DNA of 64,000 nucleotides from Candidatus Magasanikbacteria bacterium RIFCSPHIGHO2_01_FULL_41_23 (GCA_001782805.1 MFPT01000002.1:133401-197400); one strand, 5' to 3'. Counted from the first letter of the stretch, positions 1 through 64,000 are shown. Notes: generated from the sequence alone by a model not told the origin. A program made the numbers and translations.

Positions 1-365
1 CAGCCAAAAAATTCGGCTTGATTTTGGTTTCTTTTCTTGGTCCAAACAGTAGTCCAAAAAAAATCAATGACTGTGCAAAAAATGCCGAAGGATTTATATA
101 TTGTTTTGCGAATCAAGGAATTACCGGAACAAAAAATACCGCGCTTGAATCAGCACGACACTATCTTTTGAAAATAAAAAAACACGTGGCCATCCCCCTG
201 GCTGTCGGTTTTGGAATTTCCACTGTCGAAGATATTCGCGCGCTTCAGGGCGCAGCCGACATTGTCATTATTGGCAGCGAATTGATTCGCGTTTTTGATA
301 AATCCGGAATTGAAGGAGTAAAAATTAAGCTGACTGAATTAATTTCAGCTCTTGAATTCGAATAA
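1..365 (+). CDS. trpA: tryptophan synthase alpha chain, C-terminal portion (5' end lies outside the window)
   Basis: ORF is open to the window edge; the PLAVGFGIS and ADIVIIGSELIR motifs resemble the TrpA C-terminal phosphate-binding region; stop at 363-365. Confidence 0.55.
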   Translation, partial: AKKFGLILVSFLGPNSSPKKINDCAKNAEGFIYCFANQGITGTKNTALESARHYLLKIKKHVAIPLAVGFGISTVEDIRALQGAADIVIIGSELIRVFDKSGIEGVKIKLTELISALEFE

Positions 366-393
366 ATTAATTGCGCTCTATACGCAAGTGTTT

Positions 394-1662
394 TTATCCC
401 ACAAATCCCTCATCCCGAAATTCAATCATTGCCTCCTCATCAAAATTCTTATCCAACATCGCGATAATACATTTTCCCAAATGGTACCCCAAATTTGGGG
501 GTACTGCATTACCGATTTGTTTATACTGTACCGATGTCGAGCCGGCAAATTTCCAATCGTCGGGAAAAGTTTGGATGCGAGCGTATTCTTGAACAGTCAA
601 CGGCCGAGTTTCTTCTGGGTGACATCGTTCAGTTTGTTTTTGCGCGGGCGCGCAGGTCAAAGTTAAACTCGGCTCATCCCAAGATAATCTTCGTGCCATT
701 CCAGTTTTTCCTCCACCCATAAAATAACTTGCCTTCATATATTCTTTTTGCAAATCTTCCGACAAATCACGCCAACAGCCACCCGGCGGAACTTTTTCCA
801 TTATTTCTTTTTTTCTTTTAGGATATTTTTGTCCTTCAGATTTTGGACAATCTTTAAAAGCTTCACGGAGTGAGACGGTGTAATCTTTTTCTTTGGGGAA
901 AAAGAAAGGAATATTTTTTAAATCACTACGGATACCAATAATTATCAATCTTTCTCTTTTTTGTGGCACATCATGATACTGTGAACGCGCTATTTTGTAA
1001 GCAACTCGATAACCTAACTCTTTCAAAATATTTACCATTATTTCCAGTGTTTTTCCATTTTCATGACGCAACAAACCTTTGACATTTTCCCCCATGATAA
1101 TTTTTGGCTGGACTTCTTTTATACAACGCGCGAATTCAAAAAAAAGTGTTCCGCGCGCATCTTCAAAACCTTTTTTATTACCGGCATAGCTAAATGCCTG
1201 ACACGGAAAACCACCTTCAACTACATCAACTTTACCTTTATATTTTTTAAAATCAATTTTAGCAATATCCTCGTGTACAATATTCCAATCTTTTCGATTT
1301 AATCTTAAAGTAGCAACAGAATTTTTATCAATCTCATTTAACAAAACATGATTGAGCCCAGCGTGATCCAGACCCAAAGCTGTTCCACCCGCGCCAGCAA
1401 ATAAATCAATAACTTTATATTTACTTTTTTGCCTAGTTTTCAAAATTTTATAATTATTTACGGTCGATGTGCCAAAAATTTTACTGTGCAACTTTTTTAA
1501 CTCTTCAATATTAAAAAGCCTATGGTTCAACGGCGAACGATGGGCTTTTATGACTCCCCTTTTATCCCAACGTCGAATCGTATCTGACGATACACCAATT
1601 ACTTCGGCGGCTTCTATGACAGTCAGCATCTGCTGAGTATTTTTGAATAAGGTAGTTTGCAT
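394..1662 (-). CDS. DNA (cytosine-5)-methyltransferase with an N-terminal MerR/excisionase-like HTH domain
   Basis: Motif I DLFAGAGG, motif IV GFPCQAFS, motif VI ENVKGL, QxRxR and the C-terminal GNAV are present; the N-terminal 45 aa (TVIEAAEVIGVSSDTIRRWDKRG) is a helix-turn-helix. Confidence 0.9.
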   Translation of the reverse strand: MQTTLFKNTQQMLTVIEAAEVIGVSSDTIRRWDKRGVIKAHRSPLNHRLFNIEELKKLHSKIFGTSTVNNYKILKTRQKSKYKVIDLFAGAGGTALGLDHAGLNHVLLNEIDKNSVATLRLNRKDWNIVHEDIAKIDFKKYKGKVDVVEGGFPCQAFSYAGNKKGFEDARGTLFFEFARCIKEVQPKIIMGENVKGLLRHENGKTLEIMVNILKELGYRVAYKIARSQYHDVPQKRERLIIIGIRSDLKNIPFFFPKEKDYTVSLREAFKDCPKSEGQKYPKRKKEIMEKVPPGGCWRDLSEDLQKEYMKASYFMGGGKTGMARRLSWDEPSLTLTCAPAQKQTERCHPEETRPLTVQEYARIQTFPDDWKFAGSTSVQYKQIGNAVPPNLGYHLGKCIIAMLDKNFDEEAMIEFRDEGFVG

Positions 1663-2135
1663 ATTGGTATAACTTCAACATAATAACCAACATAGCCTTT
1701 GTATTTGGTGCTTAATAGTTTTTTTAGATCATCATAAATAGCGACTTTGTGATTACCTTTTGTGGTATTGTGTTTATTTTTTACTTCAGCAATTATTTTT
1801 GCATCTTTGTTTACTAGATCTACAACATTCCCTACGCCCAAACTTTCCCAGCCAGTAAAGTGGCCTAAGATTTCTTGATGAAAACTACCCAAAGCATTCT
1901 GGATTGTTTTTTGTACCTGTCGAGCACTTTCTTTTTTCATCCATTCAGCTGACGATATACCGGTCGTCATTACTTCAAAGAGGGCGGAAAATGGATCAAC
2001 AACATTTTTATAAAAATCTTTTTCAGAATTATTTACCGCATTTCTTGCTACACCCAAAACAAATTCAACACCTGAATATAAATCTTGATTGATAATAAAA
2101 GGTAAAAGTTGCTTTTTTGGTATTTGATAATCCAT
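1623..2135 (-). CDS. putative type II restriction endonuclease (PD-(D/E)xK) partnered with the m5C methyltransferase
   Basis: 170-aa ORF whose 3' end overlaps the methyltransferase start by 40 nt; the D...EVK signature (VVDLVNKDAKIIAEVKNK) fits PD-(D/E)xK; no Vsr CFWHGH motif. Confidence 0.55.
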   Translation of the reverse strand: MDYQIPKKQLLPFIINQDLYSGVEFVLGVARNAVNNSEKDFYKNVVDPFSALFEVMTTGISSAEWMKKESARQVQKTIQNALGSFHQEILGHFTGWESLGVGNVVDLVNKDAKIIAEVKNKHNTTKGNHKVAIYDDLKKLLSTKYKGYVGYYVEVIPICKLPYSKILSRC

Positions 2136-2198
2136 TTTTTTAGGTTAAACAACAAATTCAACTTATCTAGTATAAACTACGATAAATGACTTGTAAAC

Positions 2199-4787
2199 TT
2201 ACACCGACCTCCTTAAATACTCCCCCGTCGCGCTTCCGCTTTTCCGCGCCACTTCTTCCGGCGTGCCAGTCGCGACAATCATTCCGCCTTTGTCCCCGCC
2301 CTCTGGTCCCAAATCAATTATCCAATCCGCGGATTTGATGACATCTAAATTGTGTTCAATCACCATGACCGTATTGCCTTGACTGGCTAATTTTTGCAAC
2401 ACATCAATCAATTTGCGCACATCATCATAATGCAATCCGGTTGTCGGCTCATCCAGTAAATATAATGTTTTGGTCGTGCCACGTTTCGCCAGTTCTTTGG
2501 AAAGTTTAATGCGTTGCGCTTCGCCGCCGGACAATGTGGTGGCGGATTGACCGAGTGTGAGATATTCCAAACCAACGGCATTCAACATTTTTAATTTATC
2601 GGCAATGTAATGAACATCGGTAAAAAACTTTTCCGCGTCTTCCACTGTCATTTCCAAAATTTCCGAAATATTTTTGCCATTATATTTTACTTGCAAAGTT
2701 TCTTGAGTAAAGCGTTTACCGCGACAAATTTCGCAGACGATTTCCACGCTGGGCAAAAAATGCATTTCAATTTCAATCGTGCCCTTGCCTTCGCAATTTT
2801 CGCAACGGCCACCAGGCCGATTGAAACTAAAACGACCGACTTTATAGCCACGCATTTTAGCTTCGGGAGTGGCCGCAAAAATTTCGCGAATATAGTCAAA
2901 CGCTTTGGTGTAGGTGGCGGGATTACTGCGTGGCGTGCGACCGATGGGCGCTTGATCAATGACGACGATTTTATCAATGTATTCCAAACCGGTGATCGCG
3001 TCGTGCGCACCAACCACATAACGCGTCCAATTTAATTTATTGGAAATCGCGCGATGCAAAATATTGTGCATCAAAGTGGATTTGCCTGAGCCTGACACGC
3101 CGGTCAAACAGACAAATCGGCGCAACGGAATTTCCACAGTGATATTTTTTAAATTATGTTCACGCGCGCCTTTTATTTTTATTTTCGGGGTTGACGAATC
3201 AACTTTACGTCGTGATTCAGGCAAGGCAACTCTTAATTCTCGACGCAGATATCGGCCAGTCAAAGATTTATCCGTACTGCCTTGCACCGTAATCACGGGC
3301 AAATCTTGGCGCTGGATAAATTTTTTATTTAATAACATTTCGCGTGGTCCGGAAAAAACAATTTCCCCACCATGCTTGCCCGCGCCTGGTCCAATATCCA
3401 CAATCCAATCACTGGCCAAAATCGTATCTTCATCATGCTCCACCACAATTATCGTATTGCCCACATCGCACAAATTGCGCAAAGTGGAAACTAAACGAGC
3501 GTTGTCGCGTTGATGTAAACCAATGGTCGGTTCGTCAAGTACATACAATGCTCCCACGAGTTTGGTGCCCACTTGCGATGCCAGACGAATCCGTTGCGCT
3601 TCTCCGCCCGACAGCGTGCCCGCACGACGACCAAGCGTCAAATAATGCAGGCCAACATCAAACATAAATTGCAAGCGATTGCTGATTTCCCTAAACACAG
3701 CCGTGGCGATGGCCACTTCTTTCTCTGGCAATTCCAATTCAATCAGGGCAAAAAATTCGCGCGCATCCGCAATCGTCATGGTCGTCACTTCCCAAATATT
3801 TTTACCCGCAATTTTTACATTGAGCGCGTTGGCATTCAAACGCTTGCCCGCGCACACTGCACAAATTTCTTCACTGAAAATTTCCTTGACTCCCAAACCA
3901 GTGCACGATGCGCAATACCCGTATGGACTGTTAAAACTAAACAAACGCGGTTCAATTTCCGGAAAACTATAGCCATCACTCGGACAAGAATATTCCGTGC
4001 TGTAAATTTGTTCGGTTTTGTCGGGAAATTGAACAGTACACAAACCATTGGACAGTTGCACCGCGCTTTCCACGGCTTCATTCAAACGCTGAATATTCTC
4101 CGCGCTCGCATCATCTTGCAAAATGACAGAAGGAATACGATCAACTACAACCTCAATCGTATGTTTAAAATTTTTAGTAAGAGTAATCCGCTCGCGCAAA
4201 CTGGTTATTTTTCCATCCACCCGCACTTCCACAAATCCGGAATTATAAAAATCATAGAGCATCTGATAATACTCGCCTTTTCGTCCGCGCACCACGGGCG
4301 CGAAAATCAATAATTCTTCGCCGATATTTTTTTGGTTGTTGGCTTGATGATTTTTGATGCCCGCGTTAATTTTTTCCATCATTTCGTCGACGCTCATCTT
4401 GGCAATCTCTGTCCCGCACAGCGGACAAAACGGATGCCCGATGCGCGCGTACAACACACGCAAATAATCATAAATTTCCGTAATCGTCGCTACGGTGGAA
4501 CGCGGATTGGCGCTATGCGCTTTTTGGTCAATGGAAATCGCGGGCGACAATCCCTCAATCTCGTCAACATCCGGTTTTTGCATCCCGCCCAAAAATTGCC
4601 GCGCATAGGCCGACAAACTTTCAATATACCGACGCTGACCTTCGGCAAAAATCGTATCAAACGCCAAACTGGATTTGCCCGAACCGGACAAACCCGTAAA
4701 CACAATCATCTGATTGCGCGGAAGTTCCAAAGAAATATTCTTGAGGTTGTGTTCGCGGGCGCCACGGATAATGATCTTTTCTTGCAT
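2199..4787 (-). CDS. uvrA: excinuclease ABC subunit A
   Basis: 862 aa; two ABC ATPase modules (GLSGSGKSSLAF and GVSGSGKSTL), LSGGE signatures and Cys-rich zinc-finger insertions. Confidence 0.95.
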   Translation of the reverse strand: MQEKIIIRGAREHNLKNISLELPRNQMIVFTGLSGSGKSSLAFDTIFAEGQRRYIESLSAYARQFLGGMQKPDVDEIEGLSPAISIDQKAHSANPRSTVATITEIYDYLRVLYARIGHPFCPLCGTEIAKMSVDEMMEKINAGIKNHQANNQKNIGEELLIFAPVVRGRKGEYYQMLYDFYNSGFVEVRVDGKITSLRERITLTKNFKHTIEVVVDRIPSVILQDDASAENIQRLNEAVESAVQLSNGLCTVQFPDKTEQIYSTEYSCPSDGYSFPEIEPRLFSFNSPYGYCASCTGLGVKEIFSEEICAVCAGKRLNANALNVKIAGKNIWEVTTMTIADAREFFALIELELPEKEVAIATAVFREISNRLQFMFDVGLHYLTLGRRAGTLSGGEAQRIRLASQVGTKLVGALYVLDEPTIGLHQRDNARLVSTLRNLCDVGNTIIVVEHDEDTILASDWIVDIGPGAGKHGGEIVFSGPREMLLNKKFIQRQDLPVITVQGSTDKSLTGRYLRRELRVALPESRRKVDSSTPKIKIKGAREHNLKNITVEIPLRRFVCLTGVSGSGKSTLMHNILHRAISNKLNWTRYVVGAHDAITGLEYIDKIVVIDQAPIGRTPRSNPATYTKAFDYIREIFAATPEAKMRGYKVGRFSFNRPGGRCENCEGKGTIEIEMHFLPSVEIVCEICRGKRFTQETLQVKYNGKNISEILEMTVEDAEKFFTDVHYIADKLKMLNAVGLEYLTLGQSATTLSGGEAQRIKLSKELAKRGTTKTLYLLDEPTTGLHYDDVRKLIDVLQKLASQGNTVMVIEHNLDVIKSADWIIDLGPEGGDKGGMIVATGTPEEVARKSGSATGEYLRRSV

Positions 4788-4991
4788 AATTTTGGATATA
4801 AAATGGAAAATTGCCCTCGGGTGAGGGCATATACAAATATGGAAAAAGTATAGAGGAAAGTGGGGGAATGGTCAATAAAAAAACCGATACCAATTATACA
4901 AGTATCGATTTAAAACAAATTAAAATGTGTTTGCCCGCCCGTGTTGTCGACGCATGGGCGGACAAACACGGGCGGTTGGATGGTGTGCGCC

Positions 4992-5210
4992 TTACACTGA
5001 GCGCAGCTTCCTCCTGAAGTCAGGCTTAGGAAGAACCCTGACCTGAATCACGACATGCGCATCCCCTCTTGAGCAGGGAAACGCAGGCGTCCCCAGAATG
5101 AGAGACACTGCATGGTAAGCCTTGCCTTCCCAAACAAACGGTGGCATCTTCATGTAAGCCGACCCGTCGTGCTCGAACCACTCGCCGATTTTGAGATTTT
5201 CCACAGTCAC
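4992..5210 (-). CDS. hypothetical small protein (72 aa) inside a GC-rich island; alternatively this region is a structured ncRNA
   Basis: About 57% GC against an AT-rich background; GTG start preceded 8 nt upstream by AGGGAGAA; no recognisable domain. Confidence 0.25.
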   Translation of the reverse strand: MTVENLKIGEWFEHDGSAYMKMPPFVWEGKAYHAVSLILGTPAFPCSRGDAHVVIQVRVLPKPDFRRKLRSV

Positions 5211-5344
5211 TATTTCTGTTCTCCCTGCGGTAAAAACCGCATTGTTCTTTGGACAATATAATCATATTCCAGTGCATATTGCAAATAAATATGACTTTGG
5301 TTATGATACCAGTCTATACTTTTTATTTATTTAATTTAGTTTTT

Positions 5345-5797
5345 ATGAAGCACGTCAAAAACTACTCGGTCTTGGGCGCAACTGCTCTTTTATTTCTTGG
5401 CGCAGGTTGTGCCAACACGCCTGTCCAACCAGAAGCAAAACCAGTAAACGAAGCCGTACCGGTTTCGGCTCCAGCAGTATCCGTGGAAACAACTATCACA
5501 GCTCCAGCAACCAATGAACTTTCTCTTACCGGTGAAGCAAAAGGCAATATGCTTGTCCATCTTAGTTTTACCACTCCGGCTGAAATGGACAAAGATGTTC
5601 AAGGATTTAGACTGCTCATGGGTCGAGAAGAAAACCCAACACCCCAAACTGCCACCGATTGGTATGATCTTGGCTCAGCTCACCGAAGCAAAGATTGGAC
5701 TGTAAACGCGATCGGCTCGCGTCATTTCCGCGTTTGCACACTGATAAAAAATCAATGCCAAACATTTAGTAATAATCTGGAATTGGACGTTAAATAA
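5345..5797 (+). CDS. lipoprotein (hypothetical)
   Basis: Start chosen at MKHVKNYSVLGATALLFLGAGC, a signal peptide with an LGAGC lipobox; the six-frame ORF extends further upstream to 5249. Confidence 0.6.
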   Translation: MKHVKNYSVLGATALLFLGAGCANTPVQPEAKPVNEAVPVSAPAVSVETTITAPATNELSLTGEAKGNMLVHLSFTTPAEMDKDVQGFRLLMGREENPTPQTATDWYDLGSAHRSKDWTVNAIGSRHFRVCTLIKNQCQTFSNNLELDVK

Positions 5798-6437
5798 AAA
5801 ACTTAGGAAGCGGTTTTGTAATTTTAATTTGCCAAACCGCCTTTAACCGCGCCAACCATTCGCGCGGTTTTTCTATTCGCCAAGAATTATATTCGCGATA
5901 ATCCGCATTGACCGGCACCACATTCATCCCCATCGATTCGCATAAATATACTATCCGCGGCAAATGAAATGATTGTGACACGACAATCGCGTTTTTGATT
6001 CCATATAATCTGGTTTCGCGCCAACAACTTTCATAAGTTCTATACCCGTGCGGATCAATCATAATATCTTGAACCGCGACTCCATTGGCAATTACTAAAG
6101 AACGCATTGCGGATATTTCATCAGCACGAGAAGCGCCATCATCGCCGGTCAAAAATAATTTTTGCACTTTTTGTTGTTTATACAAATCAATACCAATCAG
6201 CACGCGATCATATTGCATGTCGCTCATTTCGGTTTTGGTTTTCATTCCTCCGCCAAAAATAATCGCAATAGTTGAGGTTGGCGCTTGCGCTAATTTAAAA
6301 ATTCGCGACGAATTATTTAAAATTATAAAATTCGCCAATAACAAAAAAAATAATCCAATGGCAAACGAAATCATCGACGACCAACCAATTAATTTTAATT
6401 TTTTAGAAAATATCATTTTAATTATACTATCTTCCAA
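5790..6437 (-). CDS. SanA/YdcF (DUF218) family membrane protein
   Basis: N-terminal TM helix followed by a DUF218-like core (IIFGGG ... LFLTGDDGASRADE ... VVSQSFHLPR). Confidence 0.6.
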   Translation of the reverse strand: MEDSIIKMIFSKKLKLIGWSSMISFAIGLFFLLLANFIILNNSSRIFKLAQAPTSTIAIIFGGGMKTKTEMSDMQYDRVLIGIDLYKQQKVQKLFLTGDDGASRADEISAMRSLVIANGVAVQDIMIDPHGYRTYESCWRETRLYGIKNAIVVSQSFHLPRIVYLCESMGMNVVPVNADYREYNSWRIEKPREWLARLKAVWQIKITKPLPKFFI

Positions 6438-6641
6438 TTAATAAAATAATCAAACCAAAATCAATCATTAAATTAAATTTAAAAAATACTGAATATTTAT
6501 TAGTATATATTGAGATACGATATTCGTAAACCTTTGAAAATTCCTCAAAACACAAATACTTTTTTATGTTTTTAGGAATTTGGCCAGAGAGGAAGCTGGC
6601 CAGAGGTGGGAGGAAGTGGCGAGGACAGAGGACAACGGCGG

Positions 6642-7091
6642 TTAGTCGGTGAAGCCGAAAAGCGAACGGCGGCGGAACTGTCCCTTCGCAGGGACACGCA
6701 CCAGACGACGCCAGTCAACATTGCCATCAAGGCAGAGCGCAGTGCCACTCCGCACCGAGCCAAGCCCGATGATCGGATCTCGCCGCTGTTCTTCGGGACA
6801 CTGGATCCCGATTGCCAGCGTGTGACTCGCCCGCATGAGCTTCTTTCCGGAGGTTTCTTCCCAGACCATGATTCCCTCGCTGGAGGGATCTTGGTCAAAC
6901 CTCACAAGATGAACATCCGCGGATTCGCGCAAGAACATCTGTTCGGGAGCAAACAAGCTCCCAATGTCAAACGTAACCTCGTTGTAGTTGCCGAGACGGA
7001 TCGCCTCGGCAATTCCCATCATGGTATAGGGCCGAAGACATATCGTCTTCACGACCGTACCAACCAGCGGCGCCATATTTGGCGATCGCAT
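6642..7091 (-). CDS. hypothetical protein in a GC-rich island; weak resemblance to the dCTP deaminase/dUTPase fold (RLGN motif)
   Basis: About 58% GC; the start codon is preceded by GGGAGGTGAT; AIRLGNYNEVTF resembles the Dcd VDVRLGN strand; otherwise unassigned. Confidence 0.4.
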   Translation of the reverse strand: MRSPNMAPLVGTVVKTICLRPYTMMGIAEAIRLGNYNEVTFDIGSLFAPEQMFLRESADVHLVRFDQDPSSEGIMVWEETSGKKLMRASHTLAIGIQCPEEQRRDPIIGLGSVRSGTALCLDGNVDWRRLVRVPAKGQFRRRSLFGFTD

Positions 7092-7252
7092 ATCACCTCC
7101 CAATGTACGAGTTTTTGTTGGTTGTTAAGTCAGAATTTCTCCCGACTGTTTTCTGCGCTTCATTACTTTAATAAAGAGAAAAAACAGTGGAGAAAAATAA
7201 AATATAGAAAAAACTGATTAAAAAAATTTATACCATAAAACTACGACGTTTG

Positions 7253-9325
7253 TCAAGACGTACGTGCCTTAAGTTCCCGAATCTCATCACGTAAAATCGT
7301 CGCTAATTCAAATTCCAAATCTTGCGCCGCCTGTTTCATTTGCGCTTCTTTATCCTTGATAATAACTTTTATCGGTCGCGCATCGCCAATAATATCCAAA
7401 TCAGTCACACCAACGCCCGCTGATTTTTTCTTAATTTTTTTACCTCGCTCTGAAACATTTTCCGCAGAAATTCCAAACTCCTCCAAAATATTGCGAATAC
7501 TTTTGGCAATGGTTTTGGGAGTTATATTATGTTTTTTATTGTACGCCAATTGTTTGTCACGCCGACGCGCGGTTTCGGCCAGCGCGCGCTCAATGGATCC
7601 GGTCAGATGATCGGCATACATCACGACCAAACCATTCACATTACGCGCGGCCCGGCCAATGGTTTGAATCAAACTCGTAACACTCCGCAAAAAACCTTCT
7701 TTATCCGCGTCCAAAATCGCGACAAAAGAAACTTCAGGAATATCCAAGCCTTCGCGCAATAAATTCACGCCCACAATCACATCAATCTCCCCACGACGTA
7801 ATTTAGTAATAATATCAATGCGATTAATCGTAAGTACATCACTGTGTAAATATTCCACTTTAATTTTTTTCTTCACTAAAAATTCCGTCAAATCCTCGGC
7901 CATTTTTTTGGTAAGTGTGGTTACGAGCGTTCGCTCTTTTTTTGCTATTCTTTCTTGAATTCGGAGTATAACGTCGTCTACTTGCGACAATGAATCTTTG
8001 CTCGCAGTGACTGGCCGAATTAAAACTTGCGGATCAACCAAACCAGTCGGACGCACAATTTGTTCCGCGATATTTTGCGCAGTAGTCAATTCATATTCCG
8101 CTGGCGTAGCCGAAACATAAATCACTTGTTCGGTGCGAGTGGCAAATTCTTCATATTTTAGTGGCCGATTGTCGCGTGCACTCGGTAAACGAAAACCATG
8201 TTCCACCAAAGTATCTTTGCGCGCTCTATCCCCATTATACATTCCGCGAATTTGCGAAACTGTAACATGTGATTCATCAATCACGGTTAAAAAATTATTT
8301 TTCCCTTCGCTTACTTTTTCCTTGTTTTCATTTTCCTTCCCACCCGCATATTTAAAATAATCCAATAATGTAAATGGTGGTTCATCGGCCACGCGTCCAT
8401 CAAAATGTCGTGAATAATTTTCAATCCCGTTGCAATAGCCGATATTTTTTATCATTTCCAAATCATATTTTACGCGCCGTTTTAATCTTTCATATTCCAA
8501 AACTTTTCCTTTTTTGGTAAAATTTTGCAATTGTTCTTCCAACTCTTGTTCAATATTCCCAAACGCGCGTTCGCGCATTTCCGGAGTGGCCACATAATGT
8601 TTGGCCGGAAATAACCAAATATCTTCTTGCGCGCGGATGATTTGTCGCGTCACCGCTTCCACTTTTTCAATTGCAATAATATGACTGCCGATTTCCAAGC
8701 GATAAATCACTTCTTCATTTACGGGCATCAGTTCCAAAACTTGTCCGCGCAACCGAAATGTTCCGCGCGTCAAATCCGTATTGGTGCGCGTAAACTGCAT
8801 GGCGATTAATTGTTGCAACACGGCCGTCCGATCAAGCTTATCACCCACGCGCAAATGCAAAACAATTTTTTCATATTCCGTAGGCGAACCCAAACCATAA
8901 ATCGCGGACACTGATGCCACAATAATTACATCGCGCCGCGTCAACAGAGCTTGTGTGCAAGCATGACGCAGACGATCAATTTCTTCATTAATCTGCGCTT
9001 CTTTTTCAATATACGTATCTGATCCGGGCATATATGCCTCGGGCTGATAATAATCATAATAACTGACAAAATATTCCACCGCGTTGTCGGGAAAAAACTC
9101 GCGAAATTCATTGCACAATTGCGCGGCCAAAGTTTTGTTGTGCGCGATTACCAGCGTGGGCAATTGTGTTTGCGCGATCACATTCGCGATCGTAAAGGTT
9201 TTTCCCGAGCCGGTCACGCCCAACAAAACTTGTTTACGTAAATTTTTTTCTATACCGGAAACTAAACTCGCAATCGCTTGCGGCTGGTCGCCGGCGGGTT
9301 TGTAGGATGAAACGAGTTTGAACAT
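7253..9325 (-). CDS. uvrB: excinuclease ABC subunit B
   Basis: 690 aa; helicase motifs GVTGSGKT and DESH; C-terminal UVR domain (ILRDEIRELKAR). Confidence 0.95.
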   Translation of the reverse strand: MFKLVSSYKPAGDQPQAIASLVSGIEKNLRKQVLLGVTGSGKTFTIANVIAQTQLPTLVIAHNKTLAAQLCNEFREFFPDNAVEYFVSYYDYYQPEAYMPGSDTYIEKEAQINEEIDRLRHACTQALLTRRDVIIVASVSAIYGLGSPTEYEKIVLHLRVGDKLDRTAVLQQLIAMQFTRTNTDLTRGTFRLRGQVLELMPVNEEVIYRLEIGSHIIAIEKVEAVTRQIIRAQEDIWLFPAKHYVATPEMRERAFGNIEQELEEQLQNFTKKGKVLEYERLKRRVKYDLEMIKNIGYCNGIENYSRHFDGRVADEPPFTLLDYFKYAGGKENENKEKVSEGKNNFLTVIDESHVTVSQIRGMYNGDRARKDTLVEHGFRLPSARDNRPLKYEEFATRTEQVIYVSATPAEYELTTAQNIAEQIVRPTGLVDPQVLIRPVTASKDSLSQVDDVILRIQERIAKKERTLVTTLTKKMAEDLTEFLVKKKIKVEYLHSDVLTINRIDIITKLRRGEIDVIVGVNLLREGLDIPEVSFVAILDADKEGFLRSVTSLIQTIGRAARNVNGLVVMYADHLTGSIERALAETARRRDKQLAYNKKHNITPKTIAKSIRNILEEFGISAENVSERGKKIKKKSAGVGVTDLDIIGDARPIKVIIKDKEAQMKQAAQDLEFELATILRDEIRELKARTS

Positions 9326-9444
9326 ATTAACTTTTTTTGAGGATAATCTCCTTAAATAGGTATTTTTAAGTGAATATGATCCCCTATTTACGAGATTATG
9401 TCAAAATTTTGTAATAGCCTAACACAAAACAAGAAAATGAAATT

Positions 9445-9520
9445 CAAAAACTTAAACTAAAAAAATAAATAAACTGAAGTGCCAAACTTAAATTTATGAC
9501 CTCGCCGCGGGACGGAACCC
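9445..9520. repeat. 76-bp perfect direct repeat, copy 1 (pairs with 12081-12157)
   Basis: Identical string aaaaacttaaactaaaaaaataaataaactgaagtgccaaacttaaatttatgacctcgccgcgggacggaaccc at both positions; weaker similarity continues about 50 bp further. Confidence 0.9.
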
Positions 9521-10552
9521 GACCCTCGAACGCGCCTCCACATCGCTCTTACTGAAGTGCAACCGCGAATCGCCCGTAAGGAAAAGCGCGCACGGCGCAG
9601 TACCATCGGAAAAGAGCCCGGAGGAAATAAAACGAGTGTATCCGGATTTATCCAGTGGAGTTAAATTTTGCGGAAGATGGCTGGGATTGTGTTTAGTATA
9701 CTGTTCCTGTACTTCTTGGGTATGAAGTGATTGAAGCGCCGCGTATTCAGTGGGTATAAGATCAGTATCATCATAAAGATCCGGTTTTTCTTTGTGTAAT
9801 TTTGTTAATTCTTCTTTCTGTTGATCATAATCCAGCAAGGTAGTGCCGGGATCAGGTTCAGTCGTTGGTTTTGTCCATACAATATACGGTCGATCAGGAA
9901 CAGAACGAAAGAAACTATTCGCGGGATCAGTAGTTGGATCAGTCATTTTTTCATTGTATTTGTTTGTATCAATAAAAGAATTTTCTACAACTTTAGGCTT
10001 TCCATTCTCTATCCACTCCGGTTTCAGATTTTTTAAGGATTCATCCCATTTTTTCATTTGGGCTTGCCTGCCGGGCATTACTATGGGAATCATACCTGCC
10101 AACATTCTTTTTTCTATTTTTTTCATTTCTTCCGGAGTAGAGACGGCTTCGATGAGCTGATCTTTGTTATTCTGGATGTCTGTTGTCCATTCACTCAAAT
10201 TTTGTTCAGTGTATCTGGCACAGTTTCTTTCAATTACCGTATCCAAATTAAAGATCATTTCTTTTTGTTCCGCACATTCTGGGTGATCGGCAGGGAGACC
10301 AGCCTCTTTTAATGCTTCGGCGTAGGGATTGAGGGCATGGTGAACCGTAATTTCCACGACTAACTCACGGGATAATTCAGCCATACCAGACTCGAGTTCA
10401 ATTTTGAGTTGTTTGGCTCGTTCCAAAGCATCTTTGGCTTCGGCGGGAGTGGTGGCTCCGGTCTGGGCTAGTTCCAGATACTTTAAAAATTCCTCTTTGA
10501 GGATATTAAGGGCATTGAGGCGAGTGTTTGCTTGGAGGCAGGAAAGAGGCAT
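9494..10552 (-). CDS. hypothetical protein (352 aa)
   Basis: Long ORF with a coiled-coil-like N-terminus and no recognisable catalytic motif; its stop codon lies inside repeat copy 1. Confidence 0.5.
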   Translation of the reverse strand: MPLSCLQANTRLNALNILKEEFLKYLELAQTGATTPAEAKDALERAKQLKIELESGMAELSRELVVEITVHHALNPYAEALKEAGLPADHPECAEQKEMIFNLDTVIERNCARYTEQNLSEWTTDIQNNKDQLIEAVSTPEEMKKIEKRMLAGMIPIVMPGRQAQMKKWDESLKNLKPEWIENGKPKVVENSFIDTNKYNEKMTDPTTDPANSFFRSVPDRPYIVWTKPTTEPDPGTTLLDYDQQKEELTKLHKEKPDLYDDTDLIPTEYAALQSLHTQEVQEQYTKHNPSHLPQNLTPLDKSGYTRFISSGLFSDGTAPCALFLTGDSRLHFSKSDVEARSRVGFRPAARS

Positions 10553-10559
10553 AAAGAAG

Positions 10560-11969
10560 CTAAATTAAAAACAAAAACACATAGTACGGAATAAAATAGA
10601 CAGTTTGGCCATTCACTTCTTTGCGGTTCATTTCATCTCGGGTTATCACCACACCGTATGTCAATTTTTTTTGTTTCATATAATCTGTCATAACCCGCAG
10701 ATCCTTCACATTGATGGTTCGAGAAAATTTAACCTCAATCGGCACTTGGGTATTTTTTTCCAGTACAATAAAATCAATTTCTTTTTGTCCTTGTCGCCAG
10801 AAACTCAGAGATTCGGTAATACCAGTCCCTTTATACTTTTGTTTCAGCACAATATACACACTATTTTCAATTATTTTTCCAAAGGCCTCCGGAACTTGAT
10901 CAAGATGATTTTCAGTATAGTGATTGAGAGCACAGGTAAAATTAACACACGGAGTATATAATTTTTTCAAAATCCGACCGCGTTTTATGAGGCTCTTATG
11001 ATACTTATACAAAATTTCAAACAAGTAACTTTCTTTTAAGTATTCAAAATATTTTTCAACGGTTTTTTTTGAAATCTCAATCTCTCTACCGATATTGGTT
11101 AATTCAAAAATAGAGCCAATATTATTAAGGAGGTGTCGTGTGATTAATTTAAACTCATCGGCCTTTTCAATATTAAAAATTCTAATGCAATCCAATTGAA
11201 TTTTTCCGATGACTGACTCCACAATATATTCGTGCCTTTGATCAGCGTTGGGTAATTTTCTAGTTTCGGGAAATTGTCCGGTCACCAAATATTCCCTACT
11301 CAGATCAGCGATTATTTTGCCATAGTAGGCATCGTATTGACTTAATGTGCTATAGTTATACGGAAGACTGAATACATCAAATGATAAAGTTGTCTCAACC
11401 TTTTCACCATTAATTCTTAAAAATTCACGGAATGATAGTGGCGGCAAATAGAAATCAAAAATACGGCCGGCCAAACTTTCCCGATTCTTACCTTTCAACA
11501 AGACACTTTGCGATCCGGTAATTATAAATTTAATTTTCTTGCCGGATAAATCGTAGTATCGTTTCAGAACTGATTGCCAATTATCGATGTATTGAATTTC
11601 GTCTAAAAAAATATATATCTGCTCTCCCTGTCCAAAAGAGAGGCTCGGATTATGTATGACATCCTTAAAATAAAGAGATAGGACTTCATCTAAAAATTCT
11701 GTTTTCTGGATTTGGCTGGCATAATCAAAGAGGAAATAAAAAATGTGAGTGGGTTTTGTTTTTTTGGCCAGTAGCTTGGCGATTAGTTGCTTAAGCAGAG
11801 TACTCTTGCCCACCCGTCGCAAACCAACAATGTTGAGTATGAGTGTATGCTCCAAATTATCCTCAAGAATGGAAAACAAATCTCTAGTGGGAAAATCTGA
11901 TTCTTCGATAATATGGCGGTCATTATTCCACCATGGATTTTTTAAATCCAATTCTTGCTTCGTGGGCAT
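10560..11969 (-). CDS. AAA+ ATPase, DUF4143 family (COG1373-like)
   Basis: Walker A GLRRVGKST, Walker B IFLDEIQ, long C-terminal DUF4143-like region. Confidence 0.75.
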   Translation of the reverse strand: MPTKQELDLKNPWWNNDRHIIEESDFPTRDLFSILEDNLEHTLILNIVGLRRVGKSTLLKQLIAKLLAKKTKPTHIFYFLFDYASQIQKTEFLDEVLSLYFKDVIHNPSLSFGQGEQIYIFLDEIQYIDNWQSVLKRYYDLSGKKIKFIITGSQSVLLKGKNRESLAGRIFDFYLPPLSFREFLRINGEKVETTLSFDVFSLPYNYSTLSQYDAYYGKIIADLSREYLVTGQFPETRKLPNADQRHEYIVESVIGKIQLDCIRIFNIEKADEFKLITRHLLNNIGSIFELTNIGREIEISKKTVEKYFEYLKESYLFEILYKYHKSLIKRGRILKKLYTPCVNFTCALNHYTENHLDQVPEAFGKIIENSVYIVLKQKYKGTGITESLSFWRQGQKEIDFIVLEKNTQVPIEVKFSRTINVKDLRVMTDYMKQKKLTYGVVITRDEMNRKEVNGQTVYFIPYYVFLFLI

Positions 11970-12080
11970 ATATGTGCTGTATGCTTAAAATATCAATTTA
12001 AGGATACCAGACTTATACTGTATTGTAAATAGCCAAAAAATGCTTTAATTTAGCTATTTTTACCAGATATTTTGAAAATA

Positions 12081-12157
12081 CAAAAAACTTAAACTAAAAA
12101 AATAAATAAACTGAAGTGCCAAACTTAAATTTATGACCTCGCCGCGGGACGGAACCC
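12081..12157. repeat. direct repeat, copy 2 (pairs with 9445-9520)
   Basis: Identical to copy 1 apart from one extra A in the leading A-run. Confidence 0.9.
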
Positions 12158-12420
12158 ATTCTTCGAATTCGCTTCCACATCGTACCCATCGAAGTTCAAC
12201 TGCGAGAAATATCTTTGGCAAAACTGGCGAGCAAGCGTTTGCGAGAATCAATGAATGACTGAACTTCTTGTTGGAAATCAGTTTGTTCCGGAGTTAACTC
12301 CGTGGATTTTTTCTTATCAGGTTTAGACGACGCAGATGGTTCAGGTGTTTCATTTTCATCTCCCGCAACCCGAAATACATCAGGCGCTAAACCACTGCGG
12401 AGTGACTCAAATTCTGACAT
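12131..12420 (-). pseudogene. frameshifted small paralog of the C-terminus of the 352-aa protein
   Basis: 74-aa ORF (12196-12420) ends ...FAKDISRS; in the -1 frame the sequence continues QLNFDGYDVEANSKNGFRPAARS, matching ...SRLHFSKSDVEARSRVGFRPAARS of the 352-aa protein. Confidence 0.35.
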
Positions 12421-12494
12421 AAAAAATCTCTTTTAATCGACAAATTGAAGATCGAGGATAGTATACTTTTTTAGTTATTAATATGCAAACCCAA

Positions 12495-13868
12495 CTATAT
12501 TTCCACCGTCTCCCCAAACTCCGGCACAAACGTCTCAATCTGATACATATCGCGCAAACGATGCGCCAATTCCGTGGCCGCGTGCGGCTCGCCATGCGTA
12601 CAAAAAACTTTTTTGGGAATTCCTGCTTGCCCTGAGCTTGTCGAATGGGCCGAACCAACCCACTCCACTAATTTTTTCTGATCCGCATGCGCGGACAAAC
12701 CACCGATCGCCTTAACCGTGCAACGCACGGCAATTTCCGCGCCATGAATTTTTACATGACTGGCACCTTCATATAATCGCCGTCCTAAAGTCCCTTGTGC
12801 CTGATATCCCACAATAATTAAGGTGGATTTGGGATCGGACAAATAGCGTTGCGCGTGATGCAAAATCCGGCCACCATTCATCATACCTGCGCCCGCGATC
12901 ACCATTTTGGACCCACGAACAGAATTGATTGTTTTTGATTCATCGCGCGTGCGTGTAATTTTCAATTGCGGAAAATTTAAAAAGTCATCGCCCAACATAA
13001 CTTCTTTGGCCGCTTCCGCATCGTAGTATTCGCGATGACGTTTAAACACTTCGGTCGCTTCAATCGCCAATGGGCTATCCAAAAAAACGGGAATCAGCGG
13101 CAAGCTATGTTCATGTTCTTGCAATTTGTGCAATTCAAATAAAAATTCTTGCGTCCGTTCAATGGAGAACGCCGGAACCATAATGGTTCCACCACGTTTG
13201 ACCGCTTCGGCAATTAAGCGCGCAATAATTTCCGTACGCGTTTCTTTATCTTCGTGCACACGATCGCCATAAGTTGATTCAATCACGAGTGCGTCCAGAG
13301 GCGATAAATTTTCCGTATCTTTTAAAATCGGAACATTCACATTCCCCACATCACCGGAAAACGCGATCCGTTTGCCTTCGGCCGAAATTTCAATAAAAGC
13401 CGCGCCGAAAATATGTCCGGAATCGCGAAAAATAGCATTAACTCCCCCATCCAAATCCACAACTTCGTGATAATTCACACCATGAAATAATGCCGCGGTT
13501 TTGATAACATCTTCTTGACTGTATAAAACCGGCTTATTGAATTTACGTTCATCGTACGACATCACGCTCCACGCATCGTCCATTACCAAACGCGCCAATT
13601 CCAATGTCCCTTCAGTTCCATAAATTTTCCCAGCAAAACCTTCTTTAACCAATTTGGGCAAACGGCCAACATGATCCAAATGCGCGTGCGTGACTAAAAC
13701 CGCGTCAATTTTCTGTGGATCAAACGGAAACGCGTCATGATTTTTTTTCTCATTAAAATCCGATCCCTGAAACATGCCGCAATCAACCAAAATTTTCTGA
13801 TTGCCGACTGAAAGCAAATAACATGATCCGGTCACTTCATGACTCGCGCCGCAAAATTTTATTTCCAT
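12495..13868 (-). CDS. beta-CASP family metallo-beta-lactamase-fold ribonuclease (RNase J/CPSF-like)
   Basis: HAHLDH metal-binding motif, MBL fold followed by a beta-CASP region, 457 aa. Confidence 0.75.
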   Translation of the reverse strand: MEIKFCGASHEVTGSCYLLSVGNQKILVDCGMFQGSDFNEKKNHDAFPFDPQKIDAVLVTHAHLDHVGRLPKLVKEGFAGKIYGTEGTLELARLVMDDAWSVMSYDERKFNKPVLYSQEDVIKTAALFHGVNYHEVVDLDGGVNAIFRDSGHIFGAAFIEISAEGKRIAFSGDVGNVNVPILKDTENLSPLDALVIESTYGDRVHEDKETRTEIIARLIAEAVKRGGTIMVPAFSIERTQEFLFELHKLQEHEHSLPLIPVFLDSPLAIEATEVFKRHREYYDAEAAKEVMLGDDFLNFPQLKITRTRDESKTINSVRGSKMVIAGAGMMNGGRILHHAQRYLSDPKSTLIIVGYQAQGTLGRRLYEGASHVKIHGAEIAVRCTVKAIGGLSAHADQKKLVEWVGSAHSTSSGQAGIPKKVFCTHGEPHAATELAHRLRDMYQIETFVPEFGETVEI

Positions 13869-13924
13869 ATTTTGAGGTTATTTTTTAATTAAAACTAGTA
13901 TATACAAATTCGACCAAAGATGCT

Positions 13925-14647
13925 ATGCTGTCACCAACTATGATCCGACGTCCCGCTGATATTACTATTGAAGAACCGCCCATTGAAAAGCTGACCAGAC
14001 AACATTCCTGCCTTCGCCGCAGTTGTTTTTCTTGTCTGTCTTTTTTGCTGATAATTCTGGGAATTTCCTTATTGATTCTAAAATTTACCTTAAACGCGCA
14101 AACCAAAGAACTAAAAAAAATCCCCGCGGAAATAAGTCGGGCTGTGCCCGTCTATGATCCGGATAATATTGAATCCATCAGCCTAACTGCGGGCAGTGAA
14201 CGGAGTCGCGGTGTGGAAATGGCCGCATTTTTGCCCAAACTGATGGTGGCGCCGATTATCTTAACATTGGATCGCGGGAATAATATTATTAAAACCTATC
14301 GACCCGATGTCGTCAATCAAATTTCGGAAAAAACATCGTGGTTTGATAAATTCTTGATTTTAATTAAAACCAATGTGGCTGATCATCGGGATGAAATTCG
14401 TTTGGAATGGAAAAAATTACCGACTGACGCGAAATTTATTCAGGAATATTATGATACTGAATTAAAAAAACAAGGATTTATAATTACGAGTCACAGTGAC
14501 ACTGAACATATCCGCCAATTCACTTTTTCCAAAAACGGCATTGAAGGCAGTGTCTATACCGAAGATAATCCCACAACTCCGGAAACTGACACGGTTATTC
14601 TAACCATTACCATGACCGCGACCTCAACCCAAAACTATGTCAATTAA
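13925..14647 (+). CDS. hypothetical membrane-anchored protein
   Basis: One N-terminal TM helix (CLSFLLIILGISLLILKF); overlaps corA by 11 nt. Confidence 0.45.
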   Translation: MLSPTMIRRPADITIEEPPIEKLTRQHSCLRRSCFSCLSFLLIILGISLLILKFTLNAQTKELKKIPAEISRAVPVYDPDNIESISLTAGSERSRGVEMAAFLPKLMVAPIILTLDRGNNIIKTYRPDVVNQISEKTSWFDKFLILIKTNVADHRDEIRLEWKKLPTDAKFIQEYYDTELKKQGFIITSHSDTEHIRQFTFSKNGIEGSVYTEDNPTTPETDTVILTITMTATSTQNYVN

Positions 14648-15572
14648 AACTATTACCGAGGGAAATATTTCTTGGATTCATATTGAATCGGTTACTCCGG
14701 AAGTAATTGAATTTTTGCGCACGACCTATCGTTTTCATACGCTTGATTTGGAAGATGTGGCCAGCGAAAGCACGCATATTCCCAAACTGGATACGTATCG
14801 CAATTATCTTTTTTTGGTTTTGCATTTTCCCCAGTGGAATCACAGTGAAAAGAAAGTGGAAATTTTTGAAGTTGATTTTTTTGTGGGTGATACCTACGTG
14901 ATTAGTATTCAGCATGGAAAAAATAAAGAAATGACCGGTTTTTTTTATCGCTGTCTCAAAAATCGTCGAATTAAGCAAGACTGGATGAGCGGCCAATCAG
15001 GCTTTTTATTGTATAATTTGGTCGTGTCATTATATCGCGAAGCTCGTCCGATATTAAATAATATCGGCAAGCATATTTCACTCGTGGAAAAAGAAGTTTT
15101 TTCCGGAGATCAAGGCACGCATTTAATTAAAGAACTGGCGTATCATCGGCGCAATATTTTAATGTTCGGCAGTATTATTGAGCCGCAACGCCATCTTATG
15201 ACTAATCTGGCGCATATTCGCCGGCCATTTTTAGACGAAAGTTTAACCGTTTATTTTGATGATGTGCATGATCATTTGGATAAACTTTGGTCCATTATTG
15301 AAGCGTACAAAGAAAATGTCCATGGACTCTACATTACAGTGGAATCAATTATCAACCAACGAACGAGTAAAGTTTTGACGATTCTAACGGTAATTTCCGT
15401 TTCTCTTTTGCCTCATACTCTGCTTTTCAATTTATATGGTATGAATCTACCCGGACTTCCTCTGGCCAAACATCCTAATTTGGTCTGGGGACTTATCATC
15501 GCCTTATCAATTGGAGTTATGACCGGTTTGGTTTTTGTTCTGCGACGAATGAAACGTCAAGGATGGTTTTAA
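14637..15572 (+). CDS. corA: magnesium/cobalt transporter CorA
   Basis: C-terminal two-TM region containing the YGMN signature (LFNLYGMNLPGLP). Confidence 0.85.
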   Translation: MSIKTITEGNISWIHIESVTPEVIEFLRTTYRFHTLDLEDVASESTHIPKLDTYRNYLFLVLHFPQWNHSEKKVEIFEVDFFVGDTYVISIQHGKNKEMTGFFYRCLKNRRIKQDWMSGQSGFLLYNLVVSLYREARPILNNIGKHISLVEKEVFSGDQGTHLIKELAYHRRNILMFGSIIEPQRHLMTNLAHIRRPFLDESLTVYFDDVHDHLDKLWSIIEAYKENVHGLYITVESIINQRTSKVLTILTVISVSLLPHTLLFNLYGMNLPGLPLAKHPNLVWGLIIALSIGVMTGLVFVLRRMKRQGWF

Positions 15573-15584
15573 AGAAAAATTAGT

Positions 15585-17174
15585 GTGATCAAAAAAATTT
15601 TTTCAACTCAATCGCATACCATTACGGGCGCGGCCATTATTTTGGGCGGAGCGTCTTTTTTAAGCAGATTAATTGGATTGTTGCGCGACCGATTATTTGC
15701 GCATTATTTTGGCGCGGGCGATATTCTTGATGCGTATTATGCCGCATTTAGAATTCCGGATTTTTTGTTTAATATTTTGTTGGCCGGAGCAATAACGGCC
15801 GGATTCATTCCTATTTTTTGGGAATTATGGCAAAAAAATAAAAATGACGCGTGGCGATTAACGAATAACATTCTAATACTAACCGGAGTTCTTATGGCCT
15901 TGGGTAGTATGGTCGCGTTTATCTGCGCGCCACAATTAACAAAAATGTTGACTCCCGGATTTAGCGCGGAAAAATTGGCATTGACAACTCAGCTTACGCG
16001 CATAATGCTTTTGTCGCCAATTCTTTTGGGATTGAGCGGAGTGATTTCCAGTGTCTTGCATTCGTTTCGACAATTTGTCGCTTTTTCTTTGGCTCCGCTT
16101 ATCTATAATAGCGCGATTATCCTTGGCACTATTTTTTTAGTGCCAATTCTGGGACCAATTGGTTTGGCTTGGGGAGTAGTAATGGGAGCTCTTTTACATT
16201 TATTAATTCAATTGCCCGCGGCCATTAGCCAAGGATATTATTTTCACTGGATATTTAATTTAAAAGATTCGGCAACACGATCAGTCATAAAATTGGTAAT
16301 TCCCCGCACATTGGCAATGGTCGCATTACAAACTAATTTTTTAGTTTTGACGATCATGGCTTCCACTCTTGCCATTGGCAGTATTGCTGTTTTTAATCTC
16401 GCGCAAAATTTATACTATGTTCCTATCGGATTAATCGGGCAATCATTTGCTTTGGCCGCTTTTCCGATTTTTGCCAAAGCAGTGGTGGAAAAAAATGATG
16501 ACGAATTAGTCCGTCATTTTGGCAATGTAGTGCGACAAATATTGTTCTTGATAATCCCTGGAACAATTCTTCTTATATTGTTTCGGGCGCAAATTGTACG
16601 TGTGGTTTTGGGTTCAGGAAAATTTAATTGGACTGACACCATTTTGACATCTGACACGCTGGCGCTTCTTGCGATTTCCTTAACCGCGCATTGTATTATG
16701 CTTATTACGGCCCGGGCTTTGTACGCCTATAAAGATGCGTGGTCAACCGTATGGGCCGGATTGATTGGTGTGGCAATCACAGTATTCTTGAGTATTTTTT
16801 TAAAAAATTATTGGGGAATACGCGGTTTAGGTTTAGCATTATCCGCCTCAATTATTATTCAAACCGCTCTCTTATGGGTTGTATTACGCCGACGAGTAAA
16901 TAATCTGGAAGAAGGTAAAATTATGACTGCTCTCGCAAAAATTTCTTTGGGAAGTGTGGTCTTGGGAATAGTAGCGCAAATAACCAAGTATGGTGTGGCC
17001 GGTGTCGTGGATATGACCCGATGGTGGGGCATCTTGAGTCAAGGCTTAATTTGTGGTACTGTAGGAATTCTCGCCTATGGTTTTGTTTGCCATATTCTAA
17101 AGCTGGAAGAAATGGAATTGTTCAAAGAAAGTTTTAAAAAACGCTGGCTTAAGATTTGGCATGTTACCGAGTAA
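15585..17174 (+). CDS. murJ: lipid II flippase MurJ/MviN
   Basis: 529-aa polytopic protein; N-terminus LSRLIGLLRDRLFAHYFGAGDILDAYYAAFRIPDFLFN is typical of MurJ. Confidence 0.85.
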   Translation: MIKKIFSTQSHTITGAAIILGGASFLSRLIGLLRDRLFAHYFGAGDILDAYYAAFRIPDFLFNILLAGAITAGFIPIFWELWQKNKNDAWRLTNNILILTGVLMALGSMVAFICAPQLTKMLTPGFSAEKLALTTQLTRIMLLSPILLGLSGVISSVLHSFRQFVAFSLAPLIYNSAIILGTIFLVPILGPIGLAWGVVMGALLHLLIQLPAAISQGYYFHWIFNLKDSATRSVIKLVIPRTLAMVALQTNFLVLTIMASTLAIGSIAVFNLAQNLYYVPIGLIGQSFALAAFPIFAKAVVEKNDDELVRHFGNVVRQILFLIIPGTILLILFRAQIVRVVLGSGKFNWTDTILTSDTLALLAISLTAHCIMLITARALYAYKDAWSTVWAGLIGVAITVFLSIFLKNYWGIRGLGLALSASIIIQTALLWVVLRRRVNNLEEGKIMTALAKISLGSVVLGIVAQITKYGVAGVVDMTRWWGILSQGLICGTVGILAYGFVCHILKLEEMELFKESFKKRWLKIWHVTE

Positions 17175-17182
17175 AAAATTAA

Positions 17183-17330
17183 GGTTCCCTGCAAATCTTT
17201 TTCTGAGACCCTCACCCATTCGACTAACGCTCACTTCGTGGTGACCTCAGTGGAACCAGGGTATCGGGCTCAAAAAAGCTTTAGGAGTTTATCCCGACTT
17301 TTGTCGGGAGTCCACCTTAATTTTTTTGAA
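17183..17330 (+). repeat. intergenic hairpin/terminator repeat element, copy A
   Basis: ctgcaaatctttttctgag...ctcaaaaaagctttaggagtttatcccgacttttgtcggga plus a T-run; conserved arms shared with 32022-32121 and 35352-35400. Confidence 0.7.
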
Positions 17331-17338
17331 CATACTAT

Positions 17339-19129
17339 ATGATGGAAAAAACTCGAAATTTCTGCATCATCGCGCACATTGATCACGGCAAATCCACGCT
17401 GGCCGATCGTTTTTTGGAAATTACCGGCACCGTGGATAAACGACATATGAAAAACCAAATACTGGATCAAATGGAATTGGAACAGGAACGCGGAATTACG
17501 ATCAAACTTCAGCCAGTGCGCATGAAATATCAGGATTATATAATGAATTTAATTGACACGCCGGGTCATGTGGATTTTACCTATGAAGTTTCGCGTTCGC
17601 TCGCGGCGGTGGAAGGAGCGATTTTGTTGGTTGACGCGTCGCAAGGCGTACAAGCGCAAACAATTGCCAATTTATATTTGGCATTGGAACAAAATTTAAC
17701 AATTATTCCCGTATTAAATAAAATTGATTTGCCCAACGCGGATGTGACCAAAACCAGCGCGGAAATAATTCATTTGCTTGGTTGTAAACCGGAAGAAATT
17801 TTGACTTGTTCCGGAAAAACCGGCTTGGGTGTTGCCGAACTTTTGCAAGCCGTGATTGAACGTGTTCCTCCGCCACAGGCTGGCAATCCTGATATTGTCC
17901 GTGGTTTGATTTTTGATTCTTTTTATGATGATTATCGCGGAGTGGTGGCATCGGTCAGATTAAAAGATGGCGATTTAAAAAAAGGCGATAAAATTTTACT
18001 CATGGGCACGGACGCAGTGGCTGATGTTCTTGACACGGGACATTACGCGCCACAATTGGTTTCCGATGGTGTGTTGGCCAATGGCCAGATTGGTTTTGTG
18101 GTCACAGGATTAAAAGAATTGGGACAAGTGCGCGTGGGTGATACGATTACACTGGCAAAAACTCCGGCCACCGAACAATTGCCCGGATATAAAGAAGTAA
18201 AACCCATGGTGTTCGCGGGAATTTTTCCGCAAGAAGGCGACGATTATAATTCTTTGCGCGAGGCCATGGATCGACTAAAACTAAGTGATTCAGCGCTGAT
18301 GTATGAACCGGAACATAGTCAAGCTTTGGGATTTGGTTTTCGGTGTGGATTTTTGGGAATGTTGCATTTGGATATTTTTCAAGAACGTCTCAAACGCGAA
18401 TTTGGTTTGCATATTATTGCGACTGTGCCGAGCGTGGCTTATCATGTTTTTTTGACTAATGGCGAACAACTAACGGTTAAAAGTCCGCAAGATTTGCCCG
18501 AAGTGCAACGCATTGAGCATATTGAAGAACCATGGATGACGCTTGATGTAATAACTCCGGCCGAATATATCGGCAACATTATGAACTTGACCGTTGAACG
18601 CCAAGGATTGTACCAAAATACGGAGTATCTCAGTACCGGATCTGGCCAACGCGCGATCGTCCATTTTGAAATTCCGCTCGCCTCGCTGATTACGGATTTT
18701 TATGATAAATTAAAAACGGTCACGAGCGGCTACGCGTCAATGAATTATGATTTTAAAAATTACCGCGTGGCTGACGTGGTGCGACTGGATATGGTGATTG
18801 CCGAAACAATGGAAGAAGCTTTGGCCATGTTGGTCTGGCGCGATCACAGTTACGCCGTGGGCAAAAAAATTTGCGAATCTTTAAAGGAAACATTACCACG
18901 TCACCAATTTGAAATCAAAATTCAAGCCGTGATTGGCGGCAAAATTATCGCGAGCGAACGCATTTCACCGATGCGCAAAGATGTCACGGCCAAATTATAT
19001 GGCGGCGATGTCACGCGCAAAAATAAATTGCTGGATAAACAAAAAAAAGGGAAAAAGAAAATGATGGCCATGGGGAAAGGGAAAGTGGAGATTCCGACCG
19101 AAGCGTATTTGGCGGTTTTAAAACGATAA
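17339..19129 (+). CDS. lepA: elongation factor 4 (LepA)
   Basis: G domain AHIDHGKST, DTPGHVDF, NKID; LepA-specific C-terminal domain. Confidence 0.95.
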   Translation: MMEKTRNFCIIAHIDHGKSTLADRFLEITGTVDKRHMKNQILDQMELEQERGITIKLQPVRMKYQDYIMNLIDTPGHVDFTYEVSRSLAAVEGAILLVDASQGVQAQTIANLYLALEQNLTIIPVLNKIDLPNADVTKTSAEIIHLLGCKPEEILTCSGKTGLGVAELLQAVIERVPPPQAGNPDIVRGLIFDSFYDDYRGVVASVRLKDGDLKKGDKILLMGTDAVADVLDTGHYAPQLVSDGVLANGQIGFVVTGLKELGQVRVGDTITLAKTPATEQLPGYKEVKPMVFAGIFPQEGDDYNSLREAMDRLKLSDSALMYEPEHSQALGFGFRCGFLGMLHLDIFQERLKREFGLHIIATVPSVAYHVFLTNGEQLTVKSPQDLPEVQRIEHIEEPWMTLDVITPAEYIGNIMNLTVERQGLYQNTEYLSTGSGQRAIVHFEIPLASLITDFYDKLKTVTSGYASMNYDFKNYRVADVVRLDMVIAETMEEALAMLVWRDHSYAVGKKICESLKETLPRHQFEIKIQAVIGGKIIASERISPMRKDVTAKLYGGDVTRKNKLLDKQKKGKKKMMAMGKGKVEIPTEAYLAVLKR

Positions 19130-19318
19130 ATTATTAATTATTTATAGTGAGTTTTTATCGAACTATGTACGAAAGCAAATATTTTAAAATCATTTGGACA
19201 ATCATTTCCATTATCGCGGTCGGTGCCATGTTATTTTTTACCATTTTGCCGGCGTTTTATTAATCTTTGAATCAAATCAATTTAAATTAACATAAATTAA
19301 ATCAATATTAATCAACAT

Positions 19319-19353
19319 TAATTTCAGTAGTAGGTAATTTTGTTTTTCAGTAA
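19319..19353. repeat. 35-bp perfect inverted repeat, left arm
   Basis: taatttcagtagtaggtaattttgtttttcagtaa is the exact reverse complement of 19445-19479. Confidence 0.9.
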
Positions 19354-19444
19354 AACTCGCTATTCTTCTCCTCTCCCTAGTTTCTATCCCTATTGACAGC
19401 TAATCTATATATAACCAAGCCAGTGGAAAGGATGCTCGTACACA

Positions 19445-19479
19445 TTACTGAAAAACAAAATTACCTACTACTGAAATTA
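19445..19479. repeat. 35-bp perfect inverted repeat, right arm
   Basis: ttactgaaaaacaaaattacctactactgaaatta; a 91-bp spacer separates the arms. Confidence 0.9.
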
Positions 19480-19700
19480 CCTCAATGCAACACCAAAACA
19501 TTCACTATACCAATAAGTAAAATGGAGACGAATATACTTTTGCTGAAAGCTGAGTATATTGACTTACTGAGAATGCATAATCCGTTAGACTATCAGTTGA
19601 ACAAAAGGATATCGTCGAATTTTGCTTACGACTTAGGGAAAAGAGGATCGGTGAAGTTTGATTAAGACTTACGAAAAATTGCTTTTCAAATAAAAAAAAT

Positions 19701-21479
19701 ATGAACAAAAAATGGACTGTTCGCGAAACGCCACCGCAAAATTTTTTTGATGAACATCCGGAATTACCGGCAATCGTGTCGACATTATTGTATCATCGCC
19801 AGCTGCGCACGCAAAAAGAAATTGATGAATTTCTTGATCCGGATTATTCGCAAAATGTGCACAGTCCTTTTTTGTTTAAGGACATGGAAAAAGCCGTAAC
19901 GCGAATAATGCGCGCGATTGAAACCAATGAACGCGTTACTGTCCACGGCGATTATGACGCCGATGGCGTGTCATCGGCCGTCATTATGACGGCAATTTTC
20001 CGCGCTCTTAATTATACCAATTTTTCTGTCTTTCTCCCTCACCGTGAAACTGATGGTTATGGTTTGAATCTGAACACGGTAAAATTGCTTGCCGACGAAG
20101 GCACTAAATTAGTTATTACTTGCGATTGCGGTATTAGCAACACGCCCGAAGTGGAACTCGCGAATTCGCTGAATATTGATGTTATTATTACTGATCATCA
20201 TTCCATTCCCGCCATTGTTCCGCCGGCTTATGCGATTATTCATCCCAAACTTCCAAACGAAACGTATCCGGATCAAACATTGTGCGGCGGCGCAGTGGCT
20301 TTTAAATTAACACAAGGAATTTTAGAAACGCACAAACGCACGAATGAACTTTTGCCCAACGGCCAAACACACGATGCGCTGGAAAAATGGCTGTTGGATA
20401 TGGTAGCAATCGCGAGCGTGGCTGACATGGTTCCCCTGCTTGGTGAAACGCGGACGCTGACCAAATACGGTTTGATTGTCTTGAATAAAACGCGTCGGAT
20501 TGGTTTGCAAAAATTATTATTGGAAGCGCGACTCATGGAAAATGACGGTAGTTTAAAACGCGAGATTGACGCGGACACAATTGGCTTTCGGATTGCGCCG
20601 CGCATTAATGCCGCCGGAAGAATGGGTCACGCCAATGTCGCGTATAAATTATTGGTGGCTGAATCCGGCGCAGACGCGATTGATTTGGCGTTTGAATTAA
20701 ATAATAATAATAATGAGCGGCAAAAAAAAACCGAAGAATATGTCAGCGAAGCAACTGGCCAAATAAAAATTGATCCCAGCGCGCCGATTTTATTTGTCAT
20801 CAGTGAAAATTGGGCAACGGGAATTGTGGGTTTGATTGCCAGCCGACTCAAAGAAAAATATTCCAAACCCGTAATCGCGCTGACCTATAATCAAGGGCAA
20901 ATCGTGGGATCGGGCCGCAGTATTGAAGGTTTTAACATGATCGCGAATTTGCAAAGCATGCCGGAATGTTTTATTAAATTCGGCGGACACCCCATGGCCT
21001 GTGGATTTACCCTCAAGACGCTGGAATCAGTAGCGGAATTTAAGGAAAAATTAACCACAAAATTTTTAGAACAAACCAAAAATCTGAACATGACTCCTGT
21101 ATTGAACATTGACGCGGAATTAACATTGGAAGATGTAAAGTGGGAGCTTTACGATGTGCTGGATAAATTCAAACCATTCGGACAAGGCAATCCCAAACCA
21201 CGATACTTGGCTCGCGGCATTACGGTTGTTAATCTGGAAACTATGGGCAAAGACGGCAAACATTTGCGTATTAATGTAAAACACCACACACCGCGCATAC
21301 GCAAAATCATTGGCTGGAATTTGTGCGGTAATGGCAATGGCGGTAATGGCAACGGCGTTAATTGGTCCAAAGAATTAAAAATTGGCGACAAAATTGATAT
21401 CGTATTTGAAGTGGATATAAATGAATGGAACGGCAATCGCGAGTTGCAATTATTAATTGTTGATTTAAAAAAAGTATGA
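19701..21479 (+). CDS. recJ: single-stranded-DNA-specific exonuclease RecJ
   Basis: DHH motifs (VHGDYDADGVSS, ITDHH) and a DHHA1 region; 592 aa. Confidence 0.9.
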   Translation: MNKKWTVRETPPQNFFDEHPELPAIVSTLLYHRQLRTQKEIDEFLDPDYSQNVHSPFLFKDMEKAVTRIMRAIETNERVTVHGDYDADGVSSAVIMTAIFRALNYTNFSVFLPHRETDGYGLNLNTVKLLADEGTKLVITCDCGISNTPEVELANSLNIDVIITDHHSIPAIVPPAYAIIHPKLPNETYPDQTLCGGAVAFKLTQGILETHKRTNELLPNGQTHDALEKWLLDMVAIASVADMVPLLGETRTLTKYGLIVLNKTRRIGLQKLLLEARLMENDGSLKREIDADTIGFRIAPRINAAGRMGHANVAYKLLVAESGADAIDLAFELNNNNNERQKKTEEYVSEATGQIKIDPSAPILFVISENWATGIVGLIASRLKEKYSKPVIALTYNQGQIVGSGRSIEGFNMIANLQSMPECFIKFGGHPMACGFTLKTLESVAEFKEKLTTKFLEQTKNLNMTPVLNIDAELTLEDVKWELYDVLDKFKPFGQGNPKPRYLARGITVVNLETMGKDGKHLRINVKHHTPRIRKIIGWNLCGNGNGGNGNGVNWSKELKIGDKIDIVFEVDINEWNGNRELQLLIVDLKKV

Positions 21480-21901
21480 AAATCACCATTTACACTGACG
21501 GCGGATCGCGCCATAATCCCGGACCAGCCGCGCTCGGCGTTGTCGTTAAAGATGAAACCGGAAAAACGATCGTCAATTACGGAGAATTTTTAGGTAATCA
21601 AACGAATAATTACGCCGAATATATGGCGATAATTTCCGCGCTCAAAAAAGCGCACGAACTTGGCGCCACCGAAGTACATTGTATTGCCGACAGCAAATTG
21701 GTAATAGAGCAGCTTAAAGGAAATTGGAAAGTGAAAGAGCCGACTCTCCAAAAATTATTTATTCTGGCCTGGAACGAACTGCAAAAATTTAAAAAATATT
21801 CTTTGTCACACACTTTGCGCGCGGGAAATAAAGAAGCCGATGCCGAAGTAAATAAAATTTTAGATGCGATTGTTGGAGAAAAGAAAAAATTCCATAATTA
21901 A
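21476..21901 (+). CDS. rnhA: ribonuclease HI
   Basis: IYTDGGSRHNPGPAALG ... NNYAEYMAII ... DSKLV catalytic DEDD pattern; overlaps recJ by 4 nt (ATGA). Confidence 0.85.
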   Translation: MKITIYTDGGSRHNPGPAALGVVVKDETGKTIVNYGEFLGNQTNNYAEYMAIISALKKAHELGATEVHCIADSKLVIEQLKGNWKVKEPTLQKLFILAWNELQKFKKYSLSHTLRAGNKEADAEVNKILDAIVGEKKKFHN

Positions 21902-21919
21902 ATTGGATTTGGCTTTAGC

Positions 21920-23380
21920 TTAGTGTAATATATGCCAGTTATGAAGCAAAGCTTCATGCTTTAGTGCCGGCTTGGGTCGCACGGCAATTTTATATTTTAC
22001 TGATTTTAACATTGGGATGTCTGATGGTGAATCACCGTACGCATAACTCTTTTCTAAATCAATAGTATATTTCTTGGCCAAACGTTTAACTTGAACTGCT
22101 TTTTCTTCCCCAAAACAGAGACGATTGACCAAACCAGTGTAAAGACCATTTTTTTTCTCCAATGAAGTCACCGCAATATCCCGCGCCTTAAAAAACTTTT
22201 GAAATTGTCGAGCAAGCGGCGGAATGACTTCGCTGATCAAAAAAATCTGATGGCCGCGTTCACTATGATCTTTCATCACGACCATTAAATTATGCACTAG
22301 ATCTTTAATGATTTCTGTCTGAAAAAACGGCTCGGCAATTTTGGCAAGTTCAGCTTCCTTCCAACCGGCAGTAAATTGGTAAGCTCTTTTCATCAAAGTT
22401 TCGTGTGGCAACAAACCGATTTTTTCCAAAAACAAATGACCGATGATTTGCCATGTTACCAACGATGAAACTTTTCCATGGCACTGTAAATATTTCAAAA
22501 AGGTTTGTTGCGAATAATATTTGTACAAAGTTCGATCAATATCCACGAATACACCGATACGCTCGGGGTTTTTGTCATACAAGTCAGTTGGAATGGCGCG
22601 ATGAGGCAACATACCATAGAGTCTATCGGCAATTTCTTGTGAATACATTTTGACCGCGTGACGATAGTGTGTTTTTTTTGATAGAGTTGGCAGTTTCATT
22701 TCCGAAGAGACATTAATATAAATCGGACCTGGCCGAAATCGCAATCCACCGGGAAAAATATGATCCATGTTGGTAAGCGCGAGTGGTACAATTGGAATAT
22801 TGGCAGAAATAGCAACACGCGCTGCGCCAGTATGAATATAATGCACTTCTCCGCCCCACTCTACATGACCTTCAGGAAAAATCAACAATGATTTTTTTTC
22901 TTTGGTCGCGTATTGAATCAATTTTTCCAAGGCGACACGCTGTTCATTTGTCCTAGTACAATGAACCGCATCATACGCATCACGAGCCACATCAACAACA
23001 TCCATTTTTAGAAACCAGATATTAAAGGGAAATTTTTGTAATTCGGCCGGAGCTGTTAGCGGGATTAATTCCGGCCCTAAAAAAGAAAAAAATAAAAAGC
23101 CATCTATCATGGTGGGGTGATTGGAAATATATAAACGAACGTGTTCGGTCGGACTGGGAATTTTTCCCGATTGATGAATGCGCAGACCCATGATTTTAAA
23201 AATAGTTTGATTCAAGCCATGAGCCGCAATGCGCCACATTCGGGGACGATCTTCGCGCACAACAAAACGCTCAGTTAATAATAACCAGGGAAGCAGAACA
23301 ATATGGCCACCAATAAATAGTAGCCGTAAAAAAATTCCTAGAATTTTTTGTACGCCAGATTTACCTAACAGGCGAAGCAT
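21920..23380 (-). CDS. fusion protein: lysophospholipid acyltransferase (PlsC-like) N-terminal domain + HAD-IB hydrolase C-terminal domain
   Basis: NHPTMIDG (HX4D-like) and FPEG acyltransferase motifs; then FVDIDRTL (DxDxT) and GDSPSDIPML HAD motifs. Confidence 0.65.
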   Translation of the reverse strand: MLRLLGKSGVQKILGIFLRLLFIGGHIVLLPWLLLTERFVVREDRPRMWRIAAHGLNQTIFKIMGLRIHQSGKIPSPTEHVRLYISNHPTMIDGFLFFSFLGPELIPLTAPAELQKFPFNIWFLKMDVVDVARDAYDAVHCTRTNEQRVALEKLIQYATKEKKSLLIFPEGHVEWGGEVHYIHTGAARVAISANIPIVPLALTNMDHIFPGGLRFRPGPIYINVSSEMKLPTLSKKTHYRHAVKMYSQEIADRLYGMLPHRAIPTDLYDKNPERIGVFVDIDRTLYKYYSQQTFLKYLQCHGKVSSLVTWQIIGHLFLEKIGLLPHETLMKRAYQFTAGWKEAELAKIAEPFFQTEIIKDLVHNLMVVMKDHSERGHQIFLISEVIPPLARQFQKFFKARDIAVTSLEKKNGLYTGLVNRLCFGEEKAVQVKRLAKKYTIDLEKSYAYGDSPSDIPMLKSVKYKIAVRPKPALKHEALLHNWHILH

Positions 23381-23505
23381 AGTGAAAATAAGATGATAGA
23401 ATCATACCATATCATTGACAAATGAGTACAATTTGTATAGATTAGGACTGATTCTTCGCATGGTGCGAGGGATTAATTTGAACATCAGACAAGAGGAGCG
23501 GTGAG

Positions 23506-25278
23506 ATGGAATCTCAAAAAATAACACCAGCTTCTTGGCTGGATGTGTGTGGCAAAAACTGGTATATCTTCAGGGAGTTCCTGAAGATAAGTGGCTACGA
23601 TCCCAGCATGGTCGAGGCCATCATTCAACTAGTTTTGGAAGATCCGGACACAGAGGTGTTGGAGAAAAGCCGTCTTGAAAAAGAGTGGCTCACTCTCCAA
23701 CAATACCAGCTGGTAGAAAATGCGGTCGTCGAAACGACCGGTCATGTTCACCATTTGTTCGAGGCTGGACGATTTTCACACCAAATCCAGTTTGGTGGAT
23801 CGATCGCCTTGGACAAACTGAACCGTTTCTTTTTTCGGCACATCACCGAACCGGGAACCGGTTTTGGGTTCGTACCCAGCGCCACCGAAGGATTCAACGA
23901 AAACAAAACGTTCGAATTCGTGGTGACAGAGCGTGGTCACATGATTATCCGGCTGAAATATTTGCCGGGGCCAAACGGTATCATGAGAAACGCGACCGAG
24001 GACTATCGGTCAGCGATCTATTATATCCCAGGAATTTTCCGGGGTGTCGTAGACACATGGTACAGGAACGAAGAAACAGCCGGAGAGGTGAAGCTCCTGA
24101 GTGTTGACGTTCCTCCGCAAGTGATCATCGCGCGAGAGGCAGAGGAGGCAGGTGTTGACATGATTGTTGACGCCATTGACGAAAGTCAGCCTTATCTGTG
24201 TATCAATGGGATTGTCTATGGCCTCATCGTGGAACACGGTGAGAAAAAAGCAATTCTCATTACTCGCGACGTGGAAACGCCCTGTCGGATCCACGGCACT
24301 CTTCACCCGATTCTTAGGAAAGGTGAAATCTATCGCTGGAAAGAGCCGATCGAAACCGAGTATGACATTCGGTGGAGAAAAAATCGGCTGTTCACACTGT
24401 TCAGTCGAAGTCGGTTTGGCTCAAGTAAGGCGATTAAAGCAGGCTTGTCTGCCGAAGCGAGGATGGCTGACGCAGAAGCACGCCTCGCTGTCGTGAATGC
24501 AAATTCACGGGTGGCGCTGGCAGAATCTGCAGTTTCCGAAGCCAAACTCGAAGCTGCGCAAGCGAGAGCAGAAGCTGCGCAAGCGCGAGCCGATGTCGAA
24601 GCGGCCGGGAAGCGAAAGCTCCGTGCCATCTTCGAACGAGCAGCTCCGAGTCTGGGCGTGGCCGACGCTCTTCTTTCCGGCACTTTCCGTCCCATCAACC
24701 TGAAATCCGTGATTATTCAGTGCGATGTGGTAGGATTTAAGCGACTGTCTCAGTCTTGGGGACCGGTTCAGACAAACCAACGCATGACGCGAATGTTTGA
24801 GCTGATAGAATCCATTGCGCGAAAAAAGGGGTTCTTCCCTTTCAAGCGCATCGGCGACGCCCTCATCATCGCGTACGCTGAGTGGCCGCGGAGAAGCAAT
24901 GAGGCTTCGCCGTACCAGTCATTCGGGGAAGCCGAAGACATGGCGATGGTTCTCACTAAGGAGTTCCACAGATTGGCCAAGGAAGAATTGGCAATCATGT
25001 TCCGAATCGGTGTTGACCTTGGTGAGGTGCTCTGGTGCAACCAGACTACTGACCCAGAGGAAGTCCGGTTCGATGCAACTGGGAATCCTTTAACTGGGGC
25101 TGCGCGAGCTGAAGCCGCGGCAGAACCAGGAAGAACTTCGGTCACTGAGAACTTTGCCAGGTCTCGAGAATTGCGACTTGGTCCAGAAATGAAAAATTCT
25201 GGATTGAGAAGTCGTGGTAGGATTCGAGACAAAAACGGAGATCCTCTGGATGTCCGTGACGTCATCGAGGATAACTAA
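23506..25278 (+). CDS. class III nucleotidyl (adenylate/guanylate) cyclase with an unknown 390-aa N-terminal domain and a coiled-coil linker
   Basis: The C-terminal 190 aa carry CYCc motifs: IQCDVVGFKRLS (metal Asp), KRIGDALIIAY (second Asp), RIGVDLGEVLW, FDATGNPLTGAARAE; preceded by the ARMADAEARLA...AQARAEAAQARADVEAAGKRK coiled coil; gene is about 53% GC. Confidence 0.8.
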   Translation: MESQKITPASWLDVCGKNWYIFREFLKISGYDPSMVEAIIQLVLEDPDTEVLEKSRLEKEWLTLQQYQLVENAVVETTGHVHHLFEAGRFSHQIQFGGSIALDKLNRFFFRHITEPGTGFGFVPSATEGFNENKTFEFVVTERGHMIIRLKYLPGPNGIMRNATEDYRSAIYYIPGIFRGVVDTWYRNEETAGEVKLLSVDVPPQVIIAREAEEAGVDMIVDAIDESQPYLCINGIVYGLIVEHGEKKAILITRDVETPCRIHGTLHPILRKGEIYRWKEPIETEYDIRWRKNRLFTLFSRSRFGSSKAIKAGLSAEARMADAEARLAVVNANSRVALAESAVSEAKLEAAQARAEAAQARADVEAAGKRKLRAIFERAAPSLGVADALLSGTFRPINLKSVIIQCDVVGFKRLSQSWGPVQTNQRMTRMFELIESIARKKGFFPFKRIGDALIIAYAEWPRRSNEASPYQSFGEAEDMAMVLTKEFHRLAKEELAIMFRIGVDLGEVLWCNQTTDPEEVRFDATGNPLTGAARAEAAAEPGRTSVTENFARSRELRLGPEMKNSGLRSRGRIRDKNGDPLDVRDVIEDN

Positions 25279-25423
25279 CCCACCAAGGAGGATCCGGCGC
25301 TGTATTCCCACCCACAGCGCCGCCAATCCCTTAACTTTATAACTCGGTTGTAAAATTAAGAGAAAAAAAATCCACCTCGACAAGCTCGGTGTAAACCCTG
25401 AGCTAAGTCAAGAGTGGATTTTT

Positions 25424-26521
25424 TTATTTTTCATTTTTCAATTCTTCAATTAATTTTTTGGCGGATCGTGATAATTTTTTTGGCACATCAATAATCACTG
25501 TAACAAATTGATCACCGCGCCGACTACCATTAATTTCCGGTACACCAAGATCGCGCAAACGAAATTGCTGTTGCGATTGCGTGCCTTCGGGGATGGCTAA
25601 TTTTTTTTCACCATCCAGTGTTTGGATTACCACCGAGTCTCCGAGCGCAGCTTGAGGAAATGAAATATGTGTTTCGGTAAAAATATTTTGTCCCTCACGA
25701 TGAAAGGCTTTATCCGCGCGCACTCGAACCCGAACATATAAATCTCCGGCCACACCACCAACTCCCGGATGCTCACCTTTCCCCGATAGACGAATGGTTC
25801 CGCCATCATCAATGCCCGCTGGGATTTTAATCGTATATTTGGAATCATTTCGTTCCACTCCCCCGCCATTACAATGTTTACATTTTTTTTCAGCGACATT
25901 GCCGGCACCATGACAATTATCACAAGTCGCCACGCTTTGCATGGCGCCTAAAATAGTTTGTTGCACGCGACGCACTTGGCCTTGCCCTCCGCATACGGCG
26001 CATTTTTTATGTCCGCTTCCCGGTTCAGCACCACTGCCGTTACACACGGCGCAGGCATTGCGTTTGGTTAAATGAATTTCTTTTTCAATTCCAAAAACCG
26101 CTTCGCGAAAATTTAATTCCACATCCACCTGAATGTCTTGACCGCGTTTTTGCCCGCCACGACTATTTCCGCCACCAAAAAAATCTCCGAACAAATCACC
26201 AAATCCTCCACCAAAATCAAATTGCGCGCCATTTTGAAAACCACCTTGCTGGCCACGCGCCGCGCGCATAAAATCTTCCCAGCCAGCGCCACCGCCAAAT
26301 CCGCCCTGCTGTTCAAAATCAGCACCAAATTGATCGTATTGTTTACGTTTTTCTTCATTGCCCAATACCTGAAACGCCTCATTCAGTTCTTTAAATTTAG
26401 CTTCATCGCCGCCTTTCTTGTCCGGATGATGCTGATGCGCTAATTTACGAAAGGCTTTTTTTATTTCTTCCGCGTTGGCGGTTTTTTCCACGCCGATAAT
26501 TTTGTAATAATCTTTGGCCAT
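25424..26521 (-). CDS. dnaJ: chaperone DnaJ
   Basis: J domain with HPD (HQHHPDKK), G/F-rich region, four CxxCxGxG zinc-finger repeats. Confidence 0.95.
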   Translation of the reverse strand: MAKDYYKIIGVEKTANAEEIKKAFRKLAHQHHPDKKGGDEAKFKELNEAFQVLGNEEKRKQYDQFGADFEQQGGFGGGAGWEDFMRAARGQQGGFQNGAQFDFGGGFGDLFGDFFGGGNSRGGQKRGQDIQVDVELNFREAVFGIEKEIHLTKRNACAVCNGSGAEPGSGHKKCAVCGGQGQVRRVQQTILGAMQSVATCDNCHGAGNVAEKKCKHCNGGGVERNDSKYTIKIPAGIDDGGTIRLSGKGEHPGVGGVAGDLYVRVRVRADKAFHREGQNIFTETHISFPQAALGDSVVIQTLDGEKKLAIPEGTQSQQQFRLRDLGVPEINGSRRGDQFVTVIIDVPKKLSRSAKKLIEELKNEK

Positions 26522-26529
26522 AAAAATTA

Positions 26530-27408
26530 TTATTTGTTTAATTTTTTCTGCCCATTTGCCGACAAAAAATTATTATTACTGATGATTGATTTTCCGGTTT
26601 TGCTTTCTAATAATTTCCTGGCACTCTTGGCCACGCCGCCGCCTTTTTTGGCGGCTCGGGCGTTTGGCATATAGCCTTCGGCTTTTTCAGCGTCAGCAAT
26701 TTGATTGGTAGAGAGCTCGGCGAGTGCGGTAAAAATTAATTCAGCCTCAGTCATGTGATCACGCAAATTTTCTCGTTTCAATTTTTTCAGATTTTTATGT
26801 TTGCGCGTGGTCATGCCAGTCCACTCGGAGTGAATCACGTCCGTGAGTTTCGCATATTCAATATCTTCTTTCAAGCCATGCGTTCCCCAATAATCCGTTA
26901 ATTTATTGCGCACTTCTTGCCCGCGCATGCGCTGTTCAATCCATTTTTCTGAATAACCCAACGCTTGCCAATTTTTTCGTGCGCGATTTAAGGAGCGCTC
27001 GGGGTCAACGGTTTCCTGCAAGCGTTCATAACCAACTTTGGCGAGCCAGAGTTTGAAGGGTTCGGCTTTTGGAGAAGGGATTGACTGGATGATGCGGAGA
27101 GCAGTTTCAACATCACTTACATCAGTTTCACGTTTCTTCCCATCCTGAGCCAACAATTTCAACTGGTGACATTTTGTCACCGATTCATTTCCCTCTTTTC
27201 CTAGTCGTTCCTTAAGTTTATTCCAATATTTTCGGGCTGTCTGAAAATCAGGTTGTTCGGTCAATACCCGAACAATATCAACAATACTAAAATACCATTT
27301 TTCCTCTTGCTCGCTCCATATTCGACGCACTGATTGCTGTTCAAATAAGACAATAGATTTTTCGGGAGACAATGCCCCCTCCTTTTTCTTTGGCATGTTT
27401 TTAAGCAT
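26530..27408 (-). CDS. DNA-damage-inducible protein D-like protein (Bro-N domain)
   Basis: N-terminus IVLFEQQSVRRIWSEQEEKWYFSIVDIVRVL...WLAKVGYERLQE follows the DinD/Bro-N pattern; sits between dnaK and dnaJ. Confidence 0.5.
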   Translation of the reverse strand: MLKNMPKKKEGALSPEKSIVLFEQQSVRRIWSEQEEKWYFSIVDIVRVLTEQPDFQTARKYWNKLKERLGKEGNESVTKCHQLKLLAQDGKKRETDVSDVETALRIIQSIPSPKAEPFKLWLAKVGYERLQETVDPERSLNRARKNWQALGYSEKWIEQRMRGQEVRNKLTDYWGTHGLKEDIEYAKLTDVIHSEWTGMTTRKHKNLKKLKRENLRDHMTEAELIFTALAELSTNQIADAEKAEGYMPNARAAKKGGGVAKSARKLLESKTGKSIISNNNFLSANGQKKLNK

Positions 27409-27437
27409 AAAAAAATTTTAAATAAAATTTGACTGGT

Positions 27438-27878
27438 TTATCGAATGGGTTTTTTAAGCAAAGCACGCTCCAAATCATTAATGACTACTTTATCTTCAAA
27501 AATAAAATCAGTTAAATCGAGGGCTTCTTGCGCACTAAACCATTTACCGTACTCACCCTCTCCAATGGTAATCGTATCTTCCCAATTAAGCGGTGGCTGA
27601 AATAAAAAAATAAATTTAATACTTTTTAAAAACTCATAACGGTTAAAGAATGTAACTTCATTAAATTTAATGTCCATATTCAATTCTTCTTTCATCTCTC
27701 GTTGTAAAGAGAATTCGGGAGTTTCATTATTTTCCGCGCCGCCTCCCCAAAAGCCAAAATAATTCGGTAAAGTTTTTTGATCCGGAGATCTTTTTTGCAA
27801 AAAAACTTTAACGGTTCCCTGTTCTAAAATATAGGGAAGTAAAATGGAAATCTGTCTTTTTTCAAATTGCATAATCAA
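27438..27878 (-). CDS. NUDIX hydrolase
   Basis: Nudix box GGGAENNETPEFSLQREMKEELNMDI (GX5EX7REUXEEXGU). Confidence 0.7.
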   Translation of the reverse strand: MIMQFEKRQISILLPYILEQGTVKVFLQKRSPDQKTLPNYFGFWGGGAENNETPEFSLQREMKEELNMDIKFNEVTFFNRYEFLKSIKFIFLFQPPLNWEDTITIGEGEYGKWFSAQEALDLTDFIFEDKVVINDLERALLKKPIR

Positions 27879-27946
27879 TGCCTTATTGGTGTTTAGTAAT
27901 CATCAAACGCAAGACCACGAACATTCGAAGTCTCGGCGTTTAGTGA

Positions 27947-29938
27947 CTATTTCTGTTCATCCACCACTTCCCCCTCAATCGGACCTTCTTCTTTCTTGTC
28001 CTGAGCGTCAGTCGAAGAGTTATCAGCAGAATTTTGACCAGCATCTCCCATTGAGCCGGTCGTGCCATCAAAATTTGGTGGAGCGCCCGCGCCGCCTTTT
28101 TGATCTTGTTGATACATTTTTGTCCCCACGACTTGCGCCACGGTTGACAACTCTTCCGAAGCTTTTTTAATCGCTTCCAAATCTTCGCTATCTTTGAGTC
28201 CTTTCATTTTTTCGAGCGCATCAGCGACTTTTTTCTTTTCATCATCAGTCACCGCAATTTTTTTGGCTTCCACATCTTTCATCATCTTTTCCGTTGTGTA
28301 CACCATAGTTTCGGCCAAATTGCGCGTTTCAATCAGTTCACGCTTTTTGGCGTCCTCTCCCGCGTTGGCCTCCGCTTCTTTTTTCATTTTTTCAATTTCT
28401 TCTTTGGAAAGTCCTGACGACGCTTCAATGCGAATTGATTGTTCCTTATTAGTTGCTTTGTCTTTCGCCGATACACTCAAAATACCATTCGCATCAATGT
28501 CAAATTTAACTTCCACTTGCGGCACGCCGCGCGGCGCCGGAGGAATTCCATCCAAATGAAACGTGCCCAACATTTTATTGTCATTCGCCATTGGACGCTC
28601 TCCTTGTAAAACCTTAATTTCCACGCTCGGCTGATTATCTGCGGCCGTGGAAAATGTTTGTGATTTACTAGAAGGAATAGTGGTATTGCGATCAATTAAT
28701 TTGGTCATCACTCCGCCCATAGTTTCAATCCCCAGTGATAACGGTGTTACATCCAGCAATAAAATTTCTTTGCCCAAATCGCCTTGTAATTGTCCGGCCT
28801 GAATGCCCGCGCCAATGGCCACGACTTCATCTGGATTCACGCTGGCGTTTGGTTTTTTGCCAAAAAATTCTTCCACTTTTTTTTGTACCAAGGGCATGCG
28901 CGTCATACCGCCGACCAAAATAATTTCATCCAATTGACCAGAGGAAAAACCAGAATCTTCCAGCGCTTTCTTGGTAGGAATCATGGTTTTTTCCACTAAA
29001 TCCATTACGAGTTCTTCCAACTTAGCGCGCGATAATTTTAAATTCAAATGTTTCGGACCGTCCGCGCCAGCCGTAATAAATGGTTCATTGATTTCCGTTT
29101 CAACTGTACTGGAAAGTTCAATTTTGGCTTTTTCCGCCGCGTCTTTGACGCGTTGCAATGATAACGCATCTTTACTCAAATCAATCCCTTCATTTTTCTT
29201 AAATTCAGCGATAATCCATTCAATTATCCGCTGGTCAAAATCATCTCCGCCCAAATGCGTATCGCCATTCGTGGCTTTTACTTCCACCGTGGAATGTCCG
29301 CCTTCTTCATCCATGTCATGACCGATTTCCAAAATTGACACGTCAAACGTTCCGCCACCCAAATCATACACCGCGATTTTTTGATCTTTCGCTTTGTTAA
29401 AACCATAAGCAAACGCGGCTGCAGTTGGTTCATTTATAATGCGACGCACTTTCAAACCAGCAATTTCTCCCGCGTCTTTTGTTGCTTGACGCTGCGAATC
29501 ATCAAAATATGCGGGCACGGTAATAACCGCTTCTTCAATTTTTTCGCCCAATTTTGCTTCCGCATCTTCTTTTAATTTGCGCAAAATCATCGCGCTGATT
29601 TCCGGCGGCGTGTATGATTTATCCCCCATTTTTACTTTTGGTCGATCACCATCCGCCACTACCTCAAACGGCGAATGTTTTTGCATATTTGCGACTTCCG
29701 AATCCGAATAGCGACGACCAATCAAACGCTTGACCGAATAAACCGTATTTTTGGGATTCGTCACTGCCTGACGCTTGGCCAATTGCCCCACCAAAATTTC
29801 ACCGGTTTTGCTCATGGCAATGACTGACGGCGTGGTGCGGTGACCTTCTTTATTTTCCAAAATCTTGGGCTGTCCGCCTTCAATAATGGCCATGCAAGAG
29901 TTGGTTGTTCCGAGATCTATTCCGAGAATTTTTGACAT
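27947..29938 (-). CDS. dnaK: chaperone DnaK (Hsp70)
   Basis: [29 protein letters not shown] signatures; 663 aa. Confidence 0.97.
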
Positions 29939-30008
29939 ATATTGTTTATTTATTGTTAAATAATTAATTGATTAATTTTATAATTTTTTCCATTGTAAAC
30001 TTTTTGCT

Positions 30009-30584
30009 TTAATCTGCCTTTTTCGCCACAATCACCTTCGCCACTTTCACCACTTTTCCTTTCATTATATATCCGCCATCAATTTCTCGAATAATAGTGT
30101 GTTCCGGCATCTCACTCACCTCTTCTCCCACACTATCATGCATTCGCGGATCAAACATTTCGCCAACGGTTTTTATTTCTTCAATCTGATGGGCTTTTAA
30201 GATATCGCCAAATTGTTTCATGATATAACCAATCCCTTGCGACCAATTGAGCCATTTTTTACCATCACTGCTTTCCGTTTGACTTTCTTCCACAACGTTC
30301 GGGACAGAGACAAACGCTTTTTTAAAATTATCATAGACAGGAATAAATTCTTCCAACACGCGCAGTTCGCTCCACGCTGCCCAATCTTTTTTTTGCTCGG
30401 CAACTTCGCGTTGCAAATTTTGGTAATCAGCCACTGCTCTTTGCCAGCCAGTCCGCAATGTTTCATTTTCTTTTTGCAATTGACCGGCCTCGTCATTAAT
30501 TTGTGCATTATTATTTTGTGTATCATTGACATCTTCTTCCGGCATAATCGGCTTTGTTGTTTGATTATCATCGATATTAGTCAT
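30009..30584 (-). CDS. grpE: nucleotide exchange factor GrpE
   Basis: Coiled-coil N-terminus, then a GrpE beta-sheet C-terminus (REIDGGYIMKGKVVKVAKV). Confidence 0.85.
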   Translation of the reverse strand: MTNIDDNQTTKPIMPEEDVNDTQNNNAQINDEAGQLQKENETLRTGWQRAVADYQNLQREVAEQKKDWAAWSELRVLEEFIPVYDNFKKAFVSVPNVVEESQTESSDGKKWLNWSQGIGYIMKQFGDILKAHQIEEIKTVGEMFDPRMHDSVGEEVSEMPEHTIIREIDGGYIMKGKVVKVAKVIVAKKAD

Positions 30585-31260
30585 ACTGGTTTTTTATAAA
30601 ATCAATTAAAGATTTACCTTTGGAATAATCCATACGGTGCGGTCCCAAAATCGTCAGCAATTTGCCACCAGGCAAACGCGCGCCAATCACACTGCAAACT
30701 CCGCCAAACGGATTTTCCGCACCAATGAAAATATGGGAAAAATCATCATCAAACTGTTCAAAGACTTCCTCAATATTTTCTTCACATTCATCAAAAATAT
30801 GCGATACGTCCACTGTTTGCGTCGAATCCTGAAACTCCGGCTGGGAAAATAAATTAGATAATCCGGTATAATACACTGTATTCCGGCCAAATGCCAGAAC
30901 TACGGCACTGTTCATTTCACCGGCGATTAATTTGCCCAATTGCTTTAATTGAATATTCTCCTCATCGTTTTCAGTGGTCAAAGTTTCAATGTTCACTTTT
31001 ATTTTTTTGGACAGTTCCTTTGGTCCTAATAATTCTTGAACATAAAAACGATAGCCTGTTTCCGTAGGAATCCGACCGGCCGAAACATGGGGATGGGTTA
31101 AAAAACCCGCGTCTTCCAAATCCCGCATCTCATTGCGCACCGTCGCGTCACTCATATCTAGGCTATATTCTGACACCAAAAATTTGGAGCCGATCGGTTC
31201 AGCCGTTTCAATATAGCTTTCCACAATCAGGCGCAATAAATTGTGCCGGCGATTAACCAT
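30577..31260 (-). CDS. hrcA: heat-inducible transcription repressor HrcA (short form)
   Basis: N-terminal winged helix RRHNLLRLIVESYIETAEPIGSKFLV; a CIRCE operator lies immediately upstream; 227 aa. Confidence 0.8.
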   Translation of the reverse strand: MVNRRHNLLRLIVESYIETAEPIGSKFLVSEYSLDMSDATVRNEMRDLEDAGFLTHPHVSAGRIPTETGYRFYVQELLGPKELSKKIKVNIETLTTENDEENIQLKQLGKLIAGEMNSAVVLAFGRNTVYYTGLSNLFSQPEFQDSTQTVDVSHIFDECEENIEEVFEQFDDDFSHIFIGAENPFGGVCSVIGARLPGGKLLTILGPHRMDYSKGKSLIDFIKNQYD

Positions 31261-31283
31261 ATGTTTCTTGGAACATCAGTATT

Positions 31284-31310
31284 TTAGCACTCAAATAGGT
31301 AGAGTGTTAA
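31284..31310. promoter_or_regulatory. CIRCE operator (HrcA binding site)
   Basis: TTAGCACTC-aaataggta-GAGTGTTAA matches TTAGCACTC-N9-GAGTGCTAA with one mismatch, 24 nt upstream of the hrcA ATG. Confidence 0.85.
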
Positions 31311-31337
31311 GATACCAGCTGTGGATAAGATTGTCAA
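31309..31337 (-). promoter_or_regulatory. sigma-70-like promoter for the hrcA-grpE-dnaK operon
   Basis: On the minus strand TTGACA-17 nt-TATCTT, with the -10 overlapping the CIRCE right arm. Confidence 0.5.
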
Positions 31338-31340
31338 TAA

Positions 31341-31373
31341 TCAAAAAATCCCCTGAGCGACTTGTGGGGGATT
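31341..31373 (-). terminator. rho-independent terminator downstream of the SPFH gene
   Basis: aatcccc/ggggatt 7-bp stem followed on the minus strand by UUUUUUG. Confidence 0.5.
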
Positions 31374-31394
31374 AATTGTCTAGACCAAGGTCAT

Positions 31395-31991
31395 TTATTC
31401 CGCCGCTTTAATCTTTGCTCCAGCCGTAATATCCGACACTTCACTCAAAAGCACATTTTCCACATAAATACCGCGCGGATAAAATATGCGTTCCAATTCA
31501 TTTTTCAATTCCAATTCCACATCATCGCGTTTAGCGCCAATCACATCATTCACGTTAAAACGGCTCACCACCATGCGAATGCGACTGCGTACTGTGGGAC
31601 GGATAATTTTAGACACAAAATCCTCGCCAATGGTTTGCCAAATATGAGGAATTTGATGCACATCCAACCGCAGTAACAACGTGCCTTCCACTGCCACTTT
31701 TTTACCATCTTCAGATACGGCCGCAATCGGAATATCGCCCAAAGCTTTTTCATTCTGCAGATTGAATTCTCGCGAAATACTGTATTCAAGTGTTTGGACA
31801 TTAAACAGCTTGGCTTTTTGCCAAAAAGGAATTTTAAAATGCAGTCCGGGCATGAGCACTTTTTTCAAAACTCCCCGACCCAAATCATACACGCAGGCCA
31901 CGTATCCAGGCGGAACATAAATAAAAAATCCCTTAAGAACATCTTCCACGACGAACGAATACATTAATTTATCGAGTGATTCCGTGGACAT
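31395..31991 (-). CDS. SPFH/Band 7 domain protein (prohibitin/HflKC-like)
   Basis: Band 7 core (VPPGYVACVYDLGRGV ... IIRPTVRSRIRMVVSRFNVNDVIG). Confidence 0.7.
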   Translation of the reverse strand: MSTESLDKLMYSFVVEDVLKGFFIYVPPGYVACVYDLGRGVLKKVLMPGLHFKIPFWQKAKLFNVQTLEYSISREFNLQNEKALGDIPIAAVSEDGKKVAVEGTLLLRLDVHQIPHIWQTIGEDFVSKIIRPTVRSRIRMVVSRFNVNDVIGAKRDDVELELKNELERIFYPRGIYVENVLLSEVSDITAGAKIKAAE

Positions 31992-32021
31992 ATTTTTTTG
32001 AAATTATGGTATTAAAAATAA

Positions 32022-32121
32022 AAATTCACTGCAAATCTTTTTCTGAGATCCGCCCGACCGGGACGGACTCAAAAAAGCTTTAGGAGTTTATCCCGACTTG
32101 TCGGGGTTCCATTTTTATTTT
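32022..32121 (+). repeat. intergenic hairpin/terminator repeat element, copy B
   Basis: aaaataaaaattcactgcaaatcttttt + 65-nt insert + cttgtcggggttccatttttattttt; same arms as copies A and C. Confidence 0.7.
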
Positions 32122-32138
32122 TAACAATTATTTAAAAT

Positions 32139-32843
32139 TTAATGCGATGCTGACTTTTTCTTATCTCCAACAATGGCTTTCATAAACTGGTGGATTATAA
32201 ACGAAAAAAGCATAGATGTCAAGATGAACACTGATTTAACCGCTGGCAACCACCACAGAAAAAAAGCGACAAACAGAGGAAAAGCCACGAAATACAACAA
32301 ATCAGAACTTGACGCTTTTTGCCCGCGCAGCATAAAGTAGATTTCTCCGGCCAGCCACAGACCCACTATGCCGGGCCAAAAATACGTGTGAGTGAGCGCC
32401 AGATTAAAACCAAAAAAAATCGTATTGATTTTGCCCGGAAAATCAACAGCCGGATACAAAATCTTCATAATTTTGTCACCTGTTATCCCCCGCAAAAAGA
32501 CCTGATACAATAAAATAAAAACCAACACTTGCACTCCAATGGAAACAAATTTGGCCCATGGATACACGCGGCGTTTTTTGAGAATTTTTCTAATTTCCTG
32601 CTTCTTCAAAACCGGATCATGTAAGTACTCCCGATCAATGCGCTGAACTTCGTCGTATAACGCCTCATTTTTGATTTTGCCTTTTTCCGTCACTATCGTA
32701 AAAGGCAACAACACTATTCGTAGAATAATCGTCAAATACACAATCGCCCAACCCAAATTTTGGTCAGTCCAGTTATTGTATATCCAAATCAGAAAATTAA
32801 AGAGAGGCTGATATAGGAAATCATTCCAAAGGAAGGGAAGCAT
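32139..32843 (-). CDS. yidC: membrane protein insertase YidC/Oxa1 family (short Gram-positive type)
   Basis: LYQPLFNFLIWIY...IVYLTIILRIVLLPFTIV N-terminal signature; five predicted TM helices. Confidence 0.75.
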   Translation of the reverse strand: MLPFLWNDFLYQPLFNFLIWIYNNWTDQNLGWAIVYLTIILRIVLLPFTIVTEKGKIKNEALYDEVQRIDREYLHDPVLKKQEIRKILKKRRVYPWAKFVSIGVQVLVFILLYQVFLRGITGDKIMKILYPAVDFPGKINTIFFGFNLALTHTYFWPGIVGLWLAGEIYFMLRGQKASSSDLLYFVAFPLFVAFFLWWLPAVKSVFILTSMLFSFIIHQFMKAIVGDKKKSASH

Positions 32844-32885
32844 AGTAGAATCACTATAGCAAAAAAAAATCCATCCGTAAACCGG

Positions 32886-33881
32886 CTATTTTCCTTGGGC
32901 AATCAAATCAATTAAACCAAAAATCCAAATCAAATTCACTTCATCGGCCACTTGTTCGGATACGACGCCCGTTGTTTCCACTGTTATGGCATGCTCCGCT
33001 CCCAAACGATGCAGCAAATCAGGAAAAGAACCTTCATACCGAATGATGAAACCATCCGCATCACTTTTCAAATCCGGATCATCAAGCACAATCTGACCAT
33101 CACGGACAACTTCCGGCACAAAATCCGAACCATTGAGATAACCGGAATTGACATACTCATTGGCTAAAATCGGAACAATCTCACGAATTTTTTCCACTAT
33201 AACGTGATAACGCGCAACATCTCCATACGCATAATGATACGCATATGGCCGGTTAATAAAATTATCACCATGTAAATCAATGACGCCGACAATTTGTGAC
33301 AAAGGTAATTTTTTCAGTTCGGTATGGAGCAGAGTGGTTTCTTGGGGCAAATGAAATCTAAACATTGAATCCGATGACCATTTCCACTCTTTAAATTCAT
33401 TTTTTGATCCCAAATCATCGGTCATAGTGCCGTCGGCCAAAATATAACGAACAAAGTCATTATTACCCGCATCACCCCGATCCCCCTCAATATTATATCG
33501 CGTGCGAGCTTCAAATCCGGAGGGATTGTCCAATGGAAAAACAATTAGCTTAACGCCGCGTTCATGCGCGTAATCAAATATCTGACCAATATGTTTCATT
33601 AGTGTTAATACGCCTGCGGTTTCATTGCCGTGAATGCCGGCCCGAATCAAAAGAATTTTTTCAGTCAACAAAACTGGCGCGGAAGAAATTTTTACATAGT
33701 CGTATTTTTTTTCTTCGCATAAATTTTTATAATTCAGTTCCCCTACTTTTTCCATTCTAACATCGGTGTGATTATCAAGCGCGTTATGAATTTTTTTCAA
33801 AAATTGTTGATGCGTTGGTAATACCATATTGGTTTCCCTATTATTCTTTCTCCCAATCTTGAACATCTTGCAAATACTCAT
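32886..33881 (-). CDS. succinylglutamate desuccinylase/aspartoacylase (AstE/AspA, M14-like) family protein
   Basis: GIHGNETAG zinc-binding motif; an alternative start at 33827 (MVLPTHQQ, with upstream GGGAAA) would remove the 41-nt overlap with cca. Confidence 0.6.
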   Translation of the reverse strand: MSICKMFKIGRKNNRETNMVLPTHQQFLKKIHNALDNHTDVRMEKVGELNYKNLCEEKKYDYVKISSAPVLLTEKILLIRAGIHGNETAGVLTLMKHIGQIFDYAHERGVKLIVFPLDNPSGFEARTRYNIEGDRGDAGNNDFVRYILADGTMTDDLGSKNEFKEWKWSSDSMFRFHLPQETTLLHTELKKLPLSQIVGVIDLHGDNFINRPYAYHYAYGDVARYHVIVEKIREIVPILANEYVNSGYLNGSDFVPEVVRDGQIVLDDPDLKSDADGFIIRYEGSFPDLLHRLGAEHAITVETTGVVSEQVADEVNLIWIFGLIDLIAQGK

Positions 33882-35328
33882 CTTTAACTTTCAAAAAATA
33901 TTCTTTCACCGCGTCGTACTCATTCGGAATTAGACCATCAAGAATCGCGTCTTCCAAAGCTTTTTTTATTTTGCCAATTGTTGGACCGGATTTAAGCCCG
34001 CACATTTCCATAATTTCTTCGCCCCGCACCGGAGACTGAAACGCGCGCAACTTGTCTTTTTCCATTACTTCCAGAATGCGTTTCTCCAAAACATCGTAAT
34101 TTTTTAGCCGTTGCCCTTTTTTCTTGGGATTTCCCGTGGTAATATCCGCCCGACACAAAATAAGTAAATCAGCCAAATCATCACCCGCGTTCACAATCAA
34201 ACGACGAATTGGCGCGTCTGTGATTCCATCATCGGTAATCGCGATGGGATACAAATGCCAACGAACTAATTTCGCTACATATTCAATTTCTTCTTTGCTA
34301 AAACGCAAACGACGCGAAATTACGCGCGCTTGTTTTTTGCCTAAATGTTCGTGCATATCAAAAGTCCAGCCGCGACCGGACACGAATTTTTTTGTTTCGG
34401 GCTTGGCAATGTCATGCAATAAACCAGCATAACGCAAAAGTGACTTGGGACTTTGCAGCGCAATATTATCCACCACTTTAAACGTATGCGACAAATTATC
34501 TTTGTGCTGATATCCATACACATCCTCAATTCCTTCAAGCATTGATATTTCCGGTAAAAATTCATTGAATAATTTTGTTTCGTGCAAAATATACAAACCG
34601 ATGGAAGGAATTTTAGTGGCCAATAATTTCATTAATTCTTCTCTGATTCGTTCCGGCGAAACGATTTTTAACCGCGCGCGATTGACTGACAACGCCTCGT
34701 ATGTTTTGTGCTCAATGCTAAAACCAAGTTGAGCCGCAAATCGCGCCGCGCGTAACATCCGGAGCGGATCTTCGGAAAATGTCTCAGCGGAATTAAGCGG
34801 CGTGCGCAACAGTTTATTGGTTAAATCAATCTGACCATTAAACGGATCAATAATTTCCGCGCTCACTGCGCCAGCCAAAACTTCTCGAGCCATGGCATTA
34901 ATGGTAAAATCTCGCCGTGACAAATCCAAATCCAAAGTAGTCGCGGTTATTGTTGGTTTGCGAGAATTTTTCTCATAGGCTTCAGCGCGAGCGCCGGCAA
35001 ACTCAACTTCTTTAATTCCCTCGTTGTCGGCAAAAACAAAGCGCGCTGTATCAAAATCCGGAAATTCAATGAGACTTCCGACTTTGGCTTCGGATTCTTG
35101 AGCACTATGACCAAATTTGTCCGTATCCTCAACTTCTTTTACGCCGAGCATTTCCGCAAACGCGCGGGCAAATTCCAATCCACTGCCAACGATGACAAAA
35201 TCAATGTCTTTTTTATGACATCCCGAATTTAAAATCTCATCACGCACATAACCCCCGACCACATAGGCGGTTTGATTTGTTTTTTGGGAAATTTTATATA
35301 CGACCACGAAAATTTCTGATTCATTCAT
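33841..35328 (-). CDS. cca: CCA-adding tRNA nucleotidyltransferase with an HD domain
   Basis: Pol-beta head YVVGGYVRDEILN; C-terminal HD motif (LLHDIAKPE); 495 aa. Confidence 0.85.
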   Translation of the reverse strand: MNESEIFVVVYKISQKTNQTAYVVGGYVRDEILNSGCHKKDIDFVIVGSGLEFARAFAEMLGVKEVEDTDKFGHSAQESEAKVGSLIEFPDFDTARFVFADNEGIKEVEFAGARAEAYEKNSRKPTITATTLDLDLSRRDFTINAMAREVLAGAVSAEIIDPFNGQIDLTNKLLRTPLNSAETFSEDPLRMLRAARFAAQLGFSIEHKTYEALSVNRARLKIVSPERIREELMKLLATKIPSIGLYILHETKLFNEFLPEISMLEGIEDVYGYQHKDNLSHTFKVVDNIALQSPKSLLRYAGLLHDIAKPETKKFVSGRGWTFDMHEHLGKKQARVISRRLRFSKEEIEYVAKLVRWHLYPIAITDDGITDAPIRRLIVNAGDDLADLLILCRADITTGNPKKKGQRLKNYDVLEKRILEVMEKDKLRAFQSPVRGEEIMEMCGLKSGPTIGKIKKALEDAILDGLIPNEYDAVKEYFLKVKDEYLQDVQDWEKE

Positions 35329-35351
35329 ATTATAAAGCGTATTGATTAAAA

Positions 35352-35400
35352 TAAAAATGGAATCCCGACAAAAAAAGATTTGCAGTGAATTTTTATTTTA
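35352..35400 (-). repeat. intergenic repeat element, copy C (short form lacking the insert)
   Basis: Reverse complement reads aaaataaaaattcactgcaaatctttttttgtcgggattccatttttatttta, i.e. copy B with the 65-nt insert deleted. Confidence 0.7.
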
Positions 35401-35406
35401 ATTTCT

Positions 35407-36291
35407 TTAGATCAAATACCACAAAATAAAAACACCGATAATTACTCGATACACGACAAACGGCATAAAACTCCATTTTTTAACAATTTTTAATAATCCA
35501 CTAATCGCGACCAATCCGCTTAAAAAAGCCACCACAAATCCCAACAACATTATATTAATTTCCTCGCCGTTAAAATTGACATTATATAATTTATATAAGG
35601 CATCCAAACCGGCCAACGCCGTAATCGGCACACTCATTAAAAAAGAAAATTCCGCGGCCGCGCTTCGACTTAATCCGGAAAATAAACCTGCAGTCATAGT
35701 AATCCCTGATCGCGATGTTCCGGGTAAAAATGCCAAAACCTGAGCAAAACTCATCACCATGATTGATTTTATATTTTTATCGAAAATATTTTCTGTTCCG
35801 ACTTGACTCTTGGTTAAGCTCGGTCGAATCTCTGGAACTTGCTTTTTCTTATTTGCATAATAATCAGCGACACCCAAAACAATTCCCCAGACAATTAGAT
35901 TAATCCCAACCAATAATGCGTTTCGTTCGTTGGTTTGCAAAAATAATCCCACGACTCCGGCCGGAAGCGCGCTGACCATAATCATCCAACCGATTTTTCT
36001 ATCAGCGCGCAATTCTTGTCCTCGTGAAAAAATCGCCAAAATTAATTGCCCTAACTTTTTCCGAAAATAAATAATCACGGCCAAGAGCGTACCCAAGTGC
36101 ATCACCAGATCAAACGCCACACCTTGATCCGTCCAACCGAATAACTTTGGAATAAAAATAAGATGACCGGATGAAGAAACCGGTAAAAATTCCGTTAATC
36201 CTTGGATAAGACCCAAGACAATCGCTTGAACCGAAGTCATATTTGTCAAAATCACTGGCCTAAATGTACCAAATTTTACCCAAAAAAACAA
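35407..36291 (-). CDS. uppP: undecaprenyl-diphosphatase
   Basis: GLIQGLTEFLPVSSSGHL and GTSRSGITM motifs; 8 TM helices. Confidence 0.9.
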   Translation of the reverse strand: MFFWVKFGTFRPVILTNMTSVQAIVLGLIQGLTEFLPVSSSGHLIFIPKLFGWTDQGVAFDLVMHLGTLLAVIIYFRKKLGQLILAIFSRGQELRADRKIGWMIMVSALPAGVVGLFLQTNERNALLVGINLIVWGIVLGVADYYANKKKQVPEIRPSLTKSQVGTENIFDKNIKSIMVMSFAQVLAFLPGTSRSGITMTAGLFSGLSRSAAAEFSFLMSVPITALAGLDALYKLYNVNFNGEEINIMLLGFVVAFLSGLVAISGLLKIVKKWSFMPFVVYRVIIGVFILWYLI

Positions 36292-36368
36292 GCCAAATGA
36301 ATTGACAAAACCAAGTTATTGCCGTATAAGTTCACTGTCCGGTCGGCCTCCTACGCAGGAGGTGACCA

Positions 36369-36737
36369 ATGAGAATACTTGTTGTGGATGACCAACCCGC
36401 GGTCAGAAAATTACTCGTCCGCTTCCTCGAAGGACGCGGGCATAGTGTGACAACTGCCAGCAACGGCAATGAAGGATTCGCCGCTGACCAGACCACGATG
36501 GATCTGGTGATTACAGATCTGGAAATGCCGGAAATGTCCGGCGACCAGATGATCAATCAGCTCCACGAATCAGGCAAGGACATCCCGTTCATCTTGATGT
36601 CAGGGAATCATCAAGAGCTCGGGGTTCGTGGTTTGGCTCTCAAACAGTGGAACATTCGTGTTGCCACTATTCAGAAGCCGTTCTCTCCCAGCCTACTCGT
36701 CACCACGGTGGCCGACGAGTTCGGGTTGAAGATCTAA
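36369..36737 (+). CDS. single-domain response regulator (CheY-like receiver)
   Basis: DD pair (VVDDQP), phospho-acceptor Asp in LVITDLEMP, S/T in ILMSG, K in QKPF; AGGAGGTG Shine-Dalgarno 4 nt before the ATG; about 53% GC. Confidence 0.8.
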   Translation: MRILVVDDQPAVRKLLVRFLEGRGHSVTTASNGNEGFAADQTTMDLVITDLEMPEMSGDQMINQLHESGKDIPFILMSGNHQELGVRGLALKQWNIRVATIQKPFSPSLLVTTVADEFGLKI

Positions 36738-36821
36738 CTTGGAGGCCGATCGGACACCTCCACACAAACAAAAAATCTCTCCTTAAATATAGAGAGATTT
36801 TTTTATTAAAATTTGTTCCAA

Positions 36822-37976
36822 TTAACTCTGTGACAATGATTGTTTCAACTCCTCTATTTTATCTATTTTTTCCCACGGAAATTCCGGCCGACCAAAATGA
36901 CCATAGGCCGCAGTCTCGCGATAAATTGGACGTTTTAGATTAAAGTATTCAATGATTTTTCCCGGACGAAAATCAAAAACTTTTATAATAGCGGAGACAA
37001 GAGCGCTATCACTCACCGTGCCCGTACCAAATGTATTAATGTTTACGCTGGTTGGTTCGGCGCGGCCAATGACGTACGAAACTTGGACTTCACATTTTTT
37101 GGCTAGACCGGCGGCTACAATATTTTTGGCCACATAGCGCACCATATACGCGCCGGAACGATCCACTTTGGATGGATCTTTTCCGGAAAAACAACCACCA
37201 CCATGCCGTCCCATACCGCCATACGTGTCCACAATTATTTTGCGACCGGTCAAACCCGTGTCTCCGTGCGGTCCGCCAATCACAAATCGTCCGGTCATAT
37301 TAATAAAAAATTGCGTTTTATCGTCAATAAAATCCTGGCACACTGGTTTAATCACTTTTTCCAGAACATCAGTCCGAAGTTGTTCCAGCGTTACCGTATC
37401 ATGATGCTGTGCGGCCACGACCACATTTTCCAAACGCGTTGGCCGGCCGTCAACATATTCCACTGCCACTTGGGTTTTTCCATCAGGTCGAAGATATGGA
37501 ATAGTTCCATTTTTACGCACTTCCGATAATTTTTTCGCCAAACGATGCGCGAGTGAAATTGGTAATGGCATGAGTTCCGGTGTTTCATCACAAGCATAAC
37601 CAAACATCAAACCTTGATCTCCTGCTCCTTGTTCTTCCGCGCTCGGTTTTGTTACACCTTGCGCAATGTCCGGTGATTGTTCGTGAATCGCGGCGAGGAC
37701 TCCGGCGTGTTCCGCGTCTATGCCATAATCCGGATTAGTGTACCCAATACTTTCAATCACTTCGCGCGTTATTTTTTGGACATCCACATAACCACGCGTG
37801 GTGACTTCCCCACCCACAATGACTAAACCGGTGGTAGTAAAACATTCCACGGCCACGCGCGATTCCGGGTCTTGCGCCAAAAGCGCGTCCAACACCGCGT
37901 CGGAAATCTGATCACAAATTTTGTCCGGATGACCTTCAGTCACGGATTCGGACGTAAAAATAAATTTTTCGGCCAT
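36822..37976 (-). CDS. metK: S-adenosylmethionine synthetase
   Basis: [23 protein letters not shown] and DTYGG signatures. Confidence 0.97.
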
Positions 37977-37979
37977 AAA

Positions 37980-38140
37980 GGCGTTTAGACACCGATGGAA
38001 ACTCGAGGGACGAGCAGGACGTTGTTGACTAGCAAGCTTCCTTTGTCAAAGGAAATTACCACCCTTCGACCGCTCACTTGTGGTGAGATAGCCGAACCAG
38101 GGTAAACCAACAACGAACACCATTGGTATGAATAATGATT
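37980..38140 (-). promoter_or_regulatory. structured GC-rich 5' leader of metK (candidate SAM-responsive riboswitch, class unresolved)
   Basis: Minus-strand leader has a long-range stem UCGUUGUUGG...UCAACAACG enclosing the hairpins CUCACcacaaGUGAG and UCCUUUGacAAAGGA; about 52% GC. Confidence 0.3.
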
Positions 38141-38182
38141 TAATGATAACAAAAACCGAAATTTTTTACAAGAATAAAATCT

Positions 38183-39334
38183 TTATCTTTCAATAAAATG
38201 ACGCACAATACTTTCAATAGTAATACATTCAAAATGAGCATTTGGATAGACGGTTTTGAATGAAATCGGCGCGTTAGCCATTTCCTTCCATTTGCATTCA
38301 TAAGCAAAAATATCTTTACCTCCACTCAATGATTCAACAAAATCCACTTCACCTCCCTGTCTATTCCTCCAAAAATGTATATCACTTGAACGCTGACTAT
38401 AAGCGCGCTCCTTTATTTTTTCAGCAATAAAAAAATTCTCAAATATCGCGCCCTTATCCGGTCGAATATCTATCGAATCAGTATTGCCGATGAGTGCGTT
38501 TCTTATCCCGACATCATAAAAATATATTTTGTGACTCTTATTAATCTCTTTTGTTTTATTGGTATAAAGCGGTGTCAAACGAAAAATAATAAAAGCCTGT
38601 TCAAGCAGATTTATATAATTATAGATAGTATCTCTACTCACGCCGACTTCTTTCGCCAGCTCTGTATACGAAGCCTCGCTTCCAATACGCAAAGCAAGAA
38701 GTTTTACCAGTTTTTCAAAAGCAAACGAGTTGCGTATATCTCCAAATAAAAATAAATCTTTGAACAGATAATCGCCGGCTAGCTCTTTTATAAGTATCGC
38801 CTTTTCTTCTCTGGAATTGGCGTTAACAATTCCTGGATACAAACCGAATGTCAGATAGGAATCAAGTTCCTTGTCTATATTTATCTTCCCATATGCGTCA
38901 ACAAGCTCTTTAATTGATAATGGATATAAATAAAATTTACGATTTCTTCCAGTCAATGGCTCATTTAATTTATTGGCTAATTCAAATGAAGATGATCCGC
39001 TAGCAATAACTCGTGCATCTTCCACATTGTCCGCTATCAGTTTAAGCGTAGTGCCAATATCTTTTACTCTTTGTGCTTCGTCAATTACTACTAATTCATA
39101 GCCGGACACGAGCGAAGCCAGTTCTTTGGCGGATTTATGTTCAAGTAAAAGGGCTTCTTTAGGATCGTCTCCCTGTAAATACAAGGTATTGGAAAACTTG
39201 GCCATGATAGACTTTATCAAAGTAGTTTTGCCAACCTGTCGCGCACCATAAAGCACCAAAATTGGTTTTTTACCTATATTGTCATAGATTTGATCAAAAA
39301 TTGTTCTTATATAATTCATAGGTATAATATACAA
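38183..39334 (-). CDS. AAA+ ATPase, DUF4143 family (second paralog)
   Basis: Walker A GARQVGKTT, Walker B VVIDEAQ; same architecture as 10560-11969. Confidence 0.75.
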   Translation of the reverse strand: MYIIPMNYIRTIFDQIYDNIGKKPILVLYGARQVGKTTLIKSIMAKFSNTLYLQGDDPKEALLLEHKSAKELASLVSGYELVVIDEAQRVKDIGTTLKLIADNVEDARVIASGSSSFELANKLNEPLTGRNRKFYLYPLSIKELVDAYGKINIDKELDSYLTFGLYPGIVNANSREEKAILIKELAGDYLFKDLFLFGDIRNSFAFEKLVKLLALRIGSEASYTELAKEVGVSRDTIYNYINLLEQAFIIFRLTPLYTNKTKEINKSHKIYFYDVGIRNALIGNTDSIDIRPDKGAIFENFFIAEKIKERAYSQRSSDIHFWRNRQGGEVDFVESLSGGKDIFAYECKWKEMANAPISFKTVYPNAHFECITIESIVRHFIER

Positions 39335-39375
39335 TATAAGTACTTAAAATGTCAAGTATACCCGCATTTTATATA

Positions 39376-40356
39376 CTATTTAAGTTGATTTTTCACCAAA
39401 TCCCAATACCGCGCATCGCCTCGTTTTTCCTTCATAAACGCCCACCATTCCACGCCCCACAAATACGCGCGCGGACTGCCAATATGGCGCACATAATCCA
39501 AATGTTTTTGCAAACGCCGAGGATTCATGCTTTTTTCTTGTTCTGCTATAGCAGTATTTTCCGGATTGGAATCCGTAAACCATGGTTCGGCCTGTAATTC
39601 CGCCACGAATACTTCCGATAAATTCCGGCCATATATCTGCGCTTTCAGCCGATAAAAACTGGCCGGCAACCAATCATAATAAAAATAAAATCCGCTCGGA
39701 GTACGCACGACACGATAAATAGTTGTGCCGAATAAATCCGCAGAATTTATGGCTTGGCGCCACGTGCTTAATTCTCCACTGTCCGTTACCATTATTTTAT
39801 GATGGGGATCCAATGCTTTCACCAAAGCGATTTCTTTCGAAACCAATGATTCATCAAAATCCGCGCAATCACCAAACGCAAAACGAATAAACGGTTCATT
39901 TTCCACTTGCCAAATTTCCAAAGCCGCATGCTCCCGATAACGTTCTACGACTTGGCGCACATATTCCTGCAAAAATTTTTCTTTATCAGAAACGGTTTTA
40001 TACCAATTTGGCACGTGACATTCCGGCCAACGCGGTGTTTTTTGACCAACCACAAGCGTAACTTTAACTCCGCGCTTGCTCGCTTCATCCAGCAAAAAAT
40101 CCACATTATCAAAATTAAATTTTCCTTGTTCCGCTTCCACTTCACTCCACATCGCGGCCACACGAATATATTTTGGTTGTAAATCATCCAACATATCGCG
40201 ATAGATTTTTTTCCAATCCAAGCCCAATGACGCGGCATGATTATGATTAAAACTAAGGCCAAATTCCACCGGATATATTTTTAAACTTAAAAATAATAGA
40301 CAAGCATACCCGCTGAAAACAATGATCGCGATTACTAAAAAAATATTCCTTATCAT
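39376..40356 (-). CDS. membrane-anchored glycoside hydrolase (clan GH-A TIM barrel)
   Basis: N-terminal TM helix; WQVENEP catalytic acid/base motif typical of GH-A families. Confidence 0.55.
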   Translation of the reverse strand: MIRNIFLVIAIIVFSGYACLLFLSLKIYPVEFGLSFNHNHAASLGLDWKKIYRDMLDDLQPKYIRVAAMWSEVEAEQGKFNFDNVDFLLDEASKRGVKVTLVVGQKTPRWPECHVPNWYKTVSDKEKFLQEYVRQVVERYREHAALEIWQVENEPFIRFAFGDCADFDESLVSKEIALVKALDPHHKIMVTDSGELSTWRQAINSADLFGTTIYRVVRTPSGFYFYYDWLPASFYRLKAQIYGRNLSEVFVAELQAEPWFTDSNPENTAIAEQEKSMNPRRLQKHLDYVRHIGSPRAYLWGVEWWAFMKEKRGDARYWDLVKNQLK

Positions 40357-40358
40357 AA

Positions 40359-41261
40359 TTAAATAATTAAAACCAAACCAATAATAACCAAAACCAAAGC
40401 AGCCGTTTCGACGATGATCTCTCTTTTGGTCAGATATTCTCGCAAAAAATTTGAACGACGATGCGACAAAACAAGAATAATCACAAACATCAAAGCATAT
40501 TGCCAGCCAGCCAACGCATTCACCGCAGTCACACTACCGAGTGCAGTCGCCCATTGCAATAAAAGAATCGCAATAAGACCACATACTTTATCCAGCGCCA
40601 CCAAACCGAGCGGTTGTTTTGTTGTGGAAACTTTTGCGGATTTTTTTGCCGAGGGCAAAAATGTTTTCCAAACAGATGGTAACAATAAAAGAACCAATCC
40701 ACCCAAACCGGCCGCAAAACGCGACCCGATCAAACCGGGGATAAAAGAAAAAGTGTCGTACAGATATTTGGCCGAAACATTGGAAATTCCAAAAAAAATA
40801 CCGGCGACAATGCCAATGGCGTACCAACGCCAATGCGTTTTATTTTGGGGAGTTTTTTTAAATGATAAAAATACAGAAGCCACAATTAATAAACCAATTC
40901 CGGCCATTTGACGGATTGTCAGCGCTTCATTAAGAAAAAATCGCGCCAAAAAAAATGTTGTTACCGTAATCATGGCGCCAATAAACGGATCAATATGACT
41001 CGCTTCACTTTTGGACACGGCCACAAACATCGTATACAAACCCACAATAAACGTGAATCCGGATATTAGCGACACTAACCAAAATTTTGGATCAAAAGAA
41101 AACGGGATAAAAAACCAAGCAAGCCCAACCAACAATAAAAAAACCGTTGAGTAAAATGTATAAACAATCGGCGATTGCTTTTCATTGGTTAAAATACGTT
41201 TATCCAAAATAAAAACCACTGCGAACAGCGCGTATCCAATTAACGCAATCAGTATCCACAT
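40359..41261 (-). CDS. EamA/DMT-superfamily transporter
   Basis: 10 predicted TM helices arranged as two EamA-like halves. Confidence 0.55.
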   Translation of the reverse strand: MWILIALIGYALFAVVFILDKRILTNEKQSPIVYTFYSTVFLLLVGLAWFFIPFSFDPKFWLVSLISGFTFIVGLYTMFVAVSKSEASHIDPFIGAMITVTTFFLARFFLNEALTIRQMAGIGLLIVASVFLSFKKTPQNKTHWRWYAIGIVAGIFFGISNVSAKYLYDTFSFIPGLIGSRFAAGLGGLVLLLLPSVWKTFLPSAKKSAKVSTTKQPLGLVALDKVCGLIAILLLQWATALGSVTAVNALAGWQYALMFVIILVLSHRRSNFLREYLTKREIIVETAALVLVIIGLVLII

Positions 41262-41309
41262 AATTTTTAATCAAACTAATTTTAAATATATATCTCTATT
41301 GATTTATTT

Positions 41310-42665
41310 TTACAACAAATGCATATCTTCAATTTCGCTTTTTTTGCCGCGCAAAACAATATCCTCCACATGATAAACGCCGTTGCGCGGCGCATCCAAA
41401 AAACCTTTCATCGCCGCTTCCGCCAACCAACCGGAACGCAACCAATCAAATAACCATTCATGAGTAAACCGCGGATCCTCTTGTTCAAAAGCCGCGCCAA
41501 TGGAAAGTAGCCATGATTTATTAAATTCTTCTTGCGACCCAATGGTTGGCGCCATAATAATCGGTAAACCCAAGCCAGCATAAAAAGATAGTTCACTCGG
41601 TTTGGTCCAAAGAATATCAGTTTCCAATAACAGTTTGTTGAAAGCCGCGAAATAATCGGTTTTTTGTTCCGCGTACAGAACAGAAATATTGCCTCGATGT
41701 TTACGCTTTAGATGCAATCGTTCCACAGCGCGCGAATATTCGGCGTACACATCCGCCCGCGTTCCGGCCACTAAATTAAGTCGTACTAATCCCGCGTCAA
41801 TTTTTTGTTGCAAACTTTTGAGAATAATCATACCCAAATCACGTTGTGCGCCCGCACCACCAACCGCAAACGTAATACTAATGGGATATTCAGAATTACG
41901 ATCAGCGAATTTCGTCGGAAAAACCTGATCCAGCAAATGTTTATATTTACGCTGATAACGTCCTTCTGGATCCAGATGACGTAAGCGTCGCGCCAAACTG
42001 GTTTTTAAAATTTTTAAGGAATGTCCGCCAATATTTTCTTTGGGCAAAGGAAAACCCGTAATGTTAATTTTTTCTTCGCGTACGCCGTATTGCATCAATC
42101 GTTCTTTGACCCGACGATTGGGAACCAAATAATTAATTCTACTTTTGGACGGATATAGTGGCGCCCAAGCTCGACTCACATCCGCATCACAACATAACAA
42201 ATAAATTTCGCCTTTATAATTATGTTCTTCGGCAAAATACGCGGGAATAAAAAAAGAAGTAATCAGTGGCAATGGTTTTTGATTAAACGTATCAATCAGA
42301 TGTTTTCCCCAGCCACGTTTAATGGAGCCATAAATTGAATTTAACTGTATTGTTGATTTGGATTGATCGCGTTTGGGATAAAACGATTCAATCCTCTGAA
42401 AATAATCCATGGCTGCGAAAATTTTGTCGCCAAAAAATGGAATTGATTTAAAGCGTGAAATCATTTCATATAATTTTTGACTATCATCCCACTTTTTTTG
42501 ATCGCGTTGGGGAATCCCCACATAATGATTGGCATTTATTACTTCGTTTTCTGAATTGGCGCCCAAAATTTGCGCTGTGGCCAAATGACGCAACGGATAA
42601 ACCGCACGTTGATGACCATAACCCATATCGACGGCTACGATATACGCTTTTGTGCTGACAGGCAT
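41310..42665 (-). CDS. GT-B glycosyltransferase (GT28-like: MGDG synthase/UgtP/MurG-like)
   Basis: N-terminal IVAVDMGYGHQRA (GxGH) and C-terminal GLGLPIIMAPTIGSQEEFNKSWLLSIGAA donor-binding pattern. Confidence 0.5.
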   Translation of the reverse strand: MPVSTKAYIVAVDMGYGHQRAVYPLRHLATAQILGANSENEVINANHYVGIPQRDQKKWDDSQKLYEMISRFKSIPFFGDKIFAAMDYFQRIESFYPKRDQSKSTIQLNSIYGSIKRGWGKHLIDTFNQKPLPLITSFFIPAYFAEEHNYKGEIYLLCCDADVSRAWAPLYPSKSRINYLVPNRRVKERLMQYGVREEKINITGFPLPKENIGGHSLKILKTSLARRLRHLDPEGRYQRKYKHLLDQVFPTKFADRNSEYPISITFAVGGAGAQRDLGMIILKSLQQKIDAGLVRLNLVAGTRADVYAEYSRAVERLHLKRKHRGNISVLYAEQKTDYFAAFNKLLLETDILWTKPSELSFYAGLGLPIIMAPTIGSQEEFNKSWLLSIGAAFEQEDPRFTHEWLFDWLRSGWLAEAAMKGFLDAPRNGVYHVEDIVLRGKKSEIEDMHLL

Positions 42666-42686
42666 AAAAGTTTTGCTGAAAAAAAA

Positions 42687-43952
42687 TTAAATATCCTGCA
42701 TAATAAGATCAGCCACAGCCACTCCACTTGATAACGCGGTTTCCATTGACGGCGCGCCCAAATAATCACCGGCAAAATAATGACCATCATTCCCCTGTTT
42801 TGCCCGCGCTTCCGCTACAAAATCAGTCGTGGCAATAGGCATAGTTTGTTTCCACTGAATCGCAGCAACCAATTTGATTTTTTCAATCTGGGGAAATAAT
42901 ATTTTTAAATTTTTATTTAATTCTAAACTTAATTTGGAATTAGAAAAAGATTTGTCAGTGACTGTTTTATAATTGATAATTAGATATTCTGATTCTAATT
43001 TTGAGGCCATATTTTCGGCCCGAAACAAAGAAGTGATTTGATTTTGTTCAGGATAACACGGCGCGGTAAAAATCGCTGTCCAATTATTTTTGCCATTTAT
43101 AGGCGGAAAATCAGATACACGTACTACTGCCGCGTAAAAATGCGTATAAGAAAATGGTGGAGCTTCAATACAATTTTTATATAACGCACTAACTGAATTA
43201 GCCCAGACAATCGCGTCAAATTTTTGCATTTTCCCTTGGACAGTTATTTTTTTATCATGTACCGCTGTTACCGTAGCGTTACAATGAATCTTTCCTCCTC
43301 TAGCTTTAATCGCGGACGCAACTGTGTTGGTAAATAATTGATTATTACCGCCAAAATAGCAACCAGTCCGCAAATCTCCATGCACCAATGTTTGATAGAT
43401 AAAAGGAGCATAAAATGACATTTGAAATTGATCCAGCGCTGGATAACAGTATCCCTGATTTACACAATCAATAAACTTGGCCAGATTAGTCATTGCTCCA
43501 TTTTTTTTTGGTAAAAATTCGGCGATTGTTTTACTGCCAAAATTTTGTATATCGGGTGTACGAAAATCCGGACGATTTCTTAACCAACCGGGAACTACAC
43601 GCGTGGCAAACGCGACTTTTGCGGTCATGGACACGGGAATTTTTTTTTGACTATAGAATTTTCCGTTTGGTTCAAGCTGATAATAAATCTCCACGTTTTT
43701 TATGCACACCAATTTTTTGACCAAATCCAATTCTCTCATTATGCGATGATAATTATCATACCACGGATAAATAATAAAACCACCCACATCAACTGGATGA
43801 TCATTCACCAATATACTTTTTACTCTGCCACCAACTTCTTCTCGCGCTTCAAACACAGTCACGGCATATTTTTCATCTTTGGTTAATTCATACGCTGTAG
43901 CCAAGCCGGACAATCCCGCGCCAATAATCGCGATCTTTGGCTTAGTTCTCAT
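42687..43952 (-). CDS. FAD/NAD(P)-binding amine-oxidase/desaturase-family oxidoreductase
   Basis: Rossmann motif KIAIIGAGLSGLATAYEL...FEAREEVGGR. Confidence 0.65.
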   Translation of the reverse strand: MRTKPKIAIIGAGLSGLATAYELTKDEKYAVTVFEAREEVGGRVKSILVNDHPVDVGGFIIYPWYDNYHRIMRELDLVKKLVCIKNVEIYYQLEPNGKFYSQKKIPVSMTAKVAFATRVVPGWLRNRPDFRTPDIQNFGSKTIAEFLPKKNGAMTNLAKFIDCVNQGYCYPALDQFQMSFYAPFIYQTLVHGDLRTGCYFGGNNQLFTNTVASAIKARGGKIHCNATVTAVHDKKITVQGKMQKFDAIVWANSVSALYKNCIEAPPFSYTHFYAAVVRVSDFPPINGKNNWTAIFTAPCYPEQNQITSLFRAENMASKLESEYLIINYKTVTDKSFSNSKLSLELNKNLKILFPQIEKIKLVAAIQWKQTMPIATTDFVAEARAKQGNDGHYFAGDYLGAPSMETALSSGVAVADLIMQDI

Positions 43953-44437
43953 ACCAATTCTTCAAACTTGCCGATAATTTTATTTTTCTGGACATTATTC
44001 CAAAAAAAATATTTGCCATTCATGGCGATATATATTCCCGGTGCCAAAGCTTGAGCCAAACCAAAAGCACAGCCAATATTAAACAGAGCATCGGAATTTC
44101 CAAATCTAAACGGAAGCATTGATCCGGTCAAAACAATAGTTTTATTTTTTATTCCTCCAGCCAAAACTTGCGCGGTTTGAACCATAGTATCAGTGCCATG
44201 AGTTATAACAATTCTATCTTCGACTGCATTCTGACAATTTTCTAAAATAATTTGTCGATGCGCATCGGTCATCAAAAGGCTGTCGATGAGCATGAGCGTG
44301 GTAATTTCCACATCAGCTTCGGATCGAGCGGCTTTCAATATCTCGGGCAAATGAGTATCTTTAAAAAATAACTCGCCGGTTAATTCATTATATTCTTTAT
44401 CAAATGTTCCGCCCGTAACGAATAATCTGATTTTCAT
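43949..44437 (-). CDS. asparaginase/glutaminase-family protein (N-terminal-domain-only type)
   Basis: VTGGTFDKE and ITHGTDTM motifs; 162 aa; 4-nt overlap with the oxidoreductase. Confidence 0.55.
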   Translation of the reverse strand: MKIRLFVTGGTFDKEYNELTGELFFKDTHLPEILKAARSEADVEITTLMLIDSLLMTDAHRQIILENCQNAVEDRIVITHGTDTMVQTAQVLAGGIKNKTIVLTGSMLPFRFGNSDALFNIGCAFGLAQALAPGIYIAMNGKYFFWNNVQKNKIIGKFEELV

Positions 44438-44528
44438 ATAGTTCGACAGGCTTACTATAAAAAAGTGCCATAGTAAAAGTATACCATGGCACTTATTAAT
44501 GTCAATGTAGTGTATTTATCCAGGAAAT

Positions 44529-45827
44529 TTAACGATAGGACGACCGACGCGGCGCACCTCCGCGCGTATGTTGTGGCGTACGACTGGGATATGATCCGCG
44601 ACCAGAGTTTGCCGAATATTGCGGACGAGACTGTGACGCAAATTCTTTTTGATAAGGAATTTTTGGTAATTCGGGAATAACCGACAAATCCGGTAAAGCC
44701 AAAACTGTAATTGATTTGCGCGTGAGGCGTTCAATATTTCGCAGTTCAAATCGTTGATTTGGTTCAACAAAAGAAATTGCTTTACCCGCACTTCCGGCTC
44801 GGCCAGTACGGCCAATGCGATGGACGTAATCTTCCAAATTATCCGGCAAATCAAAATTAATGACCAATTCAATATTTTTAACATCAATTCCCCGCGCGGC
44901 GATATCAGTGGCAATCAAAACCCGGAAAATGCCGGTTTTGAAACCGTGTAACGCGGCTTTGCGTTGCGCGAGTGATCGGTTGGAATGAATTTCCGTTGAA
45001 CTATGCTTCATTTGGCGCACATTACTGGCAATTTTTTTTGCCCCATGTTTGGTACGAGAAAAAACCAAGACTGTTCCTTTGACTTGATCCAAAACCGCTT
45101 GTAATAACTTTGTTTTGCCTTCTTTAGAAATTACATAGGCGGATTGAACCACAGGCGCGGCCGCTGTGCCGGCCGGAGAAACTTCCACTCGTTGTGGAGC
45201 TTGCATAAACTTATGCGCAATTTGGACAATTTCACTCGGCATGGTCGCAGAAAATAACAATGTTTGCCGTTTTACTGGAACTAGAGACAAAATTTGTTTA
45301 ATCTGCGGCGCAAAACCAATATCAAACATTCTGTCTGCCTCATCCAAAACCACCACGCTTACCGCTGATAAAGAAACAGTTTTTTGTTTTAAATGATCAG
45401 CCAAACGACCAGGAGTAGCGACAATAATATGTGGATTGCGCCGCAATTCTTGAATCTGTTTATGCATTGACGCGCCACCAATAACCACGGCAGTTTTAAG
45501 TCCCACACTAGTACCGATTTGACGAAGCGTTTCTTCTACTTGAAGAGCCAATTCACGCGTAGGAACTAAGACAAGGCCTTGGCCTTTTACTTGTGCCAAG
45601 CGCTGAATCATCGGCAGACCAAAAGCCAATGTTTTGCCCGTTCCGGTCTGAGCAATACCTACCAAGTCTTTTCCCAAAAGCGCAATCGGAATTGCCTGCT
45701 CCTGAATGGGAGTAGGCACGGTATATTTGTGACGTATTAAAACTTCCAATAACTTGTTGGCCAAGCCTAGTGCGGCAAAGCCCGATGTATCCTTTGTGTG
45801 TTCCATAAAATATATATGACCCGACAT
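44529..45827 (-). CDS. DEAD-box ATP-dependent RNA helicase
   Basis: Q motif, AQTGTGKT, DEAD (VLDEADRM), SAT, HRIGRTGR; R/G/S-rich C-terminal tail. Confidence 0.9.
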   Translation of the reverse strand: MSGHIYFMEHTKDTSGFAALGLANKLLEVLIRHKYTVPTPIQEQAIPIALLGKDLVGIAQTGTGKTLAFGLPMIQRLAQVKGQGLVLVPTRELALQVEETLRQIGTSVGLKTAVVIGGASMHKQIQELRRNPHIIVATPGRLADHLKQKTVSLSAVSVVVLDEADRMFDIGFAPQIKQILSLVPVKRQTLLFSATMPSEIVQIAHKFMQAPQRVEVSPAGTAAAPVVQSAYVISKEGKTKLLQAVLDQVKGTVLVFSRTKHGAKKIASNVRQMKHSSTEIHSNRSLAQRKAALHGFKTGIFRVLIATDIAARGIDVKNIELVINFDLPDNLEDYVHRIGRTGRAGSAGKAISFVEPNQRFELRNIERLTRKSITVLALPDLSVIPELPKIPYQKEFASQSRPQYSANSGRGSYPSRTPQHTRGGAPRRSSYR

Positions 45828-45918
45828 TCACTGGGCCATATAATGACACAAAGATTCGAGTCTGAATGAAAAATCACTATACTAAATTAACGATAGATTG
45901 TCAAGGCGATTTGTGGAT

Positions 45919-47673
45919 TTATTTTGGAGTGGTGGTAACAATCTCCATAGCTTGACGCGCAGTAAAAGTATAAATCTGAAAAAGTTCCTCATTATTTCGA
46001 TTAAGAACAGGGTGGTAGCTTATTCCCTGATTTTGAATCTTCTTAGCCAAAACATCAGGATGCAGTCCATCAAAACGAGAATCTGGGTTACGCAATGCCG
46101 CTGGCATGGTATGAATATAATAAAAATTCATGTCCGGATCAACTCCATACAAATTGGACAATTGCGCAGACAGATTGGTCATAACCATAATAGGCCAAGC
46201 CTCATAAAAAGTCCGACGCGCCAATGACCACAAAAGAAAACGTATTTCCAGTCGTGGATCGTACAAAAGTATGACTGACGCTTTTTTACCTTCACGCGGA
46301 TGAGCTTGAGCATAGGCATTCATTTTTTTATTTAAATCTGCGCTTTTGGTAGTGGGTTTGAAAACTGACACTTTGTCTTGGAGCAGATTTTCCAATAGTT
46401 TATCCAAGGCCTGAACGCCATTATTAGGTACAATAAGCGAAGGCGCATAGGCCAGTAAGCGCGGGCCAAACGGTTTAGCCTGTCCTCCCCACAGCACACT
46501 GTTTACTGTAAACAAAAGTTCATACAAACAAAAAATTAAAAAAATAATCCAAACAATCCGAGGTTTGAATATCGCCATTAACTCATCAATAAAAACCGCG
46601 CTGATCGCGCATAAAAATGGCACGACATAAAATAAAAACCTGATAGCTGAACCAAAAGACAAAGTCATAGCCAGCAAACATCCTGTTGAAAGTAATAAAA
46701 CTTTTTGTCCCAATGGAACATATTTATTTTTAATCCAGCACTTGGCAGTCAAAAAAATCATTGAAGCCAAACCAGCCAAAGAAATAGCAAAAAAAACCGG
46801 TGAAAAAATCGAACCAAAATTGGATAATCCGGCCAGGCGATGGAGAATCGATCCCCGTTCTTCTTTGCCAGACAAAAACAACCAATCCGGTTTTATATCC
46901 TGATGCAATAAACTGGCCCATTGCAAATCAAAATGATGTCGGCTTTGGTACATCTCGATGTTATAAATAAATACCGGAGAAATGATTAGTAAAAAACCAA
47001 GTATTCCTATCCAAAAAGTTTTTTGTCGATAGATATGTTTTTCATTGATTAAAAACAAAGCATACACCGGCACCATTGCGAGTGCCACATATTTAGCAAT
47101 CACACTGAGTCCCAAACTAATCCCCCAAGCCACGAAATAACGAGGCTGTTCGCGCGCGCGCAGAAAAAAATACAAAGTGAGTAAAATAAAAAATAAAGTA
47201 ATTGATTCCATCATCGCTGTGCGAGCATAGAACACGGCCAAAGAATTAAACGCAAACAAAATCATCGCAATCAAGGCACTGCGCGCAGTAAACAATTGCC
47301 TCATAATTAAACCAAGCAATCCGACTGACAAAATACCCAGCAAAGCTGATGGCAAACGCATGACAAACACACTCACTCCAAAGACAGACAGAAACAAATG
47401 CTGAAACAAAAACACCAACGGCGGATGATCATGAAACGACAATCTTACCCACCACGGCACAGCCGTAAACCAATCATACGGCGTTGTCTGCAAATCACTG
47501 GCCAAAGAATCAATCATACCAATACTGCGCACCATATAGGCCGGCTCATCACCGGCAATTTCTCCGGAAGATAAAAAAATAAGCCGTAAACAACTGGCCA
47601 GTAAAATAATACATAACAATTGATAGCGAAAACGTATTCTGAACATAAAATATAGTGTATCACACTTGACCAA
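45919..47673 (-). CDS. GT-C family glycosyltransferase (ArnT/PMT-like, GT39/GT83-type)
   Basis: Polytopic 584-aa protein with a GDEPAY-type first-loop motif and about 12 TM helices. Confidence 0.6.
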   Translation of the reverse strand: MVKCDTLYFMFRIRFRYQLLCIILLASCLRLIFLSSGEIAGDEPAYMVRSIGMIDSLASDLQTTPYDWFTAVPWWVRLSFHDHPPLVFLFQHLFLSVFGVSVFVMRLPSALLGILSVGLLGLIMRQLFTARSALIAMILFAFNSLAVFYARTAMMESITLFFILLTLYFFLRAREQPRYFVAWGISLGLSVIAKYVALAMVPVYALFLINEKHIYRQKTFWIGILGFLLIISPVFIYNIEMYQSRHHFDLQWASLLHQDIKPDWLFLSGKEERGSILHRLAGLSNFGSIFSPVFFAISLAGLASMIFLTAKCWIKNKYVPLGQKVLLLSTGCLLAMTLSFGSAIRFLFYVVPFLCAISAVFIDELMAIFKPRIVWIIFLIFCLYELLFTVNSVLWGGQAKPFGPRLLAYAPSLIVPNNGVQALDKLLENLLQDKVSVFKPTTKSADLNKKMNAYAQAHPREGKKASVILLYDPRLEIRFLLWSLARRTFYEAWPIMVMTNLSAQLSNLYGVDPDMNFYYIHTMPAALRNPDSRFDGLHPDVLAKKIQNQGISYHPVLNRNNEELFQIYTFTARQAMEIVTTTPK

Positions 47674-47684
47674 TCTAAAACAAA

Positions 47685-47710
47685 AACCACCCCGAGTGAT
47701 CGGGATGGTT
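47685..47710 (-). terminator. rho-independent terminator after the 374-aa surface-protein gene
   Basis: aaccaccccgagtgatcgggatggtt hairpin followed by a U-run on the minus strand. Confidence 0.45.
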
Positions 47711-47755
47711 TTGGTTAATTAAAGTTAATTAAAGTTAATTAAGTGGACAAAAACT

Positions 47756-48880
47756 CTATGAAGCAGTAAAGGTTATGACGCCATTACAACTACCTCCTAA
47801 AGCAGTCCCTGCAGTACTAGGAACTATATCTAAAATCCACCAAGTAGTTGAGGGTGCTTCAGTAGTAGTAACCGTTTGCTTACCATATCTTATAGCTAAA
47901 TTTCCAGAAGTTCTAAATGCTTCAGCACTGTTTGATGAAGAAACAACTTTTGTAGTAGCTTGAGTAGTATAACTAGTAAGCGTTGATGTTGTGTAGGCTA
48001 GACTTGATACACCGATAGTTCCAACTGTACAATTAAACGGATTGCTCTGTACTTGAATTGTAGTAGAGGCATTGTTACCACTATTAATTATACGTATCGA
48101 TTGCGCCGATCCTATACTTCCGACAACACCTGATGCCGCACCATAGGCAATTGAACCAAAATCCAAAGTGGAAGAAACATTGATGGATGTCAGTGTCGCA
48201 AGTTCAAAGTTAATTGCAGTAGATGTAGCGGAACGAGCACCATTACTATCAATGGCAATTGCTTCAGCCTTCCAATTTTGGGCTGAATAAGCACCGCCAG
48301 CCGAACCAGCACCACCCGAATCAGTGGCATCAGCAAAATGCTTGATAGGGAAAGTACATCTAAAACCTACTTGAACAGTAGAGCTTGGTGTACAACCATT
48401 ATCGATAAAAATACAACGACTAGTACTGGTAATCAAGGGATCGCCATCACCCGTGTTATCATTAGAATTAATGTAGCACCTCATATCATTTTTTTCTGTG
48501 GTACTGGAAGAACAACCTAGACCAGGTACAGTGTTGTGACGATAGACATATACTTCAAGCCGACCACTGGTACTGGCAACTTCAAAACAACCATTGTTGT
48601 CACTGACTTTGCCATATACATATAACTGTGTGTAAGTCTGTTCATTGAGAGTAAGAGGGGTGGTACTAGGAGAACTGAGCAAAGTTCCCGCTCCTGAAGT
48701 ACTGGTGTTAACCGTAATACTGTCAATCGTAGGCGTGGCGTTACTGACAGTTGCAGAAAAAGTGTTATCGTCGGCTTGAGAACGCAGTGAAACAAATACA
48801 AGGAGTATAAGCACACCGGCCACTCCCAGAAAGAGAGCAACAAGATAGTGGTTATACTTAGTTTGGGGATGTTCTTGCAT
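47756..48880 (-). CDS. Ser/Thr-rich cell-surface protein with an N-terminal TM anchor
   Basis: N-terminal TM helix; low-complexity S/T/G-rich body with paired Cys; its C-terminal 300 aa are paralogous to the C-terminus of the 1254-aa protein. Confidence 0.55.
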   Translation of the reverse strand: MQEHPQTKYNHYLVALFLGVAGVLILLVFVSLRSQADDNTFSATVSNATPTIDSITVNTSTSGAGTLLSSPSTTPLTLNEQTYTQLYVYGKVSDNNGCFEVASTSGRLEVYVYRHNTVPGLGCSSSTTEKNDMRCYINSNDNTGDGDPLITSTSRCIFIDNGCTPSSTVQVGFRCTFPIKHFADATDSGGAGSAGGAYSAQNWKAEAIAIDSNGARSATSTAINFELATLTSINVSSTLDFGSIAYGAASGVVGSIGSAQSIRIINSGNNASTTIQVQSNPFNCTVGTIGVSSLAYTTSTLTSYTTQATTKVVSSSNSAEAFRTSGNLAIRYGKQTVTTTEAPSTTWWILDIVPSTAGTALGGSCNGVITFTAS

Positions 48881-48911
48881 AATCGTACATAATATGATTT
48901 AAAATAATGGA

Positions 48912-49190
48912 TTATTTTTTGTCTTTTTTTAAAACCTCTACTGATACATTTGTTGCGTCATCAGTTGTACCCTTAACAAATGCCTTGATCTTTACGGTGT
49001 CATCTGGACTTGAATCACCAGGAGTTGCCGCAGGTGCCGAGGGTAAAGGGACAGCTTTTGTTCGTGTATACCAACTTCGTGGTTTACTATTTTTTTGTGA
49101 TGTTGGTTGCGCGAGGATAATTATCCCAGCCAAGATAGAAATCCCTACCCATCCAATACCGATGGGAATAAGATATTTACTCATATACAC
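48912..49190 (-). CDS. small membrane-anchored protein (92 aa)
   Basis: One TM helix plus a Pro/Ser-rich tail. Confidence 0.35.
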   Translation of the reverse strand: MYMSKYLIPIGIGWVGISILAGIIILAQPTSQKNSKPRSWYTRTKAVPLPSAPAATPGDSSPDDTVKIKAFVKGTTDDATNVSVEVLKKDKK

Positions 49191-49315
49191 CTCCTCTCAA
49201 AATAACGGTCTGCTTATAACTCATAGAATAAAATTAAACGTATCTTTATTAAATTAATTTAATTATACATTATTTTGCTAGATATATATATATCAAAATT
49301 TTAGCTGTGGATAAA

Positions 49316-50533
49316 CTAGCTTTTTTTGTAATGATGTTTAAAATACCAAACACCAACAGCCAATATAATGATAAATACAATAATGAAAATATAGGAAACA
49401 AATCCAACTGCGGAACTAACTATGATCGTCTCCAATTTATGGGCAGTTTTTTTTATGCCATATTCAAAATAAGCGTCAAAAGTATATTCTCCTTTACTAT
49501 CGGGTCGAAATGTCAGAGTATATTCAACATTTTGCCCTTTGCCCACCGTCTTTTTTTCCGCACGCATTAAATCAATTATTTTGCCATCTTTGGTAATTTC
49601 CACATACCAAATTGGATCTAATACCACTCCGCCCGTATTGGTAAACAAACCGGTTAATTTGACCAAATCACCTGATTCGAAGGTGTTTCCATTAATTTTA
49701 AAGCTGTCAAAACTACCGGCCTGCGCCAAAGTACCGGTAGGCCAGACTTTAATAATACGATCAGTCTTTAAGGTTGAGATAACTTTGTCATCCAGATAAA
49801 ATGAAAATGAAGCACTATATTCTCCAAGTGGAAGATTTTTTGTTAAACCAGCATTGATTCGACTAAGTTCTCCTGGCAATACATATTCAAGGGAACTGCC
49901 CGAAATGGTTTCGGAAATTATATTGGCGGGATCAGTTATATCAACGAAAACAGCATCGATACGTTCTGGTTTAACATCTACATTCCCGGTATTAAGTAAA
50001 GAAAATCCAAAAATAACCGGCTTATCAATTTCGGTATCATCGGCTGAAACATTACTAATAAACATTGTTTTTATTTGTTGGTCAGTGACGGTAAATACGA
50101 CATGAGCGATCACACCAGATGTGATTGATACAGAATTTCCACTACTATTAATAACTTTATTTGGATTGGGCTGACTCATAAATTCCAACTCTGCCGTATG
50201 TTTACCATTTTGCGCATTCATTGGTTTAATATGAATGTCAATATTGGCGCGATTTTGACCAGCCGGAATAACAATGGGACTCTTGGGAAGACTAATATAG
50301 GAAGCGGCCTCACCTCTTGCTTTTATAGAGAAAAAGACATCTTCTTCGCTTGCCGTGTTGGTTAGAATTAGTGTCCGCGAGATATCAACTCCATTTGCCA
50401 GATTTTCTGCCTCAAGAGTGCCTGGAGAAATTCCAATTGCCTGAGTCATACTCGGCGCAAAAATTCCGGTCAATAAAAAACCAAAAAAAATACTGCTTAT
50501 TCCTACTCGACTTAAGAAAAAACGATCGGGCAT
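49316..50533 (-). CDS. cell-surface protein, GISP-motif family (DUF916/DUF3324-like architecture), paralog 1
   Basis: Signal peptide, AIGISPGTLEAENL immediately after the predicted cleavage site, beta-rich body, C-terminal TM plus a basic tail (KHHYKKS). Confidence 0.55.
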   Translation of the reverse strand: MPDRFFLSRVGISSIFFGFLLTGIFAPSMTQAIGISPGTLEAENLANGVDISRTLILTNTASEEDVFFSIKARGEAASYISLPKSPIVIPAGQNRANIDIHIKPMNAQNGKHTAELEFMSQPNPNKVINSSGNSVSITSGVIAHVVFTVTDQQIKTMFISNVSADDTEIDKPVIFGFSLLNTGNVDVKPERIDAVFVDITDPANIISETISGSSLEYVLPGELSRINAGLTKNLPLGEYSASFSFYLDDKVISTLKTDRIIKVWPTGTLAQAGSFDSFKINGNTFESGDLVKLTGLFTNTGGVVLDPIWYVEITKDGKIIDLMRAEKKTVGKGQNVEYTLTFRPDSKGEYTFDAYFEYGIKKTAHKLETIIVSSAVGFVSYIFIIVFIIILAVGVWYFKHHYKKS

Positions 50534-50553
50534 AAAAAAATAATTAAGTACTT

Positions 50554-51447
50554 TTAATAAGTACTTTTAAATTTTTTCCGAAAAACAAAGCCAATGCCAA
50601 TACACAGAATTACGAAAATTACTCCTAAACCGATGATTTTCCCGGAAAAAGTAGATTGTGGTGTCGTAGAAAGTGGGGATACCGGTCGACCAATTGTTTT
50701 CATAATAGTTGCCGTACCCACGACCACTCCTTTTGATTGAATGTTAATTTTGAAACTATAATTACCCGGAGACAAAAATTTTGTGATTGGTACTGTAAAA
50801 AGCCGGTTAGTCATGGGTGCAAGTAAGCCAGAGACAATGGGAATAGTTTCATTAAAAACCATTGATCCATCCAGTATCCCTTCAAGAGTCAGATCGTCAA
50901 TGGTTACTGGCACGTTACCACTGTTTACTCCTACAAAAGATACGTCTAATTTTTCTGGAGATTCGTTCAAAGAATTAATACTAATATTTCTCACTCCAAA
51001 ATCAGAAATTTCCTTGTCAGTAACGGAAAAATTAATTTTTCCCGAAATATTTGAAAGAAATGAAAATTCATCGGTACTTTGTTTTCCTGTGGGACTTACA
51101 AGAATTTCCACTGTGTAGTTTTTAGGTTTTGCCTGACGTGGCTCCACAGAAAAATCCAAGGGTACTTTTTTAACTCCGGGAGAAAATTTCAAAATATTAC
51201 TTTTAAAATGGATGAATTCTTTGCCTTCGTTTTGTAATTCAATTGAATAATATTGAGTTTCATCCGTGTCTGACCGAGTAATAAATATGGTTCGCTCTAC
51301 AGTACTGCCATTTCTTACCCCATTAATCTCCGTGTATGATGGACTAATGCCTAATGCTTCCACACAAACTGTCCAGCCAAAACTAGCAACTACTGTAATA
51401 AAAATAAGCAAACTTTTGTTTGTCCGCGCAGCACACTGAATCATCAT
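50554..51447 (-). CDS. cell-surface protein, GISP-motif family, paralog 2
   Basis: Signal peptide, ALGISPSYTEINGV, C-terminal TM plus RKKFKSTY. Confidence 0.55.
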   Translation of the reverse strand: MMIQCAARTNKSLLIFITVVASFGWTVCVEALGISPSYTEINGVRNGSTVERTIFITRSDTDETQYYSIELQNEGKEFIHFKSNILKFSPGVKKVPLDFSVEPRQAKPKNYTVEILVSPTGKQSTDEFSFLSNISGKINFSVTDKEISDFGVRNISINSLNESPEKLDVSFVGVNSGNVPVTIDDLTLEGILDGSMVFNETIPIVSGLLAPMTNRLFTVPITKFLSPGNYSFKINIQSKGVVVGTATIMKTIGRPVSPLSTTPQSTFSGKIIGLGVIFVILCIGIGFVFRKKFKSTY

Positions 51448-51471
51448 ATATTTTTTTTAAATAAGAGTCAC

Positions 51472-52524
51472 TTGTATAAGTACAGCCAGTATACTATACT
51501 TGGTCTGATTTTTATATATTATTTATTTTTTAATGTGGATAACATTAGTATGACCAAAATAACCCGACTCCGAAATGTGGCAATAATCATTTTTGTTTTT
51601 TTATTAAGTGCATTATTGTATCTCCACTTTTACTATTTTGCGCTTCCAACCATTCCTCTCTCTGATCAAAAAGTAAATCCTAATCTTGGTCTCATAGCCG
51701 TACGCTCGCTTAATGCCGAAAAACCCAATCTAAGCATCTATCGCTTACACGATGCCAAATCAGAAATATTTGCCGGAAATTGGCAAATGCAATACATGAC
51801 AAACGAACAAATTGCAGTGTATGGCAGTACAGCAGACCATCCCGAACAACAAAAATTTATTCTTCTGGGAACAGCGAGGGGCAGTATCAAAGATATTTCA
51901 AAACTTCCCGGACAAATAACCGCAGTTGCGGCCAATAAAGAAAACAGCTATCTTCTGTTGATGGGTTTTAAAAATGATCCCAAAAATCTAAAAACAACCA
52001 CTACGCCAAAGACATACGTTTGTGTTACGCCCAAAAATATTCTAGCATACGATAATTGTTTGTCGGTTACGGACACTATTATACCGACCAAAATTCATGA
52101 CACTTCTACTCCTTACCAAGCATACTGGAATGATGCCAAAGATACTGAATTGATAATTACCGAAGTGGCGGGAAAACAACGTTCCTGGACATATGACGCG
52201 GTTACGAAAAAGCTGGATATGATTGATAGCAAAAATCCCGCTAATATTCCGGAACCAACTTTTGTCAGCGCGGGAATGAATATGCTCTATAGTGTACAAC
52301 GCTGGAGTTCGCTGGCCATGATAACTGAACTGAAAACCAATAAAAAATTCTTTTTCCGGATTCCTTCAACTTCAACAATAATACCTTTAGCTGAGGGTTA
52401 CGCGTTGGTTGCAAATCAAGAGAAAACCTATATCCTAAACCTTGCCACACGAACCACGAGTGAATTTGTTCCTTTGTCAACTTCAACCCCAAGCCAAATC
52501 ATTACTTATTATTCTTACTATTAG
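51472..52524 (+). CDS. hypothetical membrane-anchored protein
   Basis: Two N-terminal hydrophobic helices, then a 300-aa extracytoplasmic domain with no recognisable motif. Confidence 0.4.
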   Translation: MYKYSQYTILGLIFIYYLFFNVDNISMTKITRLRNVAIIIFVFLLSALLYLHFYYFALPTIPLSDQKVNPNLGLIAVRSLNAEKPNLSIYRLHDAKSEIFAGNWQMQYMTNEQIAVYGSTADHPEQQKFILLGTARGSIKDISKLPGQITAVAANKENSYLLLMGFKNDPKNLKTTTTPKTYVCVTPKNILAYDNCLSVTDTIIPTKIHDTSTPYQAYWNDAKDTELIITEVAGKQRSWTYDAVTKKLDMIDSKNPANIPEPTFVSAGMNMLYSVQRWSSLAMITELKTNKKFFFRIPSTSTIIPLAEGYALVANQEKTYILNLATRTTSEFVPLSTSTPSQIITYYSYY

Positions 52525-53071
52525 TCAGAATTTTTCCCACAATGTTGGAACGACTGATTGAACCATATACGCGCGAATCTGTGCTGTGCGCTCGATTATC
52601 GCCAACGACAAAATAATTCCCGGGATTAACAATATATTCTTCCGGCGCTCTTTGAAATTTATGTGCCAGTGTATACACATCTTGTTTCAAATATGGTTCA
52701 TTCAATTCAAATGTTACATCGGTTTTACTTTTAACATAAATTTTTCCCCGTTTGACAATCACCACTTCTCCGGGTAAACCAATAATTCGTTTCACCATCA
52801 ATTTCTGATTTTGCGGATCAATGACTTGTACCACATCATAGCGCTCGGGCAGGGAAAACAAATACACCAACTTATTCACCAAAAAAAAATCCTCGTCAAT
52901 AAAAGCCGGCTCCATAGAAGGTCCATTTATTCGCCCCGGACTGATGAAAAAAAACCGGACAACAGCAAACGCATAAAAAAATATCATTGCCAAAAAAAGC
53001 ACAAAACCAATATATCGTTCAAAGAAATGTATTTTGGTAAGCCAGTCTTTCATAGACGATTCAGTGATCAT
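52502..53071 (-). CDS. lepB: signal peptidase I
   Basis: S26 motifs GPSMEPAF (catalytic Ser), VKRIIGLPGE (catalytic Lys) and GDNRAHSTDSR. Confidence 0.85.
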   Translation of the reverse strand: MITESSMKDWLTKIHFFERYIGFVLFLAMIFFYAFAVVRFFFISPGRINGPSMEPAFIDEDFFLVNKLVYLFSLPERYDVVQVIDPQNQKLMVKRIIGLPGEVVIVKRGKIYVKSKTDVTFELNEPYLKQDVYTLAHKFQRAPEEYIVNPGNYFVVGDNRAHSTDSRVYGSISRSNIVGKILTNSKNNK

Positions 53072-53105
53072 ATAGTATACTGAACTTATCTATTTATTTT
53101 TACTT

Positions 53106-53462
53106 ATGACAACTAATAATTTTTTGCTCGGTATTATCGCCATTGGCAAAGATGTTGGTCTATTTTTTTTAAGTGTGGCGGAAAATAATCAATTGATAGG
53201 ATTTTTTATTGGTTTTGTTATTGCCGTGCTTATTACTGGTTTTATTCTGACCAAAAATCCGCGACATATTCCTCTTATCCTGAGATATTCCACCACAGAA
53301 AGTTTTGCCCGCATTGCCAATCAGGGAAAGCACAGCAAAGTCTATTATACTGAATTTTCTCATTTCTTGAAAGTATATACTCAGGTTCGAATTGTTTTTT
53401 ATGTTTCTTTTATTGTGCTGTGCATTATGATTGCCACCACAGTTCTGGTATATAGGCCATAA
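53106..53462 (+). CDS. small membrane protein (3 TM, hypothetical)
   Basis: Hydrophobic ORF of 118 aa; weak support. Confidence 0.3.
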   Translation: MTTNNFLLGIIAIGKDVGLFFLSVAENNQLIGFFIGFVIAVLITGFILTKNPRHIPLILRYSTTESFARIANQGKHSKVYYTEFSHFLKVYTQVRIVFYVSFIVLCIMIATTVLVYRP

Positions 53463-54297
53463 ATTGATAAAAAGTCTTTGAGAATAATGCCAACAACCAT
53501 TCAAAAAACATTCGTATAAAAGATTTGTTGGTAATCTTAGCCACAACGCCCGAACTATCGGGCGATGGCAAACTAGGCACTAAAATATAGGCGGCCGGAC
53601 TTTCCAAACGCAATTTTCGAGAAATCGGATCAAGCGAACGAGATTTTAATTCCTCACTGTCCAAAGTATCAATATAATATCCGCCATCTGTTTCATAATA
53701 TGTTTGGAATCCTCCGGCCAGACTTGTCCAATTACCGGCTTGGCTGTAGACGATAATATAAAAATAATAAATTTCTCCAGGCTCAATTTCATCCAGAGAA
53801 ATTTTGTGATTATTTTGCAATACCGTATCCTTGATTTGGCGCGATTCGTCCAAACGTGTTCGACCATATTCAACGAGCGCGGACGTGGGCATATCGGTGG
53901 CAAATATCATGTAAACCATTCGAGGATTATGCGCATCATAAATAATCTTTACGGGTAAAAGAGAAACAGCCAGTCTGGCCGCTTTTTTTTTCACTGTGGT
54001 TGTGGCCGTTGCTGTTGAAGTGACTTTAAAAGGCTCATCCAAATCCGGATCTAAAACCGCCGGCTCAAAAACAAATTCAGGAGCTTTAAATTCAGGAAAA
54101 ATAATCTGGGGACCATGCGGCGCCCATCCTCCGGATGACACTGGAGAAGTTGGGCTTGGTGAATCACTGGGACTGTCGGCTGCCGGAATGATTGTGACGG
54201 TTACTTGTGTTGAATCGGCCAAAACTGCCCATGGATAAAAAACAGTAATAAAAAACAAAGAAAAAATAATGAGCCTTAAAATTTTATGATAAAACAT
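53425..54297 (-). CDS. secreted Fn3-like domain protein
   Basis: Signal peptide; Pro/Ser-rich linker; YMIFATDMPTSALVEYG resembles the purple-acid-phosphatase N-terminal Fn3-like domain. Confidence 0.45.
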   Translation of the reverse strand: MFYHKILRLIIFSLFFITVFYPWAVLADSTQVTVTIIPAADSPSDSPSPTSPVSSGGWAPHGPQIIFPEFKAPEFVFEPAVLDPDLDEPFKVTSTATATTTVKKKAARLAVSLLPVKIIYDAHNPRMVYMIFATDMPTSALVEYGRTRLDESRQIKDTVLQNNHKISLDEIEPGEIYYFYIIVYSQAGNWTSLAGGFQTYYETDGGYYIDTLDSEELKSRSLDPISRKLRLESPAAYILVPSLPSPDSSGVVAKITNKSFIRMFFEWLLALFSKTFYQFMAYIPELWWQS

Positions 54298-54304
54298 AAA
54301 ATAA

Positions 54305-55240
54305 TCATTTGAATTTTCGTCGTTTTAACCAAATAAATATACCAACAAATATCACCATTATTGCGGCCAGAATTATGACATTGCTTTTAATAATTTCTGC
54401 GATTAAGCGTAGATAATGTCCGCGAATACTGCCAGGTTTTACGGAAAAATTTATGCGCCGCTCACCGCCTTCAGTCAAACGATAGCCTTCAAAAACTTTG
54501 ATATAGGCTGTGTATTCACCAACATTTAAATTATGCGGCACAGTAAGTATAATTTCTTTAGTGGTAAACGGTGAAACTGTTTCAACTTTTTTGATTTCCA
54601 CTCGTTCTACGAAATTTTTTTCATTCTGATCATAAACATCCACTTGGACTTTGGTTGGCCCTGTCCGCGTATTGCCGGTATTTTGAACAGTTAAAATAAG
54701 CTCGGCAGTTCCCGGAATTTTCCAACGCATCCACGGCACCGACGCATAAGCAGAAAACATCTTAACAGCCGGTAAAATAAAATCAGTAACCGCAGTTTTA
54801 ATTACTACTAATTCCACCGGAACCGAAGTTCCCAAGACTGTTTGCGTACTGTAACGACTGTCTTTTTCCGTCACTATTTCCGTAATTGTTATACTTCCGT
54901 GATACGTGCCAAGACTGGCATTCACCGGCGCTTGTATCCGGAATGGAATCAAAAGCTGATGCTCATTTTTTTCCCAAACAATCTCTCTGCCTTTATCCGA
55001 AATAATCCATGAGCCAGAGGAAAAATCAATGCCAAGATGAACAATTGATGTTTTTTGCGCATCGCTCCGACTAAGCGTTAGTACGGAGACAGCGGATGAT
55101 CCCAGCAATAAACGCTCATTAATTATTTTAGCCGGAGAAATACCTAAACCAGCGCTCACCTGATGCGGATTAAAAATAATCATTAAGGCAATAAAGAGTA
55201 CACTATAAAATTTTAAGACACGCATATATTTTATGGCCAA
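54305..55240 (-). CDS. cell-surface protein, GISP-motif family, paralog 3
   Basis: Signal peptide, GLGISPAKIINERL, C-terminal TM plus KRRKFK. Confidence 0.55.
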   Translation of the reverse strand: MAIKYMRVLKFYSVLFIALMIIFNPHQVSAGLGISPAKIINERLLLGSSAVSVLTLSRSDAQKTSIVHLGIDFSSGSWIISDKGREIVWEKNEHQLLIPFRIQAPVNASLGTYHGSITITEIVTEKDSRYSTQTVLGTSVPVELVVIKTAVTDFILPAVKMFSAYASVPWMRWKIPGTAELILTVQNTGNTRTGPTKVQVDVYDQNEKNFVERVEIKKVETVSPFTTKEIILTVPHNLNVGEYTAYIKVFEGYRLTEGGERRINFSVKPGSIRGHYLRLIAEIIKSNVIILAAIMVIFVGIFIWLKRRKFK

Positions 55241-58200
55241 GGTAATTGATTAATACGACCCAAAAAAGAAATGACTCCACTGTAAACACCCGCCTGAACA
55301 CCAAGCGGCGCTTGCCAACCCCAAAAGATATTTTTAGTCTGCAAAGTACTTGAACTGGTTGTTTTGGGAATATTAATATCAATCGTGGTACTGACCGCTG
55401 TCAAAGACGTACTGGAAGCATAAAACGTATTGGAACTCGTGGCATAACGCTGAGAAGAAACAGGAACAATCGATCCGGTAGTTTGGCTCGTCATATCAGC
55501 TCCATAAATATCAATATCAACGGACGTATTGCCGGTCGAAGTAACTGTGGTGGTAACAGTTAACGGCATATTTTCGCCCGGACTAAATTGGCCATAATTT
55601 TTGGATGATGTCGTAACATCAATTCCCACGAGTGATACCACTTCAGGCGAGCCCGCAGTACTAAAAGCCGATCCTGTTTGCGGAGCCGCATCAGTCGCTG
55701 TAATATATGCCCGCCAATATTCGCTGGACCATGGAGTAGTATCACTCCCATCAGTGGGATCAGCGTGAAACTGCAGAGCAAAAGTACAGTTTGCCGTACA
55801 ACTATTGCCACTGCAGCCGGTCAATTGGCATGAAGTAGAATAACAATTATTATCATCAGTCGTACAATTGTTGGTATTGGTAACACCGGAACGATAGATA
55901 ACTGCGGTCGCGGAAATAATATCACTATAGCCATTAATGTCAGTAATAGTCGCACTCGCCGTAACTGTAGTTGTCGTATTTTCAGTTAAGGTAATGTCTG
56001 ATCCGTTATTTAAAGTAACACTCGTTACCACTGGCGCCGGATTGGTATAGGTTACACTGCCATAGGCCTCATATAAGGTTGAACTCACGGCTGTGCCTTC
56101 AACTGTTTGCACATTTTTAAAACGTATGCGCAGTCCATCAAGTTGCGTTTGAGTCAAAGTAAGGCCACTAAACGTAGCGCTGGACCAGCCTGCGACTGTG
56201 CGATTGGAAACTTGCTGGGAACTGCCATACTGACTTGATTCGGTATCATTCCACAAAGATAATTCCCATTGCATATTGGTGTTGCCATTATCATAATAAA
56301 CCCAAACCGCGACATCGGTACTGGTTGGCGCTCCGCTTAATGTAGTCATCGCAAACGTATCGGCTTGAGTATTGGCACAAATTATAAAATCACCCGTATC
56401 CGGAGTCGTCGGTTGGCGAACAGTCTCATCAACAGTGGCATAATGGCTTCCGGCTGGTGTGGGAGTACAACTAAGCGCAGTTCCATCGCCATTGGGATCA
56501 ATAATCCCAATGGAATCAGAGGCAATTTGCCACTGACTTATTTCTTGAAACGTTGAGCTGGCAGTTTTTTCCCCATTGGCAAAAAAACTGGCCGGTCCAA
56601 GCATAAATAAATACGGACTAATATCGGGCGCGTCAAAATCGTACGTAAGTTCATAGACATCGCCGGCTTGCCAAACAATTGGCCAGTTAAGGACTTGAAC
56701 ATCCCCTTCTTCCCGAATAATCGGTGGAATTATTTTTTGTTTTTTAATTAAATCAATTGATGATGTCGCACTGGAAGAAATTAATTTTAATTCCACAGTG
56801 GACAAATCAAAGCTGGCCGGAATTCGCTCCTCCAACGTGCCTATTACGGGATTATGAACTTTAAAATTGAGACGAACCGGATAACCGGCCGGAGGAAAAA
56901 TACGCGTTGGACCGATTCGTTCTATTTCCACTGGCATTTCCGCACGAACTTCAAATATATTTTTAATTTCATAGCCATTATCCAGATTTTTTAACGTCAT
57001 CGTATATGTGCCAATTTCTTGAGGCGTAAAATAACTGTAATAATCAGGCACATCAACCACATTGTTTGGTCCGCACAGTCCTGATCTCTGAATAGCGGGC
57101 ATTGCCTCGCCACCATTGGGCAAAGCAACGCGTAATAATAATTGAGCGTCACAAATTGTATGTCCATCGTCACGCAGAGCCGCCATTTGCATATACACCG
57201 GTTTACCCGGCATTATAATTGAACTATTCGTATTGATTGCCAGTACTCCCCAGGTAAAATCCTCTTCATGGGCGTACACGCCATCCGGAGAATACACATC
57301 AACTTTGAGCGTATATTTTCCCGGCTTTAGACTGTGGAAATTATTTTCCATGGCAACCACGAACGCATTGGCTGAATTAAATTTCACTTCCGGTTCCAAA
57401 GCCGGCTCACGTTTTCCCTCATCATCAAGCACGGCTGTTTCTACCGTTATGGCACTGGCAATTGTTCCCATAGTTGGAGCAGGTTTATCGGAAAAAAGAT
57501 TAACTATTGCATCAACCACAGTACTCACAATAGTTGGCGGAGGTGGTTCTGGTTTGGTATATTCAAAATTAAATTGCGGATTTTCTTCAGAAACAAAATC
57601 GGTTTTTTCCGAAACCAATTTAACCGGCGATGTTTCATCGGACAGACCAATCGTATCCGGATCAAGTTCCAGCCAAACCGCGTCCACAAATAAATTTTTT
57701 AACGGATCGAGTGTTTCACCTTGACGAATCAACCGAACGCCAAGCCGTTGAATTTCTGAAACATCAGTAATAGCTGGCAGCGAAAAAAAGAAATATCCCT
57801 GATTAATGGCATTGGAATTTTCCAAATGCAAATCAATTAAGCCAACTTCTTCCCAATTCCCTCCCAACGTATACTGGACAATTAATTTTTGACTCACGCC
57901 GGCATGATTGGCAAACGATAAACCCAATTTGGCACCAACAATTCTACGAATTTTTTTTTGCAGACTAAGATCAGATAAGGCAAATTGACCAAATTCCAAA
58001 AAAGAAATCTCAGGTGTTTTTTCTGACGATTCTAATGATGGTAAAATAACGGGAAGAACAATCGAATTCTGATTTGATTCACTTTTTGGAGTATTGACCG
58101 CTTCATTTGATTTAATTGGTTCAAGCAAAGGTTCTGTAGGCAAAACAATTGGTGGAACTACGGGAACTTCTGGTTTGATTGGATCTGGCGATTCAATTGG

Positions 58201-58995
58201 AGCGGGAATTGCGACTGGTTCAGGATCGGGAATCGGCTCTGGTTTTGGTGTTGGTGTTAGTATCGGTATCGCTATTGGTTCTGGCGCTGTGGCTGGTGCT
58301 GGTTCTGACTTTGGTTCAGGAGTTGGGACGATTATTGGTTCAACCGGAGGATTGGTTGGTGAAGCATTATTTTCCGTTGTTTCTGTTTGCGCCAAGACCG
58401 GCAAGGACCAAGGAAAAAAATAACGAAAAAGAGAAAAGCCAACTTGTTCGGATTGAGATGGAATAGGAGATGCTTCAATTGGAATTGGTGCTGGTGGAGT
58501 TGGCTGAGGTATATCTTCTGGAGGAGATGGAGGGGGAAGTGGAGTCTGATCTAGTGGAACAGATAGTGGAGCTACTGGCTGACTTGATTCAATCGGTGCC
58601 AATTGTTCGACCGGATTTGGAGTCGGAGTTATTGTTGGCTCAGTTGGATTTGCTTGAAAAGGAATTTCTGTTGGAGGAATCGGATCATTCGGAATTGACG
58701 GAGAAGGAATCGGCGATGTTTCAATAGTTGGCCTTTCTGTAACTGGAGTCCGCGCCAAAGCGGAATTATCCAAACTAAATTGAGTTAAATCCGCTGTCTG
58801 TGATAAATCTCGTCTAAGCGCTGACATAGGATTTTGCCAATTACTGGAAAATGAAGCTGGCTCGGCAATAATCGATTGTTTGGCATTAGCTAAGAGAGAA
58901 AATGATGTTTGGTTAAATAAAAAAAATGCCAATAAAAAAATAATCGTAAAAACAAATTCTCTTGTTCTTTGGCGTATCATAAAATACTTGAACAT
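55231..58995 (-). CDS. giant secreted Pro/Thr-rich surface protein (1254 aa)
   Basis: Signal peptide; a 250-aa proline-rich repeat region (PEPIPDPEPVAIPAPIESPDPIKPEVP); a T/S-rich Cys-containing C-terminal domain paralogous to 47756-48880. Confidence 0.6.
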   Translation of the reverse strand: MFKYFMIRQRTREFVFTIIFLLAFFLFNQTSFSLLANAKQSIIAEPASFSSNWQNPMSALRRDLSQTADLTQFSLDNSALARTPVTERPTIETSPIPSPSIPNDPIPPTEIPFQANPTEPTITPTPNPVEQLAPIESSQPVAPLSVPLDQTPLPPPSPPEDIPQPTPPAPIPIEASPIPSQSEQVGFSLFRYFFPWSLPVLAQTETTENNASPTNPPVEPIIVPTPEPKSEPAPATAPEPIAIPILTPTPKPEPIPDPEPVAIPAPIESPDPIKPEVPVVPPIVLPTEPLLEPIKSNEAVNTPKSESNQNSIVLPVILPSLESSEKTPEISFLEFGQFALSDLSLQKKIRRIVGAKLGLSFANHAGVSQKLIVQYTLGGNWEEVGLIDLHLENSNAINQGYFFFSLPAITDVSEIQRLGVRLIRQGETLDPLKNLFVDAVWLELDPDTIGLSDETSPVKLVSEKTDFVSEENPQFNFEYTKPEPPPPTIVSTVVDAIVNLFSDKPAPTMGTIASAITVETAVLDDEGKREPALEPEVKFNSANAFVVAMENNFHSLKPGKYTLKVDVYSPDGVYAHEEDFTWGVLAINTNSSIIMPGKPVYMQMAALRDDGHTICDAQLLLRVALPNGGEAMPAIQRSGLCGPNNVVDVPDYYSYFTPQEIGTYTMTLKNLDNGYEIKNIFEVRAEMPVEIERIGPTRIFPPAGYPVRLNFKVHNPVIGTLEERIPASFDLSTVELKLISSSATSSIDLIKKQKIIPPIIREEGDVQVLNWPIVWQAGDVYELTYDFDAPDISPYLFMLGPASFFANGEKTASSTFQEISQWQIASDSIGIIDPNGDGTALSCTPTPAGSHYATVDETVRQPTTPDTGDFIICANTQADTFAMTTLSGAPTSTDVAVWVYYDNGNTNMQWELSLWNDTESSQYGSSQQVSNRTVAGWSSATFSGLTLTQTQLDGLRIRFKNVQTVEGTAVSSTLYEAYGSVTYTNPAPVVTSVTLNNGSDITLTENTTTTVTASATITDINGYSDIISATAVIYRSGVTNTNNCTTDDNNCYSTSCQLTGCSGNSCTANCTFALQFHADPTDGSDTTPWSSEYWRAYITATDAAPQTGSAFSTAGSPEVVSLVGIDVTTSSKNYGQFSPGENMPLTVTTTVTSTGNTSVDIDIYGADMTSQTTGSIVPVSSQRYATSSNTFYASSTSLTAVSTTIDINIPKTTSSSTLQTKNIFWGWQAPLGVQAGVYSGVISFLGRINQLPWP

Positions 58996-59071
58996 TGTAG
59001 TCTAAGTATACAAGAAAAAATATATTTGGTAAATAAAATAGCGAATTAGTTAATCTGCAATATAACGGTAT

Positions 59072-59935
59072 CTACTTTTGACACCGATAACAATAATGCG
59101 TGCCGCGACCGGCGATTTTTATTTTGAGAATGGTGGCCGGACATTTTTTACATTTAAGTTTGCCACGGCCGTAAACTTGGAGAAATCGTAAAAATCCCCC
59201 GCTTTGTCCGGCAGTGTCCACAAAAGTATTGAACGTGGTGCCCCGATGTTTAATTCCTTTCGCAATAATTTTTTCACAAACAGAATGCAAGCGTTTAATT
59301 TCAGTGCCGGTCAAATTTTTCGCCGGACGCATCGGCCTGATTCCGGCCGCAAAACAAATCTCGTCCGCGTAGATATTACCAATGCCCGCGATTAAATTTT
59401 GATTAAGTAACAAAGCTTTAAGGGAAGTGGTTTTATTTTTTAGCACAGCGGAAAAATTTTCCAATGTAAAATTTTTTTGCAACGGTTCAATGCCATATTT
59501 TTCTTTAATTATTTTCAACTCTTCGGACGTAACCAATTGCAAATAACCGAACAAACGCAAATCATTGAAAAATAAAACCGCGTCATTTGGGAAATAAAAA
59601 ATAACGCGCGTATGACGATCGGGCAAATGAGCGAATTTTTGCGCGAACAACGAATGTCCGCCGGCAATAATTGTGTTGCGATCGCGATATATCAATTGGC
59701 CGGTCATTTTAAGATGAATCAGCAAAAAAATGTCTTTTTTATCCAACGTCGCAATGAGCAATTTACCGATTCTATCAATGGACAAGATTGATGCGTCGAT
59801 GAGCGTATTTTTAAATTTTTTTAAAGTTGGACGAACAATTCTCGGCGCCGATATTTCCACTGCAGTAATTTTTTGACCAATAATTTTGGCGTTTAAATCA
59901 CGACGAATTGTTTCCACTTCGGGTAATTCGGGCAT
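59072..59935 (-). CDS. mutM: formamidopyrimidine-DNA glycosylase
   Basis: N-terminal PELPEVE catalytic Pro-Glu; C-terminal CxxC...CxxC zinc finger. Confidence 0.9.
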   Translation of the reverse strand: MPELPEVETIRRDLNAKIIGQKITAVEISAPRIVRPTLKKFKNTLIDASILSIDRIGKLLIATLDKKDIFLLIHLKMTGQLIYRDRNTIIAGGHSLFAQKFAHLPDRHTRVIFYFPNDAVLFFNDLRLFGYLQLVTSEELKIIKEKYGIEPLQKNFTLENFSAVLKNKTTSLKALLLNQNLIAGIGNIYADEICFAAGIRPMRPAKNLTGTEIKRLHSVCEKIIAKGIKHRGTTFNTFVDTAGQSGGFLRFLQVYGRGKLKCKKCPATILKIKIAGRGTHYCYRCQK

Positions 59936-60029
59936 ATTATTTTTCGTGGTATAAAAATGCAGGACATCATGAAGGACGTTGGAACTATTTTACAGGATGC
60001 AAAGGGTTATATCTATATTCCGAATTTCG

Positions 60030-60572
60030 TTATACTCGCACAATAAACGGCTCAAGGTCGATAAGATTTAAAAGACGCGATTCGCTCACATGTTTCATCA
60101 CACCATAACTTGGCTGATGAGAAAACCCGATATATTCAACCTTTTTCTCCAAGTGCGTTATTTTTTGTATTGCTGGTATAAGATCAGTATCTGAAGAAAC
60201 GACAATAGCAACGTCATACAGATTTTCATACGCTCCGATAAGCATATCCGTTGCTATTTGCACGTCAACACCTTTTTCATGAACCTTCTCACCAGCCACG
60301 CGCATAAGATATCCTTTTTTTACCACAATATTCTGTGCTTTAGATGACAGGTGGTTGAACAACCGGATCTGAGAAAACCGTAATTTTTGTGCATACTCAT
60401 CATCCAATTTGGCGCGGACAACTCCCACGTAGTAGGTAACACCGACTATCTCTCTTTTTTGAGCCACCAAATTAGCCATCCCACGATAATGAAAAGAGAG
60501 AAGATTTTTGATCTCCAAAGATTTCAACTTGAAATACAAGTTGCTCCCATCGATAAATATTGCAACACGCAT
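60030..60572 (-). CDS. NYN/LabA-like domain protein (predicted RNase)
   Basis: VAIFIDGSNLY ... VDVQIATD ... IVVSSDTDLIP, the NYN acidic-residue pattern. Confidence 0.65.
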   Translation of the reverse strand: MRVAIFIDGSNLYFKLKSLEIKNLLSFHYRGMANLVAQKREIVGVTYYVGVVRAKLDDEYAQKLRFSQIRLFNHLSSKAQNIVVKKGYLMRVAGEKVHEKGVDVQIATDMLIGAYENLYDVAIVVSSDTDLIPAIQKITHLEKKVEYIGFSHQPSYGVMKHVSESRLLNLIDLEPFIVRV

Positions 60573-60933
60573 ACAGGGTCAAAAAACAAAAACCCCACCG
60601 TGTCCCCTTTCGAGAAGCAGAGTGGGTGGTTTTAGTAAAGTCAGTATATCAAACATATCAGCGTTGTCAAATGGTGTATATTTGCGGTCGATAACATAAA
60701 ATATGGTATTTGTTTTTTCATCTGTCATTACACGGTGGCAGGCGCGGTCGGAATCGGACCGACGACGGAGGTTTTGGAGACCCCAGTGATACCATTTCAC
60801 CACGCGCCCATATTTTTTACCCTCCTCCAAAATATTTTGTGTAAACCAACGAAACTATAATACCCAAAAAATAAAAAAAAAACAAGCCTCAGTATCTTCC
60901 AAGGCCTGATAGAAAATCGCGAATAATTTATGG

Positions 60934-61773
60934 TTAATTTGGCGACTGAATGGTGGTAGATGGCGTTTCGGTTTTTTTATCATTGTCAAAACCGGAAACA
61001 ACCAAGTACATCAGAAGTAAAAACACCAATGTACTGATAAAACCAAAAGGCAATCCAAACCAAACCGCGGTCGTGGCAATTATGGTCGGCAAAGTTGTGG
61101 CATAAAAACCAGTCGCTAAAATTTCTTTATATGTCCACGCAAATTTCCGCACTCGCGCCACGATGTATACCACGCCCGTCAGGAATAAAAGCCCGATAAA
61201 TTTCCCGATAAGCAAAACAAAAACTCCAATCGCCAACAGTACGACACCAATCCAATGTCCATACGATCGAACTTTGGCGATTCCGTCTACAACATTGGCC
61301 TTGGTAAAGACCGTGTCATCAGGCAAACCCGCAAATGTTTCGGTTTGAGTGGTTTTATCTTCAGAATTATAAAAAGAAAAATAATCGCGCGTGATCAAAA
61401 TAATCGCGTCATGATCCGCATCTTTTTTTAGTGATTCAATTGATGGTGTTGAAGTACTTTCCGTATCAATCACTATCCGCACACTATCATCGCCAAATAA
61501 TTTATCCGCCACAAATGGCTGGGGGAAACCCGTAATTGCCAGTTTTTCATTCTTCCACGTAGCAGTGAAGTCGGGAGTATTTTTGACGATTTCAGTTTCA
61601 GCTGTTTCCAAAACTTTTGGAAGCGCAAAAAAAGCAAGTTGAATCAAACGTAAAGCAAAAATCAAAACCAAAAAAATAACCGCATAAGCGAATGCTCGAC
61701 CCAAACGGCCACGCTGTTCGCGAAGCCAAGCAACGTTAAACAAACTATTATAAAACGCGGTTAGAATCCACAT
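60934..61773 (-). CDS. hypothetical polytopic membrane protein
   Basis: Five or six TM helices with a central soluble loop. Confidence 0.45.
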   Translation of the reverse strand: MWILTAFYNSLFNVAWLREQRGRLGRAFAYAVIFLVLIFALRLIQLAFFALPKVLETAETEIVKNTPDFTATWKNEKLAITGFPQPFVADKLFGDDSVRIVIDTESTSTPSIESLKKDADHDAIILITRDYFSFYNSEDKTTQTETFAGLPDDTVFTKANVVDGIAKVRSYGHWIGVVLLAIGVFVLLIGKFIGLLFLTGVVYIVARVRKFAWTYKEILATGFYATTLPTIIATTAVWFGLPFGFISTLVFLLLMYLVVSGFDNDKKTETPSTTIQSPN

Positions 61774-61776
61774 AGC

Positions 61777-61932
61777 TTATTTGGTTTCTTTATGCAAAGC
61801 ATGCTTTCGGCAATTTTTGCAAAACTTCTGTAGTTCCAAGCGATTCTTGAGCGTCTTTTTATTTTTACTCGAAAAATAATTAATGGTTTTGCATTCCGTG
61901 CACTCAAATTTGATCATGTTGTCTTGAGACAT
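61777..61932 (-). CDS. rpmG: 50S ribosomal protein L33
   Basis: [51 protein letters not shown] matches the L33 ECTECK...NY...KNK...LEL.K.C..C.KH.LHKE.K pattern; the longer six-frame ORF (81 aa) is an upstream over-extension. Confidence 0.8.
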
Positions 61933-62028
61933 ATTTCTAAAATAAAAACTAAAATTGAAATTGCAATCTCTACCACTAACTGCAATAGTGAATATGATAC
62001 CAAGTAGTCTGGAAAAAATCAAGAGGGA

Positions 62029-62547
62029 ATGCTACGATACATGTCTATGCGTACCACTAATCGAAAATCGGATAAATTTACCGGGCAAAAACAAGACCCG
62101 TTGATAACTGCCGAAAAAATCAAAGAACTCACGGAAAAATTGGCCGGAATGAAAACTAAAAGACCAATTCTTGCGGCTGAAGTGGGAAGATTGGCGGAAT
62201 TGGGCGATTTTTCGGAAAATGTGGAATACCAATTGGCCAAAGGAAAATTGCGCGGATTAAATAACGCGATTCTGGTTTTGGAAAATCAATTGACGCGAGC
62301 CGAAGTAATCATGACACCAAGCCAGACTGATCGTGTGGAAATTGGTCACAGCGTGACCGTTGAATGTAATAATAAACGCCAACAATATCACATTCTGGGA
62401 TCAACCGAAACCGATCCGAACCATGACGTCATTTCTTATAATTCCCCGATTGGCGCGGCATTGATTGGACACCGAGTGGGTGAAAAATTACTCGTTGTGA
62501 TCGCGAATAAAAAAGAAATGGAATATACGATTATTGAGATAAAATAA
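62029..62547 (+). CDS. greA: transcription elongation factor GreA
   Basis: N-terminal coiled coil; C-terminal [26 protein letters not shown]-like domain; the true start may be an internal Met. Confidence 0.85.
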
Positions 62548-62657
62548 AAACAAAAAAAACACCATGCATATGATGTTTTTTTGTGGGAGCCGATCAGGAA
62601 AGATCGGCGGCTGGTGGGTAGAAAGAGCGACCGATAGCAGACAGCACCGAGTTGGTG

Positions 62658-63017
62658 CTACTCATCAAAGAGGTCATTGAACAAACCTTCTTTGAAAATT
62701 TCCTGTGTTTCGGGCAAGGCGAGGATTTGTTCCATCCCCATGATGTAGCCGCATTCTTTGGCGGCTTCGATGACATCAGGAGAACTCCGGTTGATCCGGT
62801 ACCTCGTTTTGTGTTCATGACTCGGCACGAGGGTGAGTCCACCTCTTTTGAAGGCTTGGTCAACGAACCAAAAAGCGTTGAGCTCAGGGAGTTCATGGAA
62901 TCCCGGAACGGCCTTGATCATGCCGAAGGTAATCCAATTGGCTTTCCAGTGAGCCTTCACCACCAAAGTAAGAGCCGCGAGATATTTCTCCGTGAATGTT
63001 TGTGGTCTATCTGACAT
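62658..63017 (-). CDS. hypothetical protein (119 aa) in a GC-rich island
   Basis: About 54% GC; start MSDRPQTF chosen 6 nt after AAGGAGTGGAAGG; the six-frame ORF continues upstream to 63113. Confidence 0.4.
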   Translation of the reverse strand: MSDRPQTFTEKYLAALTLVVKAHWKANWITFGMIKAVPGFHELPELNAFWFVDQAFKRGGLTLVPSHEHKTRYRINRSSPDVIEAAKECGYIMGMEQILALPETQEIFKEGLFNDLFDE

Positions 63018-63233
63018 CCTTCCACTCCTTAAAAGCCTGCCTTTTGGATTGTGAACTAAGGAGAAAAATAATGTACCACGTACCCCCCCCCGCGTCAAGA
63101 AAATATGCCTCAAAAAAATACAAAAAAACTGCTTTATTAAATGCAGTCTTTTTTTGTGAGCTATATATTTTTTATGTTGACATCTGTTTTTAATTTATAT
63201 ATAATCACCCCGCTTTATTAATTAAAAATTTAC

Positions 63234-63307
63234 GCGCGCCTAGCTCAGTTGGTTAGAGCATCTCGTTTACACCGAGAGGGTCGAGGGTTCGAATCCCCCG
63301 GCGCGCA
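63234..63307 (+). tRNA. tRNA-Val (anticodon TAC)
   Basis: Acceptor GCGCGCC/GGCGCGC, D arm GCTCagttggttaGAGC, anticodon stem TCTCG/CGAGA with loop TTTACAC, T loop TTCGAAT; no encoded CCA. Confidence 0.8.
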
Positions 63308-63312
63308 CCCAG

Positions 63313-63385
63313 GCCGCCTTAGCTCAGCTGGTAGAGCAACAGTTTTGTAAACTGTGGGTCGTCGGTTCAAATCCGACAGGCGGCT
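63313..63385 (+). tRNA. tRNA-Thr (anticodon TGT)
   Basis: Acceptor GCCGCCT/AGGCGGC, anticodon stem ACAGT/ACTGT with loop TTTGTAA, T arm GTCGGttcaaatCCGAC; 73 nt. Confidence 0.85.
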
Positions 63386-63437
63386 CCCCTCGGCAAGCTC
63401 GCTTGTGATGAGCCTGTCGAATCGGGGTAAACAATAC

Positions 63438-63510
63438 GCCGTTGTAGCTCAGTTGGTAGAGCGCGTCCATGGTAAGGACGAGGTCACCAGTTCGATCCTG
63501 GTCAATGGCT
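63438..63510 (+). tRNA. tRNA-Thr (anticodon GGT)
   Basis: Acceptor GCCGTTG/CAATGGC, anticodon stem CGTCC/GGACG with loop ATGGTAA, T arm ACCAGttcgatcCTGGT; 73 nt. Confidence 0.85.
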
Positions 63511-63518
63511 CACATAAA

Positions 63519-63561
63519 ACAAAAAACAAATCCCCTGAACTGATTTCAAGGGATTTTTTTG
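63519..63561 (+). terminator. rho-independent terminator after the tRNA cluster (bidirectional)
   Basis: aaatcccctgaa/ttcaagggattt 12-bp stem followed by TTTTTTTG. Confidence 0.7.
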
Positions 63562-63583
63562 TACTTTATTTAAACTGAAGCTA

Positions 63584-63808
63584 TTAGGCTGTTTTGCACG
63601 ATGGACATTTTTTGCACGAATCGCAAAAAAGCATGGCCACGGCCGAAAGACCGACGAGAGCGTAAACCGCGCGTTCCACCATTGGCCAACTGCCAAGAAG
63701 AGTGGTTACCAAGTTCCATTGGAAAAATCCAACGAGACCCCAATTGAGAGCGCCGACGAGTACCAATAGACAAGCGAGCTTATGGACACTGCACATTCCT
63801 TTCATCAT
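63584..63808 (-). CDS. DUF378-family small membrane protein
   Basis: GALNWGLVGFF...YALVGLSAVAML pattern (two TM helices, NWG motif). Confidence 0.5.
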   Translation of the reverse strand: MMKGMCSVHKLACLLVLVGALNWGLVGFFQWNLVTTLLGSWPMVERAVYALVGLSAVAMLFCDSCKKCPSCKTA

Positions 63809-63912
63809 ATATTAAAAAAATTAATGTAACTTAAGTAAATTTAGTATACCACACCAAAAAGACCAGACAAATCTGTATATGATATACTGTGGATAAGATT
63901 TTTTAACTCAAT

Positions 63913-64000
63913 ATGAAATTACTTAATTTACCGGCTCCGGAATTTACTCTCAAAGACCAAAATGGATACGAACATGGCCTAAAACAATACCAAGGAGAAT
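63913..64000 (+). CDS. peroxiredoxin (Bcp/AhpC-TSA family), N-terminal fragment running off the window
   Basis: MKLLNLPAPEFTLKDQNGYEH matches the Bcp N-terminus (APDFTLPDQNG). Confidence 0.55.
   Translation, partial: MKLLNLPAPEFTLKDQNGYEHGLKQYQGE

Follow-up and report, generated by a model that had tools for sequence, protein, structure and literature searches.

We describe a conserved set of ten genes in an ultra-small bacterium of the Candidate Phyla Radiation (CPR) that is predicted to encode secreted and membrane-tethered Ig-like proteins and to include a signal peptidase of its own. The genes occupy positions 47756-58995 of the stretch of DNA that we analyzed (64 kb in full length, referred to below as the window), and they form one minus-strand operon-like block with a strong terminator at its end. 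More than 15 independent metagenomic contigs show this gene set and order again. This is a coherent surface gene cluster, as an earlier note on this DNA had claimed, rather than a group of secreted proteins that happen to be encoded together. The best explanation that we can offer, to which we give about an even chance, is that the operon specifies a Sec-exported, sortase-independent, multi-protein surface complex of the Candidatus Magasanikbacteria cell. By analogy, this complex would resemble the WxL clusters in its layout and the SipW/TasA system in its peptidase logic, and it would belong to neither family.

Organization of the locus

ORF calling reproduced exactly all nine open reading frames of the earlier note, which had overlooked a tenth conserved gene, gX (53106-53462, plus strand, 118 aa). 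Two genes, g5 and gX, are on the plus strand; g1, g2, g3, the signal peptidase gene (SPase), g6, g7, g8 and g9 are on the minus strand. A strong intrinsic terminator with a 13-bp stem (47683-47712, minus strand, also read on the plus strand) lies 44 nt past the g9 stop. Hexamers that are promoter-like by consensus match only are found just upstream of g1 (59005-59033, minus strand). Just downstream of the operon there is a PMT/GT39-like gene. A glycosylation link through this gene was ruled out, since the strong terminator lies between and the adjacency is not conserved in related loci.

Every product of the cluster has an N-terminal hydrophobic segment. Classical small-x-small cleavage sites (marked with an arrow) can be read from the sequences of g1 (ANA↓K), g2 (VSA↓G), g3 (VLA↓D), g6 (VEA↓L), g7 (TQA↓I) and g9 (SQA↓D). 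In Pfam and NCBIfam scans of the cluster proteins the sole family matched was that of the peptidase itself, hence there is no sortase in the cluster; the same scans revealed no prepilin peptidase gene and found no family for g3, g5, g8, g9 or gX. LPXTG is present at the C-terminus of no cluster protein, and a class III signal (G↓F-x-x-x-E) is present in none of them, g9 included. The earlier note had likewise seen neither a sortase nor a signal of the LPXTG or type IV pilin kind, and with these motifs missing we discarded the type IV pilin and LPXTG readings of the cluster. That note had allowed for the neighbours of the peptidase being secreted enzymes; Pfam and NCBIfam identify no catalytic domain in any of them. 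Our search of the literature on CPR bacteria with signal peptidase, pili or S-layer as subjects found no description of the locus.

The signal peptidase and gX

The signal peptidase I gene (52502-53071, minus strand) encodes a bacterial P-type S26A enzyme of 189 aa. It matches Peptidase_S26 (PF10502) with E 1e-36 and 126.9 bits (cutoff 22.9), and the equivalog model TIGR02227 (sigpep_I_bact) with 131.4 bits (cutoff 47). An N-terminal TM anchor is followed by Ser52 in GPSMEP, Lys94 in VKRIIGLPGE and box E, GDNRAHSTDSR. In an alignment Ser52, Lys94 and GDNRxxSxDSR are kept in all nine of nine orthologues. The Ser/Lys dyad and box E being both present and conserved, the enzyme is catalytically intact, as had been noticed before, and we predict that it is an active signal peptidase I.

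The start codon of gX is 34 nt from that of the peptidase gene, in divergent orientation. Its product is predicted to be a membrane protein; the sequence has two or more hydrophobic segments, as well as a loop, ILTKNPRHIPLILRYS, that is conserved in the orthologue alignment; neither Pfam nor NCBIfam has a matching family. Wherever the neighbouring DNA is present in a related locus, gX and the peptidase gene are adjacent (17 of 17 loci: L002, L003, L005, L006, L008, L009, L011, L012, L013, L020, L021, L022, L023, L025, L027, L028 and L029), and GISP or g9 genes are always alongside. In L023 and L027 the peptidase gene is on the same strand as two GISP genes and directly upstream of them; in L028, which is cut off, it precedes one. 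The constancy of the gX-SPase pair bears out the peptidase as a genuine member of the cluster. There is no second signal peptidase gene within the 64-kb window, and the enzyme could also be the general one of the cell. The structural module does not strictly need a peptidase gene in the cluster, since L007 and the Anaerolineae-labelled loci are without one.

The GISP proteins

Three genes of the minus strand, g2 (54305-55240, 311 aa), g6 (50554-51447, 297 aa) and g7 (49316-50533, 405 aa), encode paralogues, as the earlier note had recognized: E is 3e-15 for g6 against g7 and 5e-4 for g2 against g7. The family name is taken from the motif at the predicted mature N-terminus (VSA↓GLGISP in g2, VEA↓LGISP in g6, TQA↓IGISP in g7), in which G and P are invariant in 63 family members. 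Behind the signal peptide there are two Ig-like domains in g2 and g6 and three beta-sandwich domains in g7, and all three proteins end with a TM helix that is followed by a basic tail. An exact-sequence look-up of g2 gave no match, probably since its start codon is placed differently by gene callers.

The AlphaFold2 model of g7 (pLDDT 86) has three beta-sandwiches and the TM helix. In this model GISP domain 1 has a PapD/ASH-type fold whose first strand is split at the invariant G-x-S-P. An enterococcal WxLIP is among the closest solved structures to the GISP model, and an in-situ S-layer protein, 7ptp_A, is among the Foldseek matches of g7 (E 3e-8). Matches to chaperones score lower than those to generic Ig domains, and the GISP proteins contain no recognizable chaperone motifs. 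g2 has a sub-threshold match to WxLIP_HBD (PF11797) and a faint NCBIfam match to a putative S-layer model (E 0.009).

A word-indexed homologue search with g6 returned only g6 itself, and it took an exhaustive profile search to reveal the family, which comprises 2248 clusters at 50% identity. None of the 63 sampled members reaches a Pfam threshold. Profile searches of PDB sequences with the GISP and g9 families gave nothing meaningful.

A module shared by g1 and g9

The giant predicted secreted protein g1 (55231-58995, minus strand) has 1254 aa, with Met6 taken as the start by gene callers. Behind its signal peptide (ANA↓KQ) the mature N-terminus is conserved, and a low-complexity stalk, several beta-sandwich domains and, at the C-terminus, a g9-type module come next. 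Its orthologue in L002 is 37% identical in full length, and there are others in L003 and L006. The earlier note had described g1 as Pro-rich, and its stalk is indeed 26% proline (residues 61-330; 58006-58815, minus strand). The proline is not a conserved property, however: the L002 orthologue has a spacer rich in Ser, Thr, Glu and Lys, so that only the disorder of the stalk is conserved. Matches of g1 to WxLIP_HBD (PF11797) are sub-threshold (E 0.016, and 6.5e-5 for the L006 orthologue), as are those to MG2.

The predicted secreted, S/T-rich protein g9 (47756-48880, minus strand, 374 aa, 8 Cys) aligns in BLASTP with residues 968-1246 of g1 (55258-56094, minus strand; E 1e-6). Two paralogous S/T-rich proteins had been reported earlier; the paralogy exists, but only g9 is a stand-alone protein and its partner is the C-terminal 290 aa of g1. 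Neither g3 nor g8 is related to g9. With g1 as a query, phmmer recovers stand-alone g9-type proteins in L007, L008, L009 and L013. A small and a large secreted protein with a common C-terminal module are found here and also in L002, L006, L014, L015 and L018, and many loci carry two g9-type paralogues.

Alignments suggest that mature g9 consists of a putative cadherin-like Ig domain (NxxPxI ... DNNGC) and a putative ASH/PapD-like beta-sandwich ending with (Y/F)WxLx(I/V)P ... GxCxGT(L/I)TFxA. Members of the g9 family give weak matches to Pfam families that we judged to be of PapD/ASH type. An AlphaFold2 model of g9 from 8 sequences is all-beta and of low confidence (pLDDT 51); the Foldseek matches of this low-confidence model are weak and to generic adhesin and pilin beta-sandwiches, the best being RbmA (E 6e-4), with CfaB and PapA at 0.01-0.04. 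At E <= 1, neither g9 nor g1 nor any of 22 family members matches the WxL domain (PF13731). Close to the C-terminus a single W-x-L-x-x-P motif is conserved, and the second motif is absent. Models of TasA/camelysin (Peptidase_M73) and of the SipW-type signal likewise have no match in g9 and 22 family members at E <= 1, and TasA is neither among the PDB profile matches nor among the top 50 Foldseek matches of the low-confidence g9 model.

Two features of the g9 N-terminus deserve attention. The signal segment, HYLVALxLGxxGxLIxLVFVSLRSQA↓D (residues 1-36; 48773-48880, minus strand), has a mean pairwise identity of 64% among 10 orthologues, against 35% for the mature part. This conservation suggests that g9 and the signal peptidase form a cognate substrate-peptidase pair. 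Mature g9 then opens with a conserved alternating strand, which aligns with the last strand of the g1 domain that precedes the g9-type module. In g9, therefore, this strand lacks a domain on which to pack.

The remaining genes and the related loci

In the product of g3 (53425-54297, minus strand, 290 aa) there is a signal peptide (VLA↓D) and a Ser/Pro-rich linker, and the protein probably contains an FN3-like domain. Its orthologues are only weakly similar to each other, and the one in L003 has weak matches to fn3 and Pur_ac_phosph_N (E 0.002). The gene g5 (51472-52524, plus strand, ORF of 350 aa) is convergent with the peptidase gene, and the two 3' ends overlap. Translation probably begins at Met27 (51550), and the resulting product of 324 aa is predicted to be an N-terminally anchored extracytoplasmic protein. 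Orthologues of g5 are found in 11 loci, among them the SPase-less L007. A small protein with a predicted N-terminal anchor, g8 (48912-49190, minus strand, 92 aa), is encoded between g7 and g9; it has weak orthologues in L002, L008 and L009, and in L005 and L007 similar-sized genes take its position.

Certain associations hold across the related loci. The genes g1 and g2 stay neighbours in L002 and L003, where the pair is inverted and downstream of g9, and g2 and g3 are fused in L006. The genes g7, g8 (where present) and g9 are adjacent in all loci that have them. The flanks differ, with Fpg/NYN in the window, DnaK/DnaJ in L002 and L003 and ScpAB in L006, and locus content varies between related genomes. 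A minimal unit of a small g9-type protein, a GISP protein and a larger protein with a g9-type C-terminus occurs without a peptidase gene in L014, L015 (Anaerolineae-labelled) and L018; two of the contigs with such a unit bear the Anaerolineae label. L007 combines two small g9-type proteins with two GISP proteins and g5.

Comparison with known systems

SipA and LepA are catalytically dead homologues of signal peptidase that work with sortases and LPXTG pilins. The earlier note had brought up these assembly factors of Gram-positive pili as an analogy, and our locus and the streptococcal FCT/pilus islands that encode them do share an SPase-I-family gene inside a surface-structure locus of a monoderm. 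The analogy did not hold up. The peptidase and its orthologues have kept Ser52, Lys94 and box E, and there is neither a sortase system nor an LPXTG protein, so that we discarded this reading. Better precedents, as analogies, would seem to be tapA-sipW-tasA for the peptidase logic (PMC9674648) and the WxL/WxLIP cluster for the layout (PMC10599100).

By definition, a WxL cluster has two or more neighbouring proteins that end in a WxL domain (PF13731, with dual Trp-x-Leu motifs), and a WxLIP combines DUF916 (PF06030) and DUF3324 (PF11797) with a TM helix at its C-terminus; WxLIP has been predicted to bind WxL by strand insertion (PMC10599100, PMC9772566). In these clusters (also called Csc) of Lactobacillales and Bacillales (PMC10599100, PMC9772566, PMC1534035), as in ours, a small secreted protein accompanies a large one ending in the same module. 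A further protein carries two Ig-like domains between its signal peptide and a TM helix with a basic tail at the C-terminus, a very small anchored protein is often encoded as well, and all components are surface proteins of monoderm cells. To these likenesses can be added the sub-threshold PF11797 matches of g1 and g2. There are also differences. g9 and g1 are without a detectable WxL domain, their module being a putative cadherin-like domain with an ASH/PapD-like beta-sandwich. The WxLIP models are not passed at Pfam thresholds. The LPXTG protein is missing here, while the signal peptidase, gX and g5 are extra. The hosts are CPR bacteria, plus the Anaerolineae-labelled contigs, and not Firmicutes.

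SipW is a peptidase of the ER/archaeal type, and for TasA-type proteins NCBIfam models a conserved SipW-dependent signal peptide. In the tapA-sipW-tasA operon of Bacillus subtilis an active peptidase is encoded beside its own substrates (PMC9674648, PMC10151520). Our locus is similar in that a peptidase, here predicted to be active, shares an operon with secreted beta-sandwich proteins that are its expected substrates, in the conservation of a substrate signal segment (that of g9), and in an N-terminal strand that may be freed on cleavage. It differs in the peptidase, which is of the bacterial Ser/Lys type (TIGR02227 is the best model and Lys the general base), in g9, which has no TasA/camelysin or SipW-type signal match, and in having tail-anchored Ig proteins, which are absent from TasA operons.

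Two further systems can be mentioned. Chaperone-usher pili share with our locus the PapD/ASH-type fold, seen here in GISP domain 1; on the other hand, there is no usher and no outer membrane here, the GISP proteins are membrane-tethered, and their likeness to PapD is no stronger than that to generic Ig domains. In the S-layers of Sulfolobales a SlaA canopy stands on a SlaB stalk. As in those archaea, the gene for a giant secreted protein lies here beside one for a tail-anchored beta-sandwich protein of the stalk kind. Here, however, there is more than one GISP paralogue, extra genes are present, and the likeness is one of layout.

A possible mechanism and its alternatives

If the operon specifies a surface complex, its assembly might proceed as follows. 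All structural proteins would be exported by Sec, and their signals, ending with small-x-small sites, would be removed by the in-cluster peptidase together with its small membrane partner gX. Given the exceptional conservation of its signal segment, g9 would be the likely cognate substrate. The three GISP proteins would be held in the membrane by the C-terminal helix, with two or three PapD/ASH-type Ig-like domains directed outward. Once cleaved, g9 and g1 would be anchorless. We infer that they are kept at the surface, through non-covalent and probably beta-strand-mediated binding of their shared two-domain C-terminal module to neighbouring GISP proteins: g1 with g2 (and g3), g9 with g6 or g7 (and g8). 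g1 would then display its long stalk and additional beta-sandwich domains as the adhesive or interactive part, which may serve adhesion or contact with a host.

Other explanations are conceivable. The cluster might produce a surface fibre primed by the peptidase, with g9 as the major subunit. Cleavage at SQA↓D would free the strand SATVSN for donor-strand complementation of the next subunit, g1 would be a tip or base adhesin with the same module, and the GISP proteins would be membrane-tethered PapD-like chaperones or anchors. We find this suggestion doubtful. It agrees with the first strand of g9, conserved and without its own domain to pack against, and a small subunit with a large protein of the same module also follows the logic of a major pilin and a tip adhesin. 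The two g9-type paralogues of many loci could be major and minor subunits, and TasA fibres offer a known case of a peptidase encoded next to the proteins that it processes (PMC9674648, PMC10151520). Yet g9 matches TasA in neither sequence nor fold, its pilin matches are weak and derive from a low-confidence model, the peptidase is not SipW-like, and the chaperone matches of the GISP proteins are below the generic Ig ones. An S-layer or envelope lattice, in which g1 (perhaps with g9) would form a canopy on tail-anchored GISP stalks as SlaA does on SlaB, is in our opinion unlikely. Such a lattice would explain reports of surface layers on ultra-small bacteria from groundwater, it suits the conserved adjacency of a giant secreted and a tail-anchored protein in g1-g2, and the very large size of the GISP family also speaks for it. 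The S-layer matches of g7 (7ptp_A) and g2, which could be cited in its favour, amount to generic Ig-domain similarity, however, and SLH or other S-layer anchoring domains have no Pfam match in the cluster, the faint NCBIfam match of g2 being the only one of its kind. Moreover, three GISP paralogues with a variable number of g9-type genes are atypical of a single lattice protein, and locus content differs between related genomes.

It may also be that the peptidase is simply the only LepB of the cell, a housekeeping enzyme whose gene lies by chance amid genes for abundant secreted proteins that do not rely on it in particular and need not form one structure. A short, ordinary bacterial-type enzyme that passes the equivalog model would be expected in such a case, CPR genomes are small, the window holds no second signal peptidase, and the structural module exists without an adjacent one in L007, L014, L015 and L018. 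We nevertheless consider this very improbable. Although the flanks are rearranged, the peptidase gene has kept its position in all of the related loci (17 of 17), the family-less gX is always beside it, and in L023 and L027 it directly precedes GISP genes on the same strand. In addition, the signal segment of g9 is abnormally conserved, and the neighbours are related to each other as paralogues and conserved pairs.

Implications

CPR bacteria (Patescibacteria) are thought to live attached to other microbes, and to our knowledge little is known of their surface molecules for attachment beyond type IV pili. The locus adds a conserved, lineage-wide set of surface proteins that, the peptidase apart, no Pfam or NCBIfam model describes. 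It also offers an architecture, in which tail-anchored Ig proteins would hold one small and one giant secreted protein. If the link between the peptidase, gX and the substrate is specific, this would be a rare bacterial example in which a signal peptidase I of the P-type is paired with both a cognate substrate signal and an accessory subunit, and the proteins would be candidate CPR adhesins or S-layer components.

A bolder suggestion, which we make tentatively and think rather unlikely, is an undescribed system of N-terminal sorting and assembly in monoderm ultra-small bacteria. The peptidase and its dedicated partner gX would recognize the unusually conserved signal-anchor of g9, cleavage would free a donor strand, and g9 and g1 would assemble on the PapD-like GISP proteins into a fibre or surface layer for contact of the CPR cell with its host. 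If correct, this would give monoderms an equivalent of chaperone-usher or SipW/TasA assembly that is made of unrelated parts.

Organization of the gene block

ORF calling finds nine ORFs at window positions 47756-58995, exactly where the earlier note had placed them. Eight of these are on the minus strand, namely g1, encoding a giant protein (1254 aa), g2 (311 aa), g3 (290 aa), the signal peptidase I gene (SPase, 189 aa), g6 (297 aa), g7 (405 aa), g8 (92 aa) and g9 (374 aa). The remaining one, g5, is the sole plus-strand ORF among the nine (350 aa as an ORF, 324 aa by gene callers). The count of nine genes is nevertheless too low. A tenth gene, gX (53106-53462, plus strand), was overlooked. 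Gene callers likewise report gX on the source contig; its product is a membrane protein of 118 aa. The start codons of gX and SPase are 34 nt apart and the two genes diverge. There is a promoter-like site directly upstream of g1, and a strong terminator with a 13-bp stem (47683-47712), 44 nt past the g9 stop, closes the block. Genes in the neighbourhood of the cluster are housekeeping ones: UvrA, UvrB, MurJ, EF4/LepA, RecJ, DnaK, Fpg and GreA.

Two convergent pairs overlap at their 3' ends, g5 with SPase by 23 nt (52502-52524) and gX with g3 by 38 nt (53425-53462). If a minus-strand transcript reads through from g1 to g9, it would be antisense to both gX and g5. The opposite orientations of these two genes are kept in most related loci, but not in L009, where g5, SPase and gX are co-directional.

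Several other features of the surroundings can be mentioned. Immediately downstream of the S/T-rich g9 is a gene for a PMT/GT39-like (dolichyl-phosphate-mannose or ArnT-type) glycosyltransferase (45919-47673, minus strand); the strong terminator separates it from g9, and their adjacency is not kept in related loci. A tRNA-Trp(CCA) gene is at 60736-60809 on the minus strand, and a cluster of tRNA-Val(TAC), tRNA-Thr(TGT) and tRNA-Thr(GGT) genes is at 63234-63511 on the plus strand. At 23506-25278 (plus strand), in a GC-rich patch (0.50 vs about 0.40), is the gene of a 590-aa protein that contains an adenylate/guanylate cyclase domain. At the related locus L006, a 589-aa protein encoded directly upstream of the g1 orthologue (3075-4844) matches this domain weakly (E 1.7e-4, slightly short of the Pfam cut-off), and L005 has a response-regulator gene within the cluster. 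A regulatory connection might be read from these observations.

Conservation across related loci

Related loci were collected through g9 homologues, GISP homologues, a scan of species-representative genomes and a gX-seeded metagenome scan, and their genes were mapped by phmmer and profile HMMs. (GISP denotes a family of paralogous tail-anchored proteins, named for a motif that follows the signal peptide.) The core order gX, SPase, g5, (g6), g7, (g8), g9 is found in L002, L003, L005, L008, L009, L011, L012, L013, L021 and L025. Wherever neighbouring DNA is present, gX adjoins SPase (17 of 17 related loci), and GISP or g9 genes are always alongside. The flanks vary from locus to locus, with Fpg/NYN in the window, DnaK/DnaJ in L002 and L003, and ScpAB in L006. 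In L023, L027 and L028, SPase is directly upstream of GISP genes on the same strand. The g1-g2 pair is kept together; in L002 and L003 it is inverted and follows g9. In L006 (8638-10398) g2 and g3 are apparently one ORF of 586 aa, about their summed length, which argues that the two proteins act together.

A smaller arrangement, without SPase, occurs in L014 (8441-13084), L015 (3417-8111) and L018 (3346-6925). This trio comprises a GISP protein, a small g9-type protein and a larger one whose C-terminus is of the g9 type. L007, which has neither SPase nor gX, encodes two small g9-type proteins, two GISPs and g5. From this minimal unit we read the GISP and g9-module proteins as the ancestral functional unit; the gX-SPase pair is a tightly associated addition in Magasanikbacteria-type loci. 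L014 and L015 are contigs of metagenome-assembled genomes (MAGs) labelled Anaerolineae, and L018 is another metagenomic contig. Therefore, unless the first two are mis-binned, the trio family extends beyond the CPR, to which Candidatus Magasanikbacteria belongs. Such taxon labels (L012 Gammaproteobacteria; L014 and L015 Anaerolineae) are the depositors' and may reflect binning. L012 (CAYHRN010000006.1) is a typical Magasanikbacteria-type cluster deposited as 'uncultured Gammaproteobacteria', probably through mislabelling or wrong binning. In L002 (15872-17272) and L007 (8364-10409), but not in the window, the cluster has Wzy_C (O-antigen ligase-like) membrane proteins at its flank.

The signal peptidase and its candidate substrates

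SPase matches Peptidase_S26 with E 1e-36 and scores 131 bits against TIGR02227, the bacterial equivalog model (cutoff 47). It has Ser52 (GPSMEP), Lys94 (VKRIIGLPGE) and box E (GDNRAHSTDSR), each of them kept in an alignment of nine syntenic orthologues, in agreement with the earlier description of a catalytically intact enzyme. It is therefore predicted to be an active, ordinary-looking P-type SPase I. These residues rule out a degenerate SipA/LepA-like protein, and the TIGR02227 match together with Lys94 rules out a SipW-type enzyme. Hence the earlier idea of a SipA/LepA-type peptidase within a surface-structure locus survives in part: the locus is real and SPase, predicted from its sequence to be active, is integral to it, but the analogy itself fails. 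Within the 64-kb window there is no second S26 gene.

All cluster products carry an N-terminal hydrophobic segment. Small-x-small cleavage sites can be read from the sequences of g1 (ANA↓K), g2 (VSA↓G), g3 (VLA↓D), g6 (VEA↓L), g7 (TQA↓I) and g9 (SQA↓D). Across ten orthologues the g9 segment, HYLVALxLGxxGxLIxLVFVSLRSQA↓D, has a mean identity of 64%, against 35% for the mature part, and the signal peptides of g7 orthologues lack comparable conservation. The hydrophobic run of g9 is about 20 residues, the length of a transmembrane helix. Mature g9 opens with a conserved alternating strand, SATVSN, that aligns with the last strand of the g1 domain preceding the g9-type module; g9 itself lacks a domain of which this strand could be part. 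The conserved signal and the lone strand are consistent with a cognate peptidase-substrate pair and with a strand that cleavage would set free.

GISP proteins and the g9 module

The three GISP-family proteins of the earlier note, g2, g6 and g7, are indeed distant paralogues (g6 vs g7, E 3e-15; g2 vs g7, E 5e-4). They share a plan of a signal peptide, x-G-I-S-P, two to three beta domains with an N-x-G-N motif, a C-terminal transmembrane helix and a basic tail. An exhaustive profile search puts the family at 2248 clusters (50% identity) at E <= 1e-3 and 1093 at E <= 1e-10. None of 63 sampled members reached a Pfam family threshold; they gave weak matches alone, to CARDB, DUF7507, BatD, DUF11 and ASH-type Ig. 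The AlphaFold2 model of g7 (pLDDT 86) shows three beta-sandwiches and then a long helix at the C-terminus, with the first strand interrupted at the invariant G-x-S-P. The top Foldseek matches are tandem Ig proteins of the ASH/HYDIN type; among the others are the E. faecium WxLIP structures 9i25_C and 9i1y, solved recently (E 3e-8 to 9e-8), hits that are not separable from generic Ig folds. In L017 (777-5362) a distant GISP gene adjoins one for a 1118-aa Beta_helix/NosD-domain protein, which suggests that GISP proteins can pair with other kinds of large surface protein.

The earlier note spoke of two paralogous S/T-rich proteins. There is a paralogue of g9, but it is residues 968-1246 of g1 (BLASTP E 1e-6), not a second stand-alone protein; g1 as query also recovers stand-alone g9-type proteins at other loci. 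In alignment, the shared module consists of a cadherin-like Ig domain in which several Cys are conserved (N-x-x-P-x-I ... D-N-N-G-C) and a beta-sandwich (L-x-(Y/F)-G-x-L-x-L-G ... I-T-N-T-G-N), and ends in (Y/F)-W-x-L-x-(I/V)-P ... G-x-C-x-G-T-(L/I)-T-F-x-A. Weak Pfam matches among 22 members of the g9 family include HYDIN_VesB_CFA65-like_Ig, ASH, Cep192_D4, TMEM131_like_N and WxLIP_PGBD, one member each, all five judged to be PapD/ASH-type Ig families; none of the 22 matches the WxL domain. The structure model of g9 is poor (pLDDT 51) and its fold matches are uninformative. In addition, g1 has a conserved mature N-terminus, a low-complexity stalk and weak WxLIP_HBD-like and MG2-like domain matches. 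Its stalk is 26% Pro in the window, as the description of a Pro-rich giant implied, but this richness is not conserved, being absent from the stalk of the L002 orthologue. The g3 orthologue in L003 has weak FN3-type matches; g5, g8 and gX match no Pfam or NCBIfam family.

What might the locus encode?

With about as much doubt as confidence, we propose that the locus encodes a sortase-independent surface complex. GISP proteins would remain tethered through their C-terminal helix, while cleaved g9 and g1, having no anchor, would be held by binding to neighbouring GISP partners, and g1 would display its long stalk and extra domains. [quoted passage not shown] However, the WxL domain is absent here and WxLIP models matched below threshold only. 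In tapA-sipW-tasA (PMC9674648), as is proposed here, a peptidase is encoded beside its substrates, but our SPase differs in type from SipW, and g9 does not resemble TasA. We therefore regard the locus as similar to both systems in how it works without belonging to either.

Other readings can be suggested. If g9 is the subunit of a strand-complemented fibre, the GISPs would be tethered PapD-like chaperones; we consider this rather unlikely. An S-layer built like SlaA/SlaB seems to us more doubtful still. SPase could also be a housekeeping enzyme whose position is coincidental. Its linkage to the cluster at all 17 loci with neighbouring DNA, the invariable presence of gX as its partner, the loci where SPase and GISP genes share a strand, and the conservation of the g9 signal segment speak against coincidence and make it very improbable.

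The locus is built of protein families without any Pfam or NCBIfam model, and the surface biology of the host lineage is poorly known.
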